Shown here: piece by piece, positions 1 through 64,000 of the stretch
Layout: every line of letters starts with the position of its first letter
Position numbering within the stretch: position 1 is the first letter of the stretch
NCBI GenBank assembly: GCA_018027755.1
Contig: GCA_018027755.1_4098.1
From: a phage
Length of the DNA stretch: 64,000 bases
Reading direction: 5' to 3' (one strand)
Program-made: the position numbers and the translations under genes
The notes under the pieces: generated by a model
The model's input: the letters and a program-made list of their open reading frames with translations, nothing else
What the model was told of the DNA's origin: nothing
Databases searched by the model: none

Positions 1-405
1 AGTTACCCAAATATTCAAATCAAACGTAAAAGTCCAAGGTACTGGGTTATGTCTTACAATTTTGTATTGTGTGTCAAGATCTTTTGTGTACTCATTAATA
101 GCAGGGGACTTGTTAGACCCCATTACTATAGTTTCGTTGGCATTAGAACGAATATTTTTACGATCCAACTTTAGTTGATTAACACTTATGGTCATTATAG
201 GTGCTGATGGGAGAACATTTTCACTATTCCCATTTATAATTGCTGCTGCCATTCTTGAAATATCGGCATAGCGACATGGAACCTTTTTGTATTTTGGGTT
301 TCCATTAGCATCAATACCATTTTGTACTTGAAATTCACCAAAAACTCTGATAAGATGTTTCAGTACTCTGCGAAATTGACCGTCATAATAATAATCTATT
401 TTCAT
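1..405 (-). CDS. hypothetical protein, partial (N-terminal ~135 aa; C-terminus lies beyond window start)
   Basis: ATG at 403-405 (minus) overlaps the stop of the upstream 501-aa gene (ATGA); frame stays open to position 1 on manual translation; absent from ORF track because truncated. Confidence 0.45.
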   Translation of the reverse strand, partial: MKIDYYYDGQFRRVLKHLIRVFGEFQVQNGIDANGNPKYKKVPCRYADISRMAAAIINGNSENVLPSAPIMTISVNQLKLDRKNIRSNANETIVMGSNKSPAINEYTKDLDTQYKIVRHNPVPWTFTFDLNIWVT

Positions 406-1907
406 TCTGTGTCCTTATGTATGCGATAAACAGTATTAGGTTTAACTGCGTCATGTAATGGAACTTTGTTATCACTATTTACAAACTGTGTAAGTGCTAA
501 GTCTGCACCTTCCCACGGTTTTCTTCCACCATAATCAAAAATAACCCATGAATTCTTAGTTGCATTGAATTCCCATAACGTAACTGGAGTATAATCGGTG
601 CGATAGAAATAGTCACCATCTACTGCATCAGTTGGGAACATATTTCCTTCAGGGACTGTACCTCGTGCTGGTGGAATTTTAGGACGATAATCTTGTTGCG
701 AATCAATATTACCATATACACAATTGGACGTGAATGGTTCATTGACATAAGTTACCTTTGGTTCCCCCCACTTGTCATCATTATACTGATAAATGTGTGG
801 TTCTTTATAAAAAATACAAAAATCTTCCACATCTTCTGGTGGAACATCACTGGTAGTATATTCTACATCACAATTTAACCATTTTTTAGCACTTTTATCA
901 TATTGATACAACGTATAACCTGTCACATCTGCGTCATTTTCTTTAAAGAAGAAGTCACCATCCATTGGTTTTCTGGGAAAGATGGTTCCACGCTTGACTT
1001 CCACAGAAATCCATGTATCATTAACAAACTCTTTGAGTACTGGGTATGTTTTTTTCAAAAAATACATTCCATCGGCAGGTTCTTCTGGAAAATCATAACC
1101 GTTAAGCATATATTTTGATAAATCTACTGTATCAGGTCGATCATCATACAAATGTTCATTTGTATAATGAATATAGGGTACTTCATCATCAGCTTGCATG
1201 ATGATACGGTTCATGATATCCATTTCATTGCCATAGTTACTGTTTTCCGACGAACCATCATCGGTATTTCCATTACCATTATTAGGGTCATCTGGATTAT
1301 CAGGATAATTATTGTTACCGAGTAAATCGGAGTACTCAGGTGAGTCGGTTAGCGGTTTAACTCTAAGTTTATAAATGTGATGTTGCCACGTAACCGAGTA
1401 TCCCTCAGATGTACGAAATGCATCTTGGACGACATAGAAGCGGTTTAGACCTGTATCTTTACCCAATACATCAAAATCACGTAAATTTGGTAGTTCTATC
1501 ACATCCCCTGGCATGATTTTTCTACCTAAACGCTGCATCATTGTATTATAATGGATTGTGATGTCCATAGTGTTGAAATTAAAGAACAATCCTGGGATTT
1601 TCAAGTCTGGAGTTGCTTCTTGAACTTGATAGACACAACTAAGTGTGATAGCTTCAAGGTTGTAGTTTCTGTTTGGTGTGTCACCAAAAATTAAATCGCC
1701 AATACTTGACACAACTGATCCTGAAGATGTATAATCACCTCCATAGGATAAGTCAGTGTTGTCAGCAACTTGTTTTGGACCGACATATGCATAAAGCCAC
1801 ATGTCAACTCCACCAATGTTGTATTGTTCAGCAATGGCAGAATCAATGAACTTGTAATCATTGGTTCTCCCTTTTTTCCACATTCTATATGTCATGTTTG
1901 TCTCCAA
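402..1907 (-). CDS. hypothetical virion/baseplate-associated protein with four aromatic GD[YF]F[FY] repeats
   Basis: 501-aa ORF, translationally coupled to downstream gene; internal ~30-40 aa repeats (GMYFLKK..W, GDFFFKEND..KKW, FCIFYKEPH..DKW, GDYFYRTDY..NSW). Confidence 0.55.
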   Translation of the reverse strand: METNMTYRMWKKGRTNDYKFIDSAIAEQYNIGGVDMWLYAYVGPKQVADNTDLSYGGDYTSSGSVVSSIGDLIFGDTPNRNYNLEAITLSCVYQVQEATPDLKIPGLFFNFNTMDITIHYNTMMQRLGRKIMPGDVIELPNLRDFDVLGKDTGLNRFYVVQDAFRTSEGYSVTWQHHIYKLRVKPLTDSPEYSDLLGNNNYPDNPDDPNNGNGNTDDGSSENSNYGNEMDIMNRIIMQADDEVPYIHYTNEHLYDDRPDTVDLSKYMLNGYDFPEEPADGMYFLKKTYPVLKEFVNDTWISVEVKRGTIFPRKPMDGDFFFKENDADVTGYTLYQYDKSAKKWLNCDVEYTTSDVPPEDVEDFCIFYKEPHIYQYNDDKWGEPKVTYVNEPFTSNCVYGNIDSQQDYRPKIPPARGTVPEGNMFPTDAVDGDYFYRTDYTPVTLWEFNATKNSWVIFDYGGRKPWEGADLALTQFVNSDNKVPLHDAVKPNTVYRIHKDTE

Positions 1908-1934
1908 AATAAATCGGGTATATCTTTATTTACC

Positions 1935-1965
1935 TTGTAGACAAACCGTAAGAATGTGATATAAT
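1935..1965 (+). promoter_or_regulatory. sigma70-like promoter with extended -10 (TGaTATAAT) upstream of ClpA-like gene
   Basis: TATAAT at 1960-1965 preceded by TG at 1957-1958; weak -35 (ttgtag/tagaca); same tgtgatataatg motif recurs at 57326 and 62579. Confidence 0.35.
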
Positions 1966-2005
1966 GTTTATTAATTAGAGTGACGTGAATCACATAGGAG
2001 AATAC

Positions 2006-4294
2006 ATGAATCTTACTCAATTGTTCAAAAAAAGCGACGAACTGGCAACATCTCTAGGTCATACATTCTTGACTATTGACCACGTAAGTGCCACAGTACT
2101 GACTATTGATAGCATCAAGAACGTATTTGAAGATATGAACATTGATGCAGACAAACTGCACAACCGCCTGATGAACTATCTTAAAAATACAACAGTTCCA
2201 CATGCACCAAAAAGTGTTAAAGATGAAGACGCGAATCGCACTTCACTTCTAGTGAATCGCGTTGTACATGAGCTTTCTAAAAAATCAGTTATTGAACAAC
2301 TAAAAAGTGATGATTTTTCGATTGATGCATATTTTGTTCTATTCGAATGTCTGTCTTTCCCTAACACAGCACTAGAAGCTGCGTTGAAAGAAGAAGGTGT
2401 TAGCTGTACTGAAGCTGCACGTGCATTGCAAAAACACGTTGAGTCACTTGATAAGGGTATCAACTTACAAAGTATTAATGACGAACCGATTGGAGATAAA
2501 AAAGTGGCCCAACAGCAGCAATCATCTAAACAAAAAGGTTTGGAAGACTATACAACGAATCTAACTGCTCTTGCAAAAGAAGGCAAACTAGATCCTATGA
2601 TTGGTCGCCAGAAAGAATTGTCTGCATTGATTGAGACTCTTGCTCGCAAAACCAAAAAGAATGCTATTCTTACTGGTGAAGCTGGTGTAGGTAAAACACA
2701 AATCATCGACGGTCTTGCACAAGCTATTGCTGACGGCAACGTACCTGAACACCTGAAAGACGTTGAAATTCTTTCACTAAATGTTGGTGCATTGACTGCT
2801 GGTACTAAGTATCGTGGTGAGTTTGAAGAACGCATCGACAATTTGCTAAAAGAACTAAAGAAACGTGAAAATACTATTGTTTTCATTGATGAAATTCATA
2901 TTATGGTTGGGGCTGGTTCCGCTAGTAATGGTTCTATGGACATGAGCAATATGCTTAAGCCAGCACTTTCACGTGGTGAGATTCGTGTAATTGGTGCAAC
3001 AACATATGATGAATATCGTAAAAATATCGAGAAAGATAGTGCATTAACTCGTCGTTTTATGAAAATTGATGTAGTTGAGCCGTCAATTGATGAAACTCGT
3101 GCAATTGTTAATGGTTTGAAACCAACTTATGAAAAATTCCATAATGTTGAGTTCACAACTGATGCAATGGATGCTGTAATTTCTCTCAGTGATAAATTCC
3201 TGAAGAATAAGCACTTCCCAGATAAAGCAATTGATCTAATGGACGCTGCCGCTGCAAAAGTTCGTTCACGTGACAACAATAGTAAGCTTATTACTGCCAA
3301 TTTGATTCAAGAAGTTGTTGCTGGTATTGCCAATTTGGATATCAACGTGGTTGCATGTACTGAAAGTGATCGTATGCGTAATCTACCAGATGCACTACGC
3401 TCACGTGTATACGGTCAAGAGGAAGCTATTCAAAAATTAGTTGATAACGTGATGGTAGCTCGTGCAGGACTGCGTGACAAATCTAGTGTTCAGGGTGCAT
3501 TTATGTTTGTTGGACCATCTGGTACTGGTAAAACAGAAATTACCAAAGCATTAGCAGATGCAACTGGTGCGGAACTGATTCGCTTTGATATGTCAGAATT
3601 TTCTCAAGAACATACTGTTTCTAAACTAATTGGTTCACCTCCAGGTTATGTTGGTCATGATTCTGGTAACGGTTTACTGTTGGATAAAATTGAGCAGTTC
3701 CCTAATGCAGTACTGTTACTTGATGAAATTGAAAAAGCAGATCGTAAAGTACTACTAACCTTCCTACAGGTTTTGGATGAAGGTCGCCTGACTGGTTCAC
3801 AAGGTAAAACTGTATATTTTAATAACGTAACTGTTATTATGACTACAAACCTTGGTGCGGCAGATTCAACGAAGCGTAGCATTGGTATGAGCGGTAGTGA
3901 TACTGCACAAGACAAGGCAATTAAAGCATTCTTGCCACCAGAGTTTATTAACCGTATTGATAGTATCGTTACGTTTAAAGACCTAAGCAGTGAAGCTATT
4001 GACAGCATCATTGATAAGTTCATGGGCAGTTTGAATGAACAAGTCAAAGACCGCAATGTTAAAGTTACATTGACAAAAGCTGCACGTGAATGGCTTGCGA
4101 AAAATGGGGTAAAAGTTGGCATGGGTGCACGTCCAATGAAACGTACCATTGAACAAAACATTCGTGTACCACTAGCTAAAGAAATGTTGTGTGGTTCACT
4201 TGTGAATGGTGGTAACATTACATTTGATGTTATTGATGGTAAAATCGGTATTAAACCGAAACGTTCCAAAGCTGTAGATAAAGCACTGGCATAA
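2006..4294 (+). CDS. ClpA-like AAA+ ATPase/unfoldase (double Clp-N domain, two AAA+ modules)
   Basis: ORF track 1985..4294; likely start ATG 2006 with AGGAG RBS; Walker A GEAGVGKT (D1) and GPSGTGKT (D2), Walker B FIDEIH / [10 protein letters not shown]-terminal Clp-N repeats, IGM loop in D2 resembling the ClpP-docking IGL/IGF loop; no ClpB-type middle domain. Confidence 0.85.
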
Positions 4295-4296
4295 AA

Positions 4297-4330
4297 AAGA
4301 AAAGGAGAGCAATATGCTCTCCTTTTTTAT
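4297..4330. terminator. bidirectional intrinsic terminator between convergent genes
   Basis: 10-bp stem aaggagagca/tgctctcctt (4302-4311/4315-4324), flanked by A-run upstream and T-run downstream. Confidence 0.6.
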
Positions 4331-7300
4331 TACTTAACTAATAATATATTTTTAATATCATTACCACTAACTTGTAGACTATCAGTGTATACTGAAAGAT
4401 CTATAGTGTAACTATTTTGTGTGTAACGTTTTAACATATCATAATTACCTAAATTAATTCCATTGAAAGAATATGTAGTATTAAGTTTAAAATCATGTTC
4501 TGCACTATACATTACACCACGGAGTAAATTATTTGCATTTCTAACTTCAACTTTTTCATATCCAATCGATATAATATCATTCATGTTCGCGGCTGAACCG
4601 GATAAAACATTATTTCTAATACTATAAGGACTTATTGATTTAGGTTGAGAAACATAGGTTGTATTTTCTTCACTAATGGTTGTGATGTTAGTAACAGTAC
4701 CACCAACAACACCGATGTACATACCGTCAACCATTGGATATCCATAAACCCATATACCTTCATTATTTCTAAACGGTTGAATAACACTTGAGTCATATTC
4801 AATAACGTTGATTTCTAAACTATCAGTCATTTTAGTTCTTGCTAATTCACTAAGAACTCCCGCACCAGTAATTGGTAGGTTATAACCGTTGTCGATAGTA
4901 ATTCCATCAACATCAAATATTTCGTTAGAGATTATCCAAACGTCAACGTCATCTGGTGTTATTCCGTCATTGTACTTACCACCATTTAAAGTAGTATCGT
5001 AGAAAACATCATAATTAATTACATCAATTGTGTAATTTCTATTTTGTTCGTACAATTTGATACCATTCTTCACAAATTCTGGGTCAGCAAATGTTCTAAC
5101 ACGAACAATGTTCAATGCAAGAGGCTGTACTGGCTCATTTTGTTGTGCAAGAGTGATATTATCATAACGGAGAACTGTACCAGTACTCTCATCAATCAAT
5201 TCAATCGTTTCTTTACCTGTATTTCTTACAGTGAATAGGATCGGAGTTGTATTGTTTTTGATGTTAGATACACGCAAGATTGTTTCCCATGTGTGATTTT
5301 GATATCTCACAAAATCTTCACCATCAGGAGTGAAAATCATCACCTTATCACCATCAGATAGGTCATTGTCAACTATTTCTGCTTCAGTTAAGCTATTAAT
5401 AGATCTCACACGATAGAAATATTTTTCATCAAACTTCGATGTTGTTTTATTAATATCATTTTCAATCTTAGCATATGAAGGAATACTTACAATTGCTTCT
5501 GTATGTTTATATGGATTGATAATTGCCATACCTTCAGTTTGATATCTGCTGTTATCACGTAATTGTACAAGAGATACATTGTCAAACCCATATCCATCAA
5601 CTGTAAATCTAATTTGACCTACATCACGCCCAGAAGGGTTTATGTCAGATATATCCACAATATAAGGATCAACTTCATCATCTTTAACTTCCCATTTTAT
5701 TGAAGAAGTTTGAGATTCCAATGCTAGGTTATCAAATGCATTCATATCATTGAAGTACTTAGCTTCAGTAATACTATCAAGTATATATTGATAATCAGAA
5801 TACATTGGATTATTTTGATCTAGTGGTAAATCATCAAGATTTATTTCAGCTAGTTCAACCATTTCACCATTTGTGATAAAATAATCTTCCATGAAATCAT
5901 CAATACTTTGTTCATCAGGTATGCTTTGATATACACCGTTAACATTTAAGTAAACATATTTTCGTGGAATCATTGTAATTGCATAGATATCAATTGGGGT
6001 CTTACTAAGAATCTCTTCAGCTTTTTCGTACTTATCAGTAGCGTCTTTGTCGAATAACCCTCTCATACCTGCTAATACGTGAATAGCATCAGTATAGAAA
6101 CGGGTATCACCACCTACTTCATCATAACGATAAACATATACACCATACTCAACTTCAAGTTTAACTTTTACTTCATAGTCTGATGCGTCAGGATTTTTAT
6201 CTTTAATTAATGAAATGTATTTTTGATACAATTCACTGCTTATTTCAAAATATCCATAGTTATAATCATTACTAGAAGAAAAGCCTAATGGAAGTCTAGT
6301 ACTAGGATTGTCATTATAAGTAAGTCCACTAAATCCACATCCAACTTCATCGTGAATTTTCTCATCACTTATATCTTTATAAAGTTTCAAACGGTTTGCC
6401 AATGTGTTATACTGAACATATTGTCTAAGGTCAGTAAACATATCGTTATGCGTTGATTCTTTATAAACACGTTCCAATGTAGCAGTGAATTCATCAGTTG
6501 CTTCTAAATCTTCCGCATGGTCTTTATACCACTGGTTAACGCCATATGCTGTTCCTAGTGTTACATCCAATTCTGGATAGTAGATTTGCATTTGATAAGC
6601 AATAAGAAGATCGAAAGTTTCTTCACTATATTCTGGGAAAGAATATATATAACGTTGTAATTCATAGTTACTAACAGCATCCTTTTCATTGGATTGATAT
6701 TTGTTATTAACACTTACTAATTCATTTATGCTTGCCAAATCTTCATTTGGTTTACACTGAATATTATCATAATGCATAATAATATCAATTTCTTGGAATC
6801 TTCTATTTGGTGTAACGAAATCACTTGGTAGTGAACCTACCTGTTCCCATTTTTGGGTAATTTCATTAAATTGAGCGTACTCATAATCCCAAATATCTTT
6901 TTCAGTTTTGATCCAAGAACCATCAACGAAAATATATCCATTAGGATCTAAATCATTACATAGACCTTTTATTAAATCATCATCAGATGTCTTTTGCTCT
7001 ATTTGTGAACGAATTTTAGTTCTATAAGGTTTAACTTCTTCAAAATATTCAACAATTTGATTAATCAAATTATCGTTTGAATAGTTTTGAACTAATGATT
7101 GTTCCAAACCAACAATATAGATATATGATGTTTTAAATACCCAATCCACAACACTTTGTTCAACATGTACATATTTGACCATATCAAAAACAATTTCGCT
7201 TTGATGTAAATCGAAAGAATTTTTGAGTAAAGCTAGTGCTTTACGAACGTTGATTTCACGATTGCTTAGTGAACCATTATCATTATGAACACTATAATCT

Positions 7301-10300
7301 GCGTAAAGCATATCATTGAGTTCAACTGTACTGTTTTCACGACCAATCGCTTTCCAATAAATTGAATCGCGTGATTGTGATTTAATATACAATGTCCAAA
7401 TGTTTTCACTATCGGTAACTCTGATAATATCGCCAACTTGGTAGTTTTTAGTATTAGCATCTTCTAAGCTTGACTCTTGAGTATAAGTCGTGTTACTATC
7501 ATACCCAACATCATACCAATCAGCATATGACCAGTACTGAGTCATGTCCAATGAAGTTCCTAGTGATTCAACATAATCAGATTGTTTAATCATTTTATGT
7601 TGTCCCTCACCTTTGTTCTCTAACGTTATAGTAACAACACTACCCGCGTTTGCTGGACTATTCATTAACTGAATATATCCATTTTCGTCGAAGTGAATAA
7701 AATAAACAGCACTAGAAGTTAATGGATTTGGTAGATATCCACTAGTACTTAAAATAACAGCGTCATTTTCTTTAAATTTATCACTTTCAACTGCAATAAC
7801 TAATTCATTATTGTAAGACAATACACGGAAAGAAACTTCATTCGGATTAACTTCAGTGGTTTTAACATTAAACACATCTTCCATAACAACACTATTAGTG
7901 GTTATGTTTTGTGACCTATAATAATTATTAGCACTTTCTACAAAGTTTCTACGAGCTTCTATAACATTTTGGAACCAAGTTTTGTTTGATCCTAAACCGT
8001 TATCAACATCTGGATATAATAAATTAATCACAGAACCTGATTCAGTTGTTTCTTGACCAATTAGTGAGTTCCACATTGAATCCCAAATTAGTGGGTTAAA
8101 GTTATAGCTGTCACCTTCTTTACATAGTTGATACTGGTCATGTTTAACAACTTCAGTACTATCCATGTAATAAGAAACAGTTAAAATACTGGTATCATCA
8201 TTCACTTTAAATTGCATATTACTAAGAATAAACGAGTTTTCATTGATTGGAGCGAACCAAGGAATGTTTAGCTGTGTTGGATCTTTAATAATACGAGCAA
8301 TGTCAGTACATGATTTTGTTCTGGTATGTAGTGGTGGTACATAAATTGTATCACGTACCCAGAAATAGTATTTTGTCACATAACTATCAGTTGAACTATC
8401 ATATTCCAAAAATGTACTATAATTATCTTCAAGTGCAGTTCCACTTGGTAGATACATAGTATTATTTTTGTTTTTCTTAGCAACATCTTTACAGTATTTG
8501 TCCCAGTTATATGGCTCAACTGGTGAACAAACCCACTCTAACACATCAATTGTACTATGTGGTAATAAACGACCCCAGTTGTAACGTTTGTATTCATTGG
8601 TTGCATCAATGTCAACATTACCGTCTGCGTCATAAATTGCACGTGTATAATCCAAATAAAATGCAGTACTTGTATTCCACCATACTTGACCAACTTTATC
8701 AGCACCCCAAGCCTGAATTAATTCACCATTGCTATTATATTGTGCTGGGTCTATTGGTGACGTATAAGTTACGTTTTGCATTGCTGCACCAGGAATAACC
8801 CCATTGATAGGGTCATACACATTTAGATATAATGCAGTAATGTTAGTACGTTCATCATATGTAGTTGGACGGTCAAAAAAAGTACTTTGTGGTGCTTTGT
8901 AACTATACTTTTTGTCAATATATGCTTGACGCTCTTCTGCACTGGCAAAACGTGATACATAACGATACAAACGTGGACGTGTATCTGGATCAGTAAATTC
9001 AATATCAATAGATGTGTCAAATGGAACTACCATAACTTTAGGATCAGAACCAGCAGTATAATATTGACTTTCTACTGTTAAAGTATCTGGCATAAAGTTA
9101 GTTTCATCAACAAAATAATAATAATCACCATCTTCAAGTGGTACATTATCAGTTAAAGTTACTTTACAAAATTGTTCAGCATACACATCGGTATTTTCAA
9201 TAGGTGTTATAGAAACCATTTGTACATTAGTATCAACCAATTCAAAAATGTTCCACAAACCATTACCGTCTTTAAACATCCACACAGATTCAGGATTTTC
9301 ACCTTTACCATTAGTATAAGTTATGCGGTCATTATATGCAGTACTGAAATCTTTTGTTGTGTACGATACTTCATCCAATGTTACTGGACCAATATCTGGA
9401 AGTTGGATATTTTCACTTCTTCCACTACGCATTGGGAATGAGAACTTACCATTTGGACGTGTAATCCAACGAGGATCTTTACCCTGCTCACCGAAGTATA
9501 CAATATGATTACCATTACCATTTGAAGTTGCATTTACATCAAAAGAAACCATTTGAGGTTGTTGTTTAAATTGGTCATTAATCAATTTAAATTGAAGATT
9601 TTTCTTACCATCAATATTACCATATGTACCAATTTTAAATGCCCATTCTTGTAATGCTTTATATTCATCTGTGTCATATGATTTAGAAACACGAAGTACA
9701 CGTTCTAAAACTTGGTTAGTACCTTTATCATGAATGAATCCTTTATAGAAATCAACACGACTAACATCACTACTAATCATACGCTGTAGATAATCACGAG
9801 ATTGATAACCAATCAAATGGTTTGACAACTCTTGTAATTGTACATCACTTACTGGAGTTTCACTATCATAATAATGTTGGAAATCCGACACTAATTTTTC
9901 AAATGATGGTAGTGTTCCAGCTTCCAAGATAATAAATCCAGGAGCTTGTAGACGACCAGTCCATGAACCAGTAATGTAGCCATACATTTTAATTAATTCT
10001 TGAATAGAACCATAAGTTGGCTGATAGATATAATCACCAAAAATAGTCTTATCATCAAAAATAACAGCATGTTCATATGAACACAAACTTAAACGAATTA
10101 ATGCTATACGTTTATTGGATTCTAAAGTTCTAACAGTAAAGATATTACCAATACGAGAAGTTTCAATTTCATATTGACGTATACCTTGGTTGTTATCATC
10201 AAGTAATGACCACACACCACCGTTATTTTGTGTAATAGATTGAACTGAACCAAAGTCTGCACCAAATTTAGCATTTGCTGCACTTGGTGTACAAGAAATA

Positions 10301-13300
10301 AATTCACCCGTTACCAGAGAATTCTGACTCCAGATCACAAAATCTTTAGCAATAGTGTTCCAATCTTGTTGAGCACCACTATCATTTACATCTTCAAAAA
10401 TCCAGCCATGTTCTTTAAGATATTCACCATAACCACAAATAAAAGTATAAACTTCTTGGTAACTATTAAAAACTTTACCATATTCAATGGAAGCTTCAGA
10501 TTTCCATTCGTTATAATGAACAACATTGCGGTTTTCTAATTTAAGAGTTACTTTTCTACCATTTTTTACGGGAAGTTTATATTTAAATTTAGCACCAACT
10601 AGATCATATCCATCAATCTGATATGCACTACCATTCCAAGTAATTTTGATCGCACTCATTTGCTCATCACGGATATTATTAGAACGAACAAGACCAATGG
10701 TTTGGTTTTCTTGTGAAATAAGACCGAAAGATTTAGCATTGAATGTTAGCTGATCTGCTTTAGTAAAACCACCAATTTTATGACCAACATTTATATAAGA
10801 AGAACGAACTACATCCCCATATTTGGTTGTAATGTTTTTATTTTGATACATCAAATAATCACTAACAAACATTTGATAACCAATTGTTCTTGTGTTATTT
10901 TCACCATGAACTACAGTGTTTTTATCAAAATTAATACGCTTACGTGTATCACCATAAAGGAATTGTGAACCATCAGTGAATACTTCTTTTAAATTGTCAT
11001 TTCGGGTATCCCAAAAATAGTTAGCAAATTGTGCTGGTTTAGCTTTATACAAAAGCATCATTTGGTCATATGCAAACAATGTAGTGTTCATGTATGTAAA
11101 TTCCATGTCACCCATATCACCATATGTCCAAGGTTCTGCTCTATGATTTAAAGATCCAGACACTAAACCTAAAATTTCAGGTGCAATATATTCAACCACA
11201 CAAATATCAATACCAGAAGATGTTTTATTTCCAGTTTTTGTAATTTTGAATGGCTGTACACCAAATCTTTTATATTTGTCATATTGACCACGACGATCAC
11301 CAAATAAAATAGTTCCAGTACTGCTATCTCCGATAGTGCCGTCGATATCCCATAGACCACTAGGAACTAAATCTCCTTGTTCATTCATAACAAGTGCTTC
11401 ATATACATATACCACATCACTATCACGCTCACCAACTTGAACAGCAGTTGGTTCATATTCTTGGTTCCACCAAGTTGGACGCTGTGAAAAGCCAAACATT
11501 TCCCACGGATGTGTTGCAGGGCGATATGTACCATATTGGTCAGTATAAATTGCACGCCATGAACCACGAGCAGGAATTTCAGTACTTTGACCATTAACTA
11601 CATAATAAGTGCCAGTATAGTTCCAAGTTCTCCAATTGTTAGGATCATAATCATGTGTACTATTACTGATACCATTAGTTGCGGTGAAGTTAATGTATCC
11701 ACGTAGTAATAATGTTTGTTTCTCTTCAGCACTATATTCAGTTTTAGTGAAATATGGTGTAGGGAAAAGGTCATCACTATTCAATACTGGTACGTAATCA
11801 ACATCTTTGAATTTATTATCAATACTATTAAAAATTCTATTTTCTAATTCATATACAACATCATCCATTTTATCAACACCATTGATAACACGGTATGCTT
11901 TGGAAATAATACCAGTATGACTGATGTTATAACAGCTTGGTTTACTACCAGCAGTGAGGAATGTCGCTTTTTCTGGTACATATGCTTGAAGAATACCTAA
12001 GAACTGTGGTGTTGGTGGTATAAATGCACGAATGAATCCAGAAGTACTTCCAACATTATCATAATAGAATGGGAATGAACTATCACGTCCCATATTAATA
12101 GTAGTTAAAATTGCATCAACAATGTTTGCAGCACTATTTTGTAAAAAGTCTGATGGATTTTCATCATACATACGAAGCATTTGTGTATTAAATTTATTAA
12201 TGAATCTAAAATATTCAGATTGCATAAACATAGTTGCTTCAAACAAATCAATATCTTCATTTGCAGTATGTGCCATCAATGGAAGCATAGATGCTTCATT
12301 TTGGATAATTTTAGTACCTACGCCATTATTAACCAATCCTTTAGCCAAACGTTCTTCATAGTCATTGAAATCATCAGAAGAACCACGTGTAATGTTCTTT
12401 TGAATAATATCCTGAAAATGTAAAGTGTAGTCACCTTGGTTAATGTATATAATATTAGAATTATATGGGTTATTTTGTAGGTTGATTGGAACTTCATATG
12501 CACCTAATTCTTTATTAGGAGTTACAGTACTGCTATAAGTTCTGATTTGAATAACAGAATCTTCATCCAAATCTACAGTACTATCTAGAGTGATGCTTTG
12601 TACTTGACCTTTTGAAACATTTTTGGTATATTTGGACACATCAACACCATCAACCACAACTTCAATAATATCAGAATCATTATCTAAAACTTTTTGTGCC
12701 AATTCGAATGTATGGTCATATTTTACAATCTGAACACCATCACCAGTAATTGGATGCCAATCTAGATAAGTTTCACGGTCAGCTTTATAGTACTGATATG
12801 TTCTATCAACTTCAATAACATATGCATACATACCATCAACTGGTTCTTTAAAAACTTCCATATCATAAACAGTACTGAATACACGATACATATCAGTACG
12901 TTGGACTTGTGGAGTTTGTTTTACAAATTGTTTAGAGTACTCTTCTGAACGAACCCAATCGGTTTGAAGATTCATTTCATTATTTTCATCAATAATGTTA
13001 TAATAGTATAAACCATCAATTTCAACTTCTTTCCCAAGATGGTCATAGGTATAACGTTGGGATTGTAAAAAGTTTTCATAAATGTAATAATTATAATCAC
13101 CAAGTTCAATGTTATATCCATATACACTATCAGTTGCATAGTTGTAATTTATTTTAAAACCAAACAACTCTGAACCTTTAAAGTTACTTGATGGATATGT
13201 AGTACTGTTGTCAAGTTTGATACCATTACGATCATAAAGTTGGAATTTAGGGAATACGTTAACACTAGTTTTTGATTGTGCACGAACCCACAAAGATCCA

Positions 13301-14331
13301 TTCCAGTACATAGAACTATTACCATACTCATTACCTTTAGTGATTAGAACAACATCACCATCTTGTGGTTCACCACTTGGGCGTGATTCGGTTTCTTCTT
13401 CTGGATCTAGTGCTAAACCATAAACACGAGTACCATCTTGCATTTTTTTCACATATACATTATAAATTCTATTGTTTTCACCATTGTTACCAATACTGGT
13501 GAATAGAATACGCATTCCATCTTGCGGAATAATACCATCAATACGTATACCACTATTAATATCTTTTTGAACGATATCTTCAGGTTTAATAATATCAGAG
13601 AACAGATCAACAGTTCCACGGAATTTTGTACCGTAGTTAATTAGCTCAATATTTTTATTATATTCAATAATTGGTGCACGTGCACGAATAAAACGTGAAT
13701 CTTGCATTAATTCTTCAGTTAATATTGAGCCATCTTCTAATGTTTCACCTAAAGTATACCAAAAGTTTTGTAGTGACCATGTATTACCATTAAGTGCTCC
13801 ACGTTCCATTACAATGTAATCAGGTGAAGTAATATTATAAGAGTTTTTAGTATCCCAAAGATATGAGCTAAAATTGTTCATTTTATTTGGGTTAATAGCT
13901 GGAGTCCATGCATAAAACTTACCGTTGAACAAACGGCTTTCATTATCGGTTAGTGCTCCATAATGATTCATGTATCCAACTAGATCATCATAAAATTGAA
14001 TTGAACGAATTGTCGAATCATCATTTTTTGAGACGTAAGCAGTGGACAACTGATAAAGTTGACGTGCTACAGTACTTTCATGTAAGAAGATATTACCAGC
14101 AGCGGCAGGAGAACCCATATCACCAATATAGCCGTCAACTAATTCGTTTTCAGCCGGATTAAACCATTGTTGAATAACATCATCACTGACTTTTTGAATA
14201 TCTTCTAAGCCTTGCATCCACTCAGGCAATCTTTTAATAAAAAGCTTCTTCTGTACTGCTTCAGCCATCTGTGTAGGTTGAAACTTAAAATTATTAGTCA
14301 TTTTTGGACTCCATATAATTCGTTCATTCAT
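4330..14331 (-). CDS. giant structural protein (3333 aa), probable baseplate/tail-fiber component
   Basis: single uninterrupted 10 kb ORF immediately downstream of gp6-like gene in the baseplate operon; no recognizable catalytic motifs; position analogous to T4 gp7-gp12 region. Confidence 0.6.
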   Translation of the reverse strand: MNERIIWSPKMTNNFKFQPTQMAEAVQKKLFIKRLPEWMQGLEDIQKVSDDVIQQWFNPAENELVDGYIGDMGSPAAAGNIFLHESTVARQLYQLSTAYVSKNDDSTIRSIQFYDDLVGYMNHYGALTDNESRLFNGKFYAWTPAINPNKMNNFSSYLWDTKNSYNITSPDYIVMERGALNGNTWSLQNFWYTLGETLEDGSILTEELMQDSRFIRARAPIIEYNKNIELINYGTKFRGTVDLFSDIIKPEDIVQKDINSGIRIDGIIPQDGMRILFTSIGNNGENNRIYNVYVKKMQDGTRVYGLALDPEEETESRPSGEPQDGDVVLITKGNEYGNSSMYWNGSLWVRAQSKTSVNVFPKFQLYDRNGIKLDNSTTYPSSNFKGSELFGFKINYNYATDSVYGYNIELGDYNYYIYENFLQSQRYTYDHLGKEVEIDGLYYYNIIDENNEMNLQTDWVRSEEYSKQFVKQTPQVQRTDMYRVFSTVYDMEVFKEPVDGMYAYVIEVDRTYQYYKADRETYLDWHPITGDGVQIVKYDHTFELAQKVLDNDSDIIEVVVDGVDVSKYTKNVSKGQVQSITLDSTVDLDEDSVIQIRTYSSTVTPNKELGAYEVPINLQNNPYNSNIIYINQGDYTLHFQDIIQKNITRGSSDDFNDYEERLAKGLVNNGVGTKIIQNEASMLPLMAHTANEDIDLFEATMFMQSEYFRFINKFNTQMLRMYDENPSDFLQNSAANIVDAILTTINMGRDSSFPFYYDNVGSTSGFIRAFIPPTPQFLGILQAYVPEKATFLTAGSKPSCYNISHTGIISKAYRVINGVDKMDDVVYELENRIFNSIDNKFKDVDYVPVLNSDDLFPTPYFTKTEYSAEEKQTLLLRGYINFTATNGISNSTHDYDPNNWRTWNYTGTYYVVNGQSTEIPARGSWRAIYTDQYGTYRPATHPWEMFGFSQRPTWWNQEYEPTAVQVGERDSDVVYVYEALVMNEQGDLVPSGLWDIDGTIGDSSTGTILFGDRRGQYDKYKRFGVQPFKITKTGNKTSSGIDICVVEYIAPEILGLVSGSLNHRAEPWTYGDMGDMEFTYMNTTLFAYDQMMLLYKAKPAQFANYFWDTRNDNLKEVFTDGSQFLYGDTRKRINFDKNTVVHGENNTRTIGYQMFVSDYLMYQNKNITTKYGDVVRSSYINVGHKIGGFTKADQLTFNAKSFGLISQENQTIGLVRSNNIRDEQMSAIKITWNGSAYQIDGYDLVGAKFKYKLPVKNGRKVTLKLENRNVVHYNEWKSEASIEYGKVFNSYQEVYTFICGYGEYLKEHGWIFEDVNDSGAQQDWNTIAKDFVIWSQNSLVTGEFISCTPSAANAKFGADFGSVQSITQNNGGVWSLLDDNNQGIRQYEIETSRIGNIFTVRTLESNKRIALIRLSLCSYEHAVIFDDKTIFGDYIYQPTYGSIQELIKMYGYITGSWTGRLQAPGFIILEAGTLPSFEKLVSDFQHYYDSETPVSDVQLQELSNHLIGYQSRDYLQRMISSDVSRVDFYKGFIHDKGTNQVLERVLRVSKSYDTDEYKALQEWAFKIGTYGNIDGKKNLQFKLINDQFKQQPQMVSFDVNATSNGNGNHIVYFGEQGKDPRWITRPNGKFSFPMRSGRSENIQLPDIGPVTLDEVSYTTKDFSTAYNDRITYTNGKGENPESVWMFKDGNGLWNIFELVDTNVQMVSITPIENTDVYAEQFCKVTLTDNVPLEDGDYYYFVDETNFMPDTLTVESQYYTAGSDPKVMVVPFDTSIDIEFTDPDTRPRLYRYVSRFASAEERQAYIDKKYSYKAPQSTFFDRPTTYDERTNITALYLNVYDPINGVIPGAAMQNVTYTSPIDPAQYNSNGELIQAWGADKVGQVWWNTSTAFYLDYTRAIYDADGNVDIDATNEYKRYNWGRLLPHSTIDVLEWVCSPVEPYNWDKYCKDVAKKNKNNTMYLPSGTALEDNYSTFLEYDSSTDSYVTKYYFWVRDTIYVPPLHTRTKSCTDIARIIKDPTQLNIPWFAPINENSFILSNMQFKVNDDTSILTVSYYMDSTEVVKHDQYQLCKEGDSYNFNPLIWDSMWNSLIGQETTESGSVINLLYPDVDNGLGSNKTWFQNVIEARRNFVESANNYYRSQNITTNSVVMEDVFNVKTTEVNPNEVSFRVLSYNNELVIAVESDKFKENDAVILSTSGYLPNPLTSSAVYFIHFDENGYIQLMNSPANAGSVVTITLENKGEGQHKMIKQSDYVESLGTSLDMTQYWSYADWYDVGYDSNTTYTQESSLEDANTKNYQVGDIIRVTDSENIWTLYIKSQSRDSIYWKAIGRENSTVELNDMLYADYSVHNDNGSLSNREINVRKALALLKNSFDLHQSEIVFDMVKYVHVEQSVVDWVFKTSYIYIVGLEQSLVQNYSNDNLINQIVEYFEEVKPYRTKIRSQIEQKTSDDDLIKGLCNDLDPNGYIFVDGSWIKTEKDIWDYEYAQFNEITQKWEQVGSLPSDFVTPNRRFQEIDIIMHYDNIQCKPNEDLASINELVSVNNKYQSNEKDAVSNYELQRYIYSFPEYSEETFDLLIAYQMQIYYPELDVTLGTAYGVNQWYKDHAEDLEATDEFTATLERVYKESTHNDMFTDLRQYVQYNTLANRLKLYKDISDEKIHDEVGCGFSGLTYNDNPSTRLPLGFSSSNDYNYGYFEISSELYQKYISLIKDKNPDASDYEVKVKLEVEYGVYVYRYDEVGGDTRFYTDAIHVLAGMRGLFDKDATDKYEKAEEILSKTPIDIYAITMIPRKYVYLNVNGVYQSIPDEQSIDDFMEDYFITNGEMVELAEINLDDLPLDQNNPMYSDYQYILDSITEAKYFNDMNAFDNLALESQTSSIKWEVKDDEVDPYIVDISDINPSGRDVGQIRFTVDGYGFDNVSLVQLRDNSRYQTEGMAIINPYKHTEAIVSIPSYAKIENDINKTTSKFDEKYFYRVRSINSLTEAEIVDNDLSDGDKVMIFTPDGEDFVRYQNHTWETILRVSNIKNNTTPILFTVRNTGKETIELIDESTGTVLRYDNITLAQQNEPVQPLALNIVRVRTFADPEFVKNGIKLYEQNRNYTIDVINYDVFYDTTLNGGKYNDGITPDDVDVWIISNEIFDVDGITIDNGYNLPITGAGVLSELARTKMTDSLEINVIEYDSSVIQPFRNNEGIWVYGYPMVDGMYIGVVGGTVTNITTISEENTTYVSQPKSISPYSIRNNVLSGSAANMNDIISIGYEKVEVRNANNLLRGVMYSAEHDFKLNTTYSFNGINLGNYDMLKRYTQNSYTIDLSVYTDSLQVSGNDIKNILLVK

Positions 14332-14346
14332 TTGATTTATTTATGA

Positions 14347-14374
14347 TATAAAAAAGGCGTTCCGAAGAACGCCC
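14347..14374 (-). terminator. intrinsic terminator hairpin between gp6-like and giant gene
   Basis: ggcgttc-cgaa-gaacgcc hairpin (14356-14373) with A-run on + strand upstream (T-run on minus). Confidence 0.45.
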
Positions 14375-14380
14375 GTTATA

Positions 14381-17300
14381 TTAAGAACCGATATTAATAT
14401 TACTTTTAGCTAGTGAGTTAACAATTTGAACATTTTCAACAGATGCAGTACTCAAAAATATTTGGTCTGAACGTGAAGGGATTTCAAATAGAGAGCCAAA
14501 TTTTGAATTTGGATTTTGTGCAACTATAACAATGGTACTAATATGTCTACCTAACTGTGAGTGTATGTAAGTACACAAATCAGTATAATAGAAACTTTCA
14601 CCGAAATCCCAGTTATCAACATTGAAGTATTCATTAGTTAATGCTATGACATTTTGACGAATTTCATCGTCACTCATTGTGCTGTTTGGTAATTTCACTA
14701 CTTTAAAATCAGCTTTGTAATCTTCCGCAGCACTGTTGCCAAATAAAGGTAAGTACTCAGCACTATGCCAAATAATACTATCACTAATGACTATTTTTTG
14801 TTCAACATCTTTGAACATATCTTTCAATTCAACCGATGTAGGTGGTTTAGGAATACTACCAACAGCATTATTTTTCAACCAAACGTCAACTTCAGTTTTA
14901 TATGAATTGGTTAATACATACATATCAATTAAGTTTGTTCTACTAGGATCAATGCGATTGTCGTCAGGTGCATAGTGTTTCCAATGGAAGTCTATGCTAG
15001 TACGTGCATTAGTTTTAACAGTGTACTGTGAAGTAACATCTTTGTATCCATAATAATCTAGCTTCTGATTCTCGTCAGCATTAGTTCCCATGTTATTAAT
15101 TGCACGATAAAAAGCCAATTCAGGACTAACAGTGCCAGTATCATCGGAATAAGTTAAATTACTAATTAGCTGTCCTAAACGATCATTGTTATTACCAACT
15201 GTTTGTTCAATAAAATAATATTTACCATCATAGTTAAAACCAACTAAAAATCCAGAACCTTTACTATATAATCCACTCAATGTGGTTGAACGAATTGCGT
15301 TATTTCTAACAAATTCAGTTCTTTTATATGCATTCGGCTCTGCCAAGGCTTGTTCCATTGTATAAGACCAAGATGAATCAAGAAGTGTGAAAGTATCATT
15401 TGGTAAAGATAGTACTGATATAGTGAAATCACTATTTTCCTGAAATACCAAAATACCACCATATTTTAATGCATCGGTTCCAGTCCAAGTAGGGACAATT
15501 TCTTTAAATTGGTTTGGTTCCAATGGTATACCATTACTATCTACTTTCCTAGATGTAACAATAACACGAGAACCATCTAGATAGCCATTCTCTTGTTGAA
15601 TTGTGTCATAAATTTGAAAATCTATATTACTTGTCAATCCTGAATTACTACTACTAGTAGTGTTAGATGATAAAATTTCAATCTTATCACTTTGAACTGT
15701 ACCAGTACTAATATCAGTGATTTTTTTAGATGATACAAAGTAAAATCTTACTTTTTCTCCACCCACAAAAATATATTCAATACCGTTAGCATCAAATTCC
15801 CAAGTTTCTGCTGTATATTTTACATTAATTATAATTAAAACTTCATTGCCATTATATACAATAGTATCATCATTGGTACTTACTTCAATAGGAACCCATG
15901 ATGTCGTTTCTTTGTCATGTACAATAACAAAATCAGTTTTTTTATCTAGCATAGCAGAAATTGCTTGAACTTCAACCGAGTTAAATCTAGTTCTATATGG
16001 TAAAATGTACTCTATGGCTTGCATTCCACTTGGAACCGATGTACTCAGTACATAAAATCCATTATCCAATACACTAACTACACTAGCCCATATAGTAGTT
16101 CCAGAATTAGAAAATTTAATTAGAGTACCAACCTGATATGAACCATAAACTGTACCAGATGAACCCAAAATTCTACCATATGTGTTAGTTGTATAATTTG
16201 AATTGTATACCGGAGTCCATGCTTGTTGTATTTCAATACCAATTGTATTTGATGGAAACGCTTGGTAACGTTGTATTACCGCATTTTCACCAATCAATGG
16301 TTGAATATTGTCAATAACAATACTAGCATTTGTTTTTGTAGTTGGTAGCAATAATGATCTATTAAATTGTGTGTTTTCTTGATATAATGCACCATCATCA
16401 CTAAAAACATCGGTATTTTGATACTTACCAGTAGGATCATTAATATCAATAAATCTTGATTGTCCACTATAAATTCTATTAATAGCTTTAGATTTAAGTA
16501 CAGTATTGCCTAAACTAAGTGGTGCAATATTATAATCTTCACCATTGACAAAACGGTTTTGTGTATAGTACATTTGTGGTGCACGTGCTTTAATCTGCTC
16601 AATAGTCTCTGCACTTTGTGCACGGTCGGACTCATATTGTAATGAAAAACGTATATCCAATGTACTAGATTCATAACTTGACTGTGTTTTTGTACGATAT
16701 GTATATTTTACGCTTTTATTTTGAATTTCAGAAGTTTTAATGTTATATGTTTTACCATTACTAACACGATACCATACACGGAACGTCCCACGGGGAACAA
16801 CACCACTTCTTGAGTCTGGGTACTTAATTGTTATTTGGTCTTTATCACGAGTAGTAACAGCAAAAATTGTTTTTAATTGACGATTAACAGTGTTATATGC
16901 AATACTTTCCATTGATGGAACTTTTGTCCATTTGGTACGAACAATACCATCTTCATTTATTTCTTGAACCCATACATCAGTTTCGTTGATATTATCAACG
17001 TTAATATCTTGTATACGGTTCTCTTCACGGATAGCATATTGATAATCTTGATATGTCAATGTACCTTGTACGAAATATACAAAAAACCCAGTATTTGGTG
17101 AGCTAAATCCATTACCATCATTTTGATAAACAATATATTTTTGCTCTTGTGGTTCTGGATGTCGTTCTTCAACACCAACAGACGTAATATCAGGATTCAC
17201 TACTTCAAATGTCATAGATTCACCATTGACAGTTGCAACAAATGGAATACTGGGTGCTGTCATTGGGATGGTGTTCATTCGATATAGTTGGCGGGAGACA

Positions 17301-17842
17301 CCATTAACATCAATACGCTTGACTGGATTACCAAATTGGTTAGTACTGACAAATGAACTGTTCATTACTAGAATAAAGTTTTCATACCAGTTAGCATCCA
17401 TCGGGTCATTCCAACGAATGATTTTATCTTTTAATGATTCATTAAAACTATTACGAACATCTTGGTTTGTTTTAATTTCGGTTAATTTAGCAACTGCACG
17501 ACCTGGATATGAGCGGCGTGGTGAGTAAGAAATCATTTTAGCTAGTTTTAGTACTGATGCACGACGAGTTGCAGTATCTAAAAAGTTTTCACGTGTGTTC
17601 AAATCCATACGAAATGCCAAGTTCTGACCTAGCATAGAAATCGTATCTAAAATAAAAATAAACTGGTCGTTTTCGATCCAGTCGTTGAATGAGTCTGGGT
17701 AAGTTGCACGTAGATAATCAATCATACTCTGACGGATAGTATCGAAATCATAAGCTGTTAGATTGATTTTATAAAAACTTTCATATACTTGAGTCCAATC
17801 CTCACCACTATATAAATTAGACTGTCTTTTTTGTTGTGACAT
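14381..17842 (-). CDS. baseplate wedge protein, gp6-like (baseplate J family), enlarged
   Basis: 1153 aa; N-terminal region alignable by eye to T4 gp6 N-terminus (AYDFDTIRQSM ~ DYDFEGSRLNVL; TATRRASVLKLA ~ TANLRSSVVQAA); directly downstream of gp25-like gene. Confidence 0.5.
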   Translation of the reverse strand: MSQQKRQSNLYSGEDWTQVYESFYKINLTAYDFDTIRQSMIDYLRATYPDSFNDWIENDQFIFILDTISMLGQNLAFRMDLNTRENFLDTATRRASVLKLAKMISYSPRRSYPGRAVAKLTEIKTNQDVRNSFNESLKDKIIRWNDPMDANWYENFILVMNSSFVSTNQFGNPVKRIDVNGVSRQLYRMNTIPMTAPSIPFVATVNGESMTFEVVNPDITSVGVEERHPEPQEQKYIVYQNDGNGFSSPNTGFFVYFVQGTLTYQDYQYAIREENRIQDINVDNINETDVWVQEINEDGIVRTKWTKVPSMESIAYNTVNRQLKTIFAVTTRDKDQITIKYPDSRSGVVPRGTFRVWYRVSNGKTYNIKTSEIQNKSVKYTYRTKTQSSYESSTLDIRFSLQYESDRAQSAETIEQIKARAPQMYYTQNRFVNGEDYNIAPLSLGNTVLKSKAINRIYSGQSRFIDINDPTGKYQNTDVFSDDGALYQENTQFNRSLLLPTTKTNASIVIDNIQPLIGENAVIQRYQAFPSNTIGIEIQQAWTPVYNSNYTTNTYGRILGSSGTVYGSYQVGTLIKFSNSGTTIWASVVSVLDNGFYVLSTSVPSGMQAIEYILPYRTRFNSVEVQAISAMLDKKTDFVIVHDKETTSWVPIEVSTNDDTIVYNGNEVLIIINVKYTAETWEFDANGIEYIFVGGEKVRFYFVSSKKITDISTGTVQSDKIEILSSNTTSSSNSGLTSNIDFQIYDTIQQENGYLDGSRVIVTSRKVDSNGIPLEPNQFKEIVPTWTGTDALKYGGILVFQENSDFTISVLSLPNDTFTLLDSSWSYTMEQALAEPNAYKRTEFVRNNAIRSTTLSGLYSKGSGFLVGFNYDGKYYFIEQTVGNNNDRLGQLISNLTYSDDTGTVSPELAFYRAINNMGTNADENQKLDYYGYKDVTSQYTVKTNARTSIDFHWKHYAPDDNRIDPSRTNLIDMYVLTNSYKTEVDVWLKNNAVGSIPKPPTSVELKDMFKDVEQKIVISDSIIWHSAEYLPLFGNSAAEDYKADFKVVKLPNSTMSDDEIRQNVIALTNEYFNVDNWDFGESFYYTDLCTYIHSQLGRHISTIVIVAQNPNSKFGSLFEIPSRSDQIFLSTASVENVQIVNSLAKSNINIGS

Positions 17843-17907
17843 AATTTATTCCTTTAAATCAGTAAAGTACTAGATCAGTACTGGGAATTATATATAGAAA
17901 TATTTAT

Positions 17908-17940
17908 TCAAAAAGAAAAGCACTCCGAAGAGTGCTTTTA
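17908..17940 (-). terminator. intrinsic terminator/attenuator hairpin
   Basis: aagcactc-cgaa-gagtgctt hairpin (17918-17937) with A-run upstream on + strand (T-run on minus). Confidence 0.45.
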
Positions 17941-17943
17941 TAA

Positions 17944-18339
17944 TTATAAAGACGAAACTGAATATGTTGCCATTCGATTATTACTTCTTGCATCAAATAC
18001 TATAGTAAGTTCTTCTAATGTGTCCAATACTACGTACTGTAATACAATATTCATTTGGTATCCATATTCTATTCTTGAAATTTGTAATTTTTTAAGATTT
18101 AAACGTGGGTCTAAGCTAATTATTCTACGGGCATCTGCTTCTAAAAGGTTGATAGTATTATAACCTTCCAATTCAAATAGCAAATCCCATGCAATAAACC
18201 CATAGTCAGCATCAAATGCTCGTTCACCTTTTTTTGTATTGAAATGATTCATTAAATCTTGGCGAACCAATTCACTATCATACAATGTTTCAGTTCTACC
18301 AACTACAGGGGTAGAAAACCCTTTAAAAACAACTGCCAT
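17944..18339 (-). CDS. baseplate wedge subunit, gp25-like
   Basis: 131 aa (T4 gp25 is 132 aa); baseplate context between lysozyme and gp6-like gene. Confidence 0.7.
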   Translation of the reverse strand: MAVVFKGFSTPVVGRTETLYDSELVRQDLMNHFNTKKGERAFDADYGFIAWDLLFELEGYNTINLLEADARRIISLDPRLNLKKLQISRIEYGYQMNIVLQYVVLDTLEELTIVFDARSNNRMATYSVSSL

Positions 18340-18354
18340 TGTCTATTTCCTTTA

Positions 18355-18843
18355 TTATACGGATTCAACGATACGTGCCATCTTTTCCGCTCGTGAAGTG
18401 GTTTGTTTATACCATGTACTATCACGCAATTCTTTACCAGCAGTTTTGTAATCAGCTTTACCTAATGCGGTCATTGCTTTTTTAAATTTCAAAACTTTGG
18501 TTTTTCCCATTTGGAATACCATTAACCATAATACACGTTGTACCTGTACTGGTGCGGTCATACCGAATTGTTCATAAATTGATTTTGCATCATTGTACGC
18601 AGTTTGAGCATCTTTGAGAAGAAGTTGGTCAGCTTGAGCTTCGGTCAAACCATTCTTGAAATTTTCACCAGGAAGAACTAGATGACCATAACCAATAGTA
18701 TCAAGACCTAAACTGTCTTTATATACCCAAAACTTATCATTTTTAAAATAACCAAGTTTTTTCTGATAAGCAATAGTTCCTTCAAATTCTTTAATTTCCT
18801 TAAAAAATTGCTCATCTGTATTTTTAATTTCCCATTTACTCAT
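18355..18843 (-). CDS. T4-type lysozyme (GH24 muramidase), free-standing
   Basis: 162 aa; catalytic E...D-x5-T pattern (EFEGT...DSLGLDTIGYGH) and MVFQMG motif typical of T4 lysozyme family. Confidence 0.85.
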   Translation of the reverse strand: MSKWEIKNTDEQFFKEIKEFEGTIAYQKKLGYFKNDKFWVYKDSLGLDTIGYGHLVLPGENFKNGLTEAQADQLLLKDAQTAYNDAKSIYEQFGMTAPVQVQRVLWLMVFQMGKTKVLKFKKAMTALGKADYKTAGKELRDSTWYKQTTSRAEKMARIVESV

Positions 18844-18879
18844 AAAGATATCCTCGTTTTATTTATAGTGCTAAAATAT

Positions 18880-21543
18880 TTATTGACATGCCTCCAAACG
18901 ACGAGCCATTAACTCCGCACGGCGTGTGGTTTGGCGATACCAAGCAGAATTGCGGATTTGTGCCGCTGCTTGTTTATAATTACCTTTTGCCATTTCTGAT
19001 AACATAGTTTTAAATTTCAATACACCACCTTTACCCATCTGAAATACCATTTGGCATAGTACTTGTTGAGCAAGATAAGGAGTTTTCATGTTATATGAAG
19101 CATAAATTGATTTGGCATCATAAATTGCTTTACTACTATCACGAACTAACATATCATTTGCTTGTTGTTCAGTTATTCCATCAGAGAAGTTTTCACCGCT
19201 AACAATTAAGTGACCGTAACCAATAGTTGGATATCCACGACTATCTAAATAACGCCAGAACTTACCATTACGATAATATCCCTTTGCTTGTTGATATTGT
19301 AATGTACCCTCATATTCTTTTAATTCAGAAATAAACTGAGCATCACCTGGAACAACTTTCCAATCTATGGCTGTTTTATCAACATTACCTATATTATAAG
19401 TTGGTTGCTCAACTGGCGTAGTTGAAACACCACTTCTTTGTGTTCTTCTCCTACGAGGAACATGTCGTGAACCACGTTGTGAATAACCTGTACCAATTGT
19501 TTTAATTTTTGTAGTAACTACTAATTCATCACTATCAACAGAAGGTTGCACTACTGCTTGAGGTGCAGATTGATTGGTTGCTTTTCCTGCAATTAATGTT
19601 TTATTGGCTGCGTCAGAACCAGTACCAGTTTGAGATGCATAAAATAGACCCGGATCAACTGAACCGCTAAAACCAAGCACGTTAGCTGATGTAACACGTA
19701 TTTCAAACTGTATAACACCATTTGCTTTACCAACAACTTGGCCTTTTTGAACAACATCTTTGTTTAATAAATCAGATTGAATATTATAAAATACAGATTT
19801 ATATCCTGACTTATGTTGTATTAACAGTGCACCATTAGTAATTACTATTACACCACCATCGGGTGCAACTATGTCACCTTTACATTGTATTTCCCATCCA
19901 GAACGATCTGACTTCCCACCACTTTGTGTTGGAACACCTTTCCCCCAATAACCATATTGGCGAATAGTACCACTACATGGCATGAACATATGTAAACCTT
20001 CATATGTAATACTATATCCAGTCATCCCAGGGTCAGATGTCATTAAATCTTGAGATTGCACTTGTTCAGTTTCTGATGTATAGTTAACAAACTGAACAGC
20101 TTCAGTGTCTTGTGCTACGGGTAATTCTGGTGATACATCATTTGCTGGTTGTGGTTGTACTGGTGATTCACTAGAACCACTTCCACCACCTTGTCTTGGT
20201 GGTTCAACATAACTACCATGATTTTCAGCGTTAACCCATGCAGCAATATCATGAATGTGTTCATTAAGACCAGCAGATGGTGTTCTAAAGTTTGGTGCAG
20301 TAAATTCAGCAGTACCGCTATTACCACCACTATTAACTGTTAATGTTTGACCACCACCACTAATAATTGCTGATGATGATCCAATTAGGTTTGCAGATGT
20401 TGCGGCAGAAATAGAAGCATTTGAACCAGCCGTAATATCAGTACTGCTACCACTTTGCATACGTAATGATGCAGCAGTAACTAAACGAAGGTCTGCCCCA
20501 GAATTAACAACAACTTGACCACCAACTTTTGCATCAAGAGCACCAATTAGATCTAATTTAGTATTTGCACCAACTCGTGCATTGAAATCTTGTCCGGTTT
20601 CAATATTATATGAACGTCCAGCAGTAATATTAATATCTTGACCAGCACGAATATTAATATTCTTATCACAATGCATGTCAATATCACCTTCACCAGTGAA
20701 TTTTATACGTGCAGTGCCATCACGGTTAATTAAAAGAACATCACCAGTAGCTTCTGATAAAAGAAGTTGTGCACCACTACGTGTTTTTATTACGACACCT
20801 TCATTTTTACGAGAACCAACACGTGTATCGTTTACTGGGTTATTAAATTGTGTATCTTGATATCCATCTGGGTCTTGATCCCACGTTGGTGCTGTTAATT
20901 CCTCTTCAGTATATCCATCATCAATAATAAAACTATTACCACGTGGCGAAGACATACCATATACAGTACTGGTGGTTTGACGAGTACTACTACGATTCGC
21001 CAACCCAGCTTCTTCGTCATATAAAAGGTTTTGCTTTTTAAGACCTGCGATAATTGGAACGTTAGCATATTTGTCTTGCATATCGGTAGTGATAGTGTTA
21101 CGATCATAGTCAGTAACAGGAAGTGGCATATCAGTTCCACCATAATTACTTACTTCAGTTGCCATACCAGGAACCATAGTATTCATACGCTGGTCATATA
21201 CACAACCAATCCAATATGCTTGGAATGTACGGGCTTGTGCAAAAATTACAACAACTGTACACCCTACATCTGGTGGTACTGCCCAAAAACCATATCCTTT
21301 TGGATATTGACCATATGCATCAGCACTTGGAATACCTGGTGTTTTGCCAGCAAAAGGAGACATGTAAGATGCTTCTATCCATGATTCTTTTGAGTTTTTA
21401 TCACTTTGAGAACCTTGTATCCAAACTTTCAGTTTTCCTGATTTAGTTGGATCTCTGTTATCCATAACAGTTGCTAACTGCGGATAAGATGGGTCAAAAC
21501 GACCCAACTGCTGTTGTGCATACTTTTTACTTGTATCTGCCAT
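18880..21543 (-). CDS. baseplate central spike, gp5-like: N-terminal OB-fold, beta-helix repeats, degenerate M23-like segment, C-terminal GH24 lysozyme
   Basis: 887 aa; N-terminus resembles gp5/VgrG OB domain; Gly/Ser/Ala/Asn-rich repeat block; C-terminal 150 aa ~50% identical by eye to the adjacent free lysozyme (LDSRGYPTIGYGH, MVFQMG). Confidence 0.75.
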   Translation of the reverse strand: MADTSKKYAQQQLGRFDPSYPQLATVMDNRDPTKSGKLKVWIQGSQSDKNSKESWIEASYMSPFAGKTPGIPSADAYGQYPKGYGFWAVPPDVGCTVVVIFAQARTFQAYWIGCVYDQRMNTMVPGMATEVSNYGGTDMPLPVTDYDRNTITTDMQDKYANVPIIAGLKKQNLLYDEEAGLANRSSTRQTTSTVYGMSSPRGNSFIIDDGYTEEELTAPTWDQDPDGYQDTQFNNPVNDTRVGSRKNEGVVIKTRSGAQLLLSEATGDVLLINRDGTARIKFTGEGDIDMHCDKNINIRAGQDINITAGRSYNIETGQDFNARVGANTKLDLIGALDAKVGGQVVVNSGADLRLVTAASLRMQSGSSTDITAGSNASISAATSANLIGSSSAIISGGGQTLTVNSGGNSGTAEFTAPNFRTPSAGLNEHIHDIAAWVNAENHGSYVEPPRQGGGSGSSESPVQPQPANDVSPELPVAQDTEAVQFVNYTSETEQVQSQDLMTSDPGMTGYSITYEGLHMFMPCSGTIRQYGYWGKGVPTQSGGKSDRSGWEIQCKGDIVAPDGGVIVITNGALLIQHKSGYKSVFYNIQSDLLNKDVVQKGQVVGKANGVIQFEIRVTSANVLGFSGSVDPGLFYASQTGTGSDAANKTLIAGKATNQSAPQAVVQPSVDSDELVVTTKIKTIGTGYSQRGSRHVPRRRRTQRSGVSTTPVEQPTYNIGNVDKTAIDWKVVPGDAQFISELKEYEGTLQYQQAKGYYRNGKFWRYLDSRGYPTIGYGHLIVSGENFSDGITEQQANDMLVRDSSKAIYDAKSIYASYNMKTPYLAQQVLCQMVFQMGKGGVLKFKTMLSEMAKGNYKQAAAQIRNSAWYRQTTRRAELMARRLEACQ

Positions 21544-21556
21544 AATATTTTATTCC

Positions 21557-23806
21557 TTAATCAACTATACTATCGTGACGTTTGAGTGCACGAATTACAA
21601 TTGCAGCTTGAATTTGTTGTGTAAAAGAACCACCTGCACCAAAATCATGAACAATTTTATTAACACGATAAATTGTTTGGTTAAATGTGGTTGGTGTATT
21701 AATATCCAAAACACCAGTGTTATCATTTATTGATATTACTGGTTGTAATTTCAGTAATAGATACGCTTCAGATGTTATATAATTTGCTACATGATAATCA
21801 TCTGGGTTAATTTCCATATCTTCACCATTAATTACTTGTTCTAGATATTGTAAGTAAGAGTAATCACTCCACCCTAACCAGTACGGGTCGCCTACTACAC
21901 GCATATCGAGTTTACACAAAAAAGGTCTATTGTAATAGTTGTCACGTATTTTACGTCTATCCATTTCATATGTGCTGCTGTTATCGTTTAACGAAGCGGA
22001 TAAAGTTGTTTCATTGTTAGTTGCTTCGGTTGGCATTGTGAACACTTCACCATAACGGTGACCAACACCATCAGTACCGCCATCGTTTTCTTCATAAGTG
22101 GTTACATAATCCTCAATATATTGAGGTAAAACATTGACTTGATAGTTATTATAACGGTCTTGTTCTTCTGCGTTACCAACCTGCATTTGATTTTTTGCTA
22201 AAGTTTCAACTTCAGTTAACAATTGTTGTTGGGCTTGTGTTAACATCCCTCCTAAATCACGAGTTACACGTAAATCACTTGTTTTTGCCCATGCGTCTGG
22301 TATACTATTGTATTGTACACCTTGAATATTGAGTTCTTGGGATGTATGTGTACCTGCATGGTTCGCTACATCTTGTATCGGACCAGGGTTACGTGTAGTG
22401 GCTACGAAAAATTGCTGATCGAATTTCAAATCCAAATCAAGTATCTCACTATTAAGCCCACTAAATTGATAATTATAAGTTTTCATGTTTATTTTTGGTT
22501 TTTGATCATTAGGATCTACGTATTTTTCTGCGTTCTCGAAAAAGTACTCAAATGTGAAATTTTCAGGTTGTAAATCCGATTCATGAACAATATCACCTAT
22601 TTTAAATCTAACAATATAAAAAATTACTTTATAAACAGAAGTATTACGATAATTATCAAAACCAACGTATTGTTTAACTGGTATAATGTTTACAAATTGA
22701 CGCACACTAGTACTATCATCGGCTTGTACAGTACATGTATCAATAACGTCATCAATAATTCGAGATATAGGAGTACTTGGGTTCCATGAAAAGTTTTTAG
22801 AACCTTGTGCACCACTTTTAGTTGTTCCGGCCTCTGCCATTTGTTTAGAATCATAGTTTATAAACAAATCTTGCAAATCAGGTGCTACTTTAAATTCGAA
22901 AAATTTACCTTCGGATAATTCACCAAATTTATATCTAAGATAACCATATTGTTGGTCAGCCATCTGATTTAATTTATCTTCTAAATCAAAGCAGAAGTCA
23001 CCAAAGTTTTCAGCAGTACAATTGAATGGTTCTTTTAAGGTCCATTCAATGTTATCAACTAAAGCTGCTCTATTATGAACTAAGTTCATAGTATACATCA
23101 TAGTACTACCACTTTGTGAAGCACTTGCAGTAACACTATTAATTTTAACTGACCAGCGTCTTGTTGTTTCTGGGATAATTTCAGGTATTCCATTTTTATT
23201 AAAGCCAATAAACTTTAATTCCAAGATCAATGGCAAGTCCATAAATTTATGATATCTAAGTTTGTTACTTAACGAAATTAATTCATCATAAAGACTCATA
23301 CTATTATTTTCAGACATATTAAGTACTGCTGTATTAAAACAATAGTTTGTTGTCATTCCTGGTGTTGAAGGTCCAGCTTGTGTCATTTGTACACTAGTGA
23401 TATTATATTTGCCAGTAACACCACTTTCTGATATCACATGTCGTTGCACTTCTGCATCTGGGTAAAGCCAAAAGTTTTTAAAATCATCTTTATCTAAGGC
23501 AAATAAACAAAAGTGCCATGTTGGATTATCATATTTCAATAATTTATTGTCATACGGTATTACAAACTGACTTAAATCTAGATCTTCATAAACTTGATCA
23601 ACACTAGCACTTTGTTTTGGTAATGATACTACATTACTTACATTTGCTTTGTAATTATTTTTTGTAATAGTTTTCACATCATTTTGTAATGTATTTGCTG
23701 TAGCTTTCAAACTATCAAGTGCATTAGATGTGGTGGTTTTAGCCTTACCAGTAATACTTGTAATATCATTTTGAAAATTATCAACTGTACTTCGTAAATC
23801 TGCCAT
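21557..23806 (-). CDS. hypothetical baseplate/tail structural protein (749 aa)
   Basis: long ORF in the same minus-strand operon immediately upstream of gp5-like gene; no motif recognized. Confidence 0.5.
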   Translation of the reverse strand: MADLRSTVDNFQNDITSITGKAKTTTSNALDSLKATANTLQNDVKTITKNNYKANVSNVVSLPKQSASVDQVYEDLDLSQFVIPYDNKLLKYDNPTWHFCLFALDKDDFKNFWLYPDAEVQRHVISESGVTGKYNITSVQMTQAGPSTPGMTTNYCFNTAVLNMSENNSMSLYDELISLSNKLRYHKFMDLPLILELKFIGFNKNGIPEIIPETTRRWSVKINSVTASASQSGSTMMYTMNLVHNRAALVDNIEWTLKEPFNCTAENFGDFCFDLEDKLNQMADQQYGYLRYKFGELSEGKFFEFKVAPDLQDLFINYDSKQMAEAGTTKSGAQGSKNFSWNPSTPISRIIDDVIDTCTVQADDSTSVRQFVNIIPVKQYVGFDNYRNTSVYKVIFYIVRFKIGDIVHESDLQPENFTFEYFFENAEKYVDPNDQKPKINMKTYNYQFSGLNSEILDLDLKFDQQFFVATTRNPGPIQDVANHAGTHTSQELNIQGVQYNSIPDAWAKTSDLRVTRDLGGMLTQAQQQLLTEVETLAKNQMQVGNAEEQDRYNNYQVNVLPQYIEDYVTTYEENDGGTDGVGHRYGEVFTMPTEATNNETTLSASLNDNSSTYEMDRRKIRDNYYNRPFLCKLDMRVVGDPYWLGWSDYSYLQYLEQVINGEDMEINPDDYHVANYITSEAYLLLKLQPVISINDNTGVLDINTPTTFNQTIYRVNKIVHDFGAGGSFTQQIQAAIVIRALKRHDSIVD

Positions 23807-23817
23807 ACGTTACTCCA

Positions 23818-24132
23818 TTAGCCTATGTTTCGAGTACCATTAAGATAATTTTGTACTCTTTGATTTGCTGGTATTCTAATTGTTACTCCACTTTTAAAAT
23901 TATATATAGGATCTTCTCCTAGTATGTCTGGATTTAACAATGCGAAAATATAATATAAGCGTTCATTACCATACATTTCGTATGCTAAACGCCAAGGTTG
24001 ATATTCATATTTCAATGGGATCTCATAAAAATCATCAGTATCAGCCGGAACAATATCACGTGGTAAATTATACCCAAGATACCATGTTTGTTTCACCTTA
24101 GCGTAAGGTGAGTATTGACTATAGTTGGACAT
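23818..24132 (-). CDS. hypothetical protein (104 aa), baseplate operon
   Basis: ORF translationally coupled (TAATG overlap) to the upstream 273-aa gene. Confidence 0.45.
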   Translation of the reverse strand: MSNYSQYSPYAKVKQTWYLGYNLPRDIVPADTDDFYEIPLKYEYQPWRLAYEMYGNERLYYIFALLNPDILGEDPIYNFKSGVTIRIPANQRVQNYLNGTRNIG

Positions 24133-24953
24133 TAAATGAATCCTCCTTTACGTAATAGTTCACCACGTTTGAATGCATTGAGGTTGAACGTTTTAGTCAT
24201 ATAATCCGATGTTGGTTGTTCTTCAAGTTGTAACATAACTGAGATTTTTTGTGGAACCCAAACTTCATCTTGTGGGTTCATATATCCAGTACTTCTAAGT
24301 TGTTCGAAGAATTTTCTACTATCCATGTCGGATAAATTAAAAGTACTATCGCTACTATTCAACGGAACTTGAATATAAGAAACATCATTTGGGTAAGTAA
24401 AATTATAAGATTTTAAAATAACAGGAATATCATTATATGTATAACGACCATATCCACTTAGAAGTAAGATTGGTGGTGGTGCACCTGCAATTGCGAGTTC
24501 GGGGTTATTAGCCGAAGCAGCTTGTCTACCAAAATCCATCAACGAAACAGAACGTATAAAATGAACACATGCCAACGCATACATAGCTTCTGCTGCTGTA
24601 TTCGCATAAAATTCACCCTGAATCGTGAAAACTGTATTAGTAGTGTTCTTATAGTTGTTATAGTTACTGTTAGTATGTATAGGGGACTGTGTTTCATACT
24701 GAATTGACCTTTGTTCAGTAATTGTTGGTGTTACAGTCCAAACCAACCCATTAGTTGGACGCAGAAACGAAAGTAGAGTTGGTTCGGAGCTATCTCCAAA
24801 ATCACCATATACATAGTTAGCACCTGCGGCTTTAGGTCGTAATCGAATTCTACGATCAATCATCTTTTTGATTCTCCATAATAAGGGAACATTTGATGTA
24901 TTTATACGTGGGACAAACTGCTTTTTGGTGCTATAATAACATTGATGGTACAA
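24132..24953 (-). CDS. hypothetical baseplate/tail protein (273 aa)
   Basis: first ORF of the minus-strand structural operon, divergent from gp55-like gene. Confidence 0.45.
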   Translation of the reverse strand: MYHQCYYSTKKQFVPRINTSNVPLLWRIKKMIDRRIRLRPKAAGANYVYGDFGDSSEPTLLSFLRPTNGLVWTVTPTITEQRSIQYETQSPIHTNSNYNNYKNTTNTVFTIQGEFYANTAAEAMYALACVHFIRSVSLMDFGRQAASANNPELAIAGAPPPILLLSGYGRYTYNDIPVILKSYNFTYPNDVSYIQVPLNSSDSTFNLSDMDSRKFFEQLRSTGYMNPQDEVWVPQKISVMLQLEEQPTSDYMTKTFNLNAFKRGELLRKGGFI

Positions 24954-24994
24954 GGATTGTACCTATTGGATTTAAACATGGAGAGTAAAATACA

Positions 24995-25834
24995 ATGACA
25001 AATAGACCAAAGCGTAAAAAGTATCTCAATAATGCTGATTTACTGCGTGAAATACAAAAAAGTAAAATTTCATATTGCTGGTTATTAGACAAATCATATA
25101 GTATGTATGATTATATTGTTTTTCATGAGTCAGAAATTACTGCTGAGTTACTAGAAAAAGCTAAGGCAGCCCGAATTAAACGACTGAACAATGAAATGCT
25201 TGATAGTATTCGTGAAAAGGAAAATATGAGTGCTAAAAAAGCTAAAGAATATGCAGATGAACACAATTTAGTTATCACTGACGTTCCAATTGATGAAGTT
25301 GTTATTCGTGTTATTACAGATGAACATATTCCACCAGATACTAGAGTTAACTTTGAACCATTCAAGCATTATATTGTAGATAATGAAGGTATTCTCTATG
25401 AAGTTTGTCGTTCTCACTGGAAAGGCGACCTTGAAACTGGTGAATTCAGTACTGTTCATGGTAAAATTACAAATGAACTTGGGAAGATGTTCATTAAACT
25501 TGCAGAGGAAATCTCACACAAATCTAATTACAGAAACTATACATACTTAGATGAAATGATGGGTGATGCAAGAATACAATTAGTTAAAAACGCACTTCTC
25601 TTTAAAGAGAGCATTCTTTATAAAAAAGATAAACCAGCAGTTCAGCTAAATCCTTTCTCTTACTATACATCATTCGTAAACAATAGTTTTCGTTCTATAT
25701 TGAATAGTGAGAAAAATGTTCGAAATATACGTGATGATTTACTTGAAATGCATGGCTTTACGCCATCACATACACGTCAAATTGAAATTGAATTGAACAT
25801 GATTGAAAGGAAAAATGAAGATGGCTCTGTTTGA
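24995..25834 (+). CDS. late-transcription sigma factor, gp55-like (enlarged)
   Basis: N-terminal KYLNNADLLREIQKSK resembles T4 gp55 KYNYVNNKELLQAI; located next to gp47/gp46 as in T4; 279 aa vs 185 aa in T4. Confidence 0.6.
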   Translation: MTNRPKRKKYLNNADLLREIQKSKISYCWLLDKSYSMYDYIVFHESEITAELLEKAKAARIKRLNNEMLDSIREKENMSAKKAKEYADEHNLVITDVPIDEVVIRVITDEHIPPDTRVNFEPFKHYIVDNEGILYEVCRSHWKGDLETGEFSTVHGKITNELGKMFIKLAEEISHKSNYRNYTYLDEMMGDARIQLVKNALLFKESILYKKDKPAVQLNPFSYYTSFVNNSFRSILNSEKNVRNIRDDLLEMHGFTPSHTRQIEIELNMIERKNEDGSV

Positions 25835-26852
25835 TAAAGCAATTACATTCACTGATATTCACTTAGGTTTAAAGAATAACAGCAAGCAACACAATGAAGA
25901 TTGTTTAAACTTCATTAAATTCATGATTGATGTAGCTAAAAAAAATAATATCAAAGTTTGTGTTTTTATGGGAGATTATTTTCATAATAGAAGTAATATC
26001 AATATCCAAACACTAAACTATGGTTTACAAATTCTTCAATTATTAAATGATAATTTTGAAAAAGTATATTTTTTAGTAGGCAACCATGATATGTATCATA
26101 AAAACAAACGTGATATAACAAGTATCAATATGGCTCAAGTTTATGAAAATATAGAATTCATTAATGAAATTACAACATTTGATGATTGTACTTTCATTCC
26201 ATTTATGATTGAAGATGAATATAAGTTGTTACCTCAACTAAAAAGTAAGTATGTTTTTGGTCACTTAGAGTTACCAGGTTACTTGCTTAACAAGATGGTA
26301 GAAATGCCTGATCATGGAAAAGAAACAGAAGGTTCTTTTGGTGGTTGTGAGTATGTTTTTAGTGGGCATTTTCATAAAAGGCAGTCAAAAACAACTTCAA
26401 AAGGAACTCGTGTAGTTTATACTGGTAATTGTTTTCCACATAATTTTTCCGATACATGGGATGATGCAAGAGGTGTGATGATTCTTGAACATGGTAAAGA
26501 ACCTATTTTCAAGTCATGGGATAATGCACCAAAATATAGAACATTCACACTTTCTGAATTGTTGACTGATCCAAGCTATTATCTACAAGATAACACAATA
26601 TCAAAAGTTCAAGTTGATATATCAATAACAACTGATGAGATTAGTTTTATTCGTGATACATTTACTAAACTTTATAACATTAGGGAGTTTAATGTTGTAA
26701 CTAGCAAGCAAAGTATTTCAGAATTAATCGAAGATGGTGTTAGTTTTGAAAGTACTGAATCAGTTGATGAGATAGTTTTACAGCAAATTATGGAAATTGA
26801 TTCACCAATGTTTGATAAAAATCTTCTAATCCAAATTTACAGATCGTTATAA
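25803..26852 (+). CDS. recombination nuclease subunit gp47-like (Mre11/SbcD metallophosphatase)
   Basis: phosphoesterase motifs DIHLG, GDYFH, GNHD, GHLE, GHFH; start may be an internal ATG at 25815 or 25821. Confidence 0.85.
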   Translation: MKGKMKMALFDKAITFTDIHLGLKNNSKQHNEDCLNFIKFMIDVAKKNNIKVCVFMGDYFHNRSNINIQTLNYGLQILQLLNDNFEKVYFLVGNHDMYHKNKRDITSINMAQVYENIEFINEITTFDDCTFIPFMIEDEYKLLPQLKSKYVFGHLELPGYLLNKMVEMPDHGKETEGSFGGCEYVFSGHFHKRQSKTTSKGTRVVYTGNCFPHNFSDTWDDARGVMILEHGKEPIFKSWDNAPKYRTFTLSELLTDPSYYLQDNTISKVQVDISITTDEISFIRDTFTKLYNIREFNVVTSKQSISELIEDGVSFESTESVDEIVLQQIMEIDSPMFDKNLLIQIYRSL

Positions 26853-26860
26853 GGGACTAT

Positions 26861-29008
26861 ATGCTAAACATTACACGTATATCTATGAGGAACTTCTTTT
26901 CATTTGGTAATGCACCACAATCAATTGATTTGAATGGTTCCGACATTTCATTAGTACTGGGTCAAAATAATGATGCAGTTATTGAAGGTGGTGACAGTAC
27001 CGGACGTCGAAATGGTGTAGGGAAAAGTGCTATTATTCAAGGATTAGTTTTTGGATTATTTGGTAAAAGTATTGGTAATGATATTAAAATTCCGAACCTA
27101 GTCAATAAAACTAATGGCAAAAATTGTGAAGTAGTTGTAGAGTTTGAAAAAGATGGTGTACAATATCTGGTTGAACGTGGGAGAAGTCCCACGTATTTCA
27201 ATTTTGTTACTTTAGGGAAAGATAATAAAATTGAAGATGAATCAAGGGGAGAAAAGAAAGACACACAAGAAGATTTGAATGAAATTCTTGGTATATCTCA
27301 ATTATTATTTGAACATATTGTAGTACTGAATGCTAACGTTGAACCTTTCTTAGCTTTATCCACACAAAAACAACGTGATATGATAGAAGAACTTCTTGGA
27401 ATAACACAGTTGACGGAAAAAGCTGAAATGCTAAAGGAGATGTATAAGGATACTAAACGTTTAGCCGAACAAGAAAAGTTCAAAAATGAAACTGTAGCTG
27501 CAAGTAATGAACGTATTCAAAAAAGTATTGAGACACTACAAGAACAGGCAAACCAGTTTGAAATTGATAAAAATAATAGAGTATCTAAGTTAAATGAAGA
27601 GTTGAATATATATAAAACTTTAGACTTTAATGACCTCTATGAAGCTGCTGATATAAAAGAGAAAGCTCTTATTCATAACGCAAAGCGTGGGGAAATCGAA
27701 CGCCGTGTACAAGAGTTGGCTTTAAAATTTGATGCATATGACCGTGAACTTGAAAGATCTAAAAGAGAATTAAATCTAAGCATTGATAAGCTAAAAACTA
27801 TTGATATTAGTGCAGAATTGGAAAATCATAATGAGTTGGAGATATGGAAACAGTTAGAGGGTATTCTAAAAGAGAATAATAACCAAAAACGTTTCAAAGA
27901 ACAAAAACTAAACTCACTAAAAATAGCTTTAAAAGGATATGAATGTTCAATTAATGCTGAAATTGACAAATTATCAACAGTTGAAAACAGCAAATGTCCA
28001 CTTTGTATGTCTGAATTAGAACATAACGAACATACTTCTTCAATTAAAGACAAAATCCAAAGTACTATTAATGATCTTCAAGCTAAAATTGATAGTTCTT
28101 CTTCTGAAATTGAAACATTACTTCAAGAAATTGATAGTATTGAGATTTTTGATATGCCACCTAAGCCTGTGACATATTATAATACACTTTCAGAAGCACA
28201 AATGCATGAACATAAGCTTCAAGAATTGGTCAGAAAGAGTGAAGAAGAACAAATAAACATCTATGCAAATGAACTTATGTCATCATATGATGAACTTAAC
28301 TCATATGAACTAATGGAAGTTCCAGATACATTAAACAAATATGAAGTTAAAGAGTTAGAAATGACTGTAAATTCATTATCACAGCAATTAGATCGTGAAT
28401 TGAAGACTACTAACACATTTATTAGCCAAATTAATACCCTGAAGACTGATTCTTTAGTACCAATCGATTATAGCGACTATAATAATCTTGATAAAATGTC
28501 AAATCACCAAGATTTCTTGGTTAAATTACTTTTAAACAAGGATTCTTATGTCCGTAAACGTATTATTGAGCAAAATATCTCATATTTGAATACACGACTT
28601 CAGTACTATATCGATATGTGCGGTTCTGAGCATAATGTTGTGTTTTTGAATGATTTGAGTGTTGAAATTGAGAAGAGTGGACAGTACTTTGACTATAAAC
28701 AGCTTAGTAGAGGTGAGCGTACAAGGGTAAACATCGCATTATCTTGTGCTTTCCGTGATACATATGAGTCATTATACCAAAGTATTAATATTCTTATCAT
28801 TGATGAGATGATTGACCAAGGTCTTGACTCGAGTGGTGTTCTACGTGTGTGGTCTATCTTCCAAGATATGGCTGCTGTACGTGGTAAGAACGTTTATGCT
28901 ATTTCCCACAGAGAAGAGTTACTATCTAAGACTGAAAAAATCCTCAAAGTTGTTAAAGAGGACGGTTTCAGTACTGTTGAATATGCAACCCTTGACGATG
29001 TTTTCTAA
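26861..29008 (+). CDS. recombination ATPase subunit gp46-like (Rad50/SbcC)
   Basis: N-terminal P-loop GVGKSAI, long coiled coil with CPLC zinc hook, C-terminal signature/Walker B (LSRGERTR, ILIIDE). Confidence 0.85.
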   Translation: MLNITRISMRNFFSFGNAPQSIDLNGSDISLVLGQNNDAVIEGGDSTGRRNGVGKSAIIQGLVFGLFGKSIGNDIKIPNLVNKTNGKNCEVVVEFEKDGVQYLVERGRSPTYFNFVTLGKDNKIEDESRGEKKDTQEDLNEILGISQLLFEHIVVLNANVEPFLALSTQKQRDMIEELLGITQLTEKAEMLKEMYKDTKRLAEQEKFKNETVAASNERIQKSIETLQEQANQFEIDKNNRVSKLNEELNIYKTLDFNDLYEAADIKEKALIHNAKRGEIERRVQELALKFDAYDRELERSKRELNLSIDKLKTIDISAELENHNELEIWKQLEGILKENNNQKRFKEQKLNSLKIALKGYECSINAEIDKLSTVENSKCPLCMSELEHNEHTSSIKDKIQSTINDLQAKIDSSSSEIETLLQEIDSIEIFDMPPKPVTYYNTLSEAQMHEHKLQELVRKSEEEQINIYANELMSSYDELNSYELMEVPDTLNKYEVKELEMTVNSLSQQLDRELKTTNTFISQINTLKTDSLVPIDYSDYNNLDKMSNHQDFLVKLLLNKDSYVRKRIIEQNISYLNTRLQYYIDMCGSEHNVVFLNDLSVEIEKSGQYFDYKQLSRGERTRVNIALSCAFRDTYESLYQSINILIIDEMIDQGLDSSGVLRVWSIFQDMAAVRGKNVYAISHREELLSKTEKILKVVKEDGFSTVEYATLDDVF

Positions 29009-29018
29009 TTAAAGATAA

Positions 29019-29042
29019 AGGGAGCCTTAGCTCCCTTTTTTT
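29019..29042. terminator. intrinsic terminator after gp46-like gene, overlapping the 3' end of the convergent gene
   Basis: agggagc-ctta-gctccct hairpin followed by T7 run. Confidence 0.55.
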
Positions 29043-29518
29043 ATATCAACCATATTTAATTTACCGTCCTTAATCAGCTTTCTAGCTTGCTTTACACGAG
29101 CAGTAGTGTTACTACCAGGGACAACTCCTAACCCTTCCAGAATCGCGTTTTGCTGTGTTGCTGGAAGCCTTTTAAACTTATTAACATCCACAGTTAGTGC
29201 TGTGTGATGTATGACTTGCTCTTCAGGTGGAATGTTATTGTTCTTTTCAAGATAATCTGCCAGATTTCTTAGTACTTCATGAAGAGGTTTATCAGTTAAA
29301 TGGCCCAGACAGCGTTTAAATGAATTTGCGACCCTTCCTTCCCATCCATTCACCTCATTTTGAAGAACCTGTCTACAATGTTGATTTCCACCATGATAGT
29401 GGTCAAGTACTGGTTTAGTTATTTTTATTCCTATAATGGGGTCAATACCATTTTGTTTTTTTAGTAGTTCTTTTCTGTAAGCTGCTGCTTCATTGGGATT
29501 TTTCAATCTCTTTTTCAT
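29027..29518 (-). CDS. endonuclease VII-like (HNH/beta-beta-alpha-Me) junction nuclease, putative
   Basis: 163 aa; D39-H40-x-H42 (LDHYHGG) positionally matches the T4 endo VII D40/H41/H43 active site; only two Cys so zinc site incomplete. Confidence 0.4.
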   Translation of the reverse strand: MKKRLKNPNEAAAYRKELLKKQNGIDPIIGIKITKPVLDHYHGGNQHCRQVLQNEVNGWEGRVANSFKRCLGHLTDKPLHEVLRNLADYLEKNNNIPPEEQVIHHTALTVDVNKFKRLPATQQNAILEGLGVVPGSNTTARVKQARKLIKDGKLNMVDIKKGS

Positions 29519-29563
29519 AGCGTTTTGTCCTGTTTCTGTAAATAATGTATATTAAAAAGTTTT

Positions 29564-30115
29564 GTGAGGTACACAAGAATAGCTAAAATTACACAACAAC
29601 AATTCATAGATAAATCAATGAATATTCATGGTAGTATTTACACATACAATAAAACAATATATGTCAATGCACACCATCCAATAACTGTTACGTGTAACAT
29701 TCACGGTGACTTCACAGTAGTTCCTAATAAACACATTTCTGCAAAACAAGGGTGTCCAGTTTGTTCAGACCAAGAACTAAAATCAAAACCTGTTATTGAA
29801 ATTCAGAATTTTTTAAAAACGTGTGATATAATGTTTGAAATGGAAAAGAAATTTGATAGTTGTAAAAACATCAATCATTTACCATTTGATTTTTATATTC
29901 CTGAACTTAATCTACTAATAGAATATGATGGTATCCAACACTTCAAACCAATAGAATACTTCGGTGGAGAAGAAGGTTTAGCTGAACAACAACGAAATGA
30001 TGAAATTAAGAATAAGTATTGTTATGATAATAATATTACTTTACTTAGAATAAAGTATTCAGATGACCACATTAAAATTATAAAAGACTTCATATCAAAA
30101 AATATAAATTATTGA
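29564..30115 (+). CDS. homing-endonuclease-like protein: zinc-ribbon module fused to a PD-(D/E)xK (Vsr/restriction-endonuclease-like) domain
   Basis: N-terminal module YVNAHHPITVTCNIHGDF...GCPVC matches repeats of the 431-aa protein at 40565; C-terminal FDFYIP-x5-LLIEYDGIQH motif; track start is GTG 29564, ATG at 29618 is more likely. Confidence 0.55.
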   Translation: MRYTRIAKITQQQFIDKSMNIHGSIYTYNKTIYVNAHHPITVTCNIHGDFTVVPNKHISAKQGCPVCSDQELKSKPVIEIQNFLKTCDIMFEMEKKFDSCKNINHLPFDFYIPELNLLIEYDGIQHFKPIEYFGGEEGLAEQQRNDEIKNKYCYDNNITLLRIKYSDDHIKIIKDFISKNINY

Positions 30116-30127
30116 ATAGTTTTTATG

Positions 30128-30160
30128 AACCAAGTAATGTTTTGTTACTTGGTTTTTTTA
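30128..30160 (+). terminator. intrinsic terminator after endonuclease gene
   Basis: aaccaagtaa/ttacttggtt 10-bp stem followed by T7. Confidence 0.55.
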
Positions 30161-30203
30161 TACTTCAAAAATGTACTAAGTACTTTTTTATTTTTTTATG
30201 ATA

Positions 30204-30236
30204 TTAGTGGGAAGATTTTAAAAATAGTGCTATAAT
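30204..30236 (+). promoter_or_regulatory. sigma70-like promoter with extended -10 (TGcTATAAT)
   Basis: TATAAT 30231-30236 with TG at 30228-30229; weak -35; gtgctataat motif also at 52096 and 57403. Confidence 0.4.
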
Positions 30237-30243
30237 GTTTGTT

Positions 30244-30697
30244 GTAGTAATGACAATCCTGTTGAATGCAGAAATGCATATAAATTAGAACCTGATCCTA
30301 TCGAAAATGTAGATGGCAGATGAGCAGTTCAACAGTGCGATGAGCAAAAGAAACCCGTTAGATGTGGGCATAGTTTGAACCCCTCACGGCAATGCGGCTC
30401 AATAAAGAACTCCGATAAGCATACAGAGAGTTCCTAGATAGACATATAAGGATCGCACCTTACCAGATTTGCTAAGGGAGTTTATTAAGTGATTTTAATA
30501 AACAGCCTGAAGTTTGATTGTATAGACTTTCAGGTGAGTGTCAGGATGATTAAGACTGACGACCGTTGCACATGACTGCGATAGAGAGAAACAGAGCAAC
30601 CCGCTTTCGTTCTTAATATATTTTTAAGAAATTCGCAATACAATAAATGCTGAAACCATCAGCGTCAAGAAATAGAGACTTCATTGTCTCTTTTTTA
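30244..30697 (+). ncRNA. candidate structured non-coding RNA (~450 nt), class unknown
   Basis: no ORF above 60 aa on either strand; bounded by promoter (30231-30236) and intrinsic terminator (30674-30696); GC-enriched relative to flanks; several local inverted repeats (30506-30534, 30649-30663). Confidence 0.3.
30674..30697 (+). terminator. intrinsic terminator closing the candidate ncRNA unit
   Basis: agagac-ttcatt-gtctct hairpin followed by T6. Confidence 0.5.
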
Positions 30698-30912
30698 TTG
30701 TCTTCATTCCCCTGCGGGGGGATGAAAATGTCCTCAACAAATCCCGTCAAGTATTAAATCTTTTAAAGTTCTTTATAATTAATTTAATTAAATGAATATG
30801 AGTTACGTAGTAACGAATATTCTTCAGCTAACGAATGAAATGAGTTAGATGAATCCAATAATATTAAAATTAATCCTTTCATAATTCAATTCAAATAATT
30901 CTGTAGTTTAAA

Positions 30913-30943
30913 ACCAAAAAAAAACCAGCAACAATGTGCTGGC
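30913..30943 (-). terminator. intrinsic terminator after minus-strand 69-aa gene
   Basis: ccagca-acaatg-tgctgg hairpin with A9 run on + strand (T-run on minus). Confidence 0.5.
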
Positions 30944-30953
30944 TATATGAAAA

Positions 30954-31163
30954 TTAGTGCTTCTCGTTTTGTTTTTTAATTTTTTTATTAAAAGACTTAA
31001 CTAATAAGTCTCTATCTATTAATGGCATATTAAGGAGTGTTCCATAGTCAATGTTATCCATATATACAGAACATTCCATTAGTGCATTTTTGATTTCTGA
31101 CTTATTCAGTTCTATCTCCTTCAGTACTTCTTGTATTTCTTCAGGAGATGACTGGAGAAGCAT
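30954..31163 (-). CDS. hypothetical protein (69 aa)
   Basis: ORF whose start overlaps the stop of the upstream 278-aa gene; terminator immediately downstream. Confidence 0.45.
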   Translation of the reverse strand: MLLQSSPEEIQEVLKEIELNKSEIKNALMECSVYMDNIDYGTLLNMPLIDRDLLVKSFNKKIKKQNEKH

Positions 31164-31999
31164 TACTCGAAAAAATGACTAGGATCATATTTTAGTCCAT
31201 CAATTTCCCATTGATGATTACATCCATCACATTCTACTTCCATACTATGAGATACACCAATTTCAAGTACTTCATCCATTTTTTCACGAATTAGTTTAAG
31301 TACTCCCTTCGATTGTTGTCCAAGCCATTCATTAATAAATTCTTTTTCAACTACTTCATCACCATCTGGTGTTATAATTTTTGCAATAACTCCACCAATC
31401 ATATCGAAGTTAAGTTGAGCCATGTTTTCAAATACTTCAGAAAATATTTTTACTTTTTCATCTTTATCAATATCAGCAGTTTCAAGAAACTTAGTCTTCT
31501 GCTGCTCACTGAACATGCGTTCAGCAAACGATGAATATTCTTTCCATGTCAGTGGTCTAAATTCTAAACGGAGTCCATTATCTAAATCAATTGATGGGAT
31601 TTCTTCAAATGCTTGTGCAGTTTCAAGAAGATATGATAGATTACGTTCAAATCGACCTTCTTTTTCACATTCAGGACATACAACGTTAATATCATATGTT
31701 TCTTCTTTAGAAGCAACTTTAATAGCAATAAGAAGCATTTCAACGTCATTTACATACAACTCATCAGCGTCAATTACATTAGGAACACAGTTTTCAATAA
31801 CACGGGATACTGCATCTCCGTTTAGTAACATATCGGGGGTATTAAGTGTCATTTCATCACGTGCACTACGTGCACAAACTCCACATTTGACACCTTTTGG
31901 ACCTAGAACTCCTTCTTTATAAGGAATAACGCCGTTTGTAACTAACTTAGTACTGATCTCTTCAATTTTAGTGTACTTAGCAAGTGGATTCATAGCCAT
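31163..31999 (-). CDS. hypothetical zinc-binding protein (three CxxC motifs)
   Basis: 278 aa with CGVC, CPEC, CDGC motifs; acidic; function not recognized. Confidence 0.5.
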   Translation of the reverse strand: MAMNPLAKYTKIEEISTKLVTNGVIPYKEGVLGPKGVKCGVCARSARDEMTLNTPDMLLNGDAVSRVIENCVPNVIDADELYVNDVEMLLIAIKVASKEETYDINVVCPECEKEGRFERNLSYLLETAQAFEEIPSIDLDNGLRLEFRPLTWKEYSSFAERMFSEQQKTKFLETADIDKDEKVKIFSEVFENMAQLNFDMIGGVIAKIITPDGDEVVEKEFINEWLGQQSKGVLKLIREKMDEVLEIGVSHSMEVECDGCNHQWEIDGLKYDPSHFFE

Positions 32000-32129
32000 T
32001 TTATTAAATCTCCATGTAATAAATGTGTTTTAGTATTTATAAGACTAAAAAAGATTAAATTAAACTAATTTTTATATTCTCTATAGTTTCATAAATATTT
32101 CTATAATACATCTATTAAAAGGGAATGTT

Positions 32130-34334
32130 ATGGCTGGAAATACAAGTGATTACCTACTCCAGCAGTTGGTTAATCAAACTAAAGATAACAACGATAGTTT
32201 GAGTGCTATACGTGAGTTATTGGCTGAAAATATAAAAAATGATAGAAAGAAATCCGGTTCTAAAAGTGGAAAACGTAATGGAAGTAATTCATCAAGTACT
32301 GGAAACCGTGGCTCTCGAACAAATAACAAAGCTGATGATGGTAAAGAATTTGGAAAAATATTCAAATCATTATCATCTGAAGTATCGAATGTCGGCAAAA
32401 CTATGATGAGTACGTCTGCAAACGTTAGCAATGTTGTAAACTCACTAGGAATGAGTGCATCTTCATTTGCTGGTTCATTAGCAATGATCCCAGGTCCAGT
32501 TGGTGCAGCAGCATCTGCATTCAAATTGGTTGCTGACGCTGGTTTAGCAGTTTATAATGTGTTAAATGCACAGCTTGAAGTTTATAATAGAATAAACAGT
32601 GCTGGTGTCGCTCTATCTGAAGGTTACGGCTCCATATTAAAAGGTGCTGGTGCATCAATGATGAGTATTGATGCATTTGGTGAAGCATTACAAACTCATA
32701 GTGCCGTTGTTGCACAATTAGATGGTGCATATGGTGATGGTGTTTCTACATTTGGTAAATTATTGGGTACTGTGCAACAAGCACAAAATCAATTAGGTTT
32801 ATATGGTGTTTCTCAAAAAACATTAACTGATTTAACTGCACGTAATATTAAATTCCAAAAGCAATTTGGTGGAAGAGAAATGTTACGTAGTATGGATCAA
32901 GCAAAAAGTACTGAACAGTTTATCATGAGCATGACTAAGTTCAGTAAAAGTATGGGTGAGTCAGTTGATGCACTATTAAATAAAACACAAAACTTAGATA
33001 AATCATTAGACACACGTTCAATGCAAATCGCATTACAAAACTATTCTGGATTATCTAGTAAAGCAGCAGTTGCAACATCAAAAGCATTTAACGAAGCTGC
33101 TGCCAGTATGGGTGATGCTGGTGCAGATTTTCTACGTTTAATTTCACATCGTTTAACTATTGGTGGAGTACCAGATGATTTATTGACTCCAGTACTGAAC
33201 CAATTTGCTGATTTAGGTGAGAACTTGGTACGTAGTGGTGTTACTGATTCACAAGAAATTCGCCGTCAACAATTGGAATTTGTTAAAAAGAACAAAGAAC
33301 TAATAAAGCAAGATTTATTAAATCAGATACAATTAGGAAACACTACGGCAGCAACCTTCAACCAACAACTACTTGATATGGAAGCTGCGATTAATGATCC
33401 TAAGAGTCAACCAGCAGATAAACTAACACAATTCACTGATAGATTCAATAGATGGATTAGTAAAGAATTTACTGAACCATTTAATAAAATGTATGCAGAT
33501 ACACAAAATTCTATTGCGGATTACCTTACTGATATTGCAGACCGTACTGATGGTGCATGGGAATTTATCGGAGAGTTAGCACTTGATGGTTTTGGTTTGG
33601 TTCCTATTGCGAAAGATGCAGTTGCGTATTTGGATAGGATTGGTGGTGAGTTTGAGCAGTGGTTAGAAGGGTTAGGTACTGAAATTTTTGGTAGTGGATA
33701 TAATAAAGTTTCAGAAGCATTTGATAGCTTTATGAATAACCTAATGGATCTTCCTGGTAAACTTTGGGATTCTGTTAAAGGTTGGTTTGGTGGATCAGAC
33801 GACAAAGTAAAAGTAGAAAACAATTCTGTTACCGATGGTGCAGAAAAAGTTAATAATTATTTTGAAGAAAAAATGAATTCATTTGGTGATTATATTTCTA
33901 GTTCATTTGATGGTTTTTTAAAATGGAATTCAAGTAGAAACTTTAAACAACCAAAACCCCTTGATGAATCAGTTGCTGAAAAACTTATTAGTAGTGGTCT
34001 TGAAAATAAGCCAAGAGCAACTGCGAGAATCGAAAAATCTGAACATGTTGCACCATATGTTACCATAACTCCAAAAACTTTTGATAAATCAGCATGGGGT
34101 CCAAATGAACCACCAATTCAAGCTGAACCGGACGATTATGAGGCCATGAAAGCGATGATAAATAGTGGTAGTAGTATGGCAAATGCTAATAATAATGCCA
34201 CAATATCAGAAGACATGAAAGAGTTACTTAAAAAACTTGCTGATGTTAATGAGCAATCTCTATCTGCTGTGCAACAGACAAATAACTATCTAAGAACTAT
34301 CTCTGAAAACACTCAAGGTGAGAGAAACAGTTAA
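32130..34334 (+). CDS. hypothetical virion protein (734 aa) with basic low-complexity N-terminus
   Basis: first gene of the head-module operon, immediately upstream of portal-like gene; N-terminal KSGSKSGKRNGSNSSSTGNRGSR tract, Ala/Gly-rich core. Confidence 0.5.
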   Translation: MAGNTSDYLLQQLVNQTKDNNDSLSAIRELLAENIKNDRKKSGSKSGKRNGSNSSSTGNRGSRTNNKADDGKEFGKIFKSLSSEVSNVGKTMMSTSANVSNVVNSLGMSASSFAGSLAMIPGPVGAAASAFKLVADAGLAVYNVLNAQLEVYNRINSAGVALSEGYGSILKGAGASMMSIDAFGEALQTHSAVVAQLDGAYGDGVSTFGKLLGTVQQAQNQLGLYGVSQKTLTDLTARNIKFQKQFGGREMLRSMDQAKSTEQFIMSMTKFSKSMGESVDALLNKTQNLDKSLDTRSMQIALQNYSGLSSKAAVATSKAFNEAAASMGDAGADFLRLISHRLTIGGVPDDLLTPVLNQFADLGENLVRSGVTDSQEIRRQQLEFVKKNKELIKQDLLNQIQLGNTTAATFNQQLLDMEAAINDPKSQPADKLTQFTDRFNRWISKEFTEPFNKMYADTQNSIADYLTDIADRTDGAWEFIGELALDGFGLVPIAKDAVAYLDRIGGEFEQWLEGLGTEIFGSGYNKVSEAFDSFMNNLMDLPGKLWDSVKGWFGGSDDKVKVENNSVTDGAEKVNNYFEEKMNSFGDYISSSFDGFLKWNSSRNFKQPKPLDESVAEKLISSGLENKPRATARIEKSEHVAPYVTITPKTFDKSAWGPNEPPIQAEPDDYEAMKAMINSGSSMANANNNATISEDMKELLKKLADVNEQSLSAVQQTNNYLRTISENTQGERNS

Positions 34335-34345
34335 GGACGAAAATA

Positions 34346-36085
34346 ATGAGTTGGAAACGACATATGACAGTGGGAAGGTCTAAACTATCGACCATCCCAA
34401 ATCAGTCCAGTAATAGCAATAAATCAACAGGAACGAAAACAAATTTCGCTTCCTATCTTCCTGTTGTATATAATGGATTGGCAAATCGTACTGAGCGTTA
34501 TAGTCAGTATGAGCAAATGGACCAAGATCCTGAAATTAGAACTGCATTGAATATAATTGCTGACTTTTGTACCCAAAGTACTGAAGATTTTGGTTTACCA
34601 TATAAAATCAAATATAAAGATGATATTGGTGATACTGAAGTAACGACTATTGAAGATCGTTTAGATGCATGGACTGAACAAAATGATTTTAAAACACGAA
34701 TGTATGAAATTGTGCGTGGTCTTCTGAAATATGGTGATCAATTTTTCATTCGAGATCCAGAAACATTCGATTGGTATTGGGTAAGTCCCAAAAATGTTGA
34801 GCAAGTATTTGTTAACGAAGCCACTGGTAAAACACCAGTAATTTATTATATACGTGACGTATCATTAAATTTGAAAGATAAAGTTTTTAGTAACCTTCAA
34901 GTAGGATTTGATAAAACCGCTTATCCAGGAGCTATTCCAACAACAATGGGTGGTGGTGGTTCAGTAGCTGCTGGTGGTGCATCTGGTTTTACAAGTCAAG
35001 GAAATACCGCTGATCCATTCAGTACTAACGGTCAACTAGATGTTATCCCAGTAGGTGCAGAACACGTTATTCACCTGACACTAAATACAGGACAAGATGG
35101 AGTATGGCCCTTTGGTACTAGTATACTTGAGGACGTATTTAAAGTCTATAAACAAAAAGAACTTCTGGAAGATAGTATTATTATCTATCGTGTTCAACGT
35201 GCACCGGAACGTCGCGTATTTAAAATCGATGTCGGTGATATGCAAGCTCACCAAGCAATGGCATATGTTGAAAGATTTAAAAATGAAATCCACCAGCGTA
35301 GAATACCTTCAAACAAAGGTGGAAGTACTTCACTAATGGATGCAGCGTATAATCCATTAAGCATTTTAGAAGACTACTTTTTCCCACAAACTTCTGAAGG
35401 TCGTGGTTCAGATGTTCAAACATTACCAGGCGGTGATAACTTAGGACAAATTGATGACTTACGTTATTTCAATAATAAATTGATTCGTGGTCTTCAAATA
35501 CCAGCTTCATATCTACCACAAGGTCCAGATGATGGTGGTGTTTCATTATTTGGTGATGGTGCTACACAAGCTATGGCAAGTGAATTGCGATTCAATAATC
35601 AATGTATGCGTTATCAACGTTTAGTTGCAAAACATTTTGATGCTGAATTCAAAAGATTTATGATTAAAAATGGATATAACATTAGTACTTCATCTTTTGA
35701 AGTTATTATGAATCCACCTATTAACTTAGCTTCTTATCGTAAAGCTGAACTAGATGCTAAACTAATTAATACATATCTTCCTCTTAATGACTTGCCTTAT
35801 ATGGCGAAACAAACAATTCTTGAAAAAATGGGCTTTTCTAAAGCTGATATTGTTAAGAATGAACAAATGTGGTTACAAGAGAATCCACAAGATGGTTCCC
35901 AACCTTCTGGTGGTGAAGAAGATTCCGCAGGATTGCAGTCTGTTGGTATTGATGCTCCAAATGATCCTGGAATGGATCTTGGTATTGATGGAGAAGGTAA
36001 TTTGGAAAGTGCTGATGCCGAATATCAAGAGCAACAGAGTGGAAGTGGTGGTTTCGACCCTAATAATTTAGGCAATTCTTTTTAA
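34346..36085 (+). CDS. portal protein, gp20-like (by position and size)
   Basis: 579 aa; sits directly upstream of gp67-like, core protein, gp21 and gp22/gp23 homologs in T4 gene order; no independent motif confirmation. Confidence 0.5.
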   Translation: MSWKRHMTVGRSKLSTIPNQSSNSNKSTGTKTNFASYLPVVYNGLANRTERYSQYEQMDQDPEIRTALNIIADFCTQSTEDFGLPYKIKYKDDIGDTEVTTIEDRLDAWTEQNDFKTRMYEIVRGLLKYGDQFFIRDPETFDWYWVSPKNVEQVFVNEATGKTPVIYYIRDVSLNLKDKVFSNLQVGFDKTAYPGAIPTTMGGGGSVAAGGASGFTSQGNTADPFSTNGQLDVIPVGAEHVIHLTLNTGQDGVWPFGTSILEDVFKVYKQKELLEDSIIIYRVQRAPERRVFKIDVGDMQAHQAMAYVERFKNEIHQRRIPSNKGGSTSLMDAAYNPLSILEDYFFPQTSEGRGSDVQTLPGGDNLGQIDDLRYFNNKLIRGLQIPASYLPQGPDDGGVSLFGDGATQAMASELRFNNQCMRYQRLVAKHFDAEFKRFMIKNGYNISTSSFEVIMNPPINLASYRKAELDAKLINTYLPLNDLPYMAKQTILEKMGFSKADIVKNEQMWLQENPQDGSQPSGGEEDSAGLQSVGIDAPNDPGMDLGIDGEGNLESADAEYQEQQSGSGGFDPNNLGNSF

Positions 36086-36157
36086 ACATAAATAACAGTG
36101 TATAAGAATGAGGGTTTATTTTACCCTCATTTATAATGCATATTTCAAGGAGATCAA

Positions 36158-36385
36158 ATGTTAAAGGACATCTTTGAATCTAGCAGTGATTCAATGTACG
36201 ACCCTGAAGATGATCAGAACGTATATAAAATTACTGATTCCAGAAAACCGAAACTAACATTACAAGTATTAAACAACTTAAGAAAGTACCGTGAATTTAA
36301 AGCACATGAAGAACAACGCCGCAAAAATGTGGTTGCAGTTGTTTATGCCGCTGCACCAACAGGTGACGGTTCTGGGTTAATGTAA
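36158..36385 (+). CDS. prohead core protein, gp67-like (by position)
   Basis: 75-aa ORF between portal-like and acidic core protein genes, as T4 gene 67. Confidence 0.4.
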   Translation: MLKDIFESSSDSMYDPEDDQNVYKITDSRKPKLTLQVLNNLRKYREFKAHEEQRRKNVVAVVYAAAPTGDGSGLM

Positions 36386-36474
36386 ATCAAAAATCGCACT
36401 TTTTAAAGCTTTTAAAAAAGGCGATTTTATTCAGTACTAAATAATATCATACTTTATACGAATGTAATATATCT

Positions 36475-37323
36475 ATGGAGGATATAATGGCGAATTTAAA
36501 ACTACTACAAGAAGCAATTGCGGCGTTTGCAAATGGCGAACAAGATATTGCTGATAAAAAAATGCGTAAGTATTTCGTTGAGCAAGCTCAAGAAATTAAC
36601 AAACAACTAGAAGAAAGCATGGAAGATGAAGATTGTGAAGTCGAAGTTAAAGTCAAAGATGAAGAAAAGCTTGACGAAGATTTTGATGTACAACCAGACG
36701 AAGGTCTAAATGCTGAAATCGAATACACCCTTGGTGAAGAAGATGAAAGTGCAGAAGAAGAAGTTGAATTCTCTGCTGATGAAGATGGTGACGGTGAAGA
36801 CGATGTTGACGTTGAAGTGAAAGCTGATGCTGATGTTCCTTCCGAAGACCAATGGGAATCAATCCAAGATGCTTTCCGTGGCCTACAACAAATGTTTGAT
36901 GAAATCGGTGACGGTGAAGTTGATCTAGATTCTGAAGAAGAAGTAGAAGATAGCGAAGAAGAAGTTGGCGTTGACGGTGACGACGAATTTGCTGATGTTG
37001 AATTCGGTGATGAAAAATTCGGTGAATCCTTCAAACTAGAAAAAGTTGCTCCAGTTGATAAGAAAGAAAAAGCTGGCACTCATTCCAAATCTCCAGTAGC
37101 ACCAGAAGCTAAATCTCCAGTAGCAGGAGCAGAGCCAGTTAAATTCGCTAAGAAAACTGACCAAGCACCACTACTAGACCTAGATGATAAATCTGTTCTA
37201 CCAAAAGATAGTCTAGATCTTGGTAAAAATGCTCGCGGTGAAATGAAAGATGTTAAAGCACCAAAAACTACTGCATCTAATTCTAAATCACCACTAAGCA
37301 AAGCACAACCTAAACTAAAATAA
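36475..37323 (+). CDS. highly acidic prohead core/scaffold-type protein (gp68-like position)
   Basis: 282 aa, long Glu/Asp tracts; likely start ATG 36487 after GGAGG; T4-late-like leader shared with capsid gene. Confidence 0.45.
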   Translation: MEDIMANLKLLQEAIAAFANGEQDIADKKMRKYFVEQAQEINKQLEESMEDEDCEVEVKVKDEEKLDEDFDVQPDEGLNAEIEYTLGEEDESAEEEVEFSADEDGDGEDDVDVEVKADADVPSEDQWESIQDAFRGLQQMFDEIGDGEVDLDSEEEVEDSEEEVGVDGDDEFADVEFGDEKFGESFKLEKVAPVDKKEKAGTHSKSPVAPEAKSPVAGAEPVKFAKKTDQAPLLDLDDKSVLPKDSLDLGKNARGEMKDVKAPKTTASNSKSPLSKAQPKLK

Positions 37324-37343
37324 ATATCTGAAAGGAGATCATT

Positions 37344-37967
37344 ATGAGTAGTATGATTCGTGAATGGTCTTCATTCAATGATTCTAAAGTTGTTTTGGAA
37401 CATCGTGATAATGGATTTGGTGGGCGTGACTGCTATCTTCGTGGTATTGCTATTCAAGCCGACCAACGAAATTTGAACGAGAGAATTTACCCTTTATCTG
37501 AAATTACAAGGGCAGTAAATAACATGAACCAGCGTTTAGCTAAAGGTGAAAGCATTCTTGTTGAATGTGACCATCCAGAAACACTAACTATTAACCTAGA
37601 CCGAGTAGCAGCAATGATTACTAAGGTTTGGATGGAAGGTGCTAATGGTATGGCAGAAATCAAACTACTTGATACTGCACATGGTCAAAATATCCGTAAA
37701 ATGCTAGAGGCTGGTGTAAAACTTGGTGTAAGTTCTCGCGGTTCCGGTAACGTTGATTATAATGGAATAGTTTCTGATTTTGAAATTATCACTATTGATA
37801 TTGTTGCTCAACCTAGTGCTCCAGAAGCATACCCAACAGCGGTATTTGAATCTCTGATGAGTAAGTACGGATCACCTTGTAATAGTTCTAAAAAAATCAC
37901 TGAATCTAAAAAAGTAAATAATTTAGATTCTGAAATATACGATTTTTTCAAGAAATTAAAAGGTTAA
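37344..37967 (+). CDS. prohead core protease, gp21-like
   Basis: GVKLGVSSRGSGNV and IDIVAQPSAPEAYP match T4 gp21 GVELGVSSRGYGSV / IDLVMTPSTPEAIP. Confidence 0.8.
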   Translation: MSSMIREWSSFNDSKVVLEHRDNGFGGRDCYLRGIAIQADQRNLNERIYPLSEITRAVNNMNQRLAKGESILVECDHPETLTINLDRVAAMITKVWMEGANGMAEIKLLDTAHGQNIRKMLEAGVKLGVSSRGSGNVDYNGIVSDFEIITIDIVAQPSAPEAYPTAVFESLMSKYGSPCNSSKKITESKKVNNLDSEIYDFFKKLKG

Positions 37968-37978
37968 CATTTTAAAAA

Positions 37979-38011
37979 TATAAATATCTGTATGTTGAAG
38001 TACAGATATTT
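37979..38011 (+). promoter_or_regulatory. T4-late-type promoter TATAAATA followed by 11-bp-stem hairpin in scaffold gene leader
   Basis: TATAAATA at 37979-37986; inverted repeat aaatatctgta/tacagatattt (37982-37992/38001-38011) before RBS AAGGAG. Confidence 0.45.
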
Positions 38012-38033
38012 CAGTACTTAAAGGAGAGAACGA

Positions 38034-39149
38034 ATGTCTAAATTAGAAAAGCTTCTAAAAGAATCATCTCTTTCTGATGAGGCAAAACAGCTAATTCAGG
38101 AAGCATGGAATGAAGAAAAGAACACACTAGCCGCAGAGATGCGTGAAGAAATGAAAGGCCGTTATCAGCAAGATTTGGCTGAACTAACCGAAGGTTTGAA
38201 CACTATGGTTACTCAAGTCATTGCTGAAGAAATGGGTGCTGTATATGAAGAGAAAAAACGTCTTGTTGAAGATCGTGTAACTCTACGTAAAACACTAAGC
38301 AATTTCTCTGCGTTTTCAAACTCTGTTTTGGCTGAAGAAGTTAAACAAATGCGTAAAGAACGTAAGCATCTTCATGAATGCATGGGTAAATTCGTTAATT
38401 TTTCTAACGGTATCCTAGCAGAAGAGCTAAAAGAATTCCACACTGAAAAACGTCAACTAGTTGAAACTCGCGTTAAACTACTTGCTGAAGGTTCACGTCA
38501 AATTGCTGAAGCTCGTAATAACTTCATCAAACGTACATCTGAAAGTGCTGCTAAATATATTGCAGAAACCACTCAGAAGAATCTATATGCGTTGAAACAA
38601 GATCTAGTGGAAGCAAAACAAAATATGTTTGGTCGTAAAATCTTTGAAGCATTTGCTCAAGAGTTTAATGTCAAACAATTTAATGAAAACTCATTGCTAC
38701 GTTCCCTAACTGAATCAATTAAATCTAAAGAAGATGAAATTGCTCAAGTTAAGCAAGAACTACATGAAACTGCTAATGCGGTTAAAGCTGCTAAAACCAA
38801 ACTACGTATTATGGAAGATGCACAAGCACGTAATGCGATTATGTCTGAACTAGTAAAACCACTAACTGCACAGCAAAAACAAATTATGGAATCTCTTCTA
38901 GCTACTTCACCTACTGAAAAGCTTAAAGAAGATTTCAGCAAGTACCATAAGTCAGTACTTAACGGTACTAAAGTAAATGAATCTGCTACCACTCGTCAAG
39001 CAGTTCAGTCTTCCGCTAAGAAAACTCTTGCAGAAGGTAAAGTAATCACTGGCAACCGTCAGGCTATTGTTGAAAGCGAAGAAATGACCGCTGACGATAT
39101 GGCATTCCTAAAAGAACTCGATGTTCTTTCAGGTATCAATAAAAAATAA
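38034..39149 (+). CDS. prohead scaffolding protein, gp22-like
   Basis: 371 aa, Glu/Lys/Ala-rich predicted coiled coil, between protease and major capsid genes. Confidence 0.6.
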   Translation: MSKLEKLLKESSLSDEAKQLIQEAWNEEKNTLAAEMREEMKGRYQQDLAELTEGLNTMVTQVIAEEMGAVYEEKKRLVEDRVTLRKTLSNFSAFSNSVLAEEVKQMRKERKHLHECMGKFVNFSNGILAEELKEFHTEKRQLVETRVKLLAEGSRQIAEARNNFIKRTSESAAKYIAETTQKNLYALKQDLVEAKQNMFGRKIFEAFAQEFNVKQFNENSLLRSLTESIKSKEDEIAQVKQELHETANAVKAAKTKLRIMEDAQARNAIMSELVKPLTAQQKQIMESLLATSPTEKLKEDFSKYHKSVLNGTKVNESATTRQAVQSSAKKTLAEGKVITGNRQAIVESEEMTADDMAFLKELDVLSGINKK

Positions 39150-39187
39150 ACATTTTAAAGCATTTTAATAATCAAATTTTTCAGTTC

Positions 39188-39195
39188 TATAAATA
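39188..39195 (+). promoter_or_regulatory. T4-late-type promoter (TATAAATA) for major capsid gene
   Basis: exact TATAAATA about 45 bp upstream of capsid ATG; leader motif aaataatatcatact...acgaat shared with 36438-36470. Confidence 0.55.
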
Positions 39196-39240
39196 ATATC
39201 ATACTGAAAAACGAATATAACATCTTTAAGGAGATATATA

Positions 39241-40416
39241 ATGTCACAACTACTAAATGAATCCAAATGGGTAGCAGTAAAAGAGAAACTAGTTGAAGGT
39301 CTACAGGGTACTCGTAAGTCTGTAATGGAAACTGTTCTTGATAACCATCGTAAAGTTATGCTAACTGAATCCGCAACTTCTGGTGCAACTACCGCTGGTA
39401 ACATCGCTACTCTAAACAAAGTGATTCTACCAATTATGCGTCGTGTAATGCCAACCGTTATTGCTAACGAAATCATCGGTGTTCAACCTATGACTGGTCC
39501 AGTTGGTCAGATCCACACCCTACGTGTACAATATGCTGATAACGCACCTGGTGTAATCGCTGGTGAAGAAATGCTTTCTCCATACAAAATCGCTAAATCT
39601 TACTCTGGTGATCTAAATGCGGATAATAGCAACCCACAAGCTGCTCCTACTAGCCAACTAGAAGGTACTATGGGTCGTCGCGTTAACATCCGTATTCTAC
39701 GTGAAACTGTTGAAGCGAAATCTCGTCGTCTATCTGCACGTTGGACTGTTGAATCTGCACAAGATGCTCAATCCCAACATGGTGTTGACGTTGAAGCAGA
39801 ACTAATGGCTGCAATCGCTCAAGAAGTTACTGTAGAAATCGACCAAGAGCTACTAAGCCGTCTACGTGCACTACCTGGTGCTGCTGCTGTAACTTATGAC
39901 CAATCTAAAGTTACTGGTGTTGCAACCTTCGTTGGTGATGAGCACGCTGCTCTAGCTACTCTAATTAACCGTCAAGCAAACGAAGTTGCTCGTCGTACTA
40001 AGCGTGGTGCTGCAAACTGGGCTGTTGTTTCCCCAACTGCACTAACCATTCTACAATCTGCTACTACTTCTAGCTTTGCACGTACCACTGAAGGTACTTT
40101 TGAAGCACCAACTAACGTTAAGTTTGTAGGTACTCTAAACAGCACTATGCGTATTTTCGTTGATACCTATGCTAGTGATGCAGAAGATATTCTAATTGGT
40201 TATAAAGGTAATGCGGAAACTGATGCTGGTGTATTCTATTGCCCATACATCCCACTAATGGCTTCTGGTACTGTAATGGACCCTAACACTGGTGAACTCG
40301 TGACCACATTTTTAACACGCTATGGCTACGTTCAGCTAACCGACAGTACTTCATCTCTTGGTAACGCTGCTGACTACTACAGCAAAATCGCTATCAAAAA
40401 CGTTACTTTCATGTAA
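39241..40416 (+). CDS. major capsid protein, gp23-like
   Basis: VIANEIIGVQPMTGPVGQIHTLRV, VEAKSRRLSARW, ILIGYKGNAETDAGVFYCPY match T4 gp23 LIAFDICGVQPMNSPTGQVFALRA, IEAKSRQLKAAY, GYKGPNEMDAGIYYAPY. Confidence 0.9.
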   Translation: MSQLLNESKWVAVKEKLVEGLQGTRKSVMETVLDNHRKVMLTESATSGATTAGNIATLNKVILPIMRRVMPTVIANEIIGVQPMTGPVGQIHTLRVQYADNAPGVIAGEEMLSPYKIAKSYSGDLNADNSNPQAAPTSQLEGTMGRRVNIRILRETVEAKSRRLSARWTVESAQDAQSQHGVDVEAELMAAIAQEVTVEIDQELLSRLRALPGAAAVTYDQSKVTGVATFVGDEHAALATLINRQANEVARRTKRGAANWAVVSPTALTILQSATTSSFARTTEGTFEAPTNVKFVGTLNSTMRIFVDTYASDAEDILIGYKGNAETDAGVFYCPYIPLMASGTVMDPNTGELVTTFLTRYGYVQLTDSTSSLGNAADYYSKIAIKNVTFM

Positions 40417-40460
40417 TTATAAACGATTTAAAAGATTTAATCAAGAATATAAAAACAATA

Positions 40461-40490
40461 GGGACTCTTCGGAGTCCCTTTTCTTTTGTG
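40461..40490 (+). terminator. intrinsic terminator after major capsid gene
   Basis: gggactc-ttcg-gagtccc hairpin followed by T-rich run. Confidence 0.65.
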
Positions 40491-40502
40491 TTAAAAAAAT
40501 GC

Positions 40503-40531
40503 TTGACAGAATATTTTTAATTATATATAAT
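40503..40531 (+). promoter_or_regulatory. consensus sigma70 promoter (TTGACA-17 nt-TATAAT)
   Basis: TTGACA 40503-40508, 17-nt spacer, TATAAT 40526-40531, directly upstream of homing-endonuclease-like ORF. Confidence 0.55.
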
Positions 40532-40564
40532 TATCAAATCGAAACCAAGTTGAGTAAATTGAAA

Positions 40565-41653
40565 ATGTTAATTGAAAATTTCAAAAAGAAAATGAATGAA
40601 AAATATGGAATGTATGGTGAGTTTGATTTTAATTCGATGATTTTTAAATCTAGCAAAACTACCTTGAAATGTAACAAATGTGGTATTGAAAATACAAAGT
40701 CTGCAATTCGTCATATCTCATGTACTTGCTCTAACTGTTATAGTAACATGTCCCAGCGTTCCAATAATGATGATTTCATTTTAAAAGTTGAAAAGAAATT
40801 CGGGACTGAAAAATTTAAATTTGATAAATTGGTTTATGTTAATGCAAAAACTCCAGTTACAATATTCTGCACTAAACATAATGGTTATTTTCACATAACA
40901 CCAAATAAGTTATTAACTGGTGCTGGATGTAACGTTTGTAATATTAATGTAGTGCATACGAATAATGAATTTATAAAAATTGTTAAACGTAATTATGGTG
41001 ATAAATTTAGTTTCCAAAAAACCAACTATATTAACAGAACAACAAAAGTCACAGTGCATTGCAATGAAGGAAATCATGATTGGGAAGTTGATCCAAAAAC
41101 ATTGATACTTGGGAAGTCAGGATGTGGTATATGTTCAGGTAAAGGTGGGAGAACAACCGAGCAATTTATTGCAGAAGCTGTAAAAGTTCATAACAATAAT
41201 TATGATTACTCATCTGTTATGTATGAGCATAGTGAAAAAATGGTCGAGATAAAATGCAACAATTGTAAAAATATTTTTCATCAGCAACCTAAAGCACATT
41301 TGACAGGTCGTGGTTGTCCAAAATGCGGTAAGTATGGTTATCAGACTTCCAAGCCTGGATATTTTTATGTACAGAAACTAACTAATAAAGATAAAACCGT
41401 TTATAAATATGGAATCACTGGTGATATGAAACGTAGAGTGAACGAACAGAGTCGTGATTCTGAATTCGTCCATGAAGTACTAGTAGAACGTTTCTTCGAA
41501 GATGGTAATAAACCCCTCTTACTGGAAAAGTTTATCAAGCAGTACATTGAAAGTGGAGTAGTAAGTACTGAAGAGTTGCCGTCAGGATTTACTGAAACGT
41601 TTGATGAAAAGTATCTAAAATCTGTACTGGAAATTGTAAATACCTTTAAGTAA
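40565..41653 (+). CDS. free-standing homing-endonuclease-like protein: four tandem zinc-ribbon modules plus C-terminal GIY-YIG superfamily (T5orf172-like) domain
   Basis: track ORF 40358..41653 overlaps capsid gene and terminator, so start placed at ATG 40565; repeated ~40-aa Cys modules ending G(C)xxC; C-terminal GYFYVQKL-x9-YKYGITGDMKRR resembles GIY...YIG...R. Confidence 0.55.
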   Translation: MLIENFKKKMNEKYGMYGEFDFNSMIFKSSKTTLKCNKCGIENTKSAIRHISCTCSNCYSNMSQRSNNDDFILKVEKKFGTEKFKFDKLVYVNAKTPVTIFCTKHNGYFHITPNKLLTGAGCNVCNINVVHTNNEFIKIVKRNYGDKFSFQKTNYINRTTKVTVHCNEGNHDWEVDPKTLILGKSGCGICSGKGGRTTEQFIAEAVKVHNNNYDYSSVMYEHSEKMVEIKCNNCKNIFHQQPKAHLTGRGCPKCGKYGYQTSKPGYFYVQKLTNKDKTVYKYGITGDMKRRVNEQSRDSEFVHEVLVERFFEDGNKPLLLEKFIKQYIESGVVSTEELPSGFTETFDEKYLKSVLEIVNTFK

Positions 41654-41667
41654 ACAATCTAAAGGAG

Positions 41668-42027
41668 TTGACACGGATGTTAACTGTATACAAATTTAAA
41701 AGAGAAGAGTACTTAAAGAGCCAGTACTCAAATATAGAAATAAATGTTCCTTATGGTACGTTAGTTGGATACGATGAAGCCACTGAAACATTGTATTATA
41801 ATGATGATAGATTAGATTATAGTTTAGATTCTTTCATAGAAGATATACTTAATACACATACTGAAGATATGTTGTATGAAGAATACATCGATCATTATAG
41901 AGAACGTATGTCGCTGCTGCATTCTGATGCTCCTGTGCTAAACATTGCACAAGAACCCTCGGAATTTCAGCCACATAATCCTTTTCAACGTTTAATTGAT
42001 ATTGGTTTAAAATTCACTATTAATTGA
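41668..42027 (+). CDS. hypothetical protein (119 aa)
   Basis: ORF with GGAG RBS downstream of homing endonuclease gene. Confidence 0.45.
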   Translation: MTRMLTVYKFKREEYLKSQYSNIEINVPYGTLVGYDEATETLYYNDDRLDYSLDSFIEDILNTHTEDMLYEEYIDHYRERMSLLHSDAPVLNIAQEPSEFQPHNPFQRLIDIGLKFTIN

Positions 42028-42066
42028 TAGATAAATATCTCCATATTAATGATGGAGATTGAATCT

Positions 42067-42375
42067 ATGTCACAGATATGTTATGTTATAATAAACTCTG
42101 CATGGCCTGACTATGTTAAGATTGGTTTCACTTCTAAATCTGAAATGACAGAGCGTTTGAGAACGTATCAGACAGCTACCCCGTTTCGTGATTTTGAAGT
42201 TTATCATGAAGTTCACTTTGAAGACGCACGTTTAGCTGAAAAAGAGATACATAAAAGGCTTAAACAAATGAATGCAACTAGACAACCAAACACGGAGTGG
42301 TTTAAAATGTCTAAAAAGATAGCAGCAAACATCATTGATTCTGTGTGGGATGATATGGATAACGACTTGCTATAG
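42067..42375 (+). CDS. small GIY-YIG superfamily (T5orf172-like) domain protein
   Basis: track ORF starts 42049; CYVIINS-x7-VKIGFT...R...EWF pattern; no DNA-binding extension. Confidence 0.45.
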   Translation: MSQICYVIINSAWPDYVKIGFTSKSEMTERLRTYQTATPFRDFEVYHEVHFEDARLAEKEIHKRLKQMNATRQPNTEWFKMSKKIAANIIDSVWDDMDNDLL

Positions 42376-42415
42376 GAATAAATATAGTATATATTAATCA
42401 TAAAGGGATTTATAC

Positions 42416-44026
42416 ATGAGCATAAGTTTTAATAACCCATTGGATACAATGACCAGTACTGGTGCTAATGGATCTTTAGAACTAATAGTGCTTGGTGGTA
42501 CACCAACTAACCCAAGACCTATTCGTTTTAATTCGTCATCAGTTATTATACCAGTACAAACTTTACCTACTGGTGAACAAGGTGCAATGGTTTTTGATCG
42601 AAGCGAATTAGTTTTGAAGTATCATAACGGTACAAGTTGGGTTGCAGTATATGATACTGATACTATTTTGGAACCAATTAGAATTTCATTAGATGAAGTA
42701 AACCGAAAATTAAATTTAAAAGTAGAAAGTGTAACATACAGTAGTAGTACTGTTCCTAGTGCAAGTATTAGTGGAACAACCTTAAACATTGTATTCCCTA
42801 CTGCTTCTAGTGGTGGTTCTGGTCCAACTGGTCTTTACACTTCACTTAAACCTGGTGCTATTACACAATATTCATTGACTTCTGGTCAATCTGTTGCTAG
42901 TATACGTGAACAAATGTCAGGACAATCGAATGGACAAAGTGGGAGAAACGGTTCACAAGGTGCTCCGTGGAAAACGTCTGACGGTTGGTGTTTTGCTGAT
43001 GGTATGTGGTGGCAATGGGAGGGGGAAAATGGTACAATTACTAAACAAGTACCAAACCTTAACCAAAAAGCGTACTTAAAAGGTATATCTACATCTGGTG
43101 TAACTAAAACTGATAGTGTTATTGGTAGTAGCGGTAATATTAGCGGCACAGTATTAAGTGTTGCCCAATTACCATCACACTCATTTAGTTTTAGTGGGAC
43201 CACAGGGGCTGCTGGTCGTCATGGTCATAGTCAAGCACTAAAAGGTATGGACCGTAGTGGTCTAAATGCGATAACTTCAAGTAATGATAACGGTATACCA
43301 ACTGTAATCAATAACATTAACGAAGCACCAGACCACATTCACTCATTTAGTGGAAACACTAACACACTTGGTGGAAACCAACCACACTATCATGGTATTA
43401 GTAACATTGATGTGGAACACTTTAACGTTGCATATCTATATAACATTGCTGAATCTAACGTTGCATTGAGTGAAAAAGTTGCAAACACTCGTTATGTACT
43501 AAAAACTGGTGATACAATGACTGGTTCATTGACTATTGCAAACAGTGCGTCAATTAAGTCAAATGATACATCATTAGTTCTATATTTCCGTAACGCAAGC
43601 GGTGGTGAGCGTGCGGCAGTGTATCATAACTCTTCAAATAATACATTGAGATTGCGTTCCGGTGGAGCAGAAGTTACTGTAAACTCTTCTGGTACTTTAG
43701 CTGCTCCATCATTAACTGTTTCTAACAACTCAGCTACTGTTGGTGGTAAAAATATTGTTCGTTCAATTAACGGTACTGCTGCTGATGCTAGTGGCAACGT
43801 TACTTTGCAAATTAGTACTAATAACGTACAAAGTATTCGTTTGAGTGCACGTATTGAAACACGTAAAATACCTGATTCTTCATGGACATATACACCAGAA
43901 GGTGCATTTATGGATGGCGTATGGATTTCTGTTAATGGTAGTTCAGGCACTCACTTAGAACGAATTAGTTATCGCTATGTTCAAATGCAAATAAATGGTA
44001 ACTGGGAAACAGTACGTCAACAATAA
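42416..44026 (+). CDS. tail fiber / receptor-binding protein (putative)
   Basis: 536 aa; Ser/Thr/Gly/Asn-rich; repeated HSFSFSG...HGH and HIHSFSG...HYH His-x-His motifs as in phage fiber tips; followed by chaperone-like gene. Confidence 0.5.
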   Translation: MSISFNNPLDTMTSTGANGSLELIVLGGTPTNPRPIRFNSSSVIIPVQTLPTGEQGAMVFDRSELVLKYHNGTSWVAVYDTDTILEPIRISLDEVNRKLNLKVESVTYSSSTVPSASISGTTLNIVFPTASSGGSGPTGLYTSLKPGAITQYSLTSGQSVASIREQMSGQSNGQSGRNGSQGAPWKTSDGWCFADGMWWQWEGENGTITKQVPNLNQKAYLKGISTSGVTKTDSVIGSSGNISGTVLSVAQLPSHSFSFSGTTGAAGRHGHSQALKGMDRSGLNAITSSNDNGIPTVINNINEAPDHIHSFSGNTNTLGGNQPHYHGISNIDVEHFNVAYLYNIAESNVALSEKVANTRYVLKTGDTMTGSLTIANSASIKSNDTSLVLYFRNASGGERAAVYHNSSNNTLRLRSGGAEVTVNSSGTLAAPSLTVSNNSATVGGKNIVRSINGTAADASGNVTLQISTNNVQSIRLSARIETRKIPDSSWTYTPEGAFMDGVWISVNGSSGTHLERISYRYVQMQINGNWETVRQQ

Positions 44027-44036
44027 GGAATGTGTA

Positions 44037-44552
44037 ATGCAACTAACAAATTTTAAGATGTATGAAAAAGAAGGTGGTAATCCTAATTCTTTGTATATGA
44101 TGTCCGATGAAGGTATGGATTGGTATGAATCTCGTGAATTGTTTGACATTAATAAAGCAAAATTTATGTATGATATTAACGGTTTAATTGTTTCAGCATC
44201 ATATAACATTTATGATCTAGTACCTTTAGGTTTTAGTGTTTCTGAAATTGAATATGATGGTGATATTAACAAACTTTATGGTATGGTTTACGATGGAAAT
44301 ACTATTCATGACTATATTGAAACTAAAGAAGAAAAAATTGAACGCCTAAAAAATGAATTATCTAATTTGAAATACATTGCAATTCAAGAACTTGGACACT
44401 TAAAAACTGCTATGGATCTTGAGTTAGCAACTGATGAAGAAGCTGTATTGTTTGTAAAATTGAAAGATTATGTAACGCAATTGAATTCAATCAAACCAGC
44501 AGACATGATCAAGAAAACATTTTCATTTCCAGTTAAACCGGAAAAAAAATGA
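44037..44552 (+). CDS. tail fiber assembly chaperone (putative)
   Basis: 172 aa directly downstream of fiber gene; start ATG 44037 after AAGGA (track ORF 43995). Confidence 0.4.
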   Translation: MQLTNFKMYEKEGGNPNSLYMMSDEGMDWYESRELFDINKAKFMYDINGLIVSASYNIYDLVPLGFSVSEIEYDGDINKLYGMVYDGNTIHDYIETKEEKIERLKNELSNLKYIAIQELGHLKTAMDLELATDEEAVLFVKLKDYVTQLNSIKPADMIKKTFSFPVKPEKK

Positions 44553-44642
44553 GACAACACGTAAAGACGTGATACAATTAAGTCATCTCACCGATTGTGG
44601 TGAGGTGACATTTTTTTGAAAACACACATGGAGAAATACAAA

Positions 44643-44945
44643 ATGGCTAAATCTAAAAAAGAAGTTAAAGTTGAAATTCGTGATCTAAACGATGAACAAC
44701 GTAAACGTCTCGGTGACGCACTTAACAACATTGTTGTACAACTAACTTTCATTGATGATACCAAAGCATCCTTATCTGATTTTGTTTCTAGTGTTTCTGA
44801 TGAACTTGGTATCGATGCATCTGATATCAAACAAGCTGCACAACGTATGTACAAAGGTGATTACTTTGACAAACAAAATAAACTCGATAATATCGAAACT
44901 ATTCTTAGTGTTACTAATAATCTTCCACAAGCAGATGATTACTAA
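44643..44945 (+). CDS. hypothetical protein (~100 aa)
   Basis: track ORF 44616..44945; ATG 44643 has GGAGA RBS; terminator follows. Confidence 0.45.
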   Translation: MAKSKKEVKVEIRDLNDEQRKRLGDALNNIVVQLTFIDDTKASLSDFVSSVSDELGIDASDIKQAAQRMYKGDYFDKQNKLDNIETILSVTNNLPQADDY

Positions 44946-44967
44946 TTAGTACTAAAATATATTAAAT

Positions 44968-44995
44968 AGCCTCCAATGACGGAGGCTTTCTTTTT
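44968..44995 (+). terminator. intrinsic terminator
   Basis: agcctcc-aatgac-ggaggct hairpin followed by TTCTTTTT. Confidence 0.6.
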
Positions 44996-45024
44996 AACTT
45001 AATAAACGTAAGGGAATACAAACG

Positions 45025-48000
45025 ATGTATATCGATGCTTATATGGAACGTAAACGTACTGGTGATATTCTTCATGTAGTTGAACGTAAGAATGGTAAAC
45101 GTATTCTACGCGAATTAGAACCAGTATATGAATATTATGTTGAATCCCCACAAGGAACACATAAAACTGTTTATGGTACAATGGCTAAACATTTTGAGTT
45201 TCAAACTCAAGCTCAAATGAATAAAAGTGTAGAGCAACACAAAAGTGAAGGTCTACGTATTTTTGAAAGTGATTGTAACATTACATTTAAAACATTAGCT
45301 AAAGAATATATGGGAAAAGGTTCACCCGATTTGAACATCGTGTTCTTCGATATCGAGACTGATTTCCATAAGAAATTTGGTTATGCTCCACCATCAGACC
45401 CGTTTAACCGAGTAACCGCTATTTCTCTATATCAATCATGGACTGGAAAGGATTATGTACTTACTTTACCACCTGCTGATATGGAAATTTATGAAGCACA
45501 AGATATTGTTCGCCAACTAAATGAAGAAACAAACGATCCTAACAGTACTGTAATTTTATATACAGACGAAAAGGAAATGTTTATGGAATTCTTTAGTTTA
45601 ATTGATGATTCTGATGTTATTTCAGGATGGAATAGTGAATTCTTTGATATTCCATATATGATCAATCGAACTAAAAAAATCTTCAATGAAGCAACAACTG
45701 CTCGTTGGTGTTTATGGAATAAAAAACCAAATTCACGTGAAGCAGACAACTTTGGTAAAACTGTTCAAACATATGATCTGGTAGGTCGCGTCCATCTTGA
45801 TTATTTGGCTTTGTATAAGAAACATGCTGGTCAAGTTGAACAATCTTATAAACTAGATTATATTGCTGAAAAAGTAACTAAAGAAAATAAAGTATCATAT
45901 GAAGGTTCATTGGATAAACTTTACAGAGAGGATTACATTACTTTCTTGCGTTATTCTAAACAGGATAGTATTCTTCTTAAAAAGATTGATGCTAAATGTG
46001 ACTATATCAACCTACACAATCGACTTGCACACAAAGAATGTGTACTTATCAGTACAACAATGGGTTCAGTAGCACTAATCGACACTGCTATTATCAACTT
46101 AGCACATACTCGTGGTGAAGTTGTTTTCAACAAAGCACCGAAAGATGATCTTGAGTTTGATCCAGAAATGGAATATTATGGTGAAGATGGTGAAGATGAA
46201 GATGAGAAAATTAGTGCAAAAGCAGCAGGTGCATGGGTACAAGATCCAGTACTAGGACTTGTAAGTGACCTTGGGTGTACTGACTTTAACTCTCTTTACC
46301 CTACTGTTCTACGTACTTTGGGTATGAGTACTGAATGTATTCTTGGTCAATTACGTCAAGATTACACCGATGCGTATCTTGCAGCTAAAATCCAAGAACA
46401 GAAGAACAAATCTAAATCTAAATCATTTGAACCAGATTGGACTGCGGCATGGCATGGTTTATTTGCTGCTGTTGAATTTACAATGGTTCATGAAAAGTCA
46501 GAAGAAACATTGATTGTTGATTTAGAAGATGGGAGTTCTTTTAAAGCAACGGGCAAAGAGCTATATGATATTATTTTTGCAGAAGATAGTACTATTGTAC
46601 TTAGTGCAAACGGAACACTTTTTGATAAGTCTAAGTCTGGTGTAATTCCTGACATTCTAACTCAATGGTATTCTGAACGTAAAGCACAGCAAAAAATGGT
46701 CATTGACTACAAACATATGTATACTGATGGTTGGGAGTTTAATGGCTATGAAAAAGTCGAACCACTACTATCAAACTATACCCCTGGTACAATGTTTAGA
46801 ACTAATATTCATGATAATGATCCTGTATACTTACTTCGTAAAGAAATTGGTAAAGGACAGTGGGATGAAGTTGCTAAGTTGATTGTAGAAAACGGATTAG
46901 TACTAAAAGATGGTCGTATTTTCTGTCCTAAAGAAGAAAAAGATTACTTCAAACAACGTAGTGCTTTCTGGAAACAGAACCAACAGATTCGTAAGATTCT
47001 TCTAAACAGTCTATATGGTGCACTATTGAACAAAGGTTCTCGTTTTTTTGACAAACGTTTAGGTCAATCCGTAACATTAACTGGACGTTCTATGACCAAA
47101 CATATGGCAAGTCGTATCAATGAAATTACTACTGGTGTATATAACCACCAAGGTGGTTCAGTAATTTATGGTGATACTGACTCAGTTTACTTTAGTGTAA
47201 CTCATTATCTGAAAGAACAAGGTATTCCATATAATCTATCTAAAGAAGAGATTGTTGATATGTATATTAAAATTGGTGAAGAAGTTGGTGAATCTTTCCC
47301 ATCATTTATGCATGAGATGTTCAACACTGGTATTGAAAAAGGTAAGATTGTTGGTGCAGACCTTGAGATGGTTGGTTCGCGTGGCCTATTCTTGAAGAAA
47401 AAACGTTATGCAATTCTGAAGTACTGGGAAGATGGGTTCCGTAAAGATATTGATGGTAAACCAGGTGAAATCAAAGCGATGGGTCTTGAAATTAAACGCT
47501 CAGATACGCCAAAATACATCCAGAACTTCCTAGAAGAGACTCTAATCGCATTACTGGTAGGTGAGAGTGAACAACAGCTAAAACAGCGTGTACGTGAGTT
47601 TAAGGACGTATTTAAGGATATGCCTGTACATGAAAAAGGTTCACCAAAAACTGTAAAAAACTACACTAATTTAGAGGCTGAATATCAGCTAACTGGTAAG
47701 TGTAAAGTTGGTCACGTTCTTGCTGGTATCCAATGGAACCGTCTACGTGAAGTTTATGATGATAAATCTGTTCCAGAAGTAACAGATGGAACAAAAGTAA
47801 TTGTCTGTAACTTAAAAGATAATCCTATGGGAATTAAAGCAGTTGGTTATCCAATTGACTGTGTTGAGTATCTTCCAGAATGGTTCTTGGAACTACCATT
47901 TGATACTGAAAAAATGGAAGAGATTGTTCTAACTAAAAAATTAGAGAATATTTTTGGTATTTTGGATATGGATATTGGTATTCATGAAAAAAGTACTGCG

Positions 48001-48030
48001 TCAGTAAACAATGGATTCTTCACTTGGTAA
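45025..48030 (+). CDS. DNA polymerase, family B, gp43-like
   Basis: exo motif FFDIETD; pol motifs DFNSLYPT, KILLNSLYGALLN, YGDTDSVYF in canonical order in one ORF. Confidence 0.9.
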   Translation: MYIDAYMERKRTGDILHVVERKNGKRILRELEPVYEYYVESPQGTHKTVYGTMAKHFEFQTQAQMNKSVEQHKSEGLRIFESDCNITFKTLAKEYMGKGSPDLNIVFFDIETDFHKKFGYAPPSDPFNRVTAISLYQSWTGKDYVLTLPPADMEIYEAQDIVRQLNEETNDPNSTVILYTDEKEMFMEFFSLIDDSDVISGWNSEFFDIPYMINRTKKIFNEATTARWCLWNKKPNSREADNFGKTVQTYDLVGRVHLDYLALYKKHAGQVEQSYKLDYIAEKVTKENKVSYEGSLDKLYREDYITFLRYSKQDSILLKKIDAKCDYINLHNRLAHKECVLISTTMGSVALIDTAIINLAHTRGEVVFNKAPKDDLEFDPEMEYYGEDGEDEDEKISAKAAGAWVQDPVLGLVSDLGCTDFNSLYPTVLRTLGMSTECILGQLRQDYTDAYLAAKIQEQKNKSKSKSFEPDWTAAWHGLFAAVEFTMVHEKSEETLIVDLEDGSSFKATGKELYDIIFAEDSTIVLSANGTLFDKSKSGVIPDILTQWYSERKAQQKMVIDYKHMYTDGWEFNGYEKVEPLLSNYTPGTMFRTNIHDNDPVYLLRKEIGKGQWDEVAKLIVENGLVLKDGRIFCPKEEKDYFKQRSAFWKQNQQIRKILLNSLYGALLNKGSRFFDKRLGQSVTLTGRSMTKHMASRINEITTGVYNHQGGSVIYGDTDSVYFSVTHYLKEQGIPYNLSKEEIVDMYIKIGEEVGESFPSFMHEMFNTGIEKGKIVGADLEMVGSRGLFLKKKRYAILKYWEDGFRKDIDGKPGEIKAMGLEIKRSDTPKYIQNFLEETLIALLVGESEQQLKQRVREFKDVFKDMPVHEKGSPKTVKNYTNLEAEYQLTGKCKVGHVLAGIQWNRLREVYDDKSVPEVTDGTKVIVCNLKDNPMGIKAVGYPIDCVEYLPEWFLELPFDTEKMEEIVLTKKLENIFGILDMDIGIHEKSTASVNNGFFTW

Positions 48031-48041
48031 GGAGTAATAAT

Positions 48042-48191
48042 ATGGTTATTGTAAATGAAATTGAACTAAACTATGACGAAGTAAACGATACTTTCACTAA
48101 TGAGATGTTGAATCTTACTGAAGAAAGTGTAAATGAGGCATGGGAAAAATATGTAGAATGGACTTCATTACAAGGTAAAAATGATGAGTAA
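48042..48191 (+). CDS. small hypothetical protein (49 aa)
   Basis: not in ORF track; ATG 48042 preceded by AAGGAG at 48029-48034; acidic. Confidence 0.3.
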   Translation: MVIVNEIELNYDEVNDTFTNEMLNLTEESVNEAWEKYVEWTSLQGKNDE

Positions 48192-48480
48192 TATATATAA
48201 GCGTATTGGTGAAGTATTAGAAGGTAATGGCATCATTAATTCTGTACTAGCATATGATAATGATGAAGAAGTAGTTCTAATTGGTGCGGGTTTTACTCGC
48301 ACTGGTTCAGTGGAAGTTGACGGAGAGATTGCTGATGTTTACACTCTTGTGAAAAAGCGTAAAGTTGTTTTTGTCGATGAGGTACATACATTAAAAGACT
48401 TGAAAAAATTACGAGATAAAATTGGCATGAGTTCTACAATTGATAAGCCTTATCTTCAACGTTGGAATACAAAATACTGA
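48181..48480 (+). CDS. hypothetical protein (99 aa)
   Basis: ORF between polymerase and clamp genes. Confidence 0.45.
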   Translation: MMSNIYKRIGEVLEGNGIINSVLAYDNDEEVVLIGAGFTRTGSVEVDGEIADVYTLVKKRKVVFVDEVHTLKDLKKLRDKIGMSSTIDKPYLQRWNTKY

Positions 48481-48581
48481 TAAAAAATTGAGACAAGCAT
48501 CATTTTTGAGATATAATGGTGCTTGTAGTAATCTTACATAAAAACATTTTTTGATTAACAAATAAAACGGAGAATTATATA

Positions 48582-49313
48582 ATGGATCTACGCAACGTAC
48601 TACGTGACCTCGTAAACACAACCAGTGGTATTGACTTCTCTTGTATTGCAGTAAGCAGTGAAGACCGTGGTGAAGGACAACGTGTATATCTAGAAGCGTA
48701 CACAGATGACCGAACTCTTGTAATGCGAGCATATACTAAAGAAGATGTTCCTGAAGTTCAGGGTCGTTTTGGCTTAGGTAATCTAGGTCTTCTTCAGGGT
48801 CTAATGTCTCTAAAAACATACAGTACCGAAGGAACCACAATCACATCAAATGTTAAAGATGGTTCAGTTAAAAGTCTGGCATTTAAATCTGAAGATGCAA
48901 GCACTACATTTATGGTACAAGCTGAAAAACTTATTCCAGTTCAACCACGTTTTCATGAACAACCATATGACGTACAGGTTATTCCTAGTGCAGCAAAAGT
49001 TCAGGAACTAAAGAGTTTTTCTGGTGTATTTAAATCTTTTAGTTCTCTTGTAACTCCGTATACTGAAGGCGACACCCTATACTTTCACGTTGGTGAGAAA
49101 AACAAAAGTAACCACGTTGGTTCTCTAGCTTTTTCTAAAACTGAAGGTGAATTAGGTCTTGGTTTTGGTTATAATATTGATCGCGTACTTCAAGCATTAT
49201 CTCGCGTATCTAATGCCGAATCAGTATCACTTGGTATTACTAAAACTGGTATGCTAAATGTAACACTAGATACTGGAATTGCAGTATACAAATTTTACGT
49301 AACAGGCTGCTAA
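48582..49313 (+). CDS. sliding clamp, gp45-like (putative)
   Basis: 243 aa (T4 gp45 228 aa); N-terminal LRDLVNTTSGIDFS resembles T4 gp45 LLKNFATINSGIML; adjacent to polymerase. Confidence 0.5.
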   Translation: MDLRNVLRDLVNTTSGIDFSCIAVSSEDRGEGQRVYLEAYTDDRTLVMRAYTKEDVPEVQGRFGLGNLGLLQGLMSLKTYSTEGTTITSNVKDGSVKSLAFKSEDASTTFMVQAEKLIPVQPRFHEQPYDVQVIPSAAKVQELKSFSGVFKSFSSLVTPYTEGDTLYFHVGEKNKSNHVGSLAFSKTEGELGLGFGYNIDRVLQALSRVSNAESVSLGITKTGMLNVTLDTGIAVYKFYVTGC

Positions 49314-49342
49314 TATAAATAACGGGGAACACTATGTTCCCC
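49314..49342 (+). promoter_or_regulatory. TATAAATA late-promoter-like motif followed by hairpin
   Basis: TATAAATA 49314-49321; ggggaaca-cta-tgttcccc hairpin 49324-49342 without T-run. Confidence 0.35.
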
Positions 49343-49377
49343 AAATTAGTTTGATTTAAAAAGTAAAGGAATACAAA

Positions 49378-49584
49378 ATGCCATTATATACATATCGTTG
49401 TGAAAAAGAAGAATGCAAACATAGCATGGAAAAAATTGTTAAAATTGCAAATCGTGATGAACCTCATGATTGTCCTAAATGTAATGGTGAAAAAACTATG
49501 AAGTTGGAAGTGTTCACTCCAGGTGATAAGGGTGCTAATCTTTATTTCCGTGGAAAATGGTTTGCAAATACTGGAGGTTACTAA
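49378..49584 (+). CDS. small zinc-ribbon protein (FmdB-like, putative)
   Basis: 68 aa with C-x4-C ... CPKC motifs. Confidence 0.45.
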   Translation: MPLYTYRCEKEECKHSMEKIVKIANRDEPHDCPKCNGEKTMKLEVFTPGDKGANLYFRGKWFANTGGY

Positions 49585-49585
49585 T

Positions 49586-49885
49586 ATGAAAATTAAAATG
49601 ATTAATGATTACGTTCTTGTTCGACAAATTGAAGCACAGAATAAAAGTACTGGTGGTATTATTCTAGGTAATGTTGAACCACCATGTATTGGGATGGTAA
49701 TTTCCGTTGGTCCAGGTAAAATTCTTCCGAACGGACAACTTGCAGAACATAATATTAAAGAAGGTGATATGGTTGTGTTTGGTCGTTCATCTTTGAACAC
49801 ACCACTGACTGAAGATCTTGGTGGCGGCGAAGATACATATTATGTAATGAAAATCGAAGAGATTTTTGGTAAGAAAAATGGCTAA
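49586..49885 (+). CDS. GroES-like co-chaperonin (cpn10)
   Basis: track ORF 49523; ATG 49586 after GGAGG; LVRQIEAQNKSTGGIILG...VGPG pattern matches GroES mobile-loop region. Confidence 0.7.
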   Translation: MKIKMINDYVLVRQIEAQNKSTGGIILGNVEPPCIGMVISVGPGKILPNGQLAEHNIKEGDMVVFGRSSLNTPLTEDLGGGEDTYYVMKIEEIFGKKNG

Positions 49886-50603
49886 AAAGAAATTTATTCC
49901 ATTTTGGATGGTCCCTGCTCACTGGGGACTTTCTGGAAAGGCAAAAGAGATAGCTAAAGCATATTACTACAATGATGATTATGAAGCTGATATGAAAGTT
50001 GCTGAATTGACATATCTAACTCCATATGAAGTTGAAGTGGCCCAATTGGATATTAAAAAGAAATATAGCGTAATTGGAGATTTGGAATATCTAATTGCTG
50101 TACTTGATGTTGAACTAAAATATTCTAAAATTACTCGTGAACAGTATGATGTTAAAGTTCTTGATGCAAAACTAAGTATTGGAGTTATTACAGAAAAAGA
50201 ATATGATATGGAAATCATTGAGTTAATGCCAGAAGGTGATGAAAAAAGGCTTAAGGCTATTGAATTTGCATATCGTTACGATGAAATCACACAAAGTGAA
50301 TATTCTAAGGAAATATACACACTTCGTAAAGAACCTTGGATTGATTTGGATGTTGTTCTTGATCCTGAAACTAATGAAGTTGAGTTTGTATTTGACTATA
50401 ATGAATATTTCTGGAAAAAGTTGAAAGCTGAAGGTCATCCAGGAAATGATGAAGAAGAAATTATCGATAACTTTGTGAGAGACTTGGGGCGTAAACTTGC
50501 TACGGATGATTTCAGTGATGATTACGACACAAAGCTGGTGAGTGCGAACGAAGGATTAGACAAGCTACCTGGTTTGCCTGAAGGATTTCGTTCATATAGA
50601 TAA
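49878..50603 (+). CDS. hypothetical protein with tandem ~23-aa ITxxEY repeats
   Basis: track ORF 49866; repeats ITREQYDVKVLDAKL / ITEKEYDMEIIELMPE / ITQSEYSKEIYTLRKE. Confidence 0.5.
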   Translation: MAKKKFIPFWMVPAHWGLSGKAKEIAKAYYYNDDYEADMKVAELTYLTPYEVEVAQLDIKKKYSVIGDLEYLIAVLDVELKYSKITREQYDVKVLDAKLSIGVITEKEYDMEIIELMPEGDEKRLKAIEFAYRYDEITQSEYSKEIYTLRKEPWIDLDVVLDPETNEVEFVFDYNEYFWKKLKAEGHPGNDEEEIIDNFVRDLGRKLATDDFSDDYDTKLVSANEGLDKLPGLPEGFRSYR

Positions 50604-50605
50604 CA

Positions 50606-50641
50606 TATAAAAAAGGAGAGCAAATGCTCTCCTTTTCTTTT
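50606..50641. terminator. bidirectional intrinsic terminator (near-identical copy of 4297-4330)
   Basis: same 10-bp stem aaggagagca/tgctctcctt with A-run and T-run flanks, between convergent genes. Confidence 0.6.
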
Positions 50642-50649
50642 GAAAAATA

Positions 50650-51339
50650 TTAAACCAATGCTGGGATGTATTGGAAAAGTTTAACACCGAAATCACCTGC
50701 TGCATCAGCAGATTGGGAACGTAGGTAAACTTCGGTAACACCATCTTTAGCAAGTAGTGGAACACCAGTTAGATCATCAATTAGTAGACGGCCTTCTTCG
50801 GATTCAGTACTTGGTACACCTTGTGGTGATTTAAGATCTTTGTTAAAGACACCAGCACGTTCAACTAGGAAGGTTACAACGGAAGCATCAGCAATACTAA
50901 CTGAACCTGCACTCAATACACCATCAGGTGCGTTGGTGAAACCAGTAACTGGAAATACTTCAAGACCATTACCTGCGATGTTAGAGGTAGCGATGATAAC
51001 CGCACGTTGTTGAACAACATCGACAATACGTTTAACGTTAGTTTGTGCTGCATAAGATGCATTGTAATCAGCTTCTAGTGTGCCAAGAACAAATGCAGTT
51101 CCATCAATACGTTTGATACCTTTATCATTTAGATATGCTAGAATTTCTTCTGGAATATCAGTGTTTAGAAAACGTTGTAGACCAGCATAAGAAGAAACTG
51201 CACCAGTAACTAGAACGTTTACGTTTCCTAGCTTACTGATAGCAATGGATGCTAGGGCGTTAGTGCCACAAAAGTAACCTAGAATACGTTCAAAGGAATA
51301 ACCATTGATACGTTCAAAAGAAGTATTAGTATATGACAT
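50650..51339 (-). CDS. hypothetical (probably virion) protein, paralog A (229 aa)
   Basis: Ala/Val/Gly-rich; shares QQRAV[IL][IV].TS core and N-terminal S.N.F.R motif with adjacent gene. Confidence 0.55.
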   Translation of the reverse strand: MSYTNTSFERINGYSFERILGYFCGTNALASIAISKLGNVNVLVTGAVSSYAGLQRFLNTDIPEEILAYLNDKGIKRIDGTAFVLGTLEADYNASYAAQTNVKRIVDVVQQRAVIIATSNIAGNGLEVFPVTGFTNAPDGVLSAGSVSIADASVVTFLVERAGVFNKDLKSPQGVPSTESEEGRLLIDDLTGVPLLAKDGVTEVYLRSQSADAAGDFGVKLFQYIPALV

Positions 51340-51353
51340 AATCTATCCTCCTA

Positions 51354-51953
51354 TTATAGTTGAACAGGAAGAGCAGCACGTACTTTAATTGCTACAGCAG
51401 TAGATGCACCTGCATCACCAACACCATCAGTACCTTGACTTACGAAAGTTTTGGTACGGAAAACTTTAGCTTGAGCGATAGACTTAGCTAGGTCAACAGT
51501 TGGATCAACTGGAGCAGGACATGCTGAACCAGGACGAACTTCTTGCTTGTTAAATACGTCTTGACGTTCACAGATGAAAGTCAATGCAACAGAATTAGCA
51601 CCACCTGCTACATCAGCACCACTAGTGCCGAACGCAACTACGTTTGGATTAGCATTTTTGAAATCAGCAGGAATAACAACTTCTGAATCAAGAGCTAGTA
51701 GAGAGGTAGTAACTAGAACTGCACGTTGTTGTAGTAGTTGGGTAACCATGAATAGGTTATATTGAGCATTACTTAGAGCAGTTTGATACGCTTCAGCTTG
51801 AACATCAGAACCGTCAGAAGTAACTTTGGTAGTACCTAGTTCAACATCAGTTGGTAGATCGATTACGATGGTAACGAAACCGTTATTACCACCCCACCAT
51901 TCGCGAGCAACGCTAGACATACCATAGTTACGGTTAAAAGAATTAAGACTCAT
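51354..51953 (-). CDS. hypothetical (probably virion) protein, paralog B (199 aa)
   Basis: tandem paralog of 50650..51339. Confidence 0.55.
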   Translation of the reverse strand: MSLNSFNRNYGMSSVAREWWGGNNGFVTIVIDLPTDVELGTTKVTSDGSDVQAEAYQTALSNAQYNLFMVTQLLQQRAVLVTTSLLALDSEVVIPADFKNANPNVVAFGTSGADVAGGANSVALTFICERQDVFNKQEVRPGSACPAPVDPTVDLAKSIAQAKVFRTKTFVSQGTDGVGDAGASTAVAIKVRAALPVQL

Positions 51954-52069
51954 GAAAATCTCCTTGTCAAATTTTGTGCAGGTATATCCTGCTTAAAGTT
52001 ATTTATCAAAAAATATCACTAGCATTTAAATTTACTGAGATATTTAATGAATTTCTATGATATTATTTA

Positions 52070-52105
52070 TCAAATCTGGGAAAGTGATTCAAGATGTGCT
52101 ATAAT
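52070..52105 (+). promoter_or_regulatory. sigma70-like promoter with extended -10 (TGcTATAAT) upstream of rnh
   Basis: TATAAT 52100-52105, TG 52097-52098. Confidence 0.4.
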
Positions 52106-52114
52106 TATCAATGA

Positions 52115-57412
<5,298 letters not shown>

Positions 57413-57499
57413 GTAAAACGTTGAAGGAACAATGAAGTTTCTGAAACATTGAAGCCAATTAACAAATAACAAAGAAACCCAAAATCAAGGAAGATATAT

Positions 57500-58552
57500 A
57501 TGAAATCTCTAGCTGAAATTCGTGCACACCTAAAAGCAGAACAAGAAAAAGCAGAAGCTCAAAAGAATGGTACATTTACTGGCGAGCGTAAAGCTGATTC
57601 GTTCTTAGCTTTCTGGAACGTACCTTATAACGAACCACTAAACCTACGTTTTCTACCAGATGCAGATGAGTCTAACCCATTCTTCTGGCGTGAACGTGAC
57701 ATGATTAACCTAACTTTCAATGGTGTAGTCGGTATGCACACTGATAAAGTTACCGTTCAAGTGCCTTGCAACGAAATGTGGGTTCCTAAATCCTGTCCGG
57801 TTCTGAAAGAAGTACGTCAATGGTTCCAAAGTGCGAATGAAACAGGGAACGAAGAACTAAAAGCAATGGCTGGTCGTTACTGGAAGAAGAAAACCTATCT
57901 AATGCAATGTTTTATTGCTCCTGATAGCGTTGCAGTAAAAGACGACATTGCACCAGAAAATCCAATTCGTCGTATTCTGGCTAACAAAGATATCTTTGAT
58001 AAAGTTAAATCCATCCTGCTAAACCCAGGCATCAAAGAGTCTCCAACTCACTACGTTCAAGGTCGTGATTTTGGTATTGTTAAAACTAAGAATGGTGGTG
58101 GTTATAATAGCTACGACATGTCTCAATTCTCCATGTCTGAGCGTCCACTAAACGAAGAAGAACTAGCAGCAATTGAAAAATATGGCCTATACAATCTAAA
58201 TGATTTTATGCCAAAACAACCAACTCCAGAAGAGTTGAAAGCAATTGAAGAAATGTTCGAAGCATCAGTAAATGGTGAAGCATATGATCCAGCACGTTGG
58301 GCATTTGCATATCGTCCAGCAGGTGTACCAAAACCTAACTCTGGAACTGTTACTGAATCAAAACCAACTCCTGCTCCAGTACAACAAGAGTCAGCACCTG
58401 CACCAGTAGCACCTACTGCTCCAGTTACACCAGCCCAACAAGCTGCTCCAGTAACTCCAGTCGCTACCCCAGCAGCAACCACTCCTGAAGCACCAAAAGA
58501 ACAACTATCTGCATCTGCACTAGTTGCTCGTTTGAAACAACAAGGTAAGTAA
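57500..58552 (+). CDS. single-stranded DNA-binding protein, gp32-like
   Basis: LNLRFLPDADESNPFF and KKTYLMQCFIAPD...APENPIRRIL match T4 gp32 AVIRFLPSKNDEQAPF and [24 protein letters not shown]; C-terminus is Pro/Ala/Thr/Val-rich. Confidence 0.75.
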   Translation: MKSLAEIRAHLKAEQEKAEAQKNGTFTGERKADSFLAFWNVPYNEPLNLRFLPDADESNPFFWRERDMINLTFNGVVGMHTDKVTVQVPCNEMWVPKSCPVLKEVRQWFQSANETGNEELKAMAGRYWKKKTYLMQCFIAPDSVAVKDDIAPENPIRRILANKDIFDKVKSILLNPGIKESPTHYVQGRDFGIVKTKNGGGYNSYDMSQFSMSERPLNEEELAAIEKYGLYNLNDFMPKQPTPEELKAIEEMFEASVNGEAYDPARWAFAYRPAGVPKPNSGTVTESKPTPAPVQQESAPAPVAPTAPVTPAQQAAPVTPVATPAATTPEAPKEQLSASALVARLKQQGK

Positions 58553-58572
58553 TAGTTTTTGAAAAGTTAAGG

Positions 58573-58600
58573 GGCAACGGAGTTTGCCCCGTTTTATTTC
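58573..58600 (+). terminator. intrinsic terminator after gp32-like gene
   Basis: ggggcaa-cggag-ttgcccc hairpin followed by GTTTTATTT. Confidence 0.6.
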
Positions 58601-58621
58601 ATAAAATTCAAGGAGCGAATT

Positions 58622-59740
58622 ATGAAAATGACAAGTGGTTTTGCGAACATTCTTAAAAACAGTACTGGTAGTGTTAAAAAGAATACTGGTGTTAGTGTTG
58701 GTTTTCATGATCCAGATACATGGGTTAGTACTGGTAACTACGCACTAAATTATCGCATCAGTGGCTATTTTGACCGTGGTATCCCACTAGGCAAAGTAAC
58801 TATGTTTGCTGGTGAATCAGGTAGTGGTAAATCTTTTATCGTATCTGGTAATATTGCACGTGAAGCTCAAAAACAAGGCATCTTTGTTGTTATGATTGAC
58901 TCAGAGAACGCATTGGATTCAGATTGGCTTCAAGCACTTGGTGTTGACACTTCTGAAGAAAAACTTTTGAAAGTCAATATGGGTATGATTGGTGACGTTG
59001 CAAAATTCACCTATGAGTTCATTGAAGGATATCGTAAAGAATACGAAAATACACCTAAAGATGAACGTCAAAAAGTATTGTTTATTATTGATTCAATTGG
59101 TATGCTAAACACTGAAGTAGCCAATGATCAAATGAAAGCGGGTAACCTTAAAGGTGACATGGGTCATAAACCCAAACAGCTTAAAGCATATATCACAAAC
59201 TGTGTAAACTCTATTGGTTCATTGAACATTGGTATGGTTTGCGTTAACCACAGTTATGAATCTCAGGACATGTTTAACCCAGATCCTAAAGTTTCAGGTG
59301 GTAGTGGTTTGATTTATGCTTCATCTATGGTTATCGCAATGGGTAAATTAAAACTTAAAGAAGATGAAGACGGAAATAAAACTTCCGAAGTAAATGGTAT
59401 TCGTGCTAAATGTAAAGTCATGAAGACTCGTTACAACAAGCCGTTTGAAGATGTAGAAATTAAAATTCCTTGGGATAAAGGTATGGACCCACGTAGTGGT
59501 CTACTAGATATGTTTGAAAAATACGGTCTAATCACTAAATCAGGTAACCGTCTATTGTATGTTGATATTGTAACTGGCGAACAGATTCTAAAATATCGCA
59601 AAGAGTGGATGCGTAATGAAGATTCATGTCTTGATTTGGTAATGCATCAATTTAAAAATCATCCTTTGATTGAAGAAGTTAAAGAAGAAGAAAAAGGTGA
59701 TGAAACTTTTGGTACTGATGTGGATATTAGTGAGGAATAA
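58622..59740 (+). CDS. uvsX: RecA-like recombinase UvsX
   Basis: Walker A GESGSGKSF; IDSIGML, CVNHSYESQDMF, DPRSGLLDMFEKYG match T4 UvsX IDSLGNL, INHTYETQEMF, DPYSGLLDMALELG. Confidence 0.85.
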   Translation: MKMTSGFANILKNSTGSVKKNTGVSVGFHDPDTWVSTGNYALNYRISGYFDRGIPLGKVTMFAGESGSGKSFIVSGNIAREAQKQGIFVVMIDSENALDSDWLQALGVDTSEEKLLKVNMGMIGDVAKFTYEFIEGYRKEYENTPKDERQKVLFIIDSIGMLNTEVANDQMKAGNLKGDMGHKPKQLKAYITNCVNSIGSLNIGMVCVNHSYESQDMFNPDPKVSGGSGLIYASSMVIAMGKLKLKEDEDGNKTSEVNGIRAKCKVMKTRYNKPFEDVEIKIPWDKGMDPRSGLLDMFEKYGLITKSGNRLLYVDIVTGEQILKYRKEWMRNEDSCLDLVMHQFKNHPLIEEVKEEEKGDETFGTDVDISEE

Positions 59741-60201
59741 TGAAACCTTGGCATTGGATTATCAAAGATGATAAATCTAAAATTATTGAAATGATTGAGT
59801 TCTTTAACAAAGAAGTTGAAGAAGCTCGTCGTGAAGTAAAGAAGATTGGCATCATTGAAAAAATTGCTCAAGAGATTCCTGGCTGGCATGAGACGCGTCT
59901 AAGCCAGCTTCAAGAACTTGAAGCAGTATTGGAAATGTTAGAAATTGAAATGCGTCAGGTACAAGCCGAGAAGTTCAAATACTTTCTCGAAGGATACCGC
60001 CGTGCACTATCTTCATCTGACTGTAAAAAGTATGTTGAAGGTGATAAAGATGTTTGTGAGTTAGCAGAACTTATAAACGAGGTATCTTATATAAGAAATA
60101 CATATTCAAGTATTGTTAAATCCTTAGAGATGAAAGCTTTTCAGTTAAACAATATTGTGAGACTACGTGCCGCTGGTATTGAGGATGCACGTTTAGAATA
60201 A
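59740..60201 (+). CDS. hypothetical coiled-coil protein (153 aa)
   Basis: ORF translationally coupled to uvsX (ATGA overlap); terminator downstream. Confidence 0.45.
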   Translation: MKPWHWIIKDDKSKIIEMIEFFNKEVEEARREVKKIGIIEKIAQEIPGWHETRLSQLQELEAVLEMLEIEMRQVQAEKFKYFLEGYRRALSSSDCKKYVEGDKDVCELAELINEVSYIRNTYSSIVKSLEMKAFQLNNIVRLRAAGIEDARLE

Positions 60202-60210
60202 TTATCATTA

Positions 60211-60234
60211 AGGACGCATATCGCGTCCTTTTTC
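60211..60234 (+). terminator. intrinsic terminator
   Basis: aggacgc-loop-gcgtcct hairpin followed by T5. Confidence 0.55.
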
Positions 60235-60248
60235 TATGCGAGAATAAA

Positions 60249-61067
60249 ATGACAAAATTAAATGAGTTTTTATCAAATGTAGCAGTTCTAGATACTGAAA
60301 CTACTGGGGTTGAGAGTGAAGATGATATTATTGAATTTAGTATCTCGTATCCACATACTTCACATGAAAACATTGATACTATTGATAACTATACATTGAG
60401 ATACAAACCCTTGAAAGATATTCCACCCGAGGCATCTGCTGTGCACTTTATCAGTACTGAGGATGTAGCTAATTGTGTTGGGTATAAAGATGATTTGGAT
60501 AACATTGATGCACTTATGGGATGCCGTAAGTATTTTGTTGGTCATAATGTACAATTTGACCGTAGAATGATGGTAGATAACGAATATAAATATCGTAACT
60601 CAATTTCACAGTACTTACTTGATGAAAATAAATGGATTTGTACCCTTCGTCTTGCTAAGAAAATGTTTGCAGAAGATATTGAATTTAAAAACTTAACTCT
60701 AAGTTATTTGTGGTATAAGTTTGGATGTTATCGTGATGTTCATCGACCTGTTAATGCACACGCAGCAAAAGACGATGTGTTCATGTGTTATCAGGTTCTA
60801 ATCAAATTAGTTGAAATTGCAATCGAACGTGGACATATTGAACCTAATGGTGATATTGGTGAGCAAATTGTAACTTTCTGCAACACACCAATGCGTTATC
60901 AATTCATGCCATTTGGTAAACACAAAGGTGAGCCAATGAGTACAGTTCCATTGAATTACATTGAATGGATGATTGCTAATAGTGACATTTTAGATGCAAG
61001 TAACCCTAACTGTGATAAAGATTTAGTATATACATTTGAGTACGAATATAATACTCGAACTAATTAA
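60249..61067 (+). CDS. DnaQ-like 3'-5' exonuclease (DEDDh) with C-terminal MPFGKHKG (DUF3820-like) domain; dexA-like
   Basis: Exo I LDTETTG, Exo II FVGHNVQFDRRM, Exo III HAAKDDV; C-terminal YQFMPFGKHKGEPMSTVPLNYIEWM. Confidence 0.75.
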   Translation: MTKLNEFLSNVAVLDTETTGVESEDDIIEFSISYPHTSHENIDTIDNYTLRYKPLKDIPPEASAVHFISTEDVANCVGYKDDLDNIDALMGCRKYFVGHNVQFDRRMMVDNEYKYRNSISQYLLDENKWICTLRLAKKMFAEDIEFKNLTLSYLWYKFGCYRDVHRPVNAHAAKDDVFMCYQVLIKLVEIAIERGHIEPNGDIGEQIVTFCNTPMRYQFMPFGKHKGEPMSTVPLNYIEWMIANSDILDASNPNCDKDLVYTFEYEYNTRTN

Positions 61068-61082
61068 TAAAGGTAATCATGG

Positions 61083-62567
61083 ATGAAAACTTGTAAGTTA
61101 ACCTTATTGGATGAGGTGAATTGTAAATTTGAGGGACTTGATCCCTCAATTAGACAAAAGATGATTCGTGCAACTGAATATGTGTTACCATATGCAAAGT
61201 TCACACCAGCAGGACGTATTGGACGTTGGGATGGTAAAGTTCAGTTTATGAATTTAGGCGGAACAACTTATTATCATATGTTAGATAAGTTATTGCCTAT
61301 TCTTGATGAAGCTAAGATTGACATTGAATTAGTAGATCATAGGGTAGATTATGGATTTAAATTTGACCCCATTGATGAAGATATTTTTAGTGATGTTGTA
61401 TTCGGTGCAGGACACCACATGGAAGGTAAATCCATAAAACTACGTGAACATCAAGTTAATGCGGTTAATGCATGTTTGGCTAATCCACACGGACTACTAT
61501 TGGCAGCTACTGGTGCAGGTAAAACTCTCATTACTGCTGCATTGTCAAAGAAAGTGCAAGAGTATGGACGTTCTGTTATAATAGTACCAAGTACTGACTT
61601 AGTACAACAAACATATGATGACTACATTATGTGTGGGTTGGATACTGGCATGTTCTATGGTTCACAAAAAGATTTTGGTCACCAACATACTATTACGACT
61701 TGGCAATCATTTAACTCTCTATGGAAGAAAACCAAGAAAGGTGAAATTGAATTAACTGAACAAGACGTGAATGATTTTATCGATGGAGTAGTTTGTGTTA
61801 TCGTTGATGAGTGTCAAGGTGCAGGCGGTGACGCATTAGTTCAAGTACTTTCTAAAGTTATGAATAACGTACCATTACGTTGGGGTCTTACTGGAACAAT
61901 TCCTAAAGATCCGGTAGTTGCCGCGAAAATCAAATGTAATGTTGGTGATGTTATATTTAAAATAACTGCAAAGGAATTACAAGATAAACAAATACTAAGT
62001 ACATGTAATGTGAATTGCATCAAACTAAAAAGTAGTATGAAGTTTGCATCATATGCTGAAGAGTTGAAATACTTAGTAACTGACAGAGATAGGATGGCAT
62101 ATGTAGCGTCATTGATATCTGCGTTATCTGAATCAGGAAACACTTTAGTTTTAGTAGATAGACTTGAAGCAGGTGAGTTGCTATGTGAATTTTTAGGCAT
62201 TCCCAAATCAGAATTCGTTCGTGGAGAAACTAAAAAGAAAGATCGAGAATCATCTTATGGTGAAATTCGTTGGGCTGATAATAAAATACTTATTGCGACA
62301 TACGGCGTTGCCAGTACTGGTATTAGTATTTCAAGGTTATATAATGTAGTATTGATTGAGCCAGGAAAAAGTTTTGTAAGAACTATACAGTCAATTGGAC
62401 GTGGATTACGCCGAGCAGAAGATAAAGACCACGTAGAAATATATGATATTAGTGGTTCTAATAAGTATAGTGCCAAGCATTTACGAGAACGTTTAGCTTA
62501 CTATAAGGAAGCACAATATCCTCATAGTATAATAGATGTTAAAGATTGGGAAAACACAGCGGGATAA
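61083..62567 (+). CDS. SF2 DNA helicase, UvsW-like
   Basis: Walker A ATGAGKT, DEcQ box VIVDECQGAGG, helicase C-terminal motifs; adjacent to uvsX/dexA. Confidence 0.65.
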   Translation: MKTCKLTLLDEVNCKFEGLDPSIRQKMIRATEYVLPYAKFTPAGRIGRWDGKVQFMNLGGTTYYHMLDKLLPILDEAKIDIELVDHRVDYGFKFDPIDEDIFSDVVFGAGHHMEGKSIKLREHQVNAVNACLANPHGLLLAATGAGKTLITAALSKKVQEYGRSVIIVPSTDLVQQTYDDYIMCGLDTGMFYGSQKDFGHQHTITTWQSFNSLWKKTKKGEIELTEQDVNDFIDGVVCVIVDECQGAGGDALVQVLSKVMNNVPLRWGLTGTIPKDPVVAAKIKCNVGDVIFKITAKELQDKQILSTCNVNCIKLKSSMKFASYAEELKYLVTDRDRMAYVASLISALSESGNTLVLVDRLEAGELLCEFLGIPKSEFVRGETKKKDRESSYGEIRWADNKILIATYGVASTGISISRLYNVVLIEPGKSFVRTIQSIGRGLRRAEDKDHVEIYDISGSNKYSAKHLRERLAYYKEAQYPHSIIDVKDWENTAG

Positions 62568-62588
62568 ACCCGCTGTTTGTGATATAAT
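62558..62588 (+). promoter_or_regulatory. terminator hairpin immediately followed by extended -10 promoter (TGaTATAAT)
   Basis: cagcggg-ataaa-cccgctg hairpin 62558-62576; TATAAT 62583-62588 with TG 62580-62581. Confidence 0.4.
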
Positions 62589-62622
62589 GTGTCATATGAC
62601 AACAACAAGGATGTAAAATAAA

Positions 62623-63051
62623 ATGGAATTGAGATCTAGTATTGCTTTTATTTGTGACCAAGAAACTTTAGAAGTTATGGATGTATTGTTGAACGATGAT
62701 GGTATTATGGATGACATGGTATCTTCTCTTGACTATATACCTGAGCTAGAAACGGATGATACTAACGTATGGAGATGTAATATTGATAGTGATTCTTGGA
62801 TTAATATCTATGAATTACAGACACGAATTGATTCTAAAGTAGAATCATTGAAATATGATATCATCTATGCAAGTACTGACACGAAAACTTTTATTGATGT
62901 AGTAAGTCTAAGTGGTAATTTTGATTCATATCTGGATACTGATGTAGATAAAATTCAAGAGATGTGTGAAACTTATGGACTTGAATTTTATGGGGTAGAA
63001 GACCAAGATGATGAAGAATATTATGATGACGAAGAAGATTCGCAGTACTAA
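62623..63051 (+). CDS. small highly acidic protein (142 aa)
   Basis: Asp/Glu-rich throughout, C-terminal EDQDDEEYYDDEEDSQY; own promoter. Confidence 0.5.
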   Translation: MELRSSIAFICDQETLEVMDVLLNDDGIMDDMVSSLDYIPELETDDTNVWRCNIDSDSWINIYELQTRIDSKVESLKYDIIYASTDTKTFIDVVSLSGNFDSYLDTDVDKIQEMCETYGLEFYGVEDQDDEEYYDDEEDSQY

Positions 63052-63060
63052 GGAGATGAC

Positions 63061-63558
63061 ATGAACGTATTAACACCTGAAAATAATTCTTTTGACATGG
63101 ATTTAGTAACAGAACATATCCCTGAAGAAATGTATTGTGTTTTGGATCTAAGCCCAAATGGTGAATCTGATTTTTATTTTAGACATATTCTAAACACCGT
63201 ATCATTTAATAGTATTAGTGCTGATCTTCAAATTGGTGAAAAGATTATTCAAGTGCCTCTAGGATGGCAAATTATGTTAGGTGATGAAGAAACTGGTATG
63301 GTTGAGATGTGTACAATTGAAAACATTCTTAACATGAAAGAACCAAAAGCTTTTGTTTACAATCCTATCCGTTCAATGTATCCTAAGTTTGAACCAGTCA
63401 AAGTACTACGTGTATTTGCATTAACTACAAAGTGGCAGATACCAATGTTACCTAAAAAGAATTTACTATGCGTCCCACTACATAGTGGTGAAAATCCACC
63501 ATGTGTGTACTTTGCAGATGAAAACGAAAAAATTCAAGATTTGTATCTAGGAGTATAA
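63061..63558 (+). CDS. hypothetical protein (165 aa)
   Basis: ORF with RBS downstream of acidic protein gene. Confidence 0.45.
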   Translation: MNVLTPENNSFDMDLVTEHIPEEMYCVLDLSPNGESDFYFRHILNTVSFNSISADLQIGEKIIQVPLGWQIMLGDEETGMVEMCTIENILNMKEPKAFVYNPIRSMYPKFEPVKVLRVFALTTKWQIPMLPKKNLLCVPLHSGENPPCVYFADENEKIQDLYLGV

Positions 63559-63562
63559 AATA

Positions 63563-64000
63563 GTGTTTGATTTCAGTGATATTAAAAATAAGTCGGTCGA
63601 TGATGATGAAAAACCAACACAGCATTCTTTTTCTATTGCTGAATTTCTAAAACACATTGACCGTGCTGATTATAAGTACTATAATGACATGACCGAAAAA
63701 GAACGAAAAGAGTTTACTCCATATACTGTTTTGCGATGGGTAAGCTCTTTAGATGATTCGTTACAAGTAACCTACCCTAGTAGTAAAGTTGAAAGTGTAT
63801 TTGGAAAATGGAAATCTGGTGGTAAAGAAGCACTGACTGAACTAGTTACTGAATTAAAGTCTTCAGGGACAAATGTTTCATCAGTAACTAAGTACTGTCA
63901 TAGTGATTATGATTGGCGTATTAAATTTGCAGTCCAATCAAAAGATGACGCACAAAAATTAATATCCTCAATGGTCGAATTTGGCGTATCAGGTTCCGAA
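63563..64000 (+). CDS. hypothetical protein, partial (continues beyond window end)
   Basis: GTG at 63563 after GGAG RBS, frame open to window end; not in ORF track because truncated. Confidence 0.35.
   Translation, partial: MFDFSDIKNKSVDDDEKPTQHSFSIAEFLKHIDRADYKYYNDMTEKERKEFTPYTVLRWVSSLDDSLQVTYPSSKVESVFGKWKSGGKEALTELVTELKSSGTNVSSVTKYCHSDYDWRIKFAVQSKDDAQKLISSMVEFGVSGSE

Follow-up and report, generated by a model that had tools for sequence, protein, structure and literature searches.

The clpA locus of a 121Q-like jumbo phage

The gene under study encodes a ClpA-type AAA+ unfoldase of 762 aa and lies on the plus strand at positions 2006..4294 of the window, by which we mean the whole 64 kb stretch of DNA analysed. 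It was assigned by its orthology to gp581 of phage 121Q and by the family, PDB and structure matches described below. The open reading frame extends from 1985 to 4294, and its in-frame ATG at 2006, which is also the start annotated for 121Q gp581, yields the 762 aa product with a stop at 4294. A ribosome-binding site, AGGAGA, could be read from the sequence 4 nt 5' of this ATG (1996..2001, plus strand).

The window is ∼98.5% identical to Asteriusvirus jumbo phages, e.g. 121Q and PBECO4. When the ORF was compared by megablast with 50 697 phage records, 21 of them matched at 95–99% identity, all being Asteriusvirus-type jumbo myoviruses of Escherichia coli and Salmonella (named matches include 121Q, PBECO4, phAPEC6, SP27 and the SD-x_Sxx phages). 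The source of the window is a 121Q/PBECO4-like jumbo coliphage, and the 64 kb represent about a fifth of a genome of ∼350 kb. The window spans the point at which the 121Q record was arbitrarily opened, and its terminase gene at 54348..55988 is the counterpart of 121Q gp4. The closest known system is formed by 121Q gp581 and its orthologues in PBECO4, phAPEC6 and RaK2 (ORF069), which are assigned to PHROG 4871, a family that matched the ClpA of the window over its full length with 1036 bits. The protein is 99.5% identical to 121Q gp581 by tblastn, from which it differs by a few substitutions and in nothing substantial, 99.6% identical to ClpA of Salmonella phage SD-6_S16, and 75.7% identical to the RaK2 orthologue. 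In 121Q an HNH endonuclease gene is found a few genes from clpA, which the phage of the window lacks.

Both neighbours of clpA lie on the minus strand. Upstream is a divergent virion structural gene (402..1907), and downstream is a convergent gene encoding a 3333 aa virion protein (4330..14331), followed by baseplate genes. Two sigma-70-like promoter sequences precede clpA on the plus strand, in a window that contains only seven sites of such strength over its entire 64 kb. The distal one (1706..1735; TTGACA-18-TATAAT, 12 of 12 consensus positions) lies within the 5' region of the divergent structural gene, and the proximal one (1938..1965; TAGACA-16-TATAAT with an extended −10 TG, 11 of 12) is identical in 121Q. 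RaK2 possesses a site equivalent to the distal promoter ∼300 nt upstream of its ClpA gene and, despite a diverged intergenic sequence, a 12 of 12 site at the position of the proximal one. The 35 nt gap between clpA and the convergent gene is occupied by a palindromic G+C-rich hairpin (4300..4326), preceded by an A-run and followed by a T-run, a predicted terminator common to clpA on the plus strand and its convergent neighbour on the minus strand; a near-identical hairpin is located 3' of the RaK2 ClpA gene. Gene order around clpA, as well as the promoter and terminator layout, is the same in the window, in 121Q and in RaK2. No Rfam family and no tRNA was detected in scans of the window.

The sequence-only reading of this DNA had described clpA as monocistronic, which agrees with the predicted promoters of its own and with the hairpin that it would share with the convergent gene. 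As the promoter pair and the hairpin are kept in RaK2 despite the differing intergenic sequence, clpA appears to be an independent monocistronic unit that host RNA polymerase probably transcribes. Given promoters of the sigma-70 type, transcription would probably be carried out by the unmodified host enzyme early in infection, the term ‘early’ being a reasonable reading of the sigma-70 consensus.

Architecture of the phage ClpA

The TIGR02639 ClpA model of NCBIfam matched the protein in a single stretch (residues 3–740 on model positions 5–732 of 734) with 755.2 bits, which is below the equivalog cutoff of 993.15 bits, and model NF008263 gave 656 bits against a cutoff of 1350. On sequence grounds, the protein is a divergent ClpA-type member and not an ‘equivalog’ in the NCBI sense. 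The Pfam domains AAA (D1), AAA_lid_9, AAA_2 (D2) and ClpB_D2-small were detected in addition to the N-terminal domain treated below, and the best relative of solved structure was E. coli ClpA (phmmer against the PDB, E = 6.5e-181). An AlphaFold model built from 46 homologues had a mean pLDDT of 78.9; Foldseek returned ClpA-ClpP complexes and, among its top matches, ClpC-ClpP complexes, with D1-D2 47–48% identical to E. coli ClpA. Whereas ClpA is matched in one stretch, the ClpB, ClpV, ClpK, ClpG and ClpC models or chains are split into two stretches on the phage protein, and the need for two stretches with the ClpB, ClpV, ClpK and ClpG models indicates that the middle domain is missing. ClpC and ClpB/Hsp104 resemble the phage ClpA in having two AAA+ rings and Clp_N, but they carry a middle coiled-coil domain, which is lacking in the phage ClpA, and ClpB has no ClpP-docking loop.

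The N-domain (aa 1–150; 2006..2455, plus strand) consists of two four-helix Clp_N repeats and is highly diverged. Pfam Clp_N recognized only the first repeat (24.4 bits, cutoff 20.7), and a sequence search with the N-domain alone reached no better than E = 0.012 against ClpA-N structures. Comparison of profiles by hhalign, however, matched the phage N-domain to the whole E. coli ClpA N-domain with 99.6% probability (E = 1.3e-23), and its two halves to their respective E. coli counterparts with 98.6% and 97.1% probability; the E. coli N-domain sequence used agrees with the 1KSF alignment. In the AlphaFold model, the first 150 residues form eight helices. When the two halves were compared with each other, the internal repeat was not significant (15.9% probability). 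By the profile and model data, a double Clp-N domain is thus present but very divergent, at about 20% identity to that of E. coli.

The D1 nucleotide site and pore loop (2675..2899, plus strand) comprise Walker A GEAGVGKT (aa 224–231), the pore-loop segment GTKYRGEFE (aa 266–274) and Walker B IVFIDEIH (aa 291–298), and those of D2 (3512..3739, plus strand) comprise Walker A GPSGTGKT (aa 503–510), GSPPGYVGH (aa 543–551) and Walker B at aa 569–578. Both Walker motifs and the pore loops KYRG and GYVG are near-invariant in 120 homologues.

At the position of the ClpP-docking IGL of ClpA, the alignment, the translation and the model loop all place an IGM tripeptide (aa 626–628; 3881..3889, plus strand). 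The phage segment ‘RSIGMSGSD’ aligns column for column with ‘KSIGLIHQD’ of E. coli ClpA, and in the AlphaFold model IGM lies in a low-confidence loop (residues 624–630) between a D2 strand (608–614) and a helix (634–642). Its third residue, methionine, is not the canonical leucine or phenylalanine, while the hydrophobic-Gly-hydrophobic pattern to which IGM conforms is kept in most of the 120 homologues. Within this phage clade the docking tripeptide is unusually variable, the counts being 17 for IGM, 16 for MGM, 11 for IGV, 10 for LGM and 9 for IGA, followed by LGL and MSM (8 each), VGF (6), and IGG and MNM (5 each). Lineages with the non-canonical tripeptides MSM, MNM, IGG and IGA still keep ClpP, and docking may therefore not be uniformly constrained.

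The architecture had been largely anticipated by the sequence-only reading: the complete ClpA layout, the double Clp-N domain (albeit a very divergent one), the intact Walker A and B motifs of D1 and D2, the absence of a ClpB middle domain and the placement of IGM at the IGL site in a D2 loop were all confirmed by the searches described above. That observation on clpA is correct and stands well above chance, and 2006..4294 encodes a genuine, intact and full-length ClpA-type unfoldase. With E. coli ClpA, the ATPase of the ClpAP protease (TIGR02639; PDB 1KSF, 6W1Z, 7UIV), the phage protein shares the order N-domain, D1, D2, D2-small, the lack of an M-domain, the Walker and pore motifs and the position of the docking loop. 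It differs by IGM in place of IGL, by the low identity of its N-domain and by its score (755 versus 993 bits), and, unlike its E. coli counterpart, it is virus-encoded, in a genome family that also carries divergent ClpP and ClpS-like genes. Recent capture of clpA from a host was considered and rejected, as identity to E. coli ClpA amounts to 39–48%, no cellular sequence comes nearer and the phage proteins form a clade of their own.

ClpP and ClpS-like proteins of related phages

By tblastn with E. coli and Bacillus subtilis ClpP and E. coli ClpS sequences as queries, no ClpP or ClpS was found in the 64 kb of the window. The same absence had led the sequence-only reading to an orphan ClpA; it is accurate for the window, but only since the latter covers 64 kb of a ∼350 kb genome. 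Clp partners were accordingly sought in the complete genome of 121Q, whose GenBank record labels gp581 as ClpA-like, gp464 and gp473 as ClpP-like, gp48 as ClpS and gp475 as ClpYQ-like.

121Q gp464 (231 aa), encoded ∼84 kb from clpA, gave a full-length match to Pfam CLP_protease (141 bits) and shares 35.6% identity with E. coli ClpP, with S113, H139 and D188 aligned to the Ser/His/Asp catalytic triad. The triad is retained in all nine phage ClpPs aligned, i.e. gp464 and those of eight further lineages. By these matches gp464 is a genuine ClpP of the canonical type, with a predicted intact active site. The PHROG-style name ‘head maturation protease’ probably mislabels gp464, as its score on cellular ClpP models (152–155 bits) is three times that on the ClpP-related head-maturation model (51 bits) and an S77 protease is present. 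The latter, a T4 gp21-like prohead protease encoded inside the window at 37344..37967, adjoins the scaffold and capsid genes; since it already covers head maturation, gp464 would be free to act as a partner of ClpA. The second ‘ClpP-like’ protein, 121Q gp473, remained below the Pfam cutoff with 16.7 bits, has a hydrophobic, signal-like N-terminus and was dropped as a ClpA partner, and the ‘HslV-like’ gp475 was marginal, with no Pfam match and ∼19 bits in NCBIfam. The lining of the docking pocket of phage ClpP differs from that of E. coli (Y60T, F82S, F112L, L114G), and when nine lineages were compared, the ClpA tripeptide and the ClpP pocket residues showed no clear pattern of covariation.

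A ClpS domain with long extensions was found in 121Q gp48 (181 aa; Pfam ClpS 24.7 bits, cutoff 23), which is encoded ∼22 kb past the end of the window. Several canonical N-degron-binding residues are missing from gp48, in that N34, D36, M40 and H66, which bind N-degrons in E. coli ClpS, are not conserved. In phage SD-6_S16, ClpP and the ClpS-like protein are each 100% identical to those of 121Q.

Among the 50 697 phage records searched by tblastn, 71 contained ClpA and 70 contained ClpP at an identity of at least 60%, and the ClpS-like protein was present in 72. These records all belong to Rak2-like phages, whose hosts are Escherichia, Salmonella, Klebsiella, Cronobacter, Erwinia, Serratia, Yersinia, Pectobacterium and Xanthomonas, and identity declines across the lineages in broadly the same order for the three proteins. 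The totals, compared as such, suggest that the clpA, clpP and clpS-like genes are co-inherited. The three genes are dispersed, ClpP being 84 kb away and ClpS elsewhere in 121Q, and their co-occurrence could simply reflect a large shared Rak2-like core genome. PA5oct and Atu_ph07, two more distant jumbo phages, also possess both ClpA and ClpP.

A ClpA without a phage partner is thus not what the genome family contains: ClpP and a ClpS-domain protein are encoded by the relatives, a phage ClpP being found in every close relative examined. The orphan reading is an artefact created by where the window ends, and the puzzle of the missing ClpP vanishes because the rest of the genome, as seen in these relatives, encodes it.

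The gene itself was already known as an annotated, conserved member of the jumbo-phage Clp set. ClpA was described as highly conserved in most Rak2-like phages by Attai et al. (2018; PMC6102473), who also reported ClpA, ClpX, ClpB, ClpP and ClpS in Atu_ph07, and ClpP, ClpS, ClpA and ClpX were noted in jumbo phages by Iyer et al. (2021; PMC7824862). Viral unfoldases accompany a viral ClpP in Atu_ph07, in PA5oct (ClpA, ClpP) and in phage G, in which ClpX takes the place of ClpA to form ClpXP (PMC6102473; PMC12484599; PMC7824862). The ClpA proteins of PA5oct and Atu_ph07 are only 38–41% identical to that of the window. The literature that we found consists of genome descriptions and one comparative review, with no functional study of a jumbo-phage ClpA, ClpP or ClpS. 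One ClpP peptide was reported in mass spectrometry of the CBB virion (PMC5259590), and ClpP was also detected by virion mass spectrometry in PA5oct, a hint that ClpP may serve some other purpose.

Possible roles of the phage ClpA

We consider it probable, at roughly 60%, that clpA specifies the unfolding ATPase of a ClpAP(S) protease that the phage itself encodes. ClpA hexamers would unfold their substrates and thread them by means of the D1 and D2 pore loops, and the flexible IGM loops would dock the hexamers onto tetradecamers of the phage ClpP, the gp464 orthologue encoded outside the window. The phage ClpS-domain protein, the orthologue of gp48, would probably bind the divergent N-domain and shift substrate choice; the substrates might be proteins of the host, or phage proteins that are misfolded or made in excess. 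The physical cooperation of ClpA, ClpP and the ClpS-like protein, the timing of expression and the substrates are what we infer. The reading is favoured by the intact anatomy and motifs of ClpA, by the homology of IGM to IGL, by the intact triad of gp464, by the S77 prohead protease, by the ClpS domain of gp48, by the parallel record counts and by the promoter and terminator positions conserved in RaK2. It is weakened by the dispersal of the three genes, the variable tripeptide, the altered ClpP pocket, the N-degron-binding residues missing from the ClpS-like protein, the detection of ClpP in virions and the ClpA score below the equivalog cutoff.

The sequence-only reading had instead suggested that the phage may redirect host ClpP proteolysis or use the unfoldase for remodelling. 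In the first case, the phage ClpA would dock on E. coli ClpP, in place of or besides the phage ClpP, and compete with host ClpA and ClpX. The homology of its docking loop to the E. coli IGL loop, with the hydrophobic-Gly-hydrophobic pattern kept, and the 47–48% identity of D1-D2 to E. coli ClpA speak for such docking, as do the sigma-70-type promoters, which point to transcription at a time when host ClpP is plentiful. Its premise that no phage ClpP exists is, however, false at the level of the genome family, so that nothing now requires hijacking, and dependence on host ClpP would make it needless to keep a ClpP with an intact active site across the Rak2-like lineages. We therefore regard redirection of host ClpP as quite unlikely. 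That clpA was acquired from a bacterium and is now in decay or without function is very improbable indeed: the score below the NCBIfam ClpA equivalog cutoff and the very divergent N-domain might be taken in this sense, but the ATPase and pore motifs are near-invariant in the 120 homologues down to ∼53% identity, the regulatory signals are conserved in RaK2, and the phage proteins form a distinct, old clade, with ∼845 bits (53–55% identity) at its edge and 652 bits (45%) for the next match.

A protease-independent role, in which ClpA acts as an unfoldase or assembly chaperone that remodels or translocates virion proteins without ClpP, for example the adjacent 3333 aa tail/baseplate protein, also deserves to be weighed, though we judge it rather improbable. 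E. coli ClpA alone is able to remodel RepA, and in 121Q and RaK2 clpA is situated within the tail/baseplate module, flanked by a virion structural gene on one side and the giant virion gene on the other. ClpA adjoins DnaJ and large tail proteins in PA5oct, ClpA and DnaJ have the consecutive gene numbers gp292 and gp293 in Atu_ph07 (PMC6102473), and a translocase or assembly role was suggested by Iyer et al. (PMC7824862). Against this, clpA is on the opposite strand, with sigma-70-type promoters and a terminator of its own, and hence stands outside the late structural operons, and most lineages have kept the docking tripeptide. The protein at the ClpA position is absent from the phAPEC6 virion table, according to an inferred gene numbering, and ClpA of PA5oct bears no mass-spectrometry flag; these absences argue only against packaging of ClpA and not against a chaperone role.

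Returning to the phage-encoded ClpAP(S) protease, if ClpA, ClpP and the ClpS-like protein cooperate, Rak2-like jumbo phages would equip the infected cell with a complete, regulated protease, and its substrates would reveal the host or viral proteins whose removal very large phages need for growth. The remaining interest of the locus lies in the possibility that this protease is private to the phage, with its own adaptor and substrate specificity. In its furthest form, which is possible but doubtful and which we put forward tentatively, Rak2-like phages would carry a ClpA with a fast-evolving tripeptide, a ClpP with a re-lined pocket and an altered ClpS-like adaptor, the whole being insulated from host ClpA, ClpX and ClpP and directed early against host proteins of the phage's choosing; defence or stress proteins may serve as examples of such targets. 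Tripeptides considered in this context are IGM, LGL, IGV, MGM, MSM, MNM and IGG, together with the ClpP pocket changes Y60T and L114G. The ClpS-like adaptor would no longer have a canonical N-degron pocket but would have acquired an N-terminal extension of 70 aa.

Docking tripeptide of the phage ClpA, and ClpS- and ClpP-like genes of 121Q

The ClpP-docking tripeptide, which is encoded at window positions 3881-3889, was unusually variable across the 120 ClpA homologues compared, the phage proteins carrying IGM, MGM, IGV, LGM, IGA, LGL, MSM, VGF, IGG or MNM at this position. The glycine was lost in the SE_PL and Hallingskeid lineages (MNM, MSM), although both retain a ClpP with an intact triad.

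The ClpS-domain protein of phage 121Q, gp48, is encoded about 22 kb past the end of the window (positions 34461-35006 of 121Q locus L002), between an IF3-like gene on one side and a KTSC-domain protein gene, labelled ‘DnaJ-like’ in the 121Q record, on the other. The protein is extended by approximately 70 residues at its N-terminus and has a C-terminal extension as well. At the equivalents of the E. coli ClpS residues N34, D36, M40 and H66, which bind N-degrons, it has D, P, A and N, respectively, and because of these substitutions gp48 may not read classical N-degrons.

The 121Q ClpP gene lies a few kb from two further protease-like genes, namely gp473 (18420-19028 of 121Q locus L006), whose product is another protein of the ClpP type, though with very weak similarity, and starts with a hydrophobic segment resembling a signal sequence, and gp475 (L006, 19356-19952), encoding a marginal HslV-like protein.

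Virion proteins and folding genes

In the PA5oct record, the ClpP homologue gp212 (2709-3380 of locus L010) carries a flag for detection in virions by mass spectrometry, and the ClpA of this phage is without such a flag. Virion mass spectrometry likewise detected the ClpP homologue CBB_104 in phage CBB, with one peptide (PMC5259590). These detections could reflect either packaging or co-purification of ClpP.

The gene convergent with clpA in the window (4330-14331, minus strand) encodes a virion protein of 3333 amino acids, whose counterpart in phAPEC6 is a 381.9-kDa protein identified in the virions of that phage. A GroES-like co-chaperonin gene is present at 49523-49885 (Pfam Cpn10, 60.9 bits), and DnaJ-like, Hsp70-like and ‘chaperonin’ genes are annotated elsewhere in 121Q; the phage is thus well provided with genes for the folding and turnover of proteins.

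Predicted promoters and a mobile element

A sigma-70-like sequence agreeing with the consensus at 11 or all 12 positions was predicted at seven places in the 64-kb window, all on the plus strand (1706-1735, 1938-1965, 8804-8833, 40503-40531, 48488-48517, 48555-48583 and 63657-63685). The perfect site at 1706 falls within the coding region of a structural gene on the opposite strand, and that at 8804 is antisense within the giant virion gene.

The 121Q record places a 765 bp HNH endonuclease gene, gp584 (35844-36608 of locus L001), between a gp6-like baseplate wedge gene and a gp25-like gene and describes it as ‘associated with group I intron’, whereas the matching site in the window (17843-17943) comprises only about 100 nt and this mobile element is thus absent from the window's phage.

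Follow-up and report, generated by a model that had tools for sequence, protein, structure and literature searches.

A giant virion protein of RaK2-like jumbo myophages and its candidate place in the baseplate wedge

The window analysed here, a 64,000-nt stretch of phage DNA, encodes a ~382-kDa virion protein that is already on record from the PBECO4/121Q-type jumbo coliphages. No structural protein of the RaK2-like jumbo myophages is larger, and the family of this protein is already known. On balance we favour the view that this giant protein acts as a monomer with many domains and forms part of the baseplate wedge and periphery, standing in the place that gp7 occupies in T4. The features of the gene and its surroundings are collected in Table 1.

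Reading frame, family and presence in virions

The maximal open reading frame (4330..14331) lies on the minus strand, which the preliminary description left unstated, and runs uninterrupted for 3333 codons to a TAA stop that is directly followed by a second TAA. Given the base composition of the window, a run of 3333 codons without a stop would arise by chance with a probability of ~1e-104. The length of the frame was correctly described, but the product is probably not 3333 residues long, since M11, the second ATG (nt 14301), is the probable true start. No Shine-Dalgarno sequence precedes the first ATG (14331), while M11 has a GGAG ahead of it, and a ribosome binding site is annotated at the equivalent position in the UE-S1 record. 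Four other annotated genomes (121Q, BF17, slurp01 and UE-S1) use M11, residue 11 is also where the PHROG profile match and the homologues begin, and the calculated mass of the M11 product, 381.93 kDa, matches the 381.88 kDa listed for phAPEC6 gp245.

A search of PHROGs returned only the protein's own family, phrog_10938 (E = 0, 5790.9 bits), with residues 11-3330 aligned to profile positions 1-3324. There are 198 homologues, and all 120 that are listed span 2779-5638 aa. Orthologues in PHROG 10938 include PBECO4 gp538 (YP_009150852), 121Q gp582, phAPEC6 gp245, RaK2 ORF070w, CBB_236, PA5oct gp128 and Atu_ph07 gp180; these cultured jumbo-phage proteins give a full-length family match, share the gene position and, for phAPEC6 gp245 and CBB_236, are found in virions, and nothing substantial sets the window protein apart from them. 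That the protein is structural, as first proposed, agrees with published mass spectrometry, in which phAPEC6 gp245 is reported with 17 unique peptides and is listed right after gp244, a "baseplate wedge" protein (PMC7247149), and CBB_236 with 21 peptides (PMC5259590). The "largest ORF" that the CBB paper describes as used to orient RaK2-like genomes belongs to the CBB_236 family (PMC5259590). In the orthologue records, and in the accessible text of the literature on RaK2, CBB, phAPEC6, PA5oct, Atu_ph07 and fEgEco12 and of jumbo-phage reviews, no function beyond "virion structural protein" is given.

It had also been considered that sequencing or assembly errors might have created an artificial fusion, and in four assemblies among the records listed, and only in these, the gene is annotated in three to nine pieces (Salmonella phages SD-1_S14, SD-2_S15 and SD-6_S16 and Escherichia phage CMSTMSU). 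However, the same unbroken frame occurs at ≥80% query coverage in 73 phage records at the protein level (35 at the DNA level) and in numerous metagenomic contigs whose samples are unrelated, peptides have been reported from two phages, and purifying selection acts over the full length. The frame is real, and we count an assembly artefact as already refuted.

Table 1. Features of the giant gene and its neighbourhood (aa numbering from the first codon of the maximal reading frame)
Feature	Position	Strand	Remarks
Probable true CDS of the giant	4330..14301	minus	starts at M11; 3323 aa, 381.93 kDa, pI 4.6
Shine-Dalgarno GGAG	14309..14312	minus	7 nt upstream of the M11 ATG
Core, aa 11-2460	6952..14301	minus	common to all family members, down to ~25% identity
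N-terminal helices, aa 30-57	14161..14244	minus	conserved; P36 invariant; helix 43-57; pLDDT only moderate, ~50-68
Insertion hot spot, aa 159-170	13822..13857	minus	70-500 extra residues in distant homologues
All-beta domain, aa 501-600	12532..12831	minus	less conserved; gap/insertion region in distant homologues
aa 1701-1800	8932..9231	minus	least conserved core stretch; largest insertion site, up to ~1600 aa in distant homologues
aa 2376-2460	6952..7206	minus	most conserved stretch of the giant; VDWVFKTSYIYI ... EVKPYRTKIR; long helices as monomer, pLDDT <50
C-terminal third, aa 2470-3333	4333..6924	minus	RaK2-like clade only; faster evolving yet colinear; several confident beta and alpha/beta domains, low-confidence linkers
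gp6-like baseplate wedge subunit, 1153 aa	14381..17842	minus	phrog_10646, phrog_219 "baseplate wedge subunit"; upstream neighbour of the giant
gp25-like wedge / sheath-initiator protein	17944..18339	minus	PF04965
gp5/VgrG-like hub-spike protein	18880..21543	minus	C-terminal lysozyme domain
ATAAATA, T4-late-promoter-like motif	14338..14344	minus	just upstream of the giant; putative function
Terminator-like hairpin and T-run	14355..14374	minus	between the gp6-like gene and the giant
Terminator-like hairpin, 12-bp stem	4300..4326	minus	after the giant stop; common to a convergent ClpA/B-like gene

Gene neighbourhood and the third wedge subunit

As first described, the giant gene follows a gene for a gp6-like protein. 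The order gp25-like, gp6-like, giant is also found in PBECO4, RaK2, Xoo-sp13 and two metagenomic contigs, and in Atu_ph07 these three genes lie together with the hub genes elsewhere in the genome. Among the 73 IMG/VR loci with enough upstream DNA, the gp6-like gene is directly upstream of the giant in 72 and a gp25-like gene is directly upstream in 71, while a gp5-like gene lies within 6 kb in only 35. The gp6-like counterparts in loci L003 and L004 carry the precomputed annotation PF27647, and in the available PA5oct account the largest protein, gp128, is numbered beside gp129, "baseplate wedge". The third wedge subunit is normally encoded after the gp6 homologue, as in T4 (gp25/gp6/gp7), P2 (W/J/I) and the type VI secretion system (TssE/F/G); T4 gp7, P2 gpI, Mu gp48 and TssG are likewise encoded directly after a gp6/J/TssF homologue in a cassette with a gp25 homologue.

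The linkage to wedge genes implied by the term "baseplate operon" is upheld, but the giant and the gp6-like gene do not form a simple single operon, because a terminator-like hairpin and an ATAAATA motif intervene. ATAAATA occurs 20 times in the window against 37 copies expected by chance; those copies that were compared with the map of open reading frames occupy short gaps immediately ahead of co-oriented frames. A gp55-like late sigma factor is also encoded within the window.

Gene order could also be read differently. In this alternative the third wedge subunit is a conserved ~200-aa protein of phrog_11259, and the giant docks on the finished wedge as an outer layer. The size of this protein fits minimal gp7-like proteins such as P2 gpI, in L003, L004 and Atu_ph07 (gp177) the giant gene is closely followed by one for a 195-200-aa member, and the giant itself shows no gp7-like fold. 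Homologues are found in PBECO4 (gp544, E 1e-36 to 1e-44) and Xoo-sp13 and, by our own matching, phAPEC6, where the 21.95-kDa gp251c, at the matching position of the protein list, is reported from the virion (PMC7247149). PBECO4 gp543 (366 aa) was rejected as a relative, having only 22% forced identity; the true homologue is gp544. Against this arrangement, a Pfam search (E up to 1) links the phrog_11259 protein to no gp7-like family and a PDB search gives it no significant sequence match, and in Asteriusvirus its gene sits on the other strand at a distance of ~7 kb, whereas it is the giant that almost always adjoins the gp6-like gene. In two metagenomic contigs from distant relatives the gp6-like stop overlaps the giant start, which suggests that translation of the two may be coupled. 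We regard the outer-layer arrangement as improbable.

Conservation, structure and host range

The preliminary description had suggested a likely host-range determinant in which hypervariable segments or internal repeats might be sought, and this was not borne out. The protein is 99.6% identical at the amino acid level to those of PBECO4, 121Q and slurp01, its sequence stays colinear between phages that infect eight host genera, and its length is held at 3310-3361 aa in homologues down to 44% identity. No cassette swaps, replaced segments or hypervariable tracts were found in the family alignment, and dN/dS values of ~0.02-0.16 (calculated with the UE-S1 copy left out, its stretch being out of frame) point to purifying selection along the whole length. 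Self-BLAST and 78 chunk-pair profile comparisons revealed no internal repeats bar one marginal similarity, between aa ~2165-2224 and aa ~2970-3047 (probability 47%). Variability of the C-terminal region holds to the extent that this third diverges ~2x as fast as the core and has the highest dN/dS (~0.16), but it too is colinear. Fixed length, colinear alignment and low dN/dS would together suggest scaffold-like evolution.

The faster divergence of the C-terminal third could nevertheless be taken as the mark of a host-range-determining adhesin or receptor-binding protein. Domains of carbohydrate-binding or adhesion type (CBM_5_12, FG-GAP, Laminin_G_3, TIG) occur in distant members of the family, and tail-fibre genes lie shortly downstream of the giant in distant contigs. 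Where these domains could be located, in homologues P0088 and P0092, they are in the large insertion site or the C-terminal region, with FG-GAP repeats in both at the aa 1701-1800 site; at the aa 159-170 site an insert in P0094 weakly matches the gp9-like phrog_677 (E 2.7e-4). Such domains would argue for surface exposure. The window protein itself, however, has no Pfam domains, and its C-terminal 864 aa have no relatives outside the giants in an exhaustive representative search. At significant Z, neither a beta-helix or fibre fold nor any known receptor-binding or depolymerase fold was detected, and RaK2 adsorption is reported to map to gp526-534 and gp098. The branched tail-fibre and tailspike proteins of RaK2 and CBA120 (gp526-534; TSP1-4) match the giant only below significance and over 75-130 residues, and the giant, unlike them, is without a beta-helix or fibre shaft and without a mosaic C-terminus. 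Taken with the absence of swapped segments, this makes an adhesin quite unlikely. The original suggestion of either a fusion of wedge and fibre functions or a very large adhesin is thus supported in part, with a baseplate scaffold at the gp7 place favoured over a variable adhesin.

Modelled with AlphaFold as a monomer, aa 1-1200 form a compact, beta-rich, multi-domain globule (pLDDT 84.9, pTM 0.78), and are therefore unlike a fibre. The alignments behind the structure models had 22-23 rows, and the same fold (TM 0.62-0.84) recurs in BFVD models built independently for homologues at 19-33% identity. Searching all PDB chains with the whole giant and a 22-sequence family profile gave no significant match, and Pfam gave no family for the whole giant or, at relaxed thresholds (E up to 5), for seven diverse N-termini. 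Comparison of the family profile with T4 gp53, gp6, gp7, gp8, gp9, gp10, gp11 and gp12 by hhalign gave probabilities below 2% throughout (0.1-0.8% for gp7), with a sensitivity limited by the fact that each T4 protein is a single sequence.

Large size and presence in virions would also fit a tape measure or an internal protein that enters the host on ejection, by analogy with such very large virion proteins as phiKZ gp181 and the N4 virion RNA polymerase. PHROGs places the giant under "head and packaging", a label of little weight, since all "virion structural protein" families encountered share it. The model, however, is a globule and not a long helix, Pfam finds no polymerase or lysozyme domains in the giant, the gene is linked to wedge rather than hub or tube genes, and a separate tape-measure gene is annotated in the available Atu_ph07 record. 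Tape measures commonly scale at ~1.5 Å per residue. At this scale 3323 aa would far exceed the tails of 109-128 nm reported for fEgEco12, CBB and RaK2. Such a role is very unlikely.

A possible baseplate scaffold

In our preferred reading, in which the giant takes the gp7 role, the N-terminal helices (~aa 30-57) are candidates for the wedge core bundle; in each of six wedges they would bring together a pair of gp6-like chains and the gp25-like protein. The other ~3200 residues, making up about a dozen different domains, would form the outer baseplate with one chain per wedge. The core would be the scaffold, with aa 2376-2460 as a candidate inter-subunit interface, and the C-terminal third, which is specific to the clade, would lie distally and be more exposed. 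The giant could then act as a rigid platform on which fibres dock, and through which the signal of attachment would pass to the sheath.

Both the giant and T4 gp7 are large multi-domain chains, and the N-terminal helices of the giant could enter the wedge core bundle. The giant is, however, ~3.2x the size of T4 gp7 (1032 aa), and has no detectable sequence or fold similarity to gp7-like proteins, including solved chains. In T4 the outer layer is made of gp7 domains and gp8-gp11. The phiKZ atlas describes a 2:1 wedge heterotrimer with N-terminal helices in a bundle (PMC13250141), formed by two gp87 and one gp128, with HR1/HR2 rings of gp49 and gp161 and star lobes of gp139, gp27, gp26, gp127, gp130 and gp157. 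The phiKZ periphery is thus built from many medium-sized proteins (at least eight), against what would be a single ~382-kDa chain here, and no homology was detected between them.

A broader proposal, which we advance tentatively and hold to be possible rather than probable, is that the outer baseplate throughout an extensive clade of jumbo phages and megaphages (contigs up to ~0.5 Mb) consists of one chain of 2800-5600 residues per wedge. Its folds would be unlike solved structures, with lineage-specific adhesion domains inserted at a few tolerated loops, and this single polypeptide would take the place, without homology, of both the T4 gp7-gp11 layer and the multi-protein phiKZ periphery.

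In every RaK2-like jumbo phage the giant gene exceeds all others in size, taking up ~3% of the genome, and it ranks among the best conserved. Phage therapy is a prospective use for several of these phages, and in engineering them host-range variation should be sought in the separate fibre genes and not in the giant gene. If the giant is a scaffold of the wedge and periphery, it would be the obvious place to begin when baseplate maps of RaK2-like phages come to be interpreted, the reported phAPEC6 tail map having a resolution of ~25 Å (PMC7247149). It would also represent a second way to enlarge the baseplate of a contractile tail, by using one giant chain instead of many proteins.

A 10-kb frame and its orthologues in virions

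The frame that the preliminary description took as a single uninterrupted ORF is indeed one, on the minus strand, with 3333 codons and a stop; the probability of a stop-free run this long at the base composition of the window is ~1e-104. No ribosome-binding site is present at its first ATG (14331), and GGAG lies 7 nt before the second, M11 (nt 14301). The PHROG profile and the closest database cluster (3323 aa) begin at M11, which is also the annotated start in 121Q, BF17, slurp01 and UE-S1, and the 3323-aa product from it weighs 381.93 kDa, phAPEC6 gp245 being listed at 381.88 kDa. On these sequence grounds M11 is the likely start codon of the protein, hereafter the giant.

By megablast the 10-kb gene has ~98% nucleotide identity to PBECO4, 121Q, phAPEC6, G17, Sharanji and other Asteriusvirus genomes and 60-90% to further Escherichia, Klebsiella, Erwinia, Cronobacter and Serratia jumbo phages, with at least 80% of the gene covered in 35 records. 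The giant is annotated in PBECO4 as gp538, 'virion structural protein', and is 99.6% identical in amino acids to its counterparts in PBECO4, 121Q and slurp01. Virion proteomics, proposed earlier as a check, exists for orthologues: published mass spectrometry gives 17 unique peptides for phAPEC6 gp245, whose entry comes right behind gp244, 'baseplate wedge' (PMC7247149), and 21 peptides for CBB_236, which adjoins CBB_237, 'baseplate wedge' (PMC5259590). The CBB paper orients RaK2-like genomes by the giant's gene as the 'largest ORF'.

Among the matches listed, the giant is in pieces only in Salmonella phages SD-1_S14, SD-2_S15 and SD-6_S16 (OR699183.1, OR699181.1 and OR699182.1) and in CMSTMSU (MH494197.1), where 3-9 hypothetical proteins are annotated in its place. 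The BLAST match is fragmented in three of these four assemblies, and the split annotations are probably uncorrected frameshift errors, not real splits. Since the frame is intact across many phage records and peptides of orthologues come from virions, neither an assembly artefact, which is excluded, nor absence from virions holds. As an observation the giant is not new: RefSeq and several papers already list it as an unassigned virion structural protein.

Gene neighbourhood and transcription signals

The block containing the giant is transcribed from right to left, and the giant follows the gp6-like gene, as the preliminary description had it. The CBB family counterpart of the 104-aa wedge protein is linked to T4 gp53 in the CBB paper (PMC5259590). 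The 162-aa lysozyme matches positions 727-885 of a PHROG to which the lysozyme domain at the C-terminus of the neighbouring hub protein also belongs, and would seem to be a tandem copy of that domain. The ClpA/ClpB-like gene encodes a double AAA+ ATPase (Clp_N, AAA, AAA_2, ClpB_D2-small) and stands tail-to-tail with the giant, with a terminator hairpin in common; this arrangement recurs in PBECO4 (gp539) and RaK2 (ORF069). It is pure speculation that its product acts as a phage unfoldase or chaperone, perhaps on structural proteins of very large size.

Coordinates of the giant, its neighbours and related features (window positions unless a locus is named)
Feature	Position	Strand	Remarks
gp55-like late sigma factor gene	24995-25834
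Virion protein, 273 aa	24132-24953		first in block order
Wedge protein, 104 aa	23818-24132		second in block order
Virion protein, 749 aa	21557-23806		third in block order
gp5/VgrG-like hub protein, 887 aa	18880-21543	-	C-terminal lysozyme domain
Free lysozyme, 162 aa	18355-18843	-
gp25-like protein	17944-18339		between free lysozyme and gp6-like gene
gp6-like wedge protein, 1153 aa	14381-17842		immediately 5' of giant
Terminator-like hairpin	14355-14374		between gp6-like gene and giant
ATAAATA, T4-late-promoter-like	14338-14344	-	between gp6-like gene and giant
Giant ORF	4330..14331	-
Most conserved stretch of giant	6952-7206	-	aa 2376-2460
Strong hairpin and T-run	4300-4326		after double stop of giant
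ClpA/B-like AAA+ gene	1985-4294	+	convergent with giant, next after it
Other ATAAATA examples	17901-17907, 18860-18866	-
Other ATAAATA examples	32091-32097, 36088-36094	+
Insert of P0094, a distant homologue	L004 (distant metagenomic contig) 10001-10750		aa 171-228
phrog_11259 protein	L001 (PBECO4) 28892-29500		gp544
phrog_11259 protein	L003 (distant metagenomic contig) 21654-22241
phrog_11259 protein	L004 26941-27543
phrog_11259 protein	L011 (further relative) 28196-28792

Of the baseplate operon proposed earlier, the place beside wedge genes stands, whereas plain operon continuation seems unlikely: given the intervening hairpin, the late-promoter-like ATAAATA and the 3' hairpin, the gene appears to form a late transcription unit by itself in this phage. 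The window has 20 copies of ATAAATA, which is the T4 late promoter core TATAAATA, against ~37 expected by chance. Copies checked against the ORF map lie within short gaps immediately 5' of co-oriented ORFs, and the coding strand of the 10-kb gene contains none.

The order gp25-like, gp6-like, giant is present in PBECO4 and RaK2 and is kept in Xoo-sp13 (3245-aa giant), in two distant metagenomic contigs, with an overlap of the gp6-like stop and the start of the giant, and in Atu_ph07, where gp182, gp181 and gp180 (4449 aa) are contiguous in this order and the hub, lysozyme and tape-measure genes have distant gene numbers. The largest PA5oct protein, gp128, is numbered beside wedge protein gp129. 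Where IMG/VR loci offer 3.6 kb or more of upstream DNA (73 loci), the linkage to wedge genes is near-invariant, with a gp6-like gene in 72 and a gp25-like gene in 71 directly upstream on the same strand; a gp5-like gene lies within 6 kb in only 35. In the contractile cassettes of T4 (gp25/gp6/gp7), P2 (W/J/I) and T6SS (TssE/F/G), the gene at this place encodes the third wedge subunit.

Family, anatomy and selection

A protein database search gave 198 homologues; the 120 among the matches listed are all giants (2779-5638 aa), and colinearity, with lengths of 3310-3361 aa, extends down to 44% identity. By tblastn the family is in 93 phage records, including Alcyoneusvirus (RaK2, K64-1), Erwinia phages, GAP32, CBB, Serratia BF, Yersinia fHe-Yen9, Salmonella Munch, a Vibrio phage, the PA5oct group, Sinorhizobium Phosso, Atu_ph07 and Salicola SCTP-2, with weaker matches in Xoo-sp13 and XacN1, and at least 594 IMG/VR stretches encode a relative. 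The family reaches megaphage-sized genomes, since two homologues, P0077 and P0078, come from metagenomic contigs 512 and 481 kb in length. At L003 (P0077, 80-kb contig) the upstream-edge gene has weak intein and LAGLIDADG matches.

BLAST maps and a 60-sequence alignment defined a universal core (residues 11-2460) with insertion hot spots at about 159-170, 470-590, about 760, 1600-1825 (the largest) and 2145-2260. The conservation maximum is at 2401-2500, and the most conserved stretch, aa 2376-2460, keeps its conservation in distant members. AlphaFold confidence is lowest at aa 2376-2460, modelled as long helices with pLDDT below 50, behaviour typical of a segment that would fold only against a partner; for inter-subunit contacts, this stretch and the N-terminal helices stand out as candidates.

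The C-terminal third (2470-3333) is confined to the RaK2-like clade, and distant members have other sequence in its place. Distant members carry CBM_5_12, FG-GAP, Laminin_G_3 and TIG domains; in the two proteins where FG-GAP repeats were located (P0088, P0092) they fall within the large insertion site, and P0092 has its CBM_5_12 match in the C-terminal region. P0094 (5638 aa) has an insert at the aa 159-170 hot spot with a weak match to phrog_677, 'baseplate wedge tail fiber protein connector', gp9-like (E 2.7e-4), a hint that fibre-docking domains may be insertable there. We found no Pfam domains in the window's giant and no significant match among solved structures for its confidently modelled N-terminal third. 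Internal repeats, for which the giant was earlier named a natural place to look, did not appear by self-BLAST, and 78 chunk-pair profile comparisons gave a single marginal match.

Sliding-window dN and dS against PBECO4, 121Q, slurp01, ph0011 and BF17 showed strong purifying selection along the whole protein (dN/dS ~0.02-0.16 against ph0011 and BF17). In these two comparisons dN/dS is highest in the C-terminal third. An exhaustive HMMER search of residues 2470-3333 against 1.84 billion representative proteins gave seven matches, two giant-sized and five of 60-343 aa taken to be fragments of giants; with only giants or their presumed pieces matched, the distal part is not a module exchanged with fibre genes. 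Differences between near-identical strains are nearly all in patches of synonymous change. In PBECO4, 121Q and slurp01 (L001, L005, L009) dS is near 0 in many windows but reaches 0.15-0.5 around aa 901-1500 and aa 1801-1950; these patches vary by strain and suggest recombination tracts between co-circulating lineages, with barely any amino-acid change, not diversification.

Proposed role in the baseplate

The best-supported reading is that the giant is a monomeric, multi-domain baseplate protein at the gp7 position. This assignment, by analogy of position, is plausible but unproven; searches showed no resemblance, in sequence or in fold, to any gp7-like protein. The phiKZ atlas also describes a 2:1 wedge heterotrimer, bundling via N-terminal helices (PMC13250141). 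The conserved ~200-aa phrog_11259 protein, which comes directly after the giant in distant relatives, could instead be the true minimal gp7, and the giant would then be an add-on layer; in PBECO4, however, its homologue lies ~7 kb off on the opposite strand, beyond the window. It has no Pfam or PDB sequence match. The virion protein phAPEC6 gp251c (21.95 kDa; PMC7247149) has the matching place in that phage's list, and the two are probably one protein. It may serve either as the minimal gp7 proper or as a partner to the giant.

The earlier view of the giant as a host-range adhesin is weak for the window's protein, given its purifying selection, nearly fixed length and compact, non-fibrous modelled fold; RaK2 adsorption has been mapped to gp526-534 and gp098 (PMC10253068). 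Adhesion-type inserts in distant members do suggest that parts of the giant are surface-exposed. Globular beta-rich models and the gene linkage contradict a role as tape measure or ejected protein.

To the existing record we add the start codon that is likely used, a map of core and variable regions, the near-invariant synteny with the wedge cassette, the absence of repeats and diversifying selection, and a confidently modelled N-terminal third lacking a significant counterpart among solved structures. As a baseplate protein at the gp7 position, the giant would be present in six copies per particle, by analogy with gp7, and would lie in the baseplate periphery where fibres dock, one chain per wedge forming much of the outer baseplate and fibre platform.

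Follow-up and report, generated by a model that had tools for sequence, protein, structure and literature searches.

The open reading frame at positions 29564..30115 (+ strand) of the 64,000-nt stretch of DNA analyzed here (the window) encodes one zinc-finger module followed by a Vsr-like (EDxHD-type) nuclease domain. It is very likely that this ORF belongs to the zinc-module/Vsr-like homing endonuclease family and is an element of that kind. The best overall explanation, which we consider probable, is that this is a free-standing homing endonuclease gene and that the window carries a degenerate copy of it. The reading frame was confirmed as it had been proposed (183 aa from a GTG codon), and the peptides quoted in the original prediction are present; IYVNAHHPITVTCNIHGDFTVVPNKHISAKQGCPVCS corresponds to residues 32–68 and FDFYIP...LLIEYDGIQH to residues 108–126. 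The phage belongs to the Asteriusvirus (PBECO4/121Q) type of jumbo coliphages. Window positions 28000–32000 are 99.8% identical to Escherichia phage EC22.5-2 and 96.6–97% identical to PBECO4, 121Q, and ~15 relatives. In the "E. coli" assembly GCA_902500055.1, the same sequence lies on a contig of 353,697 bp. The neighbors of the gene encode a gp46-like recombination nuclease subunit (26861..29008), an endonuclease VII (29027..29518, − strand; phrog_423, 4e-32), and a baseplate hub protein. Against PHROG, the protein matched phrog_559 (1e-50) and phrog_9084, annotated "homing endonuclease" (4e-30).

The nuclease domain occupies 29768..30112 (+; residues 69–183). A PD-(D/E)xK/Vsr-like fold had been predicted for the C terminus and this reading stands, but the domain begins at about residue 70 and not at residue 100. 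Fold comparison was needed because sequence methods gave sub-threshold matches only. The Pfam models DUF2726, DUF559, DUF5889, PvuRts1I-like_N, and TnsA-like all scored below their curated cutoffs on the nuclease domain. HMMER searches of PDB sequences found nothing with the full-length family profile; with the nuclease-only profile they gave sub-threshold matches to AbaSI (0.034) and the DUF559 protein 3hrl (1.5) and did not recover 3r3p. NCBIfam has no model for this protein or for the second family member described below. A single-sequence search of PDB sequences returned chance matches to RING fingers only and was discarded. An AlphaFold2 (AF2) model of the protein built with 32 sequences has a pLDDT of 90.8, and a Foldseek search returned 1vsr as the top match. 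Structure prediction had been put forward as a check, and the model together with fold comparison identifies the C-terminal domain as a Vsr-like variant of the PD-(D/E)xK fold. In the fold comparison, the best structural match was the homing enzyme I-Bth0305I rather than Vsr.

The EDxHD family was established by Taylor et al. (2011; PMC3239194) on the basis of I-Bth0305I (sequence from Bacillus phage 0305phi8-36, structure PDB 3R3P). This enzyme combines a Vsr-like C-terminal nuclease with NUMOD/helix-turn-helix repeats and acts as a dimer with a footprint of ~60 nt (PMC3239194). The conserved nuclease residues on the + strand are D109 (29888–29890), E120 (29921–29923), H126 (29939–29941), D146 (29999–30001), and K149. 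D109, E120, G123, Q125, H126, and D146 are invariant in the family, as is D122, which is at the x position of EDxHD. When the family profile was aligned to the single I-Bth0305I sequence with hhalign (E 1e-4, with a probability of only 58%), D109 paired with D196, E120 with E206, D122 with N208, and D146 with D222. In our reading, which allows a one-residue indel in the alignment, H126 corresponds to H213. The upstream Glu (family consensus S-K-G-E) is replaced by Val77 in the window protein and is absent in the close three-module clade too. We take the first E of EDxHD to be E170 of I-Bth0305I, a reading of PMC3239194, which does not state it residue by residue. With Val77 in place of this Glu, catalysis in the clade may differ. 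The two proteins are 18% identical. They also differ in the loop between the His and the last Asp, which is ~11 residues longer in the 29564 protein (F-G-G segment), and in their DNA-reading regions and setting, I-Bth0305I being intron-encoded with NUMOD/helix-turn-helix repeats in place of zinc modules.

The N-terminal part of the protein is a CapR/DUF723/DUF4379-type zinc module (29591..29767, +; residues 10–68) with C44, H47, C64, and C67 as ligands, all four of which are invariant in an alignment of 32 relatives. The original prediction correctly related this region to the repeats of a second protein, encoded at 40565, but gave its length as ~40 aa. The module is ~60 aa long and opens with a helix (residues 11–25) that the quoted peptide omits. 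Pfam DUF723 matched the window protein at E 9.7e-4 (19.5 bits versus a cutoff of 20.9); among the 32 relatives, 31 matched DUF4379, 28 matched DUF723, and 10 matched CapR. A module HMM, built from relatives carrying the Vsr-type nuclease, matched the window protein at 7e-21. In the AF2 model, the opening helix is followed by a hairpin (40–44/48–52) with C44-x2-H47 in its turn, and C64-x2-C67 lies at the N terminus of helix 65–72, which is a treble-clef arrangement. Pfam describes DUF4379 as a "probable treble clef" zinc finger. The earlier label "zinc ribbon" therefore seems imprecise; we prefer treble clef because the second Cys pair is at a helix N terminus and because of the DUF4379 match. 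The modules would be expected to bind DNA.

The second family member lies at 40565..41653 (+) and is a 362-aa protein with three good zinc modules, one degenerate module, and a C-terminal T5orf172/GIY-YIG domain (~41330–41650). One module type is thus joined to two unrelated nuclease folds. In BLASTP, the 29564 module matched three separate repeats of the 40358/40565 protein (E 2e-8, 2e-8, and 4e-7), and the three-module allele of EC22.5-2 matched the same protein at 3e-18. The module HMM detected three repeats in the 40358 ORF (i-E 1e-17, 7e-12, and 5e-9) and a degenerate fourth (i-E 41). A search with this HMM of the six-frame translation of the whole window gave no matches beyond those ORFs. 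Alignment of the modules across both proteins had been set as a test of their relationship, and the similarity is far beyond chance by both methods. The proposal that the shared module carries different nuclease folds was likewise borne out, Vsr-like PD-(D/E)xK at 29564 versus T5orf172/GIY-YIG at 40565. The wider idea of a modular endonuclease family was correct and had already been published (PMC10448857, PMC12350094). The 40565 protein matched phrog_681 (9e-73), and of 40 orthologues, 26 had T5orf172 matches and 24 had MUG113 matches. The corresponding AF2 model has a pLDDT of 89.4. The 107-aa C terminus returned one fragment when used as the query, and the full-length protein was used instead.

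The longer ORF starts at TTG 40358, within the major capsid gene (39241..40416), and overlaps its end. Sequence inserted relative to PBECO4 starts only at 40495, so the real start is at or after ATG 40499, and ATG 40565 is likely. Among the 120 best-scoring homologues of the Vsr-type query, P0118 has the same zinc modules and a T5orf172-like tail (FYKIGIT...), which shows that members of the module family have exchanged nuclease domains. Window positions 42049–42375 (+), two genes beyond the T5orf172 endonuclease in the downstream direction, encode a 108-aa stand-alone T5orf172/MUG113 protein (Pfam E 4e-13) that has no DNA-binding module; it is conserved in PBECO4 and annotated there as "GIY-YIG nuclease family protein". 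A BLASTP comparison of the 40565 C terminus with this stand-alone ORF was not significant (E 0.56).

Both genes had been placed in separate accessory islands, and both are indeed indels relative to PBECO4. The 29564 gene sits in an inserted segment of 657 bp (29520..30176) that carries its own ribosome-binding site and terminator; in blastn comparisons, PBECO4 and the other gene-less relatives have an unrelated 58 bp in its place. When positions 28000–32000 were used as a 4-kb query, at least 15 Asteriusvirus-type records (H3–H17) covered only 84% of it, and only EC22.5-2 and ECO103 4-12-1 reached 100% cover among the matches listed. The gene is present at this locus in only 2 phage-collection records, and paralogues with 39–52% identity to its product occur elsewhere in related jumbo phages. 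Within the inserted segment, a 13-pair stem-loop with a downstream T run (30127..30162, +) resembles an intrinsic terminator. The scan for terminator-like stem-loops around the gene gave 1 site versus 0.4 expected in shuffled sequence. Sigma-70-like promoter matches around the gene were no more frequent than in shuffles, so we claim no promoter for it. The T5orf172 endonuclease lies in a segment of 1182 bp (40495..41676) directly after the major capsid gene, where PBECO4 has 40 bp. In EC22.5-2 (L006, 1693–2307), the DNA-binding half corresponding to window positions 40492–41286 is diverged and 180 bp (about one module) shorter. Identity is 96% in the T5orf172 half, which makes this a natural exchange of recognition regions among close relatives.

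The flank of the 29564 insertion is also diverged. The first 318 nt of the endonuclease VII gene contain a tract (29201..29510, −) with ~27% differences from gene-less relatives; compared with PBECO4, it has 86 mismatches, which change 43 codons synonymously and 22 non-synonymously. Up to 29200, the window and PBECO4 differ at 0–1 positions per 100 nt, and the surrounding sequence is ~99.7% identical. To the right of the insert, the first 100 nt (30177–30276) contain 15 differences from PBECO4. The diverged endonuclease VII tract is common to the gene-carrying phage EC22.5-2. Co-conversion would be expected to leave such a pattern, and the tract resembles the product of co-conversion or exchange in linkage with the endonuclease gene; we infer that the target lies within the 5′ part of the endonuclease VII gene or close to it. 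Salmonella phage SD-series records were left out; their endonuclease VII gene is split into small ORFs, and they look error-prone. In SD-15_S21 (OR699188; L003 1528–2584) and its sister records, endonuclease VII and the downstream region appear as many "hypothetical proteins" of 30–55 aa. The SD-15_S21 sequence aligns at 99.7% identity over no more than 75% of the query, and the fragmentation probably reflects assembly or sequencing errors.

Comparison with EC22.5-2 revealed two lesions in the window allele that the original prediction had missed. The EC22.5-2 allele is intact and encodes 318 aa with three zinc modules (L001 2065..3036; 323/318 aa). The window allele is a 420-bp (140-codon) in-frame deletion of this three-module gene that leaves one module; the two alleles are otherwise ~99.8% identical. 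The deletion junction (29743..29751, +) falls in near-identical KQGCPVCSD-coding stretches of parental modules 1 and 3. Relative to L001, the last right-register mismatch is at 29742 and the first left-register mismatch is at 29752. Homologues of 311–318 aa (49–60% identity) share the three-module layout, which indicates that three modules are the ancestral state. The deletion allele is present in at least two assemblies.

The second lesion affects the start codon. At the ancestral start position (29579..29581, +), the window has ATA (Ile6 of the listed ORF), whereas EC22.5-2 and all full-length homologues have ATG; the single mismatch between the window and EC22.5-2 at this codon is G to A at 29581. 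The same ATA allele is found in GCA_902500055.1. The homologues P0001, P0004, P0019, P0021, P0023, P0081, and P0107 start at the codon equivalent to window position 29579, and all homologue N termini have the form M-[AKR]-K-x-T when aligned to it. A GAGG Shine-Dalgarno-like sequence (29566..29569, +) lies 9 nt before the ancestral start and is identical in EC22.5-2. The GTG at 29564 overlaps this GAGG ribosome-binding site. The ATG at 29618, earlier judged the more plausible start, is the one from which NCBI calls a 165-aa "hypothetical protein" (WP_210765948.1). That choice does not hold, since the ancestral ATG is at 29579, and 29618 has no ribosome-binding site; a start there would remove part of the module's first helix. 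Translation from ATA 29579 or from the upstream GTG is still conceivable.

Taken at face value, the window copy looks like a recent degenerate allele. The ATA start and the deletion suggest that it is probably poorly translated and that its target recognition is reduced or altered, and we lean toward the view that it is functionally crippled; it may nevertheless retain residual or altered activity. A different reading, possible but doubtful, is that the allele still encodes a working endonuclease that starts at ATA 29579 or GTG 29564, the deletion being a change of specificity and not decay. The remaining module and the nuclease domain's own contacts would then give a shorter or different target. 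This would fit the hybrid module, which is intact and modeled with a pLDDT above 90, the retention of all the conserved nuclease residues, and the ribosome-binding site that ATA 29579 keeps. Natural one-module relatives of 176–191 aa (P0161, P0182, and P0239) occur among the 150 best representatives of the family, so having a single module does not by itself imply inactivity. It has also been argued that inter-repeat deletions shift specificity (PMC10448857). Against a working allele, the two independent lesions have accumulated in a gene that otherwise barely differs from the intact one. ATA is a very poor initiator in bacteria, and GTG 29564 has no ribosome-binding site of its own.

The remaining alternatives assign the protein another role. 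Domestication of the gene for the phage's benefit, as an anti-competitor or anti-satellite nuclease or a DNA-binding regulator like CapR and Odn in ICP1/PLE, has precedent in that such modules and nucleases have been co-opted elsewhere (PMC10448857), and the gene adjoins recombination genes (gp46-like and endonuclease VII). We regard it as improbable: the gene is sporadic at this locus, being present in 2 records and missing from most relatives, its lesions resemble decay, and nothing here links it to a satellite or competitor. Slightly less probable again is re-purposing of the protein with a non-ATG start, for example as a nickase or a regulator near the recombination genes, a view prompted by two features: the first Glu (Val77) has been lost across the clade, and only one module remains. 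That the protein is a phage Vsr-type mismatch repair enzyme or an HNH endonuclease, as RefSeq and PHROG label its homologues, is very improbable, because the Pfam Vsr and HNH models do not match it at E up to 1, its fold is PD-(D/E)xK and not beta-beta-alpha-Me, its nearest structural relative is I-Bth0305I, and its N-terminal sequence-reading modules and insertion polymorphism fit a homing enzyme.

The HNH label is widespread. It is attached to phrog_559 and to homologues in the RefSeq records of GAP32, 121Q, FpV4, and phiL47; the term "homing endonuclease EDxHD" is used in only one record, that of Klebsiella phage Muenster. Given the PD-(D/E)xK fold and the lack of a Pfam HNH match at E up to 1, HNH appears to be an erroneous annotation that has been propagated. 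A homologue search with the 29564 protein returned more than 7,600 sequences, several of them named "very-short-patch-repair endonuclease" by JGI. In an exhaustive search with the nuclease domain, 24,826 representatives of 50%-identity clusters matched at E <= 1e-3 and 9,277 at E <= 1e-10. The nuclease domain is at or near the C terminus in the best 150 representatives. The module HMM finds 1–8 upstream copies in 106 of these and none in 44, some of which have different domains at the N terminus, for example C2H2 fingers or other Cys-rich repeats; module number is therefore variable in the wider family.

If the gene is a homing endonuclease gene, as we favor, its working form would act as follows. 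The zinc modules, arranged as beads on a string, would recognize a long DNA target in gene-less phage genomes, probably within the 5′ part of the endonuclease VII gene or adjacent to it. This target would be cut by the nuclease domain through Mg2+/His-dependent hydrolysis, the enzyme probably acting as a dimer like I-Bth0305I. In a mixed infection, repair from gene-carrying genomes would then copy in the gene together with flanking sequence. In the window lineage, recombination between the repeated CPVCSD-coding stretches has deleted 140 codons, and the ATG start has mutated to ATA.

Closely related architectures have been described. Homing endonucleases with 3–5 CapR/DUF4379/DUF723-like domains followed by an EDxHD/Vsr-like domain were reported recently (PMC12350094, Nucleic Acids Res 2025). 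Compared by architecture, these enzymes and the 29564 family both have ~60-aa zinc modules followed by a Vsr-like nuclease of ~100 aa, and the window protein has this layout with at least one module N-terminal to the nuclease. The published enzymes reside in phage group II and group I introns, whereas the 29564 gene is free-standing and intergenic and its window allele has one module, not the three to five in tandem of PMC12350094. That study noted thousands of unannotated relatives, which fits the number of representatives found here. T5orf172 homing endonucleases carry repeated CapR/DUF723/DUF4379 zinc fingers and show inter-repeat recombination, domain swaps, and sites at genetic-exchange boundaries (PMC10448857, 2023). 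The 40565 protein is a direct member of this group. As in our window, the T5orf172 zinc-finger enzymes adjoin essential genes and exchange boundaries. ICP1 gp174/gp174* (PMC10448857) has the same modules, the same beads-on-a-string design, and an in-frame inter-repeat deletion like that of the 29564 allele, but the gp174 group has a GIY-YIG nuclease in place of the Vsr-like one found at 29564. CapR of the Vibrio cholerae PLE satellites, a repressor of capsid genes, has a homologous zinc-finger module and, unlike the 29564 protein, contains no nuclease domain. E. coli Vsr (PDB 1VSR/1CW0) shares the nuclease fold and the Asp/His/Asp active-site pattern; unlike the 29564 protein, which has an N-terminal module, it is a stand-alone enzyme that nicks specifically at mismatches and has its own structural zinc site and intercalating Trp residues (PMC3239194).

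The 29564 gene is an ordinary, probably decaying member of a described and very abundant family. Its architecture and modular domain swapping are published and extremely common, and we attach little discovery value to them. The annotation should be corrected from "hypothetical protein" or "HNH endonuclease" to a Vsr-like homing endonuclease gene with a mutated start. The three- and one-module alleles, being nearly identical elsewhere, are a natural pair for studying how module number sets specificity. The sharply bounded endonuclease VII tract is a textbook case of a nuclease gene at a genetic-exchange boundary.

Two further observations were made. Downstream of the gene, window positions 30116–30953 (~840 nt) contain no ORF longer than 45 aa, an unusually long non-coding stretch for a phage; an Rfam scan of 29000–31200 found no family near any gathering score. 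It is conserved, and likewise lacks annotation, in PBECO4. In Bacillus phage 0305phi8-36, gp9 and gp10 (L008 942–2225) are annotated "HNH endonuclease; may contain zinc fingers" and "Cys-rich domain protein", and they may be further zinc-module proteins of the 29564 kind.

Follow-up and report, generated by a model that had tools for sequence, protein, structure and literature searches.

The DNA analysed in the present study is a stretch of 64,000 nt (the window) from an Asteriusvirus (121Q/PBECO4-like) jumbo phage with a genome of ~350 kb. Between 30116 and 30953 of the window there is no ORF of 60 aa or more, the longest being of 45, 37 and 36 aa, which bears out an earlier inspection made without database searches (the sequence-only reading), in which this interval had been described as free of ORFs above 60 aa. 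The GC enrichment proposed there was also found, with 38.8% GC in the RNA described below, 44.3% in its tail, 20-21% in both flanks and 34.5% in the window. The features of the locus are collected in Table 1. The RNA family occupies the largest unannotated gaps of these 350-kb genomes, and some records list spurious small 'hypothetical proteins' there.

Table 1. Features of the RNA locus and its upstream neighbour, in window positions
Feature	Position	Strand	Basis or remark
Homing endonuclease ORF, 183 aa	29564..30115	+	PHROG 559 (HNH endonuclease), 9084 (homing endonuclease); neighbour, outside the RNA unit
-35-like box TGGGAAG	30208..30214	+	Aligned box in 37/48 copies; promoter class TG(G/A)GACA-N15/16-TGnTATAAT
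Extended -10 element TGCTATAAT	30228..30236	+	Read in the window sequence; kept in 44/48 copies
Variable 5' leader with GAAA-capped hairpin (30265-30277)	30243..30291	+	Alignment; hairpin in MFE and centroid folds
5' domain	30292..30480	+	Alignment A2; near-invariant CUAAGGGAG (30472-80) at its end
5' domain helix Pa, loop GAAAAUGUA	30292-302/30312-19	+	
5' domain helix Pb	30324-28/30334-38	+	
5' domain helix Pc	30341-45/30397-401	+	
5' domain helix Pd	30355-58/30386-89	+	
5' domain pseudoknot Pk	30392-94/30443-45	+	
5' domain helix Pf	30407-12/30428-33	+	
5' domain helix Pg	30447-51/30458-62	+	
Variable linker hairpin Ph	30481..30502	+	Other copies have an inserted module of ~35 nt instead
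3' domain, most widely conserved core	30506..30644	+	Alignments A1 and A3, RNAalifold, covariance model
3' domain helix S1 (cctgaagt/actttcagg)	30506-16/30524-34	+	
3' domain pseudoknot PK1	S1 loop 30517-23 with 30638-44	+	
3' domain helix S2	30538-44/30556-63	+	
3' domain pseudoknot S3	30565-69/30596-600	+	
3' domain helix S4	30577-81/30633-37	+	
3' domain helix S6	30584-88/30604-08	+	
3' domain helix S5	30610-16/30624-30	+	
3' extension of body, local hairpin 30649-53/30659-63, conserved CAUCAGCGUCAAG at end	30645..30669	+	Sequence conserved
Terminator-like hairpin T1, AGAGAC/GUCUCU + U6	30674..30696	+	Terminator scan
Conserved 3' tail, hairpin 30703-12/30717-26, then CCUCAACAAAUCCCGUCAAG	30703..30757	+	All four paralogues
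AT-rich spacer (21% GC), small hairpins	30758..30944	+	Conserved among A-type copies only; membership in the RNA uncertain

The extended -10 promoter claimed by the sequence-only reading (TGCTATAAT) is present, and TGnTAnAAT is aligned at this place in 44 of the 48 homologous copies. A simple promoter scan did not list the site because the -35 hexamer is too weak for the rule of the scan. The class TG(G/A)GACA-N15/16-TGnTATAAT occurs 20 times on the + strand of 121Q (2.7 expected) and precedes the annotated genes for ssb, primase, exonuclease and the late sigma by at most ~120 nt, while TGNTATAAT was counted 85 times on the + strand of 121Q, a four-fold enrichment, and 16 times on the - strand, the chance expectation being ~21 per strand by our own base-composition estimate. 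A comparable -35 class, TGAAACG, has been reported for CBB/GAP32 (PMC5259590). The element meets the criterion of a sigma70 extended -10 promoter by sequence (TGnTATAAT, right upstream distance, conservation); promoter activity has not been shown, and the transcription start near 30243 is inferred without a measured 5' end.

On the evidence of the alignments, the + strand downstream encodes a structured RNA of two domains, with at least 14 helices and three pseudoknots. The covariation on related phage regions, which had been proposed earlier as a check, was strong in all three alignments. In the alignment of the 5' domain (A2), 96.6% of the cells were paired against 26-44% in slid controls, both sides had changed in 21 of 32 pairs, and none of 500 shuffles reached the score. 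In that of the 3' domain (A1), 97.3% were paired with changes on both sides in 31 of 41 pairs, and in the covariance-model alignment of 57 distinct sequences (A3), 97.1% were paired; two pseudoknot helices that are not part of the model were paired in 97.3% and 100% of the A3 cells. Over the three alignments, 96.6-97.3% of the cells were paired, whereas slid controls gave 26-45%; changes on both sides were seen in 21-32 pairs, and 0/500 shuffles reached the score. The generic criterion for a conserved structured RNA, namely compensatory changes beyond shuffled and slid controls, is met at the level of the alignments. The hairpin that had been noticed by eye as cctgaagt/actttcagg (S1) covaries, with changes on both sides in 10 of its 11 pairs, and S1, S4, S6 and S5 were recovered independently by RNAalifold. 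The copy in the window scored 161.8 bits with the covariance model. G.U pairs (84 cells) indicate the strand, as 97.3% of cells are paired on the + strand vs 90.1% on the other, and the MFE z-score was -2.5 on the + strand and -1.7 on the - strand.

The core of the 3' part is a double pseudoknot with the near-invariant unpaired nucleotides GACCG, GAAAC and ACCCGC. Helices are frequently capped by GNRA tetraloops among the copies, a peripheral module is swapped between two sites, and in some copies a UUCG tetraloop stands in place of one inner hairpin; these features suggest a compact tertiary fold. The 5' leader is weakly conserved in sequence, yet its hairpin is found in most copies. A long-range helix between CCCGUUAG and CUAAGGG was also considered and conflicts with Pd. 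From the covariation of PK1 one cannot tell whether the pairing is within one molecule or between two; since PK1 abuts helix S4, a pseudoknot within the molecule is the simpler assumption.

At the 3' end, the short repeat gctga/tcagc (30649-30663) pairs within the window as had been noted, but forms no helix of fixed register across the homologues. The 'canonical intrinsic terminator' of the sequence-only reading is only partly supported: the hairpin 30674-30691 with T6 was found by the scan, its stability is modest (3 GC pairs, dG -7.9 kcal/mol) and it is gone from copies C and D of 121Q. A T-run is aligned at the position of T1 in 36 of 48 copies and is missing in the other 12. The same scan gave 5 terminator-like sites in the region vs 0.5 expected. 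Conserved RNA-type structure continues 3' of T1, and the earlier boundary at 30700 has to be moved, as the conserved unit runs on for ~60 nt past T1, to ~30757, via the hairpin 30703-30726 and the conserved tail. The tail was found in all four paralogues, in all genera, in the divergent groups X and Y and in an E. coli island. In its hairpin (dG -16.9 kcal/mol) a C/U-rich arm lies opposite an invariant G run, and the exchange of C and U opposite G is the RNA-type pairing expected on the + strand. Furthermore, body and tail end in the same short motif, which changes jointly between groups. Neither a complementarity search in three divergent groups nor column covariation gave a consistent pairing partner for the tail. 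At the end of the spacer, the hairpin 30923-30944 serves as terminator for the converging - strand genes and perhaps also for + transcripts that read through.

The RNA is, on the evidence of sequence comparison, a conserved family and not a singleton. It was matched by 72 phage records, and metagenomes contributed another 40 members, groups X and Y among them. Exactly four copies are present in 121Q (at ~90, 193, 247 and 327 kb) and about five in other Rak2-like genera; the window itself has a single copy, whether searched by local blastn or with the covariance model. The A and C loci are syntenic across genera, with flanking proteins merely 31-39% identical. The placement of the RNA in an accessory island does not hold, since the locus is syntenic and only ORF 29564-30115 is accessory. 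Paralogues within a genome are about as identical as orthologues between genera. The proteins encoded downstream of the four copies showed no paralogy to one another, and therefore gave no RNA-protein pairing to follow. In a set of 100,044 representative bacterial and archaeal genomes the RNA was absent, the lone pattern match being a chance one. Two E. coli genomes carry, in a defence island, a full copy with its own extended -10 promoter (158.7 bits), which is surrounded by non-phage genes and adjoins a candidate defence system; homology to phage DNA in this island extends from the 5' domain through the tail only. As far as the searches reach, the family is confined to jumbo phages of the Rak2-like group, to some uncultured relatives and to this one E. 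coli defence island.

The comparison with known RNA families gave no assignment. At the gathering threshold, none of the 4227 models of Rfam 15 matched anywhere in the 64-kb window. Even with the cut-off relaxed to E<=10, no family matched inside the element, be it in the window or in 15 homologous loci; the sample comprised the window, nine orthologous or paralogous loci and six divergent loci. The E<=10 matches in 30000-31000 and in the 15 loci were weak, terminator-like or chance ones, a few of which overlap the 3' end at T1 and the tail. This was the check that could have turned the RNA into a known one, and the unknown-class reading stands. In the literature on Rak2-like phages, jumbo phages, large phage RNAs and candidate viral structured RNAs the element is not described; with no Rfam 15 match and no paper found, we regard the RNA family as not described before.

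Several known classes were tried and rejected. ARAGORN found 0 tRNA or tmRNA genes across the window, in agreement with the absence of a tRNA cloverleaf reported earlier, and the sole match to a tmRNA model had 5.5 bits and E=9. No RNase P model matched at E<=10 and the motif GAGGAAAGUCC is absent; a by-eye resemblance (CAGAUGA..., AAGAAACCCG) is superficial only. Neither the GOLLD nor the ROOL covariance model matches. The hammerhead-like CAGAUGAG has A in place of the invariant U4, and some copies carry GUUGAG or AAUGAG there; the three bases that follow Pb differ among copies (GAU, GAA, GCA, GUU), and there was no Rfam hammerhead match. For a group I intron, there was no Intron_gpI match at E<=10 across the 16 loci, and just 7 nt lie between the 5' strands of S3 and S4, where P4-P6 would lie. 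Exons are absent, as both flanks are ORF-free AT-rich spacer. The earlier observation of no flanking exons was confirmed by these non-coding flanks and by the intergenic position of all four 121Q copies, and the suggestion of an orphaned intron core was dropped for want of an Intron_gpI match, of exons and of a P4-P6-like domain in the helix order.

The small frames of this interval were rejected as genes. The 28-codon GTG frame put forward by the sequence-only reading exists in the window and is not conserved; indels shift it between copies, as they do a 36-codon ATG frame and the mini-ORFs that follow the G-run, and the small frames lack start codons in paralogues and orthologues. The homing-endonuclease neighbour, also pointed out earlier, is real. 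Its ORF is missing at the corresponding site in G17 and 121Q, and by this comparison it is a recent insertion; its association with the RNA, whose locus is syntenic, is coincidental.

The best explanation, which we hold with a probability of about 0.55, is that the window from 30228 to ~30757 on the + strand is a large ncRNA gene, one of four paralogues, whose compact fold works in trans, the function being inferred only. The core of the earlier reading, a promoter-to-terminator unit for a structured ncRNA of ~450 nt and unknown class, is retained on the basis of covariation in three alignments, G.U strand preference and no match in Rfam 15. An RNA gene is favoured because no ORF is conserved, with indels breaking every small frame, and because strong covariation is joined by strand asymmetry and by unmodelled pseudoknots that are 97-100% paired. 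Action in trans is supported by the complete island copy with its own promoter among non-phage genes and by the discrete terminator-like end in 36/48 copies. Host RNA polymerase would transcribe the RNA from ~30243, alongside the replication and recombination genes of the same promoter class; part of the transcripts would stop at the weak T1 (~454 nt), and others would read through the tail (~515 nt or more). The product may then be a stable structural RNA that acts as a scaffold or RNP by binding to itself or to a protein, like other large 'ornate' phage RNAs; this is inferred and has not been shown. The copy in the E. coli chromosomal island could in that case be a decoy or sensor in phage-host conflict. 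A more specific proposal, for which we claim no more than tentative standing, is a new large-RNA class with its own activity (catalysis, capture of ligand or protein, self-assembly), needed at the replication or middle stage of infection by Rak2-like jumbo phages; it would matter so much in phage-host conflict that bacteria captured the island copy as a decoy or infection sensor.

Several observations weigh against this explanation. There are no expression data for the phage group, hence the transcript ends are inferred, and nothing points to a partner or activity. Four to five diverged copies at fixed positions suit action in cis at least equally. The conserved tail beyond T1 in most copies is awkward for a simple promoter-to-terminator gene. 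In some genera, a terminator-like hairpin lies between promoter and RNA at the C-type copies. The similar level of identity among paralogues and between-genus orthologues also counts on this side.

Large RNAs of other phages offer partial parallels. In PA5oct, four ORF-free + strand regions of 236-619 nt (ncRNA001-004) were defined by RNA-seq, two being abundant throughout infection (PMC7318152). This jumbo phage is related to the Rak2-like group and likewise has large ncRNAs. Its abundant ncRNAs support trans action by analogy only, and a further reservation is that ncRNA001 and ncRNA002 are not homologous to our RNA, with no similarity by nhmmer with all filters off or by the covariance model. 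The new RNA resembles GOLLD and ROOL, Rfam families of large 'ornate' RNAs from phages and prophages, in being several hundred nt long, rich in helices and pseudoknots, phage-encoded, non-coding and of unknown function, with a core that is kept and peripheral elements that vary. For GOLLD and ROOL, homo-oligomeric cages have been reported (10.1101/2024.12.08.627333), and the covarying loop-strand contact of the new RNA could in principle be intermolecular as in the cages; there are no oligomerisation data. It differs from them in belonging to enterobacterial lytic jumbo myoviruses, in lacking an Rfam 15 match and in having 4-5 copies per genome away from the tRNA cluster of 121Q (72-78 kb; nearest copy 90 kb). 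The phi29 pRNA is likewise a promoter-driven structured RNA encoded by a phage, with loop complementarity that covaries among relatives; it is ~174 nt, single copy and tied to phi29-type packaging motors, whereas the terminase of the present phage is of T4 type (gene 4 of 121Q).

The alternatives differ in what the copies are for. In one, which we regard as unlikely though worth keeping in view, the nascent RNA acts in cis by holding or modifying its own polymerase (antitermination of the put/EAR type, or a very large attenuator), so that transcription passes T1 and each copy controls its own unit. Each copy indeed has its own promoter, in 36/48 followed by a weak terminator-like hairpin and then conserved sequence, and terminator-like hairpins also lie within the presumed transcript of several copies. 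The four 121Q copies are co-oriented with most genes, the copies hold fixed, dispersed positions, and in the E. coli island three co-oriented genes follow 3' of the RNA. The put RNAs and EAR are similar in placing a promoter-proximal structured RNA before terminators, HK022 put in more than one copy per phage genome, and this mode would account for conservation past the terminator-like hairpin. Known antiterminator RNAs are of 70-120 nt, and ours, at 500 nt with three pseudoknots, is five to seven times larger than HK022 put/EAR and without sequence similarity to it. Copy A faces converging genes, lacks a co-oriented operon downstream and is followed by 1.4 kb without a + strand gene; C-type loci carry a further extended -10 promoter between tail and next gene; and no alternative terminator/antiterminator pairing was found when searched for. 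It is quite improbable, in our judgement, that the copies mark four to five replication origins, at which an RNA-DNA hybrid near the G run would prime the leading strand as in T4 oriF/oriG or ColE1 RNA II. The likeness lies in a dedicated promoter, a non-coding transcript of ~0.5 kb with a G run near its 3' end (here an invariant G6 after a U-run, followed at copy A by a stretch of 21% GC), and multiple copies dispersed over ~350 kb. As with the middle promoters of T4, the promoter class is shared with replication genes (ssb, primase, exonuclease; PMC5259590), the phage has T4-like replication genes including a UvsW-like helicase and RNase H, and a mobile island could self-amplify via a captured origin. 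There is no direct evidence for such a role, neither of R-loops nor of initiation, and selection is clearly on an intricate pseudoknotted fold that T4-type origins do not need and that would compete with hybrid formation; the complexity and conservation of this fold go far beyond the needs of priming. No unwinding element or iteron set common to the copies was found in a search: AACGAAGTGA-like motifs cluster solely at copy B of 121Q, and only copy A is AT-rich beyond the tail. The E. coli island shows neither replication nor packaging genes.

A catalytic or selfish RNA, that is a ribozyme (self-cleaving, or an exon-less intron-derived core) spreading as a mobile module with possible help from homing endonucleases, seems very unlikely. 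The double-pseudoknot core with its near-invariant unpaired nucleotides would fit, as would the multiple copies, the horizontal transfer into the E. coli island, the short end motif that body and tail share, and the endonuclease-like ORFs directly upstream of the RNA in the window, in Munch and in the island. Group I introns are comparable in size range, are multi-copy in T4-like phages and are associated with homing endonucleases, and the interleaved S3/S4 order is loosely P3/P7-like; a recognisable guanosine-binding P7 is lacking, however, and the copy number and positions are stable across genera, unlike those of an active mobile element. No Rfam ribozyme or intron matched even at E<=10, there are no flanking exons and no target-site pattern, and the hammerhead-like motif lacks U4 and varies at the GAA positions. 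That the locus is no RNA gene at all, being a DNA-level repeat (a protein-binding or recombination site) or a source of small peptides from the GTG and ATG frames, is scarcely credible. Small ORFs are present, CUAAGGGAG is Shine-Dalgarno-like and lies upstream of the GTG frame, and the UE-S1 GenBank record has a bare 'repeat_region' annotated across the 5' part; against this stand the broken frames and lost start codons, and compensatory changes, G.U-tolerant pairs and strand asymmetry denote an RNA fold.

Large, intricately folded ncRNAs are rare, and new classes have tended to reveal new biochemistry or RNA architecture. The present RNA is well suited to study, with ~500 nt, three pseudoknots supported by covariation and dozens of diverged sequences for modelling, and its carriers are cultivable phages of E. 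coli, Klebsiella, Salmonella and Erwinia that are under development for therapy. Through the common promoter class the RNA is linked to the replication phase of infection, which makes its function testable. The copy in the defence island suggests that the RNA is a point of phage-host conflict. If the origin or the antitermination alternative were true instead, the RNA would give the first handle on how replication starts or how transcription is organised in giant T4-like genomes.

The ORF-free unit on the + strand was found to be one copy of a widely conserved family. By BLAST against GenBank phages, the region 30100-30960 is 99.5% identical in the Escherichia phages ECO103 4-12-1 and EC22.5-2 and 98% identical in PBECO4, 121Q, phAPEC6 and G17. 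These best-matching phages are Asteriusvirus, Rak2-like jumbo myoviruses of ~350 kb, and the window corresponds in 121Q to ~296 kb, across the record end, to ~12 kb. DNA conservation of the non-coding stretch extends to 72 phage records, each with several matching places. Identity to the window is 87-100% in Asteriusvirus, 73-75% in Munch/7t3-like Salmonella phages, 73% in Erwinia phage Hallingskeid, 70% in Mimasvirus CBB/GAP32, 66% in Eneladusvirus BF/Yen9-04 and 72-79% in Xanthomonas XbC2/XaC1; in Alcyoneusvirus RaK2/K64-1 it is ~74%, only over a ~105-nt core. The whole 121Q genome carries four copies (A-D; the window copy is of the A type), each within a 600-840-nt ORF-free gap and all on the + strand, and a covariance model built on the 3' domain finds exactly these four there and a single one in the window. 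Loci A and C show synteny between genera: in Munch, Hallingskeid, BF and CBB, A has endonuclease VII on one side and the baseplate hub on the other, and in 121Q, XbC2 and RaK2, C precedes a hypothetical gene, dam and a cytidylyltransferase. The proteins flanking C share no more than 31-39% identity between genera, and around A the nucleotide conservation of the RNA (64-74%) equals that of the neighbouring core genes.

Extra copies were gathered by a degenerate pattern search, which gave 31 loci in IMG/VR, every one on a jumbo-phage-sized contig, and 49 in metagenomes, 40 of them true members. The metagenomic groups X and Y, which have no counterpart among isolated phages, retain the 3' domain, AAAGGGAG and the tail; the 5' domain of group X is different. 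One group X copy stands beside an apparently truncated bacterial MFS-transporter ORF (L054 34-1300, contig OERT01000271.1), followed by a 1366-aa ORF without PHROG match; this junction possibly marks the border of an integrated element. Several GenBank records place 3-5 small 'hypothetical protein' CDSs over the RNA on either strand (e.g. Hallingskeid L003 1459-1963), and in the 121Q record gene 516 falls within copy B; such calls are probably spurious.

Compensating hairpins were already visible among the four 121Q paralogues. In a MAFFT alignment of 26 sequences (A1), 97.3% of the cells of the 3' domain were paired against ~40% with slid partners, both sides had changed in 31 of the 41 pairs, and none of 500 shuffles reached the score. 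In a covariance-model alignment of 57 distinct sequences (A3) the figure was 97.1%; two pseudoknot helices lie outside the model, yet were 97.3% and 100% paired. RNAalifold independently recovered S1, S4, S6 and S5. The 5' domain behaved alike (96.6% paired versus 26-44% slid; both-side changes in 21 of 32 pairs), and for its pseudoknot Pk most copies have AUG/CAU, some AUA/UAU, and copy B ACA/UGU. One subgroup has a UUCG tetraloop in place of the hairpin inside Pd, in effect a deletion experiment done by nature. Furthermore, helix ends are frequently GNRA-capped, and a ~35-nt module occupies two different insertion sites depending on the copy; both are signs of a compact tertiary fold. The module consists of AAAUUUU, G, a GUAC-containing hairpin, GUCY and AAAAUUU and sits after CUAAGGGAG or within hairpin S5, the window copy having it at neither site.

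Features of the element, its neighbours and its copies (L numbers are working labels of retrieved DNA segments)
Feature	Position	Strand	Description
Homing endonuclease, 183 aa	29564-30115	+	PHROG 559/9084
Extended -10 TGCTATAAT	30228-30236	+	sequence reading
5' domain	30292-30480	+	helices Pa, Pb, Pc, Pd, Pf, Pg and 3-bp pseudoknot Pk
3' domain	30506-30644	+	S1, S2, S3, S4, S5, S6, PK1
S1 hairpin			loop AUUGUAU (30517-23) pairs with AUACAAU (30638-44), forming PK1
S2			second hairpin of 3' domain
S3			GUUGC/GCAAC; pseudoknot into loop of S6 (GAGAG/CUUUC)
S4			UGCGA/UCGCA; encloses S6 and hairpin S5; abuts PK1
Terminator-like hairpin T1	30674-30691, then T6	+	terminator scan
Strong tail hairpin	30703-12/30717-26	+	dG -16.9 kcal/mol
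Copy A	121Q 326597-327112	+	orthologue of window element
Copy B	121Q 247455-248011	+
Copy C	121Q 192836-193204	+
Copy D	121Q 90331-90727	+
~35-nt module	copy B (L012 ~47900-47940); copy C (L011 ~43030-43080)		121Q; also many loci of alignments A1 and A2
Promoter-to-fold terminator-like hairpin	L006 ~1417-1500 (XbC2)		also L029, L037, L023, L033
Island	NZ_AP027515.1 3472915-3483615 (L098 10900-21600)		E. coli LR-29-1; RNA copy L098 15000-15545

The element is flanked by SbcCD/endonuclease VII genes on one side and by baseplate-hub genes on the other. The sequence-only reading had described a GC-enriched interval without ORFs above 60 aa or a tRNA, and this was borne out: the longest ORF in 30116-30953 on either strand is 45 aa, no tRNA or tmRNA is present in the window, and GC content is 38.8% in the RNA and 44.3% in the tail against 20-21% in the flanks and 34.5% in the window. 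The extended -10 TGCTATAAT was likewise found where it had been proposed, and is backed by conservation and genome-wide enrichment; a generic promoter scan does not list it because its -35 is weak. In 121Q, the + strand has 85 occurrences of TGNTATAAT and the - strand 16, and TG(G/A)GACA-N13-17-TATAAT has 20 + strand sites versus 2.7 expected. Sites of this class lie within ~120 nt upstream of ssb, primase, an exonuclease gene and a gp55-like late sigma gene, with SbcCD next (121Q annotation); such sites are also found ahead of the RNA copies A, C and D. In CBB and GAP32, Buttimer et al. (PMC5259590) found the matching 'divergent RpoD-like' class (-35 TGAAACG) in front of genes for DNA synthesis. 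Since the promoter class is common to replication and recombination genes, we infer that the RNA is probably made together with them. A 2-kb stretch of 121Q without annotated gene (135194-137161), outside the window, holds one TGGGACA-N15-TGnTATAAT promoter, at 135736, and matches neither Rfam nor the RNA model. In Mimasvirus-like C-type copies a terminator-like hairpin with U-run lies between the extended -10 and the fold; in RaK2 the order differs, terminator first and promoter second.

The terminator scan gave 5 sites versus 0.5 expected, among them one at 30127-30155 on the + strand, which ends the ORF upstream, and one at 30944-30923 on the - strand. At the latter, and at equivalent sites in L002, L004 and L005, the hairpin CCAGCA...UGCUGG is bordered by an A-run and, in Munch and BF, by a U-rich run on its other side. 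It resembles a bidirectional terminator that would serve both the baseplate-hub genes, which converge on it, and any RNA transcript that reads through. The hairpin T1, proposed as the end of the unit, does exist with its T6, but conserved sequence runs on past it. With a dG of -7.9 kcal/mol T1 is weak; 36 of 48 copies have a T-run at its position, and from copies C and D this hairpin is missing altogether. The strong hairpin and the tail CCUCAACAAAUCCCGUCAAG (to ~30757) are present in all copies, in divergent group Y the tail comes immediately after the 3' domain, and the hairpin varies by C to U facing an invariant G, an RNA-type pattern of the + strand. From this conservation beyond T1 we infer a functional unit of ~30243-30757, whose transcripts may occur in a short (~454 nt) and a longer form. 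The same heptamer closes body and tail, and the two switch together between groups (CGUCAAG twice versus ACGAAG twice); no pairing partner was found for either.

The Rfam check suggested earlier was run: in 16 loci, the element's own included, no family in Rfam 15 matched at any useful threshold. Group I intron, tmRNA, RNase P RNA and hammerhead were each rejected, and the orphaned intron core has no support. No description of the RNA was found in full-text searches or in the genome papers and reviews consulted on this phage group; the UE-S1 GenBank record labels part of it 'repeat_region' without explanation. It is a new RNA class, neither a member nor a variant of a known one, with the caveat that fragments could be among the candidates of a large viral structured-RNA screen, which average 67 nt and, in its main text, include none from these phages (PMC10690425).

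Outside phages, the pattern found no true member in 100,044 representative bacterial and archaeal genomes, its single match being chance (GC-rich coding sequence, nhmmer E=7), and PLSDB plasmids gave no match. Among 5,426 complete E. coli genomes, 2 have a copy in the chromosome that matches 98% of the RNA at 70% identity; it is part of a 10.7-kb island, identical in both, with ffs on one side and ybaA on the other. The island integrase is disrupted by IS3, and the cargo includes the PADLOC candidate defence system PDC-M45 (DuOB, DUF488, mSLOG-DUF4326); other strains carry other cargo at this spot, e.g. a type III restriction enzyme or an HNH endonuclease. A 318-aa PD-(D/E)XK-like/zinc-finger ORF lies upstream of the island RNA; downstream are a TM protein, a 118-aa ORF and a ParB-like ORF, adjoined by PDC-M45. 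The copy is complete, with its own TGTGATATAAT promoter, both domains, terminator-like hairpin and tail (158.7 bits with the covariance model). Its DNA homology to phages (80.6% to Serratia phage BF copy A) extends from the 5' domain to the tail only, and the neighbouring ORFs have no jumbo-phage homologues.

These findings establish a family of RNA genes that is conserved, has promoters and folds with several pseudoknots; that the element is an RNA gene, taken alone, we regard as very likely. An element working only as DNA or coding for a peptide is barely conceivable: the small ORFs noted inside it are not conserved, the 3'-domain pairs read on the opposite strand are only 90.1% paired because 84 G.U cells turn A.C, and the MFE z-score is lower on the + strand (-2.5) than on the - strand (-1.7). 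A ribozyme or selfish RNA is very doubtful. The adjoining gene is indeed a homing endonuclease, an insertion that separates endonuclease VII from the RNA promoter; 121Q and G17 do not have it at this position, which makes the association recent and local. A related sequence lies upstream of the RNA in Munch.

That four to five diverged copies keep fixed positions, and that conservation continues past the terminator-like hairpin, counts against action in trans and fits cis models well. Processive antitermination or a leader function stays possible, if unlikely, and a replication-origin transcript in the style of T4 ori or ColE1 RNA II is a weaker candidate. We favour a folded RNA acting in trans, with a probability of about 0.55 for the whole statement, RNA gene included, because the fold is elaborate and strongly selected, the terminator-like end is discrete in most copies, and an intact copy occurs in a wholly different genomic context, a bacterial defence island. 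The trans-acting RNA, its mode being inferred, would serve as a scaffold, an RNP component or a binding target, and the simplest reading of the island copy is that it may act as a decoy or sensor.

Follow-up and report, generated by a model that had tools for sequence, protein, structure and literature searches.

The gene that lies directly downstream of the major capsid gene in this jumbo coliphage is, judging from comparative sequence analysis, probably a free-standing homing endonuclease gene of the T5orf172 type. It occupies a recurrent insertion site that reaches from the capsid terminator to the start codon of the next gene. The window, i.e. the whole stretch of 64,000 nucleotides analysed here, comes from an Asteriusvirus, a 121Q/PBECO4-like jumbo phage with E. 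coli as its host. The gene joins a DNA-binding region to a nuclease domain, both predicted, and stands by itself, with the capsid gene on one side and a conserved 116-aa gene on the other. It is a further member of a class described in 2023 by Barth, Dunham and Seed (PMC10448857). The features of the locus are as follows.

39241-40416: major capsid gene, gp23-like (Pfam Gp23, E = 1.3e-89)
40100-40416, + strand: 3' end of the gp23-like capsid gene, a hypervariable, mosaic flank
40460-40488, + strand: intrinsic terminator of the capsid gene, which marks the left edge of the variable segment and is kept in all relatives
40493-40531, + strand: promoter of the inserted gene (A-tract 40493-40499, -35 hexamer 40503-40508, 17-nt spacer, -10 hexamer 40526-40531)
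40565-41653, + strand: nuclease ORF, 362 aa plus stop, with its ATG at 40565
40565-40750, + strand: zinc module 1, aa 1-62, CxxC...CxCxxC (from the alignment and AlphaFold2)
40751-40948, + strand: zinc module 2, aa 63-128, ligands C102, H105, C122 and C125
40949-41143, + strand: zinc module 3, aa 129-193, ligands C166, H170, C187 and C190
41144-41332, + strand: zinc module 4, aa 194-256, ligands C231, C234, C251 and C254; Pfam DUF4379
41333-41650, + strand: C-terminal T5orf172-type domain (GIY-YIG superfamily), aa 257-362
41654-41676, + strand: right end of the inserted segment, with a ribosome-binding site (AAAGGAG, 41661-41667) serving the downstream 116-aa gene
41677-42027, + strand: conserved 116-aa gene (PHROG 15724), the right-hand anchor of the insertion site and itself within the variable right flank

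Downstream of the nuclease ORF, the 116-aa gene is followed by a small T5orf172 gene and then by the tail fibre gene. An earlier note on this DNA, made from the sequence alone, had placed the ORF between head and fibre genes. It does follow the capsid gene directly, but two genes separate it from the tail fibre gene. At every empty site the 116-aa gene lies directly 3' of the capsid gene.

Terminator, promoter and start codon

The capsid terminator consists of a hairpin (40460-40479) with the stem AGGGACTC/GAGTCCCT and a 4-nt loop, followed by the T-run TTTTCTTTT up to position 40488. It was found where it had been claimed (40461-40488), now with its first base at 40460. Next comes the promoter that the earlier note had read at 40503-40531, and here the reading was exact: TTGACA, 17 nt and TATAAT match the consensus at 12 of 12 positions. 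This is the sole perfect match in the 64 kb window, for which base composition predicts about 0.05 perfect sigma70 matches, and a UP-like A-tract (40493-40499) precedes its -35 hexamer. Transcription would start near 40538. Sigma70-like sites as such are not enriched over 36-46 kb (36 found, 38 expected from shuffled sequence), so weight is given only to the perfect match and to the fact that it recurs in relatives.

This recurrence extends to all nine inserted genes inspected, which are of four kinds: just behind the capsid terminator, each has a sigma70-like match at the corresponding position. The hexamers of the other inserted genes were read by eye and are of uneven quality. They are TTGACA/TATAAT in SP27 and EcMJ, TTTACA/TATAAT in 121Q, TTGACA/AATAAT in slurp01 and E9.1, and TTGACA/TATCAT in UE-S1, while those of SHEFM2K and P0032 are weak. 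No TTGACA-type match was found at the empty site of PBECO4. On these comparisons, the promoter is part of the inserted segment. Early genes of the Rak2-like phages are marked by RpoD-like promoters (PMC5259590). On the + strand, no terminator-like site was found between 40479 and 43777, hence none after the ORF, and transcription may therefore run on into the downstream genes.

The program-made ORF begins at a TTG at 40358, within the capsid gene. We rejected this longer frame, which runs over both capsid gene and terminator and extends beyond the start of every homologue. The in-frame ATG at 40565 gives a protein of 362 aa, which equals the length of the homologue P0001 (99% identity, 100% coverage). 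Because the product matches P0001 over its full length, the earlier proposal that the real start lies after the promoter is right.

Four zinc modules and a putative C-terminal nuclease domain

The N-terminal region does hold four tandem Cys-containing modules, as first noticed, but they are not of ~40 aa: each measures ~62-66 aa. In the family alignment and the AlphaFold2 model, each module runs from a helix through a beta-hairpin to a short helix and has four Cys/His ligands. The predicted elements are H3-17, E32-35, E42-45 and H56-59 in module 1, H68-79, E98-102, E107-111 and H113-118 in module 2, and H133-144, E162-166, E171-175 and H177-182 in module 3. Invariant cysteines are found in module 2 (C102, C122, C125), module 3 (C166, C187, C190) and module 4 (C231, C251, C254). 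Module 4 matches Pfam DUF4379, a treble-clef zinc finger, above threshold (E = 4.5e-7, 30.4 bits, cut-off 24.5, aa 206-255), and the CapR match of the window protein falls below threshold (E = 0.0055). Precomputed database hits for P0001 are PF05265 (DUF723) and PF14311. We place the modules in the CapR/DUF723/DUF4379 group on the Pfam match of module 4 together with the four Cys/His ligands of every module. Module 1 is absent from the 3-module alleles. Module 4 is 59% identical to that of P0002 and 81% to that of P0003, and by such alignments its history differs from that of modules 1-3.

The C-terminal domain is, by sequence and predicted structure, assigned to the T5orf172 group of the GIY-YIG superfamily, as the earlier note had proposed. 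The window protein by itself stays under the Pfam threshold (PF10544, T5orf172: 15.4-16.5 bits, gathering cut-off 20), and the assignment is drawn from Pfam matches of its relatives, the predicted fold, PHROG 681 and the similarity to ICP1 tcgB. T5orf172 matches occur in 18 of the 23 aligned relatives (E <= 0.1; best 6.2e-6), and the cut-off is passed by P0032 (24.1 bits), SHEFM2K (26 bits) and ICP1 tcgB (21.2 bits). The match to PHROG 681, annotated 'endonuclease', has E = 2.6e-73, and BLASTP aligns the protein to tcgB at 30% identity over 224 aa (E = 2e-17). The predicted model has the GIY-YIG fold, with a sheet of three strands flanked by helices (beta-beta-alpha-beta-alpha).

The motifs of this domain are GYFYV, YKYGIT, RRVNEQ, LLLEKF and GFTETF. 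Y268, K281, G283, E321, G341 and E344 do not vary across 40 homologues, and R291 hardly does. The arginine of helix 1 (R291) and a glutamate after strand 3 (E321/E344) are both conserved, making them candidate catalytic residues; a loss of GIY-YIG catalytic residues, which the earlier note had named as telling against a homing endonuclease, is not seen. That said, the second tyrosine of GIY-YIG is a lysine here (K281), which counts against the homing reading. The His/Tyr that is usual in the first helix of GIY-YIG domains was not identified in the window protein, which likewise counts against it.

When a profile of the domain was searched against PDB sequences, the sole match was the GIY-YIG protein 1zg2. 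The match is weak (E = 0.45), and in its alignment the profile's glutamate pairs with a glutamate in the corresponding helix of 1zg2. A profile comparison with the neighbouring small T5orf172 protein is suggestive (55% probability, E = 1e-4). Foldseek returned only meaningless matches for the full-length model against the PDB (TM-scores 0.1-0.2), which is to be expected of a beads-on-a-string model with a pTM of 0.45. An NCBIfam search of the protein returned nothing.

Occupancy of the insertion site in relatives

A synteny comparison at the junction downstream of gp23, which the earlier note had suggested, shows that the gene is not present in all relatives and that the site is polymorphic for presence and absence. 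Matches were obtained to roughly 60 Rak2-like genomes, of which about 34 are Escherichia phages. PBECO4 carries no gene here, and the span at this locus is equally short in four Salmonella SD phages, whose sites are empty too. IMG/VR was used for outgroup sites only (best capsid identity there 92%, with no close Asteriusvirus relative); among these outgroup loci, with capsid proteins 85-92% identical, ten are empty and one holds a different T5orf172 gene. Since the outgroup genera are empty, the insertion is the derived state.

A good example is the pair PBECO4 and SHEFM2K. Both flanks are 100% identical in these phages, and the sole difference is a 332-aa T5orf172 gene in SHEFM2K. As the empty-site phages are otherwise near-identical to carriers and evidently viable, the gene is dispensable.

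The insertions share their breakpoints, at 40482-40494 on the left, where homology with every relative stops, and at 41647-41677 on the right. Within these breakpoints we find at least five contents: an empty site, the 4-module gene, the 3-module gene, the T5orf172 gene of SHEFM2K (Pfam E = 1.3e-5) and the gene of UE-S1, which encodes DUF7487 plus REase_MTES_1575, a nuclease family unrelated to T5orf172. Two distant alleles, P0032 (44% identical) and P0023 (55%), are likewise located immediately 3' of a Gp23-type capsid gene. The segment 41654-41676 hardly differs among the seven Asteriusvirus T5orf172 genes that were compared, of which the gene of SHEFM2K is otherwise unrelated; the empty site of PBECO4 has a different 45-bp leader instead of this segment. 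For the window allele, the closest relative in the phage database does not exceed ~73% nucleotide identity.

Mosaic flanks

Evidence of exchange is also found in the sequences on either side. On the left, seven closely related genomes show 47 variable sites in 40100-40399 against 21 in 37500-40099, which amounts to a ~20-fold enrichment in the final 300 bp of the capsid gene (odds ratio 22.8, p = 4e-32). On the right there are 113 in 41700-43299 against 23 in 43300-45399 (p = 2e-22), a variability that could partly reflect diversification of the tail fibre and not homing. Both figures come from 7-9 genomes only, which are phylogenetically non-independent. The variation at the capsid 3' end is silent in the four relatives checked out of six (PBECO4, 121Q, SP27 and slurp01), as their capsid proteins are 100% identical. 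For 40090-40500 no database match exceeds 95.5% identity, and phages that are ~98.5% identical over the whole left flank fall to ~92% at the capsid 3' end. From these sequence patterns, 40100-40416 is a candidate co-conversion tract or target region.

Pairwise comparisons illustrate the same point. The phages 121Q and SP27 are ~100% identical save for ~1.9 kb centred on the gene (67-95%). SP27 and EcMJ share 93-100% identity in the gene but 71-87% in the backbone just downstream. Across the 7-9 genomes, then, mosaic flanks accompany a gene history at odds with that of the backbone, a footprint of the gene-conversion type. We looked for flank variants that set every carrier apart from every empty site and might thus mark a target or immunity site; none occurs in the first 140 bp downstream, nor in the 70 bp from the capsid stop codon to the terminator, and flank haplotypes follow the type of inserted gene only loosely.

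Comparison with known systems

Putative homing genes that combine T5orf172 with multiple zinc fingers (CapR/DUF723/DUF4379) have been described near capsid genes by Barth, Dunham and Seed (2023, PMC10448857), who found a capsid gene in 31% of the T5orf172 gene neighbourhoods surveyed. According to these authors, homing by members of the class has not been verified experimentally (PMC10448857). Like other members, e.g. ICP1 tcgB (gp130), the window gene encodes N-terminal zinc-finger modules and a C-terminal T5orf172 domain, is free-standing beside an essential gene, is variably present among close isolates, and exchanges modules between alleles. It differs in its host, being carried by a jumbo Asteriusvirus of E. 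coli and not by ICP1 or marine vibriophages, in its neighbour, since tcgB adjoins the terminase gene and not the capsid gene, and in its site, which also accepts a nuclease of a kind other than T5orf172 (UE-S1).

Insertion site, architecture and promoter position are shared with 121Q gp604 (annotated 'endonuclease' in RefSeq) and its orthologues in SP27, BF17 and slurp01. Compared with these gp604-type proteins, the window protein is ~70% identical overall, with 58-62% in the zinc modules and 91-92% in the nuclease domain. The slurp01 type, unlike the window protein, is without module 1.

The T4 Seg and I-TevI endonucleases are modular, beads-on-a-string proteins, and I-TevI has a zinc finger. 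Genes of this type stand free between conserved genes and home with co-conversion of their flanks. Their nuclease domain is N-terminal, whereas that of the window protein is C-terminal (aa 257-362). With its domain order reversed, the protein would work like a Seg protein without being a member of the Seg family. The T5orf172 domain also differs in having KxG in place of YIG and a GxTE(T/W)F motif, and the DNA-binding modules are of another kind.

ICP1 Odn (gp88) is the sole T5orf172 protein whose nuclease activity is reported as demonstrated in PMC8263062 and PMC10448857; it cleaves DNA in vitro, and the substitution E180A abolishes cleavage (PMC8263062). Odn shares with the window protein a C-terminal T5orf172 domain with a conserved Arg and Glu. 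Unlike it, Odn has a RepA_N DNA-binding domain and targets the replication origin of a satellite, and so is an anti-parasite weapon and not a homing gene. The zinc-finger module, in turn, is homologous to the DNA-binding module of PLE CapR, in which the zinc-finger cysteines are needed for DNA binding (PMC8096241). CapR differs from the window protein in being a satellite-encoded repressor without a nuclease domain.

A proposed homing model and its alternatives

We propose the following model. The inserted segment brings its own consensus sigma70 promoter, from which host RNA polymerase would transcribe the gene early and independently of the surrounding late genes. By the precedents of CapR and I-TevI, the four zinc modules, a beads-on-a-string arrangement, would read a long asymmetric DNA site. 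The C-terminal T5orf172 domain, to go by its conserved residues and the example of Odn, would then cut the DNA nearby. In a mixed infection, the empty or differently occupied site of a relative would be cut near the junction of the capsid and 116-aa genes. The recombination machinery of the phage would repair this break from the gene-carrying genome, thus copying the gene in and co-converting its flanks. The population footprint fits homing: presence and absence among near-identical phages, unrelated nucleases in shared breakpoints, flanks that are mosaic and silently hypervariable, and exchange of modules between alleles.

Other functions can be envisaged for such a gene. It may be a domesticated weapon of competition, a marker-exclusion nuclease that cuts co-infecting relatives or satellites and spreads as a by-product. 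Odn of ICP1, a T5orf172 nuclease that cuts PLE, is such a weapon (PMC8263062), the contrast between zinc modules (41-70% identity) and nuclease domain (88-92%) fits an arms race over target specificity, and the gene is intact, without frameshifts, in all nine Asteriusvirus alleles inspected. We nevertheless consider this unlikely: no satellite or other foreign target is known for these phages, PADLOC gave no defence-system match for the protein (the sole hit, to Cas12f, has E = 0.0028 and is at chance level), and near-identical phages do without the gene. Its mechanism overlaps heavily with homing, and sequence cannot separate the two. Less likely still is a CapR-like DNA-binding regulator, derived from a homing endonuclease, that tunes the capsid or late genes with a nuclease domain that is inactive or secondary. 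The homologous zinc-finger domain of CapR binds and represses the promoter of the ICP1 capsid operon (PMC8096241), I-TevI is also an autorepressor (as cited in PMC8263062), and the window gene, directly 3' of the capsid gene and terminator-less, has a promoter that may drive early transcription downstream. Yet the nuclease Arg and Glu are invariant or nearly so in the 40 homologues, which argues for retained catalysis, and one would not expect near-identical phages to lack a regulator of essential late genes or to have an unrelated REase-type protein in its place.

We give least credence to an ordinary, non-mobile accessory gene whose presence and absence result from deletions and general recombination near the tail-fibre genes. 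In many phages the tail-fibre region is a recombination hot spot, and here the variability of the right flank reaches ~43200, inside the N-terminal part of the fibre gene. On this account, however, one would have to explain a derived insertion, four unrelated or distantly related nuclease genes in identical breakpoints, silent hypervariability on the far side from the fibre genes, within the capsid gene, and, between SP27 and EcMJ, a gene more conserved than its backbone.

A further idea goes beyond homing by this one gene, and we offer it as a speculation with little weight: that the junction is a landing site taken in turn by unrelated nuclease families, each arrival rewiring host-phage expression. 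If true, transcription from the early sigma70 promoter would extend to the 116-aa gene, the small T5orf172 gene and the gene for the tail fibre, the selfish gene would alter the expression timing of its neighbours or compensate for it, and the zinc modules might act on capsid or late-gene control, as CapR does. The last codons of the T5orf172 alleles (GAA ATT GTA AAT A...) hold a late-promoter-like GTAAATA ~38 nt before the downstream start codon, and (C/G)TAAATA stands at the corresponding place in empty sites.

Implications

With the homing endonuclease reading, a "hypothetical protein" of a jumbo coliphage becomes nameable as a putative T5orf172 homing endonuclease, and the start of its reading frame, its promoter, the limits of its domains and its likely catalytic residues are now defined. 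The results are also a warning for phage typing: the major capsid gene is a common marker, and its 3' end owes a local mosaicism to the neighbouring nuclease gene. For the class as a whole, Asteriusvirus is a natural test bed. It offers a nearly isogenic pair with and without the gene (SHEFM2K and PBECO4), several divergent alleles in backbones that are ~98% identical and, within the same breakpoints, a nuclease of an unrelated family.

Gene order and occupancy of the site

The 5 kb around the open reading frame (ORF) match genomes of Asteriusvirus, the Rak2-like jumbo coliphages: 121Q over the full length of the query (91.5% identity), and SP27, PBECO4 and others over the aligned parts only (95-98%). 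The ORF follows the capsid gene directly.

Gene order around the nuclease ORF
37344-37967, prohead protease (Peptidase_S77)
38034-39149, scaffold
39241-40416, gp23-like major capsid protein (Pfam Gp23, E = 1.3e-89)
40565-41653 (+), nuclease ORF, between the capsid gene and the 116-aa gene
41677-42027, 116-aa gene
42049-42375 (+), stand-alone T5orf172 gene, 108 aa (Pfam E = 3.7e-13)
42416-44026, tail-fibre gene

The earlier note proposed a free-standing homing endonuclease, and this reading is supported by the occupancy of the site, by footprints in its flanks and by resemblance to a described class. We take the gene to be a new and divergent allele within a known class of elements. Junction alignment and pairwise BLAST place the left breakpoint at 40482-40494 in all relatives, just 3′ of the terminator T-run, and homology returns at 41647-41677, just 5′ of the ATG of the 116-aa gene.

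Contents of the site in relatives
PBECO4: empty, 45-bp leader
Four Salmonella SD phages: the same short span as the PBECO4 empty site
121Q, SP27, EcMJ and others: four-module T5orf172 alleles, protein identity only about 70%
slurp01, E9.1: three-module alleles without module 1
SHEFM2K (L085, 3057-4055): T5orf172 protein, 332 aa, with a different N-terminal region that has no Pfam match
UE-S1 (L086, 3009-4667): DUF7487 and REase_MTES_1575 protein, 552 aa, a different nuclease family

Synteny comparison thus reveals a presence/absence polymorphism, the site being empty in PBECO4 and ten outgroup loci and variously filled in other relatives. In these ten loci a homologue of the 116-aa gene directly follows the capsid gene (capsid protein 85-92% identical), so an empty site is the ancestral condition. 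A single outgroup locus has a different T5orf172 gene there, and two distant metagenome alleles (44% and 55% identical) also lie directly 3′ of a Gp23-type capsid gene.

Footprints in the flanks

A comparison of seven close genomes puts 47 variable sites in 40100-40399 and 21 in the 2,600 bp before (odds ratio 22.8, p = 4e-32). Four of these relatives were checked for the capsid protein, and all have it 100% identical. On the right, enrichment extends as far as about 43300 (113 vs 23 variable sites, p = 2e-22). Haplotypes are mosaic. The 411 bp at the end of the capsid gene have a best database match of 95.5% and are ~92% identical to phages that share ~98.5% identity over the whole left flank. 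In sliding windows, 121Q matches SP27 at about 100% identity save for ~1.9 kb centred on the gene, and the gene is the only difference between PBECO4 and SHEFM2K. Between SP27 and EcMJ, identity is 93-100% in the gene and 71-87% in the backbone just downstream. The differences between slurp01 and E9.1 lie mainly within the gene, in a stretch of roughly 300 bp. These patterns are consistent with gene conversion.

The nuclease and its zinc modules

By itself the protein scores under the Pfam T5orf172 cut-off, and 18 of 23 aligned relatives match this family (best E = 6e-6). A search with the whole protein gave PHROG 681, "endonuclease" (E = 2.6e-73). Since Y268, K281, G283, E321, G341 and E344 show no variation, and R291 almost none, there is no sign of the catalytic-residue loss that the earlier note had named as evidence against its reading.

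Four cysteine-rich modules are indeed present, but their period is about 65 aa, not the ~40 aa first claimed. In an AlphaFold2 model (pLDDT 88) a unit of helix, hairpin and short helix occurs four times ahead of the C-terminal domain, and the pTM of 0.45 suggests that the modules are independent beads. Across 40 homologues the ligand cysteines of modules 2-4 do not vary, and module 4 exceeds the Pfam threshold for DUF4379, "probable treble clef zinc finger". Module exchange is confirmed by two homologues with opposite identities to our protein: P0002 (modules 1-3 83-90%, module 4 59%) and P0003 (60-68% and 81%). Where the zinc modules of alleles are 41-70% identical, their nuclease domain still shows 88-92% identity.

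Repeated CapR/DUF723/DUF4379 zinc fingers are a feature of the T5orf172 homing genes described by Barth, Dunham and Seed, which occur close to essential genes (31% of neighbourhoods include a capsid gene), shuffle modules and lie at boundaries of genetic exchange (PMC10448857). Our gene agrees with this class in all respects that could be tested. It is a direct homologue of a named member, ICP1 tcgB/gp130, which adjoins the terminase gene and is annotated as a putative homing endonuclease (BLASTP, 30% identity over 224 aa spanning two zinc modules and the nuclease domain, E = 2e-17). The T5orf172 protein Odn has nuclease activity that needs a conserved Glu (PMC8263062), and the CapR zinc finger binds DNA in a cysteine-dependent manner (PMC8096241). 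With its reversed domain order, our protein does not belong to the T4 Seg type of enzyme. Literature searches at the level of titles and abstracts turned up nothing on this site in Asteriusvirus, a weak negative.

Transcription signals

The capsid-terminator hairpin (40460-40479, plus T-run) and the TTGACA-17-TATAAT promoter (40503-40531) were both correctly noted. The promoter is the sole perfect match in the 64-kb window, where base composition predicts ~0.05, and an A-tract lies immediately 5′ of its -35 hexamer. The nuclease does start after it: ATG 40565 gives 362 aa, in agreement with every homologue, including P0001 (99% identical, 362 aa, listed by NCBI as "hypothetical protein", from a 347-kb contig recorded under E. 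coli). The mechanical ORF start, TTG 40358, lies within the capsid gene and further upstream than any homologue reaches.

A sigma70-like match directly follows the capsid terminator in 9/9 inserted genes examined, which are of four kinds, a non-T5orf172 one included; the hexamers were called by eye, some of them weak. The SHEFM2K and UE-S1 nuclease genes each carry their own. At the same position in the PBECO4 empty site there is none; empty sites carry a (C/G)TAAATA motif instead, resembling the ATAAATA late-promoter consensus of Rak2-like phages, in which RpoD-like promoters mark early genes (PMC5259590). We found no terminator 3′ of the nuclease ORF. Together, these signals suggest that the gene is transcribed early, possibly with read-through into neighbouring genes.

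In T5orf172 alleles the last codons (GAAATTGTAAATA...) put GTAAATA ~38 nt 5′ of the downstream ATG (window 41630-41676). The empty-site motif lies at a similar distance (PBECO4 locus L001, ~2990-3035), and (T/C/A)TAAATA also precedes late genes in the window. The nuclease gene may contain a late promoter at its 3′ end, a speculative idea given that the SHEFM2K gene lacks GTAAATA there.

Other nuclease genes in the window

A second free-standing nuclease gene with the same kind of zinc module lies at 29564-30115 (+). Its 183-aa protein has one DUF723-like module (Pfam DUF723, E = 1e-3) and a PD-(D/E)xK-like C-terminal region (DUF2726, E = 9e-4), and matches phrog_559 (E = 1e-50) and phrog_9084, 'homing endonuclease' (E = 4e-30). 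It adjoins an endonuclease VII gene (phrog_423, 29027-29518, -). About 600 bp here are absent in most relatives (1,203-bp span vs 1,801-bp query). Full coverage of the query is limited to two records, and the flanks are only about 91% identical.

The 108-aa T5orf172/MUG113 protein (PADLOC PDC-S57, E = 2.7e-17) lacks a DNA-binding domain. Its gene is conserved in place in all Asteriusvirus relatives that were examined, as it is in ten outgroup loci (66-79% identity in the latter), in contrast to the variable nuclease gene two positions upstream, and may encode a domesticated nuclease domain.

The ORF at 26861-29008 (+), 715 aa, corresponds to a gene annotated in relatives as SbcC-like/recombination endonuclease subunit (gp46-like). 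It belongs to the phage-encoded machinery for recombination, which would mend nuclease-made breaks.

Significance

The finding will not surprise a specialist. Homing by the T5orf172 class is, according to its describers, without experimental verification (PMC10448857), and this locus is a tidy natural system for a first experimental test.
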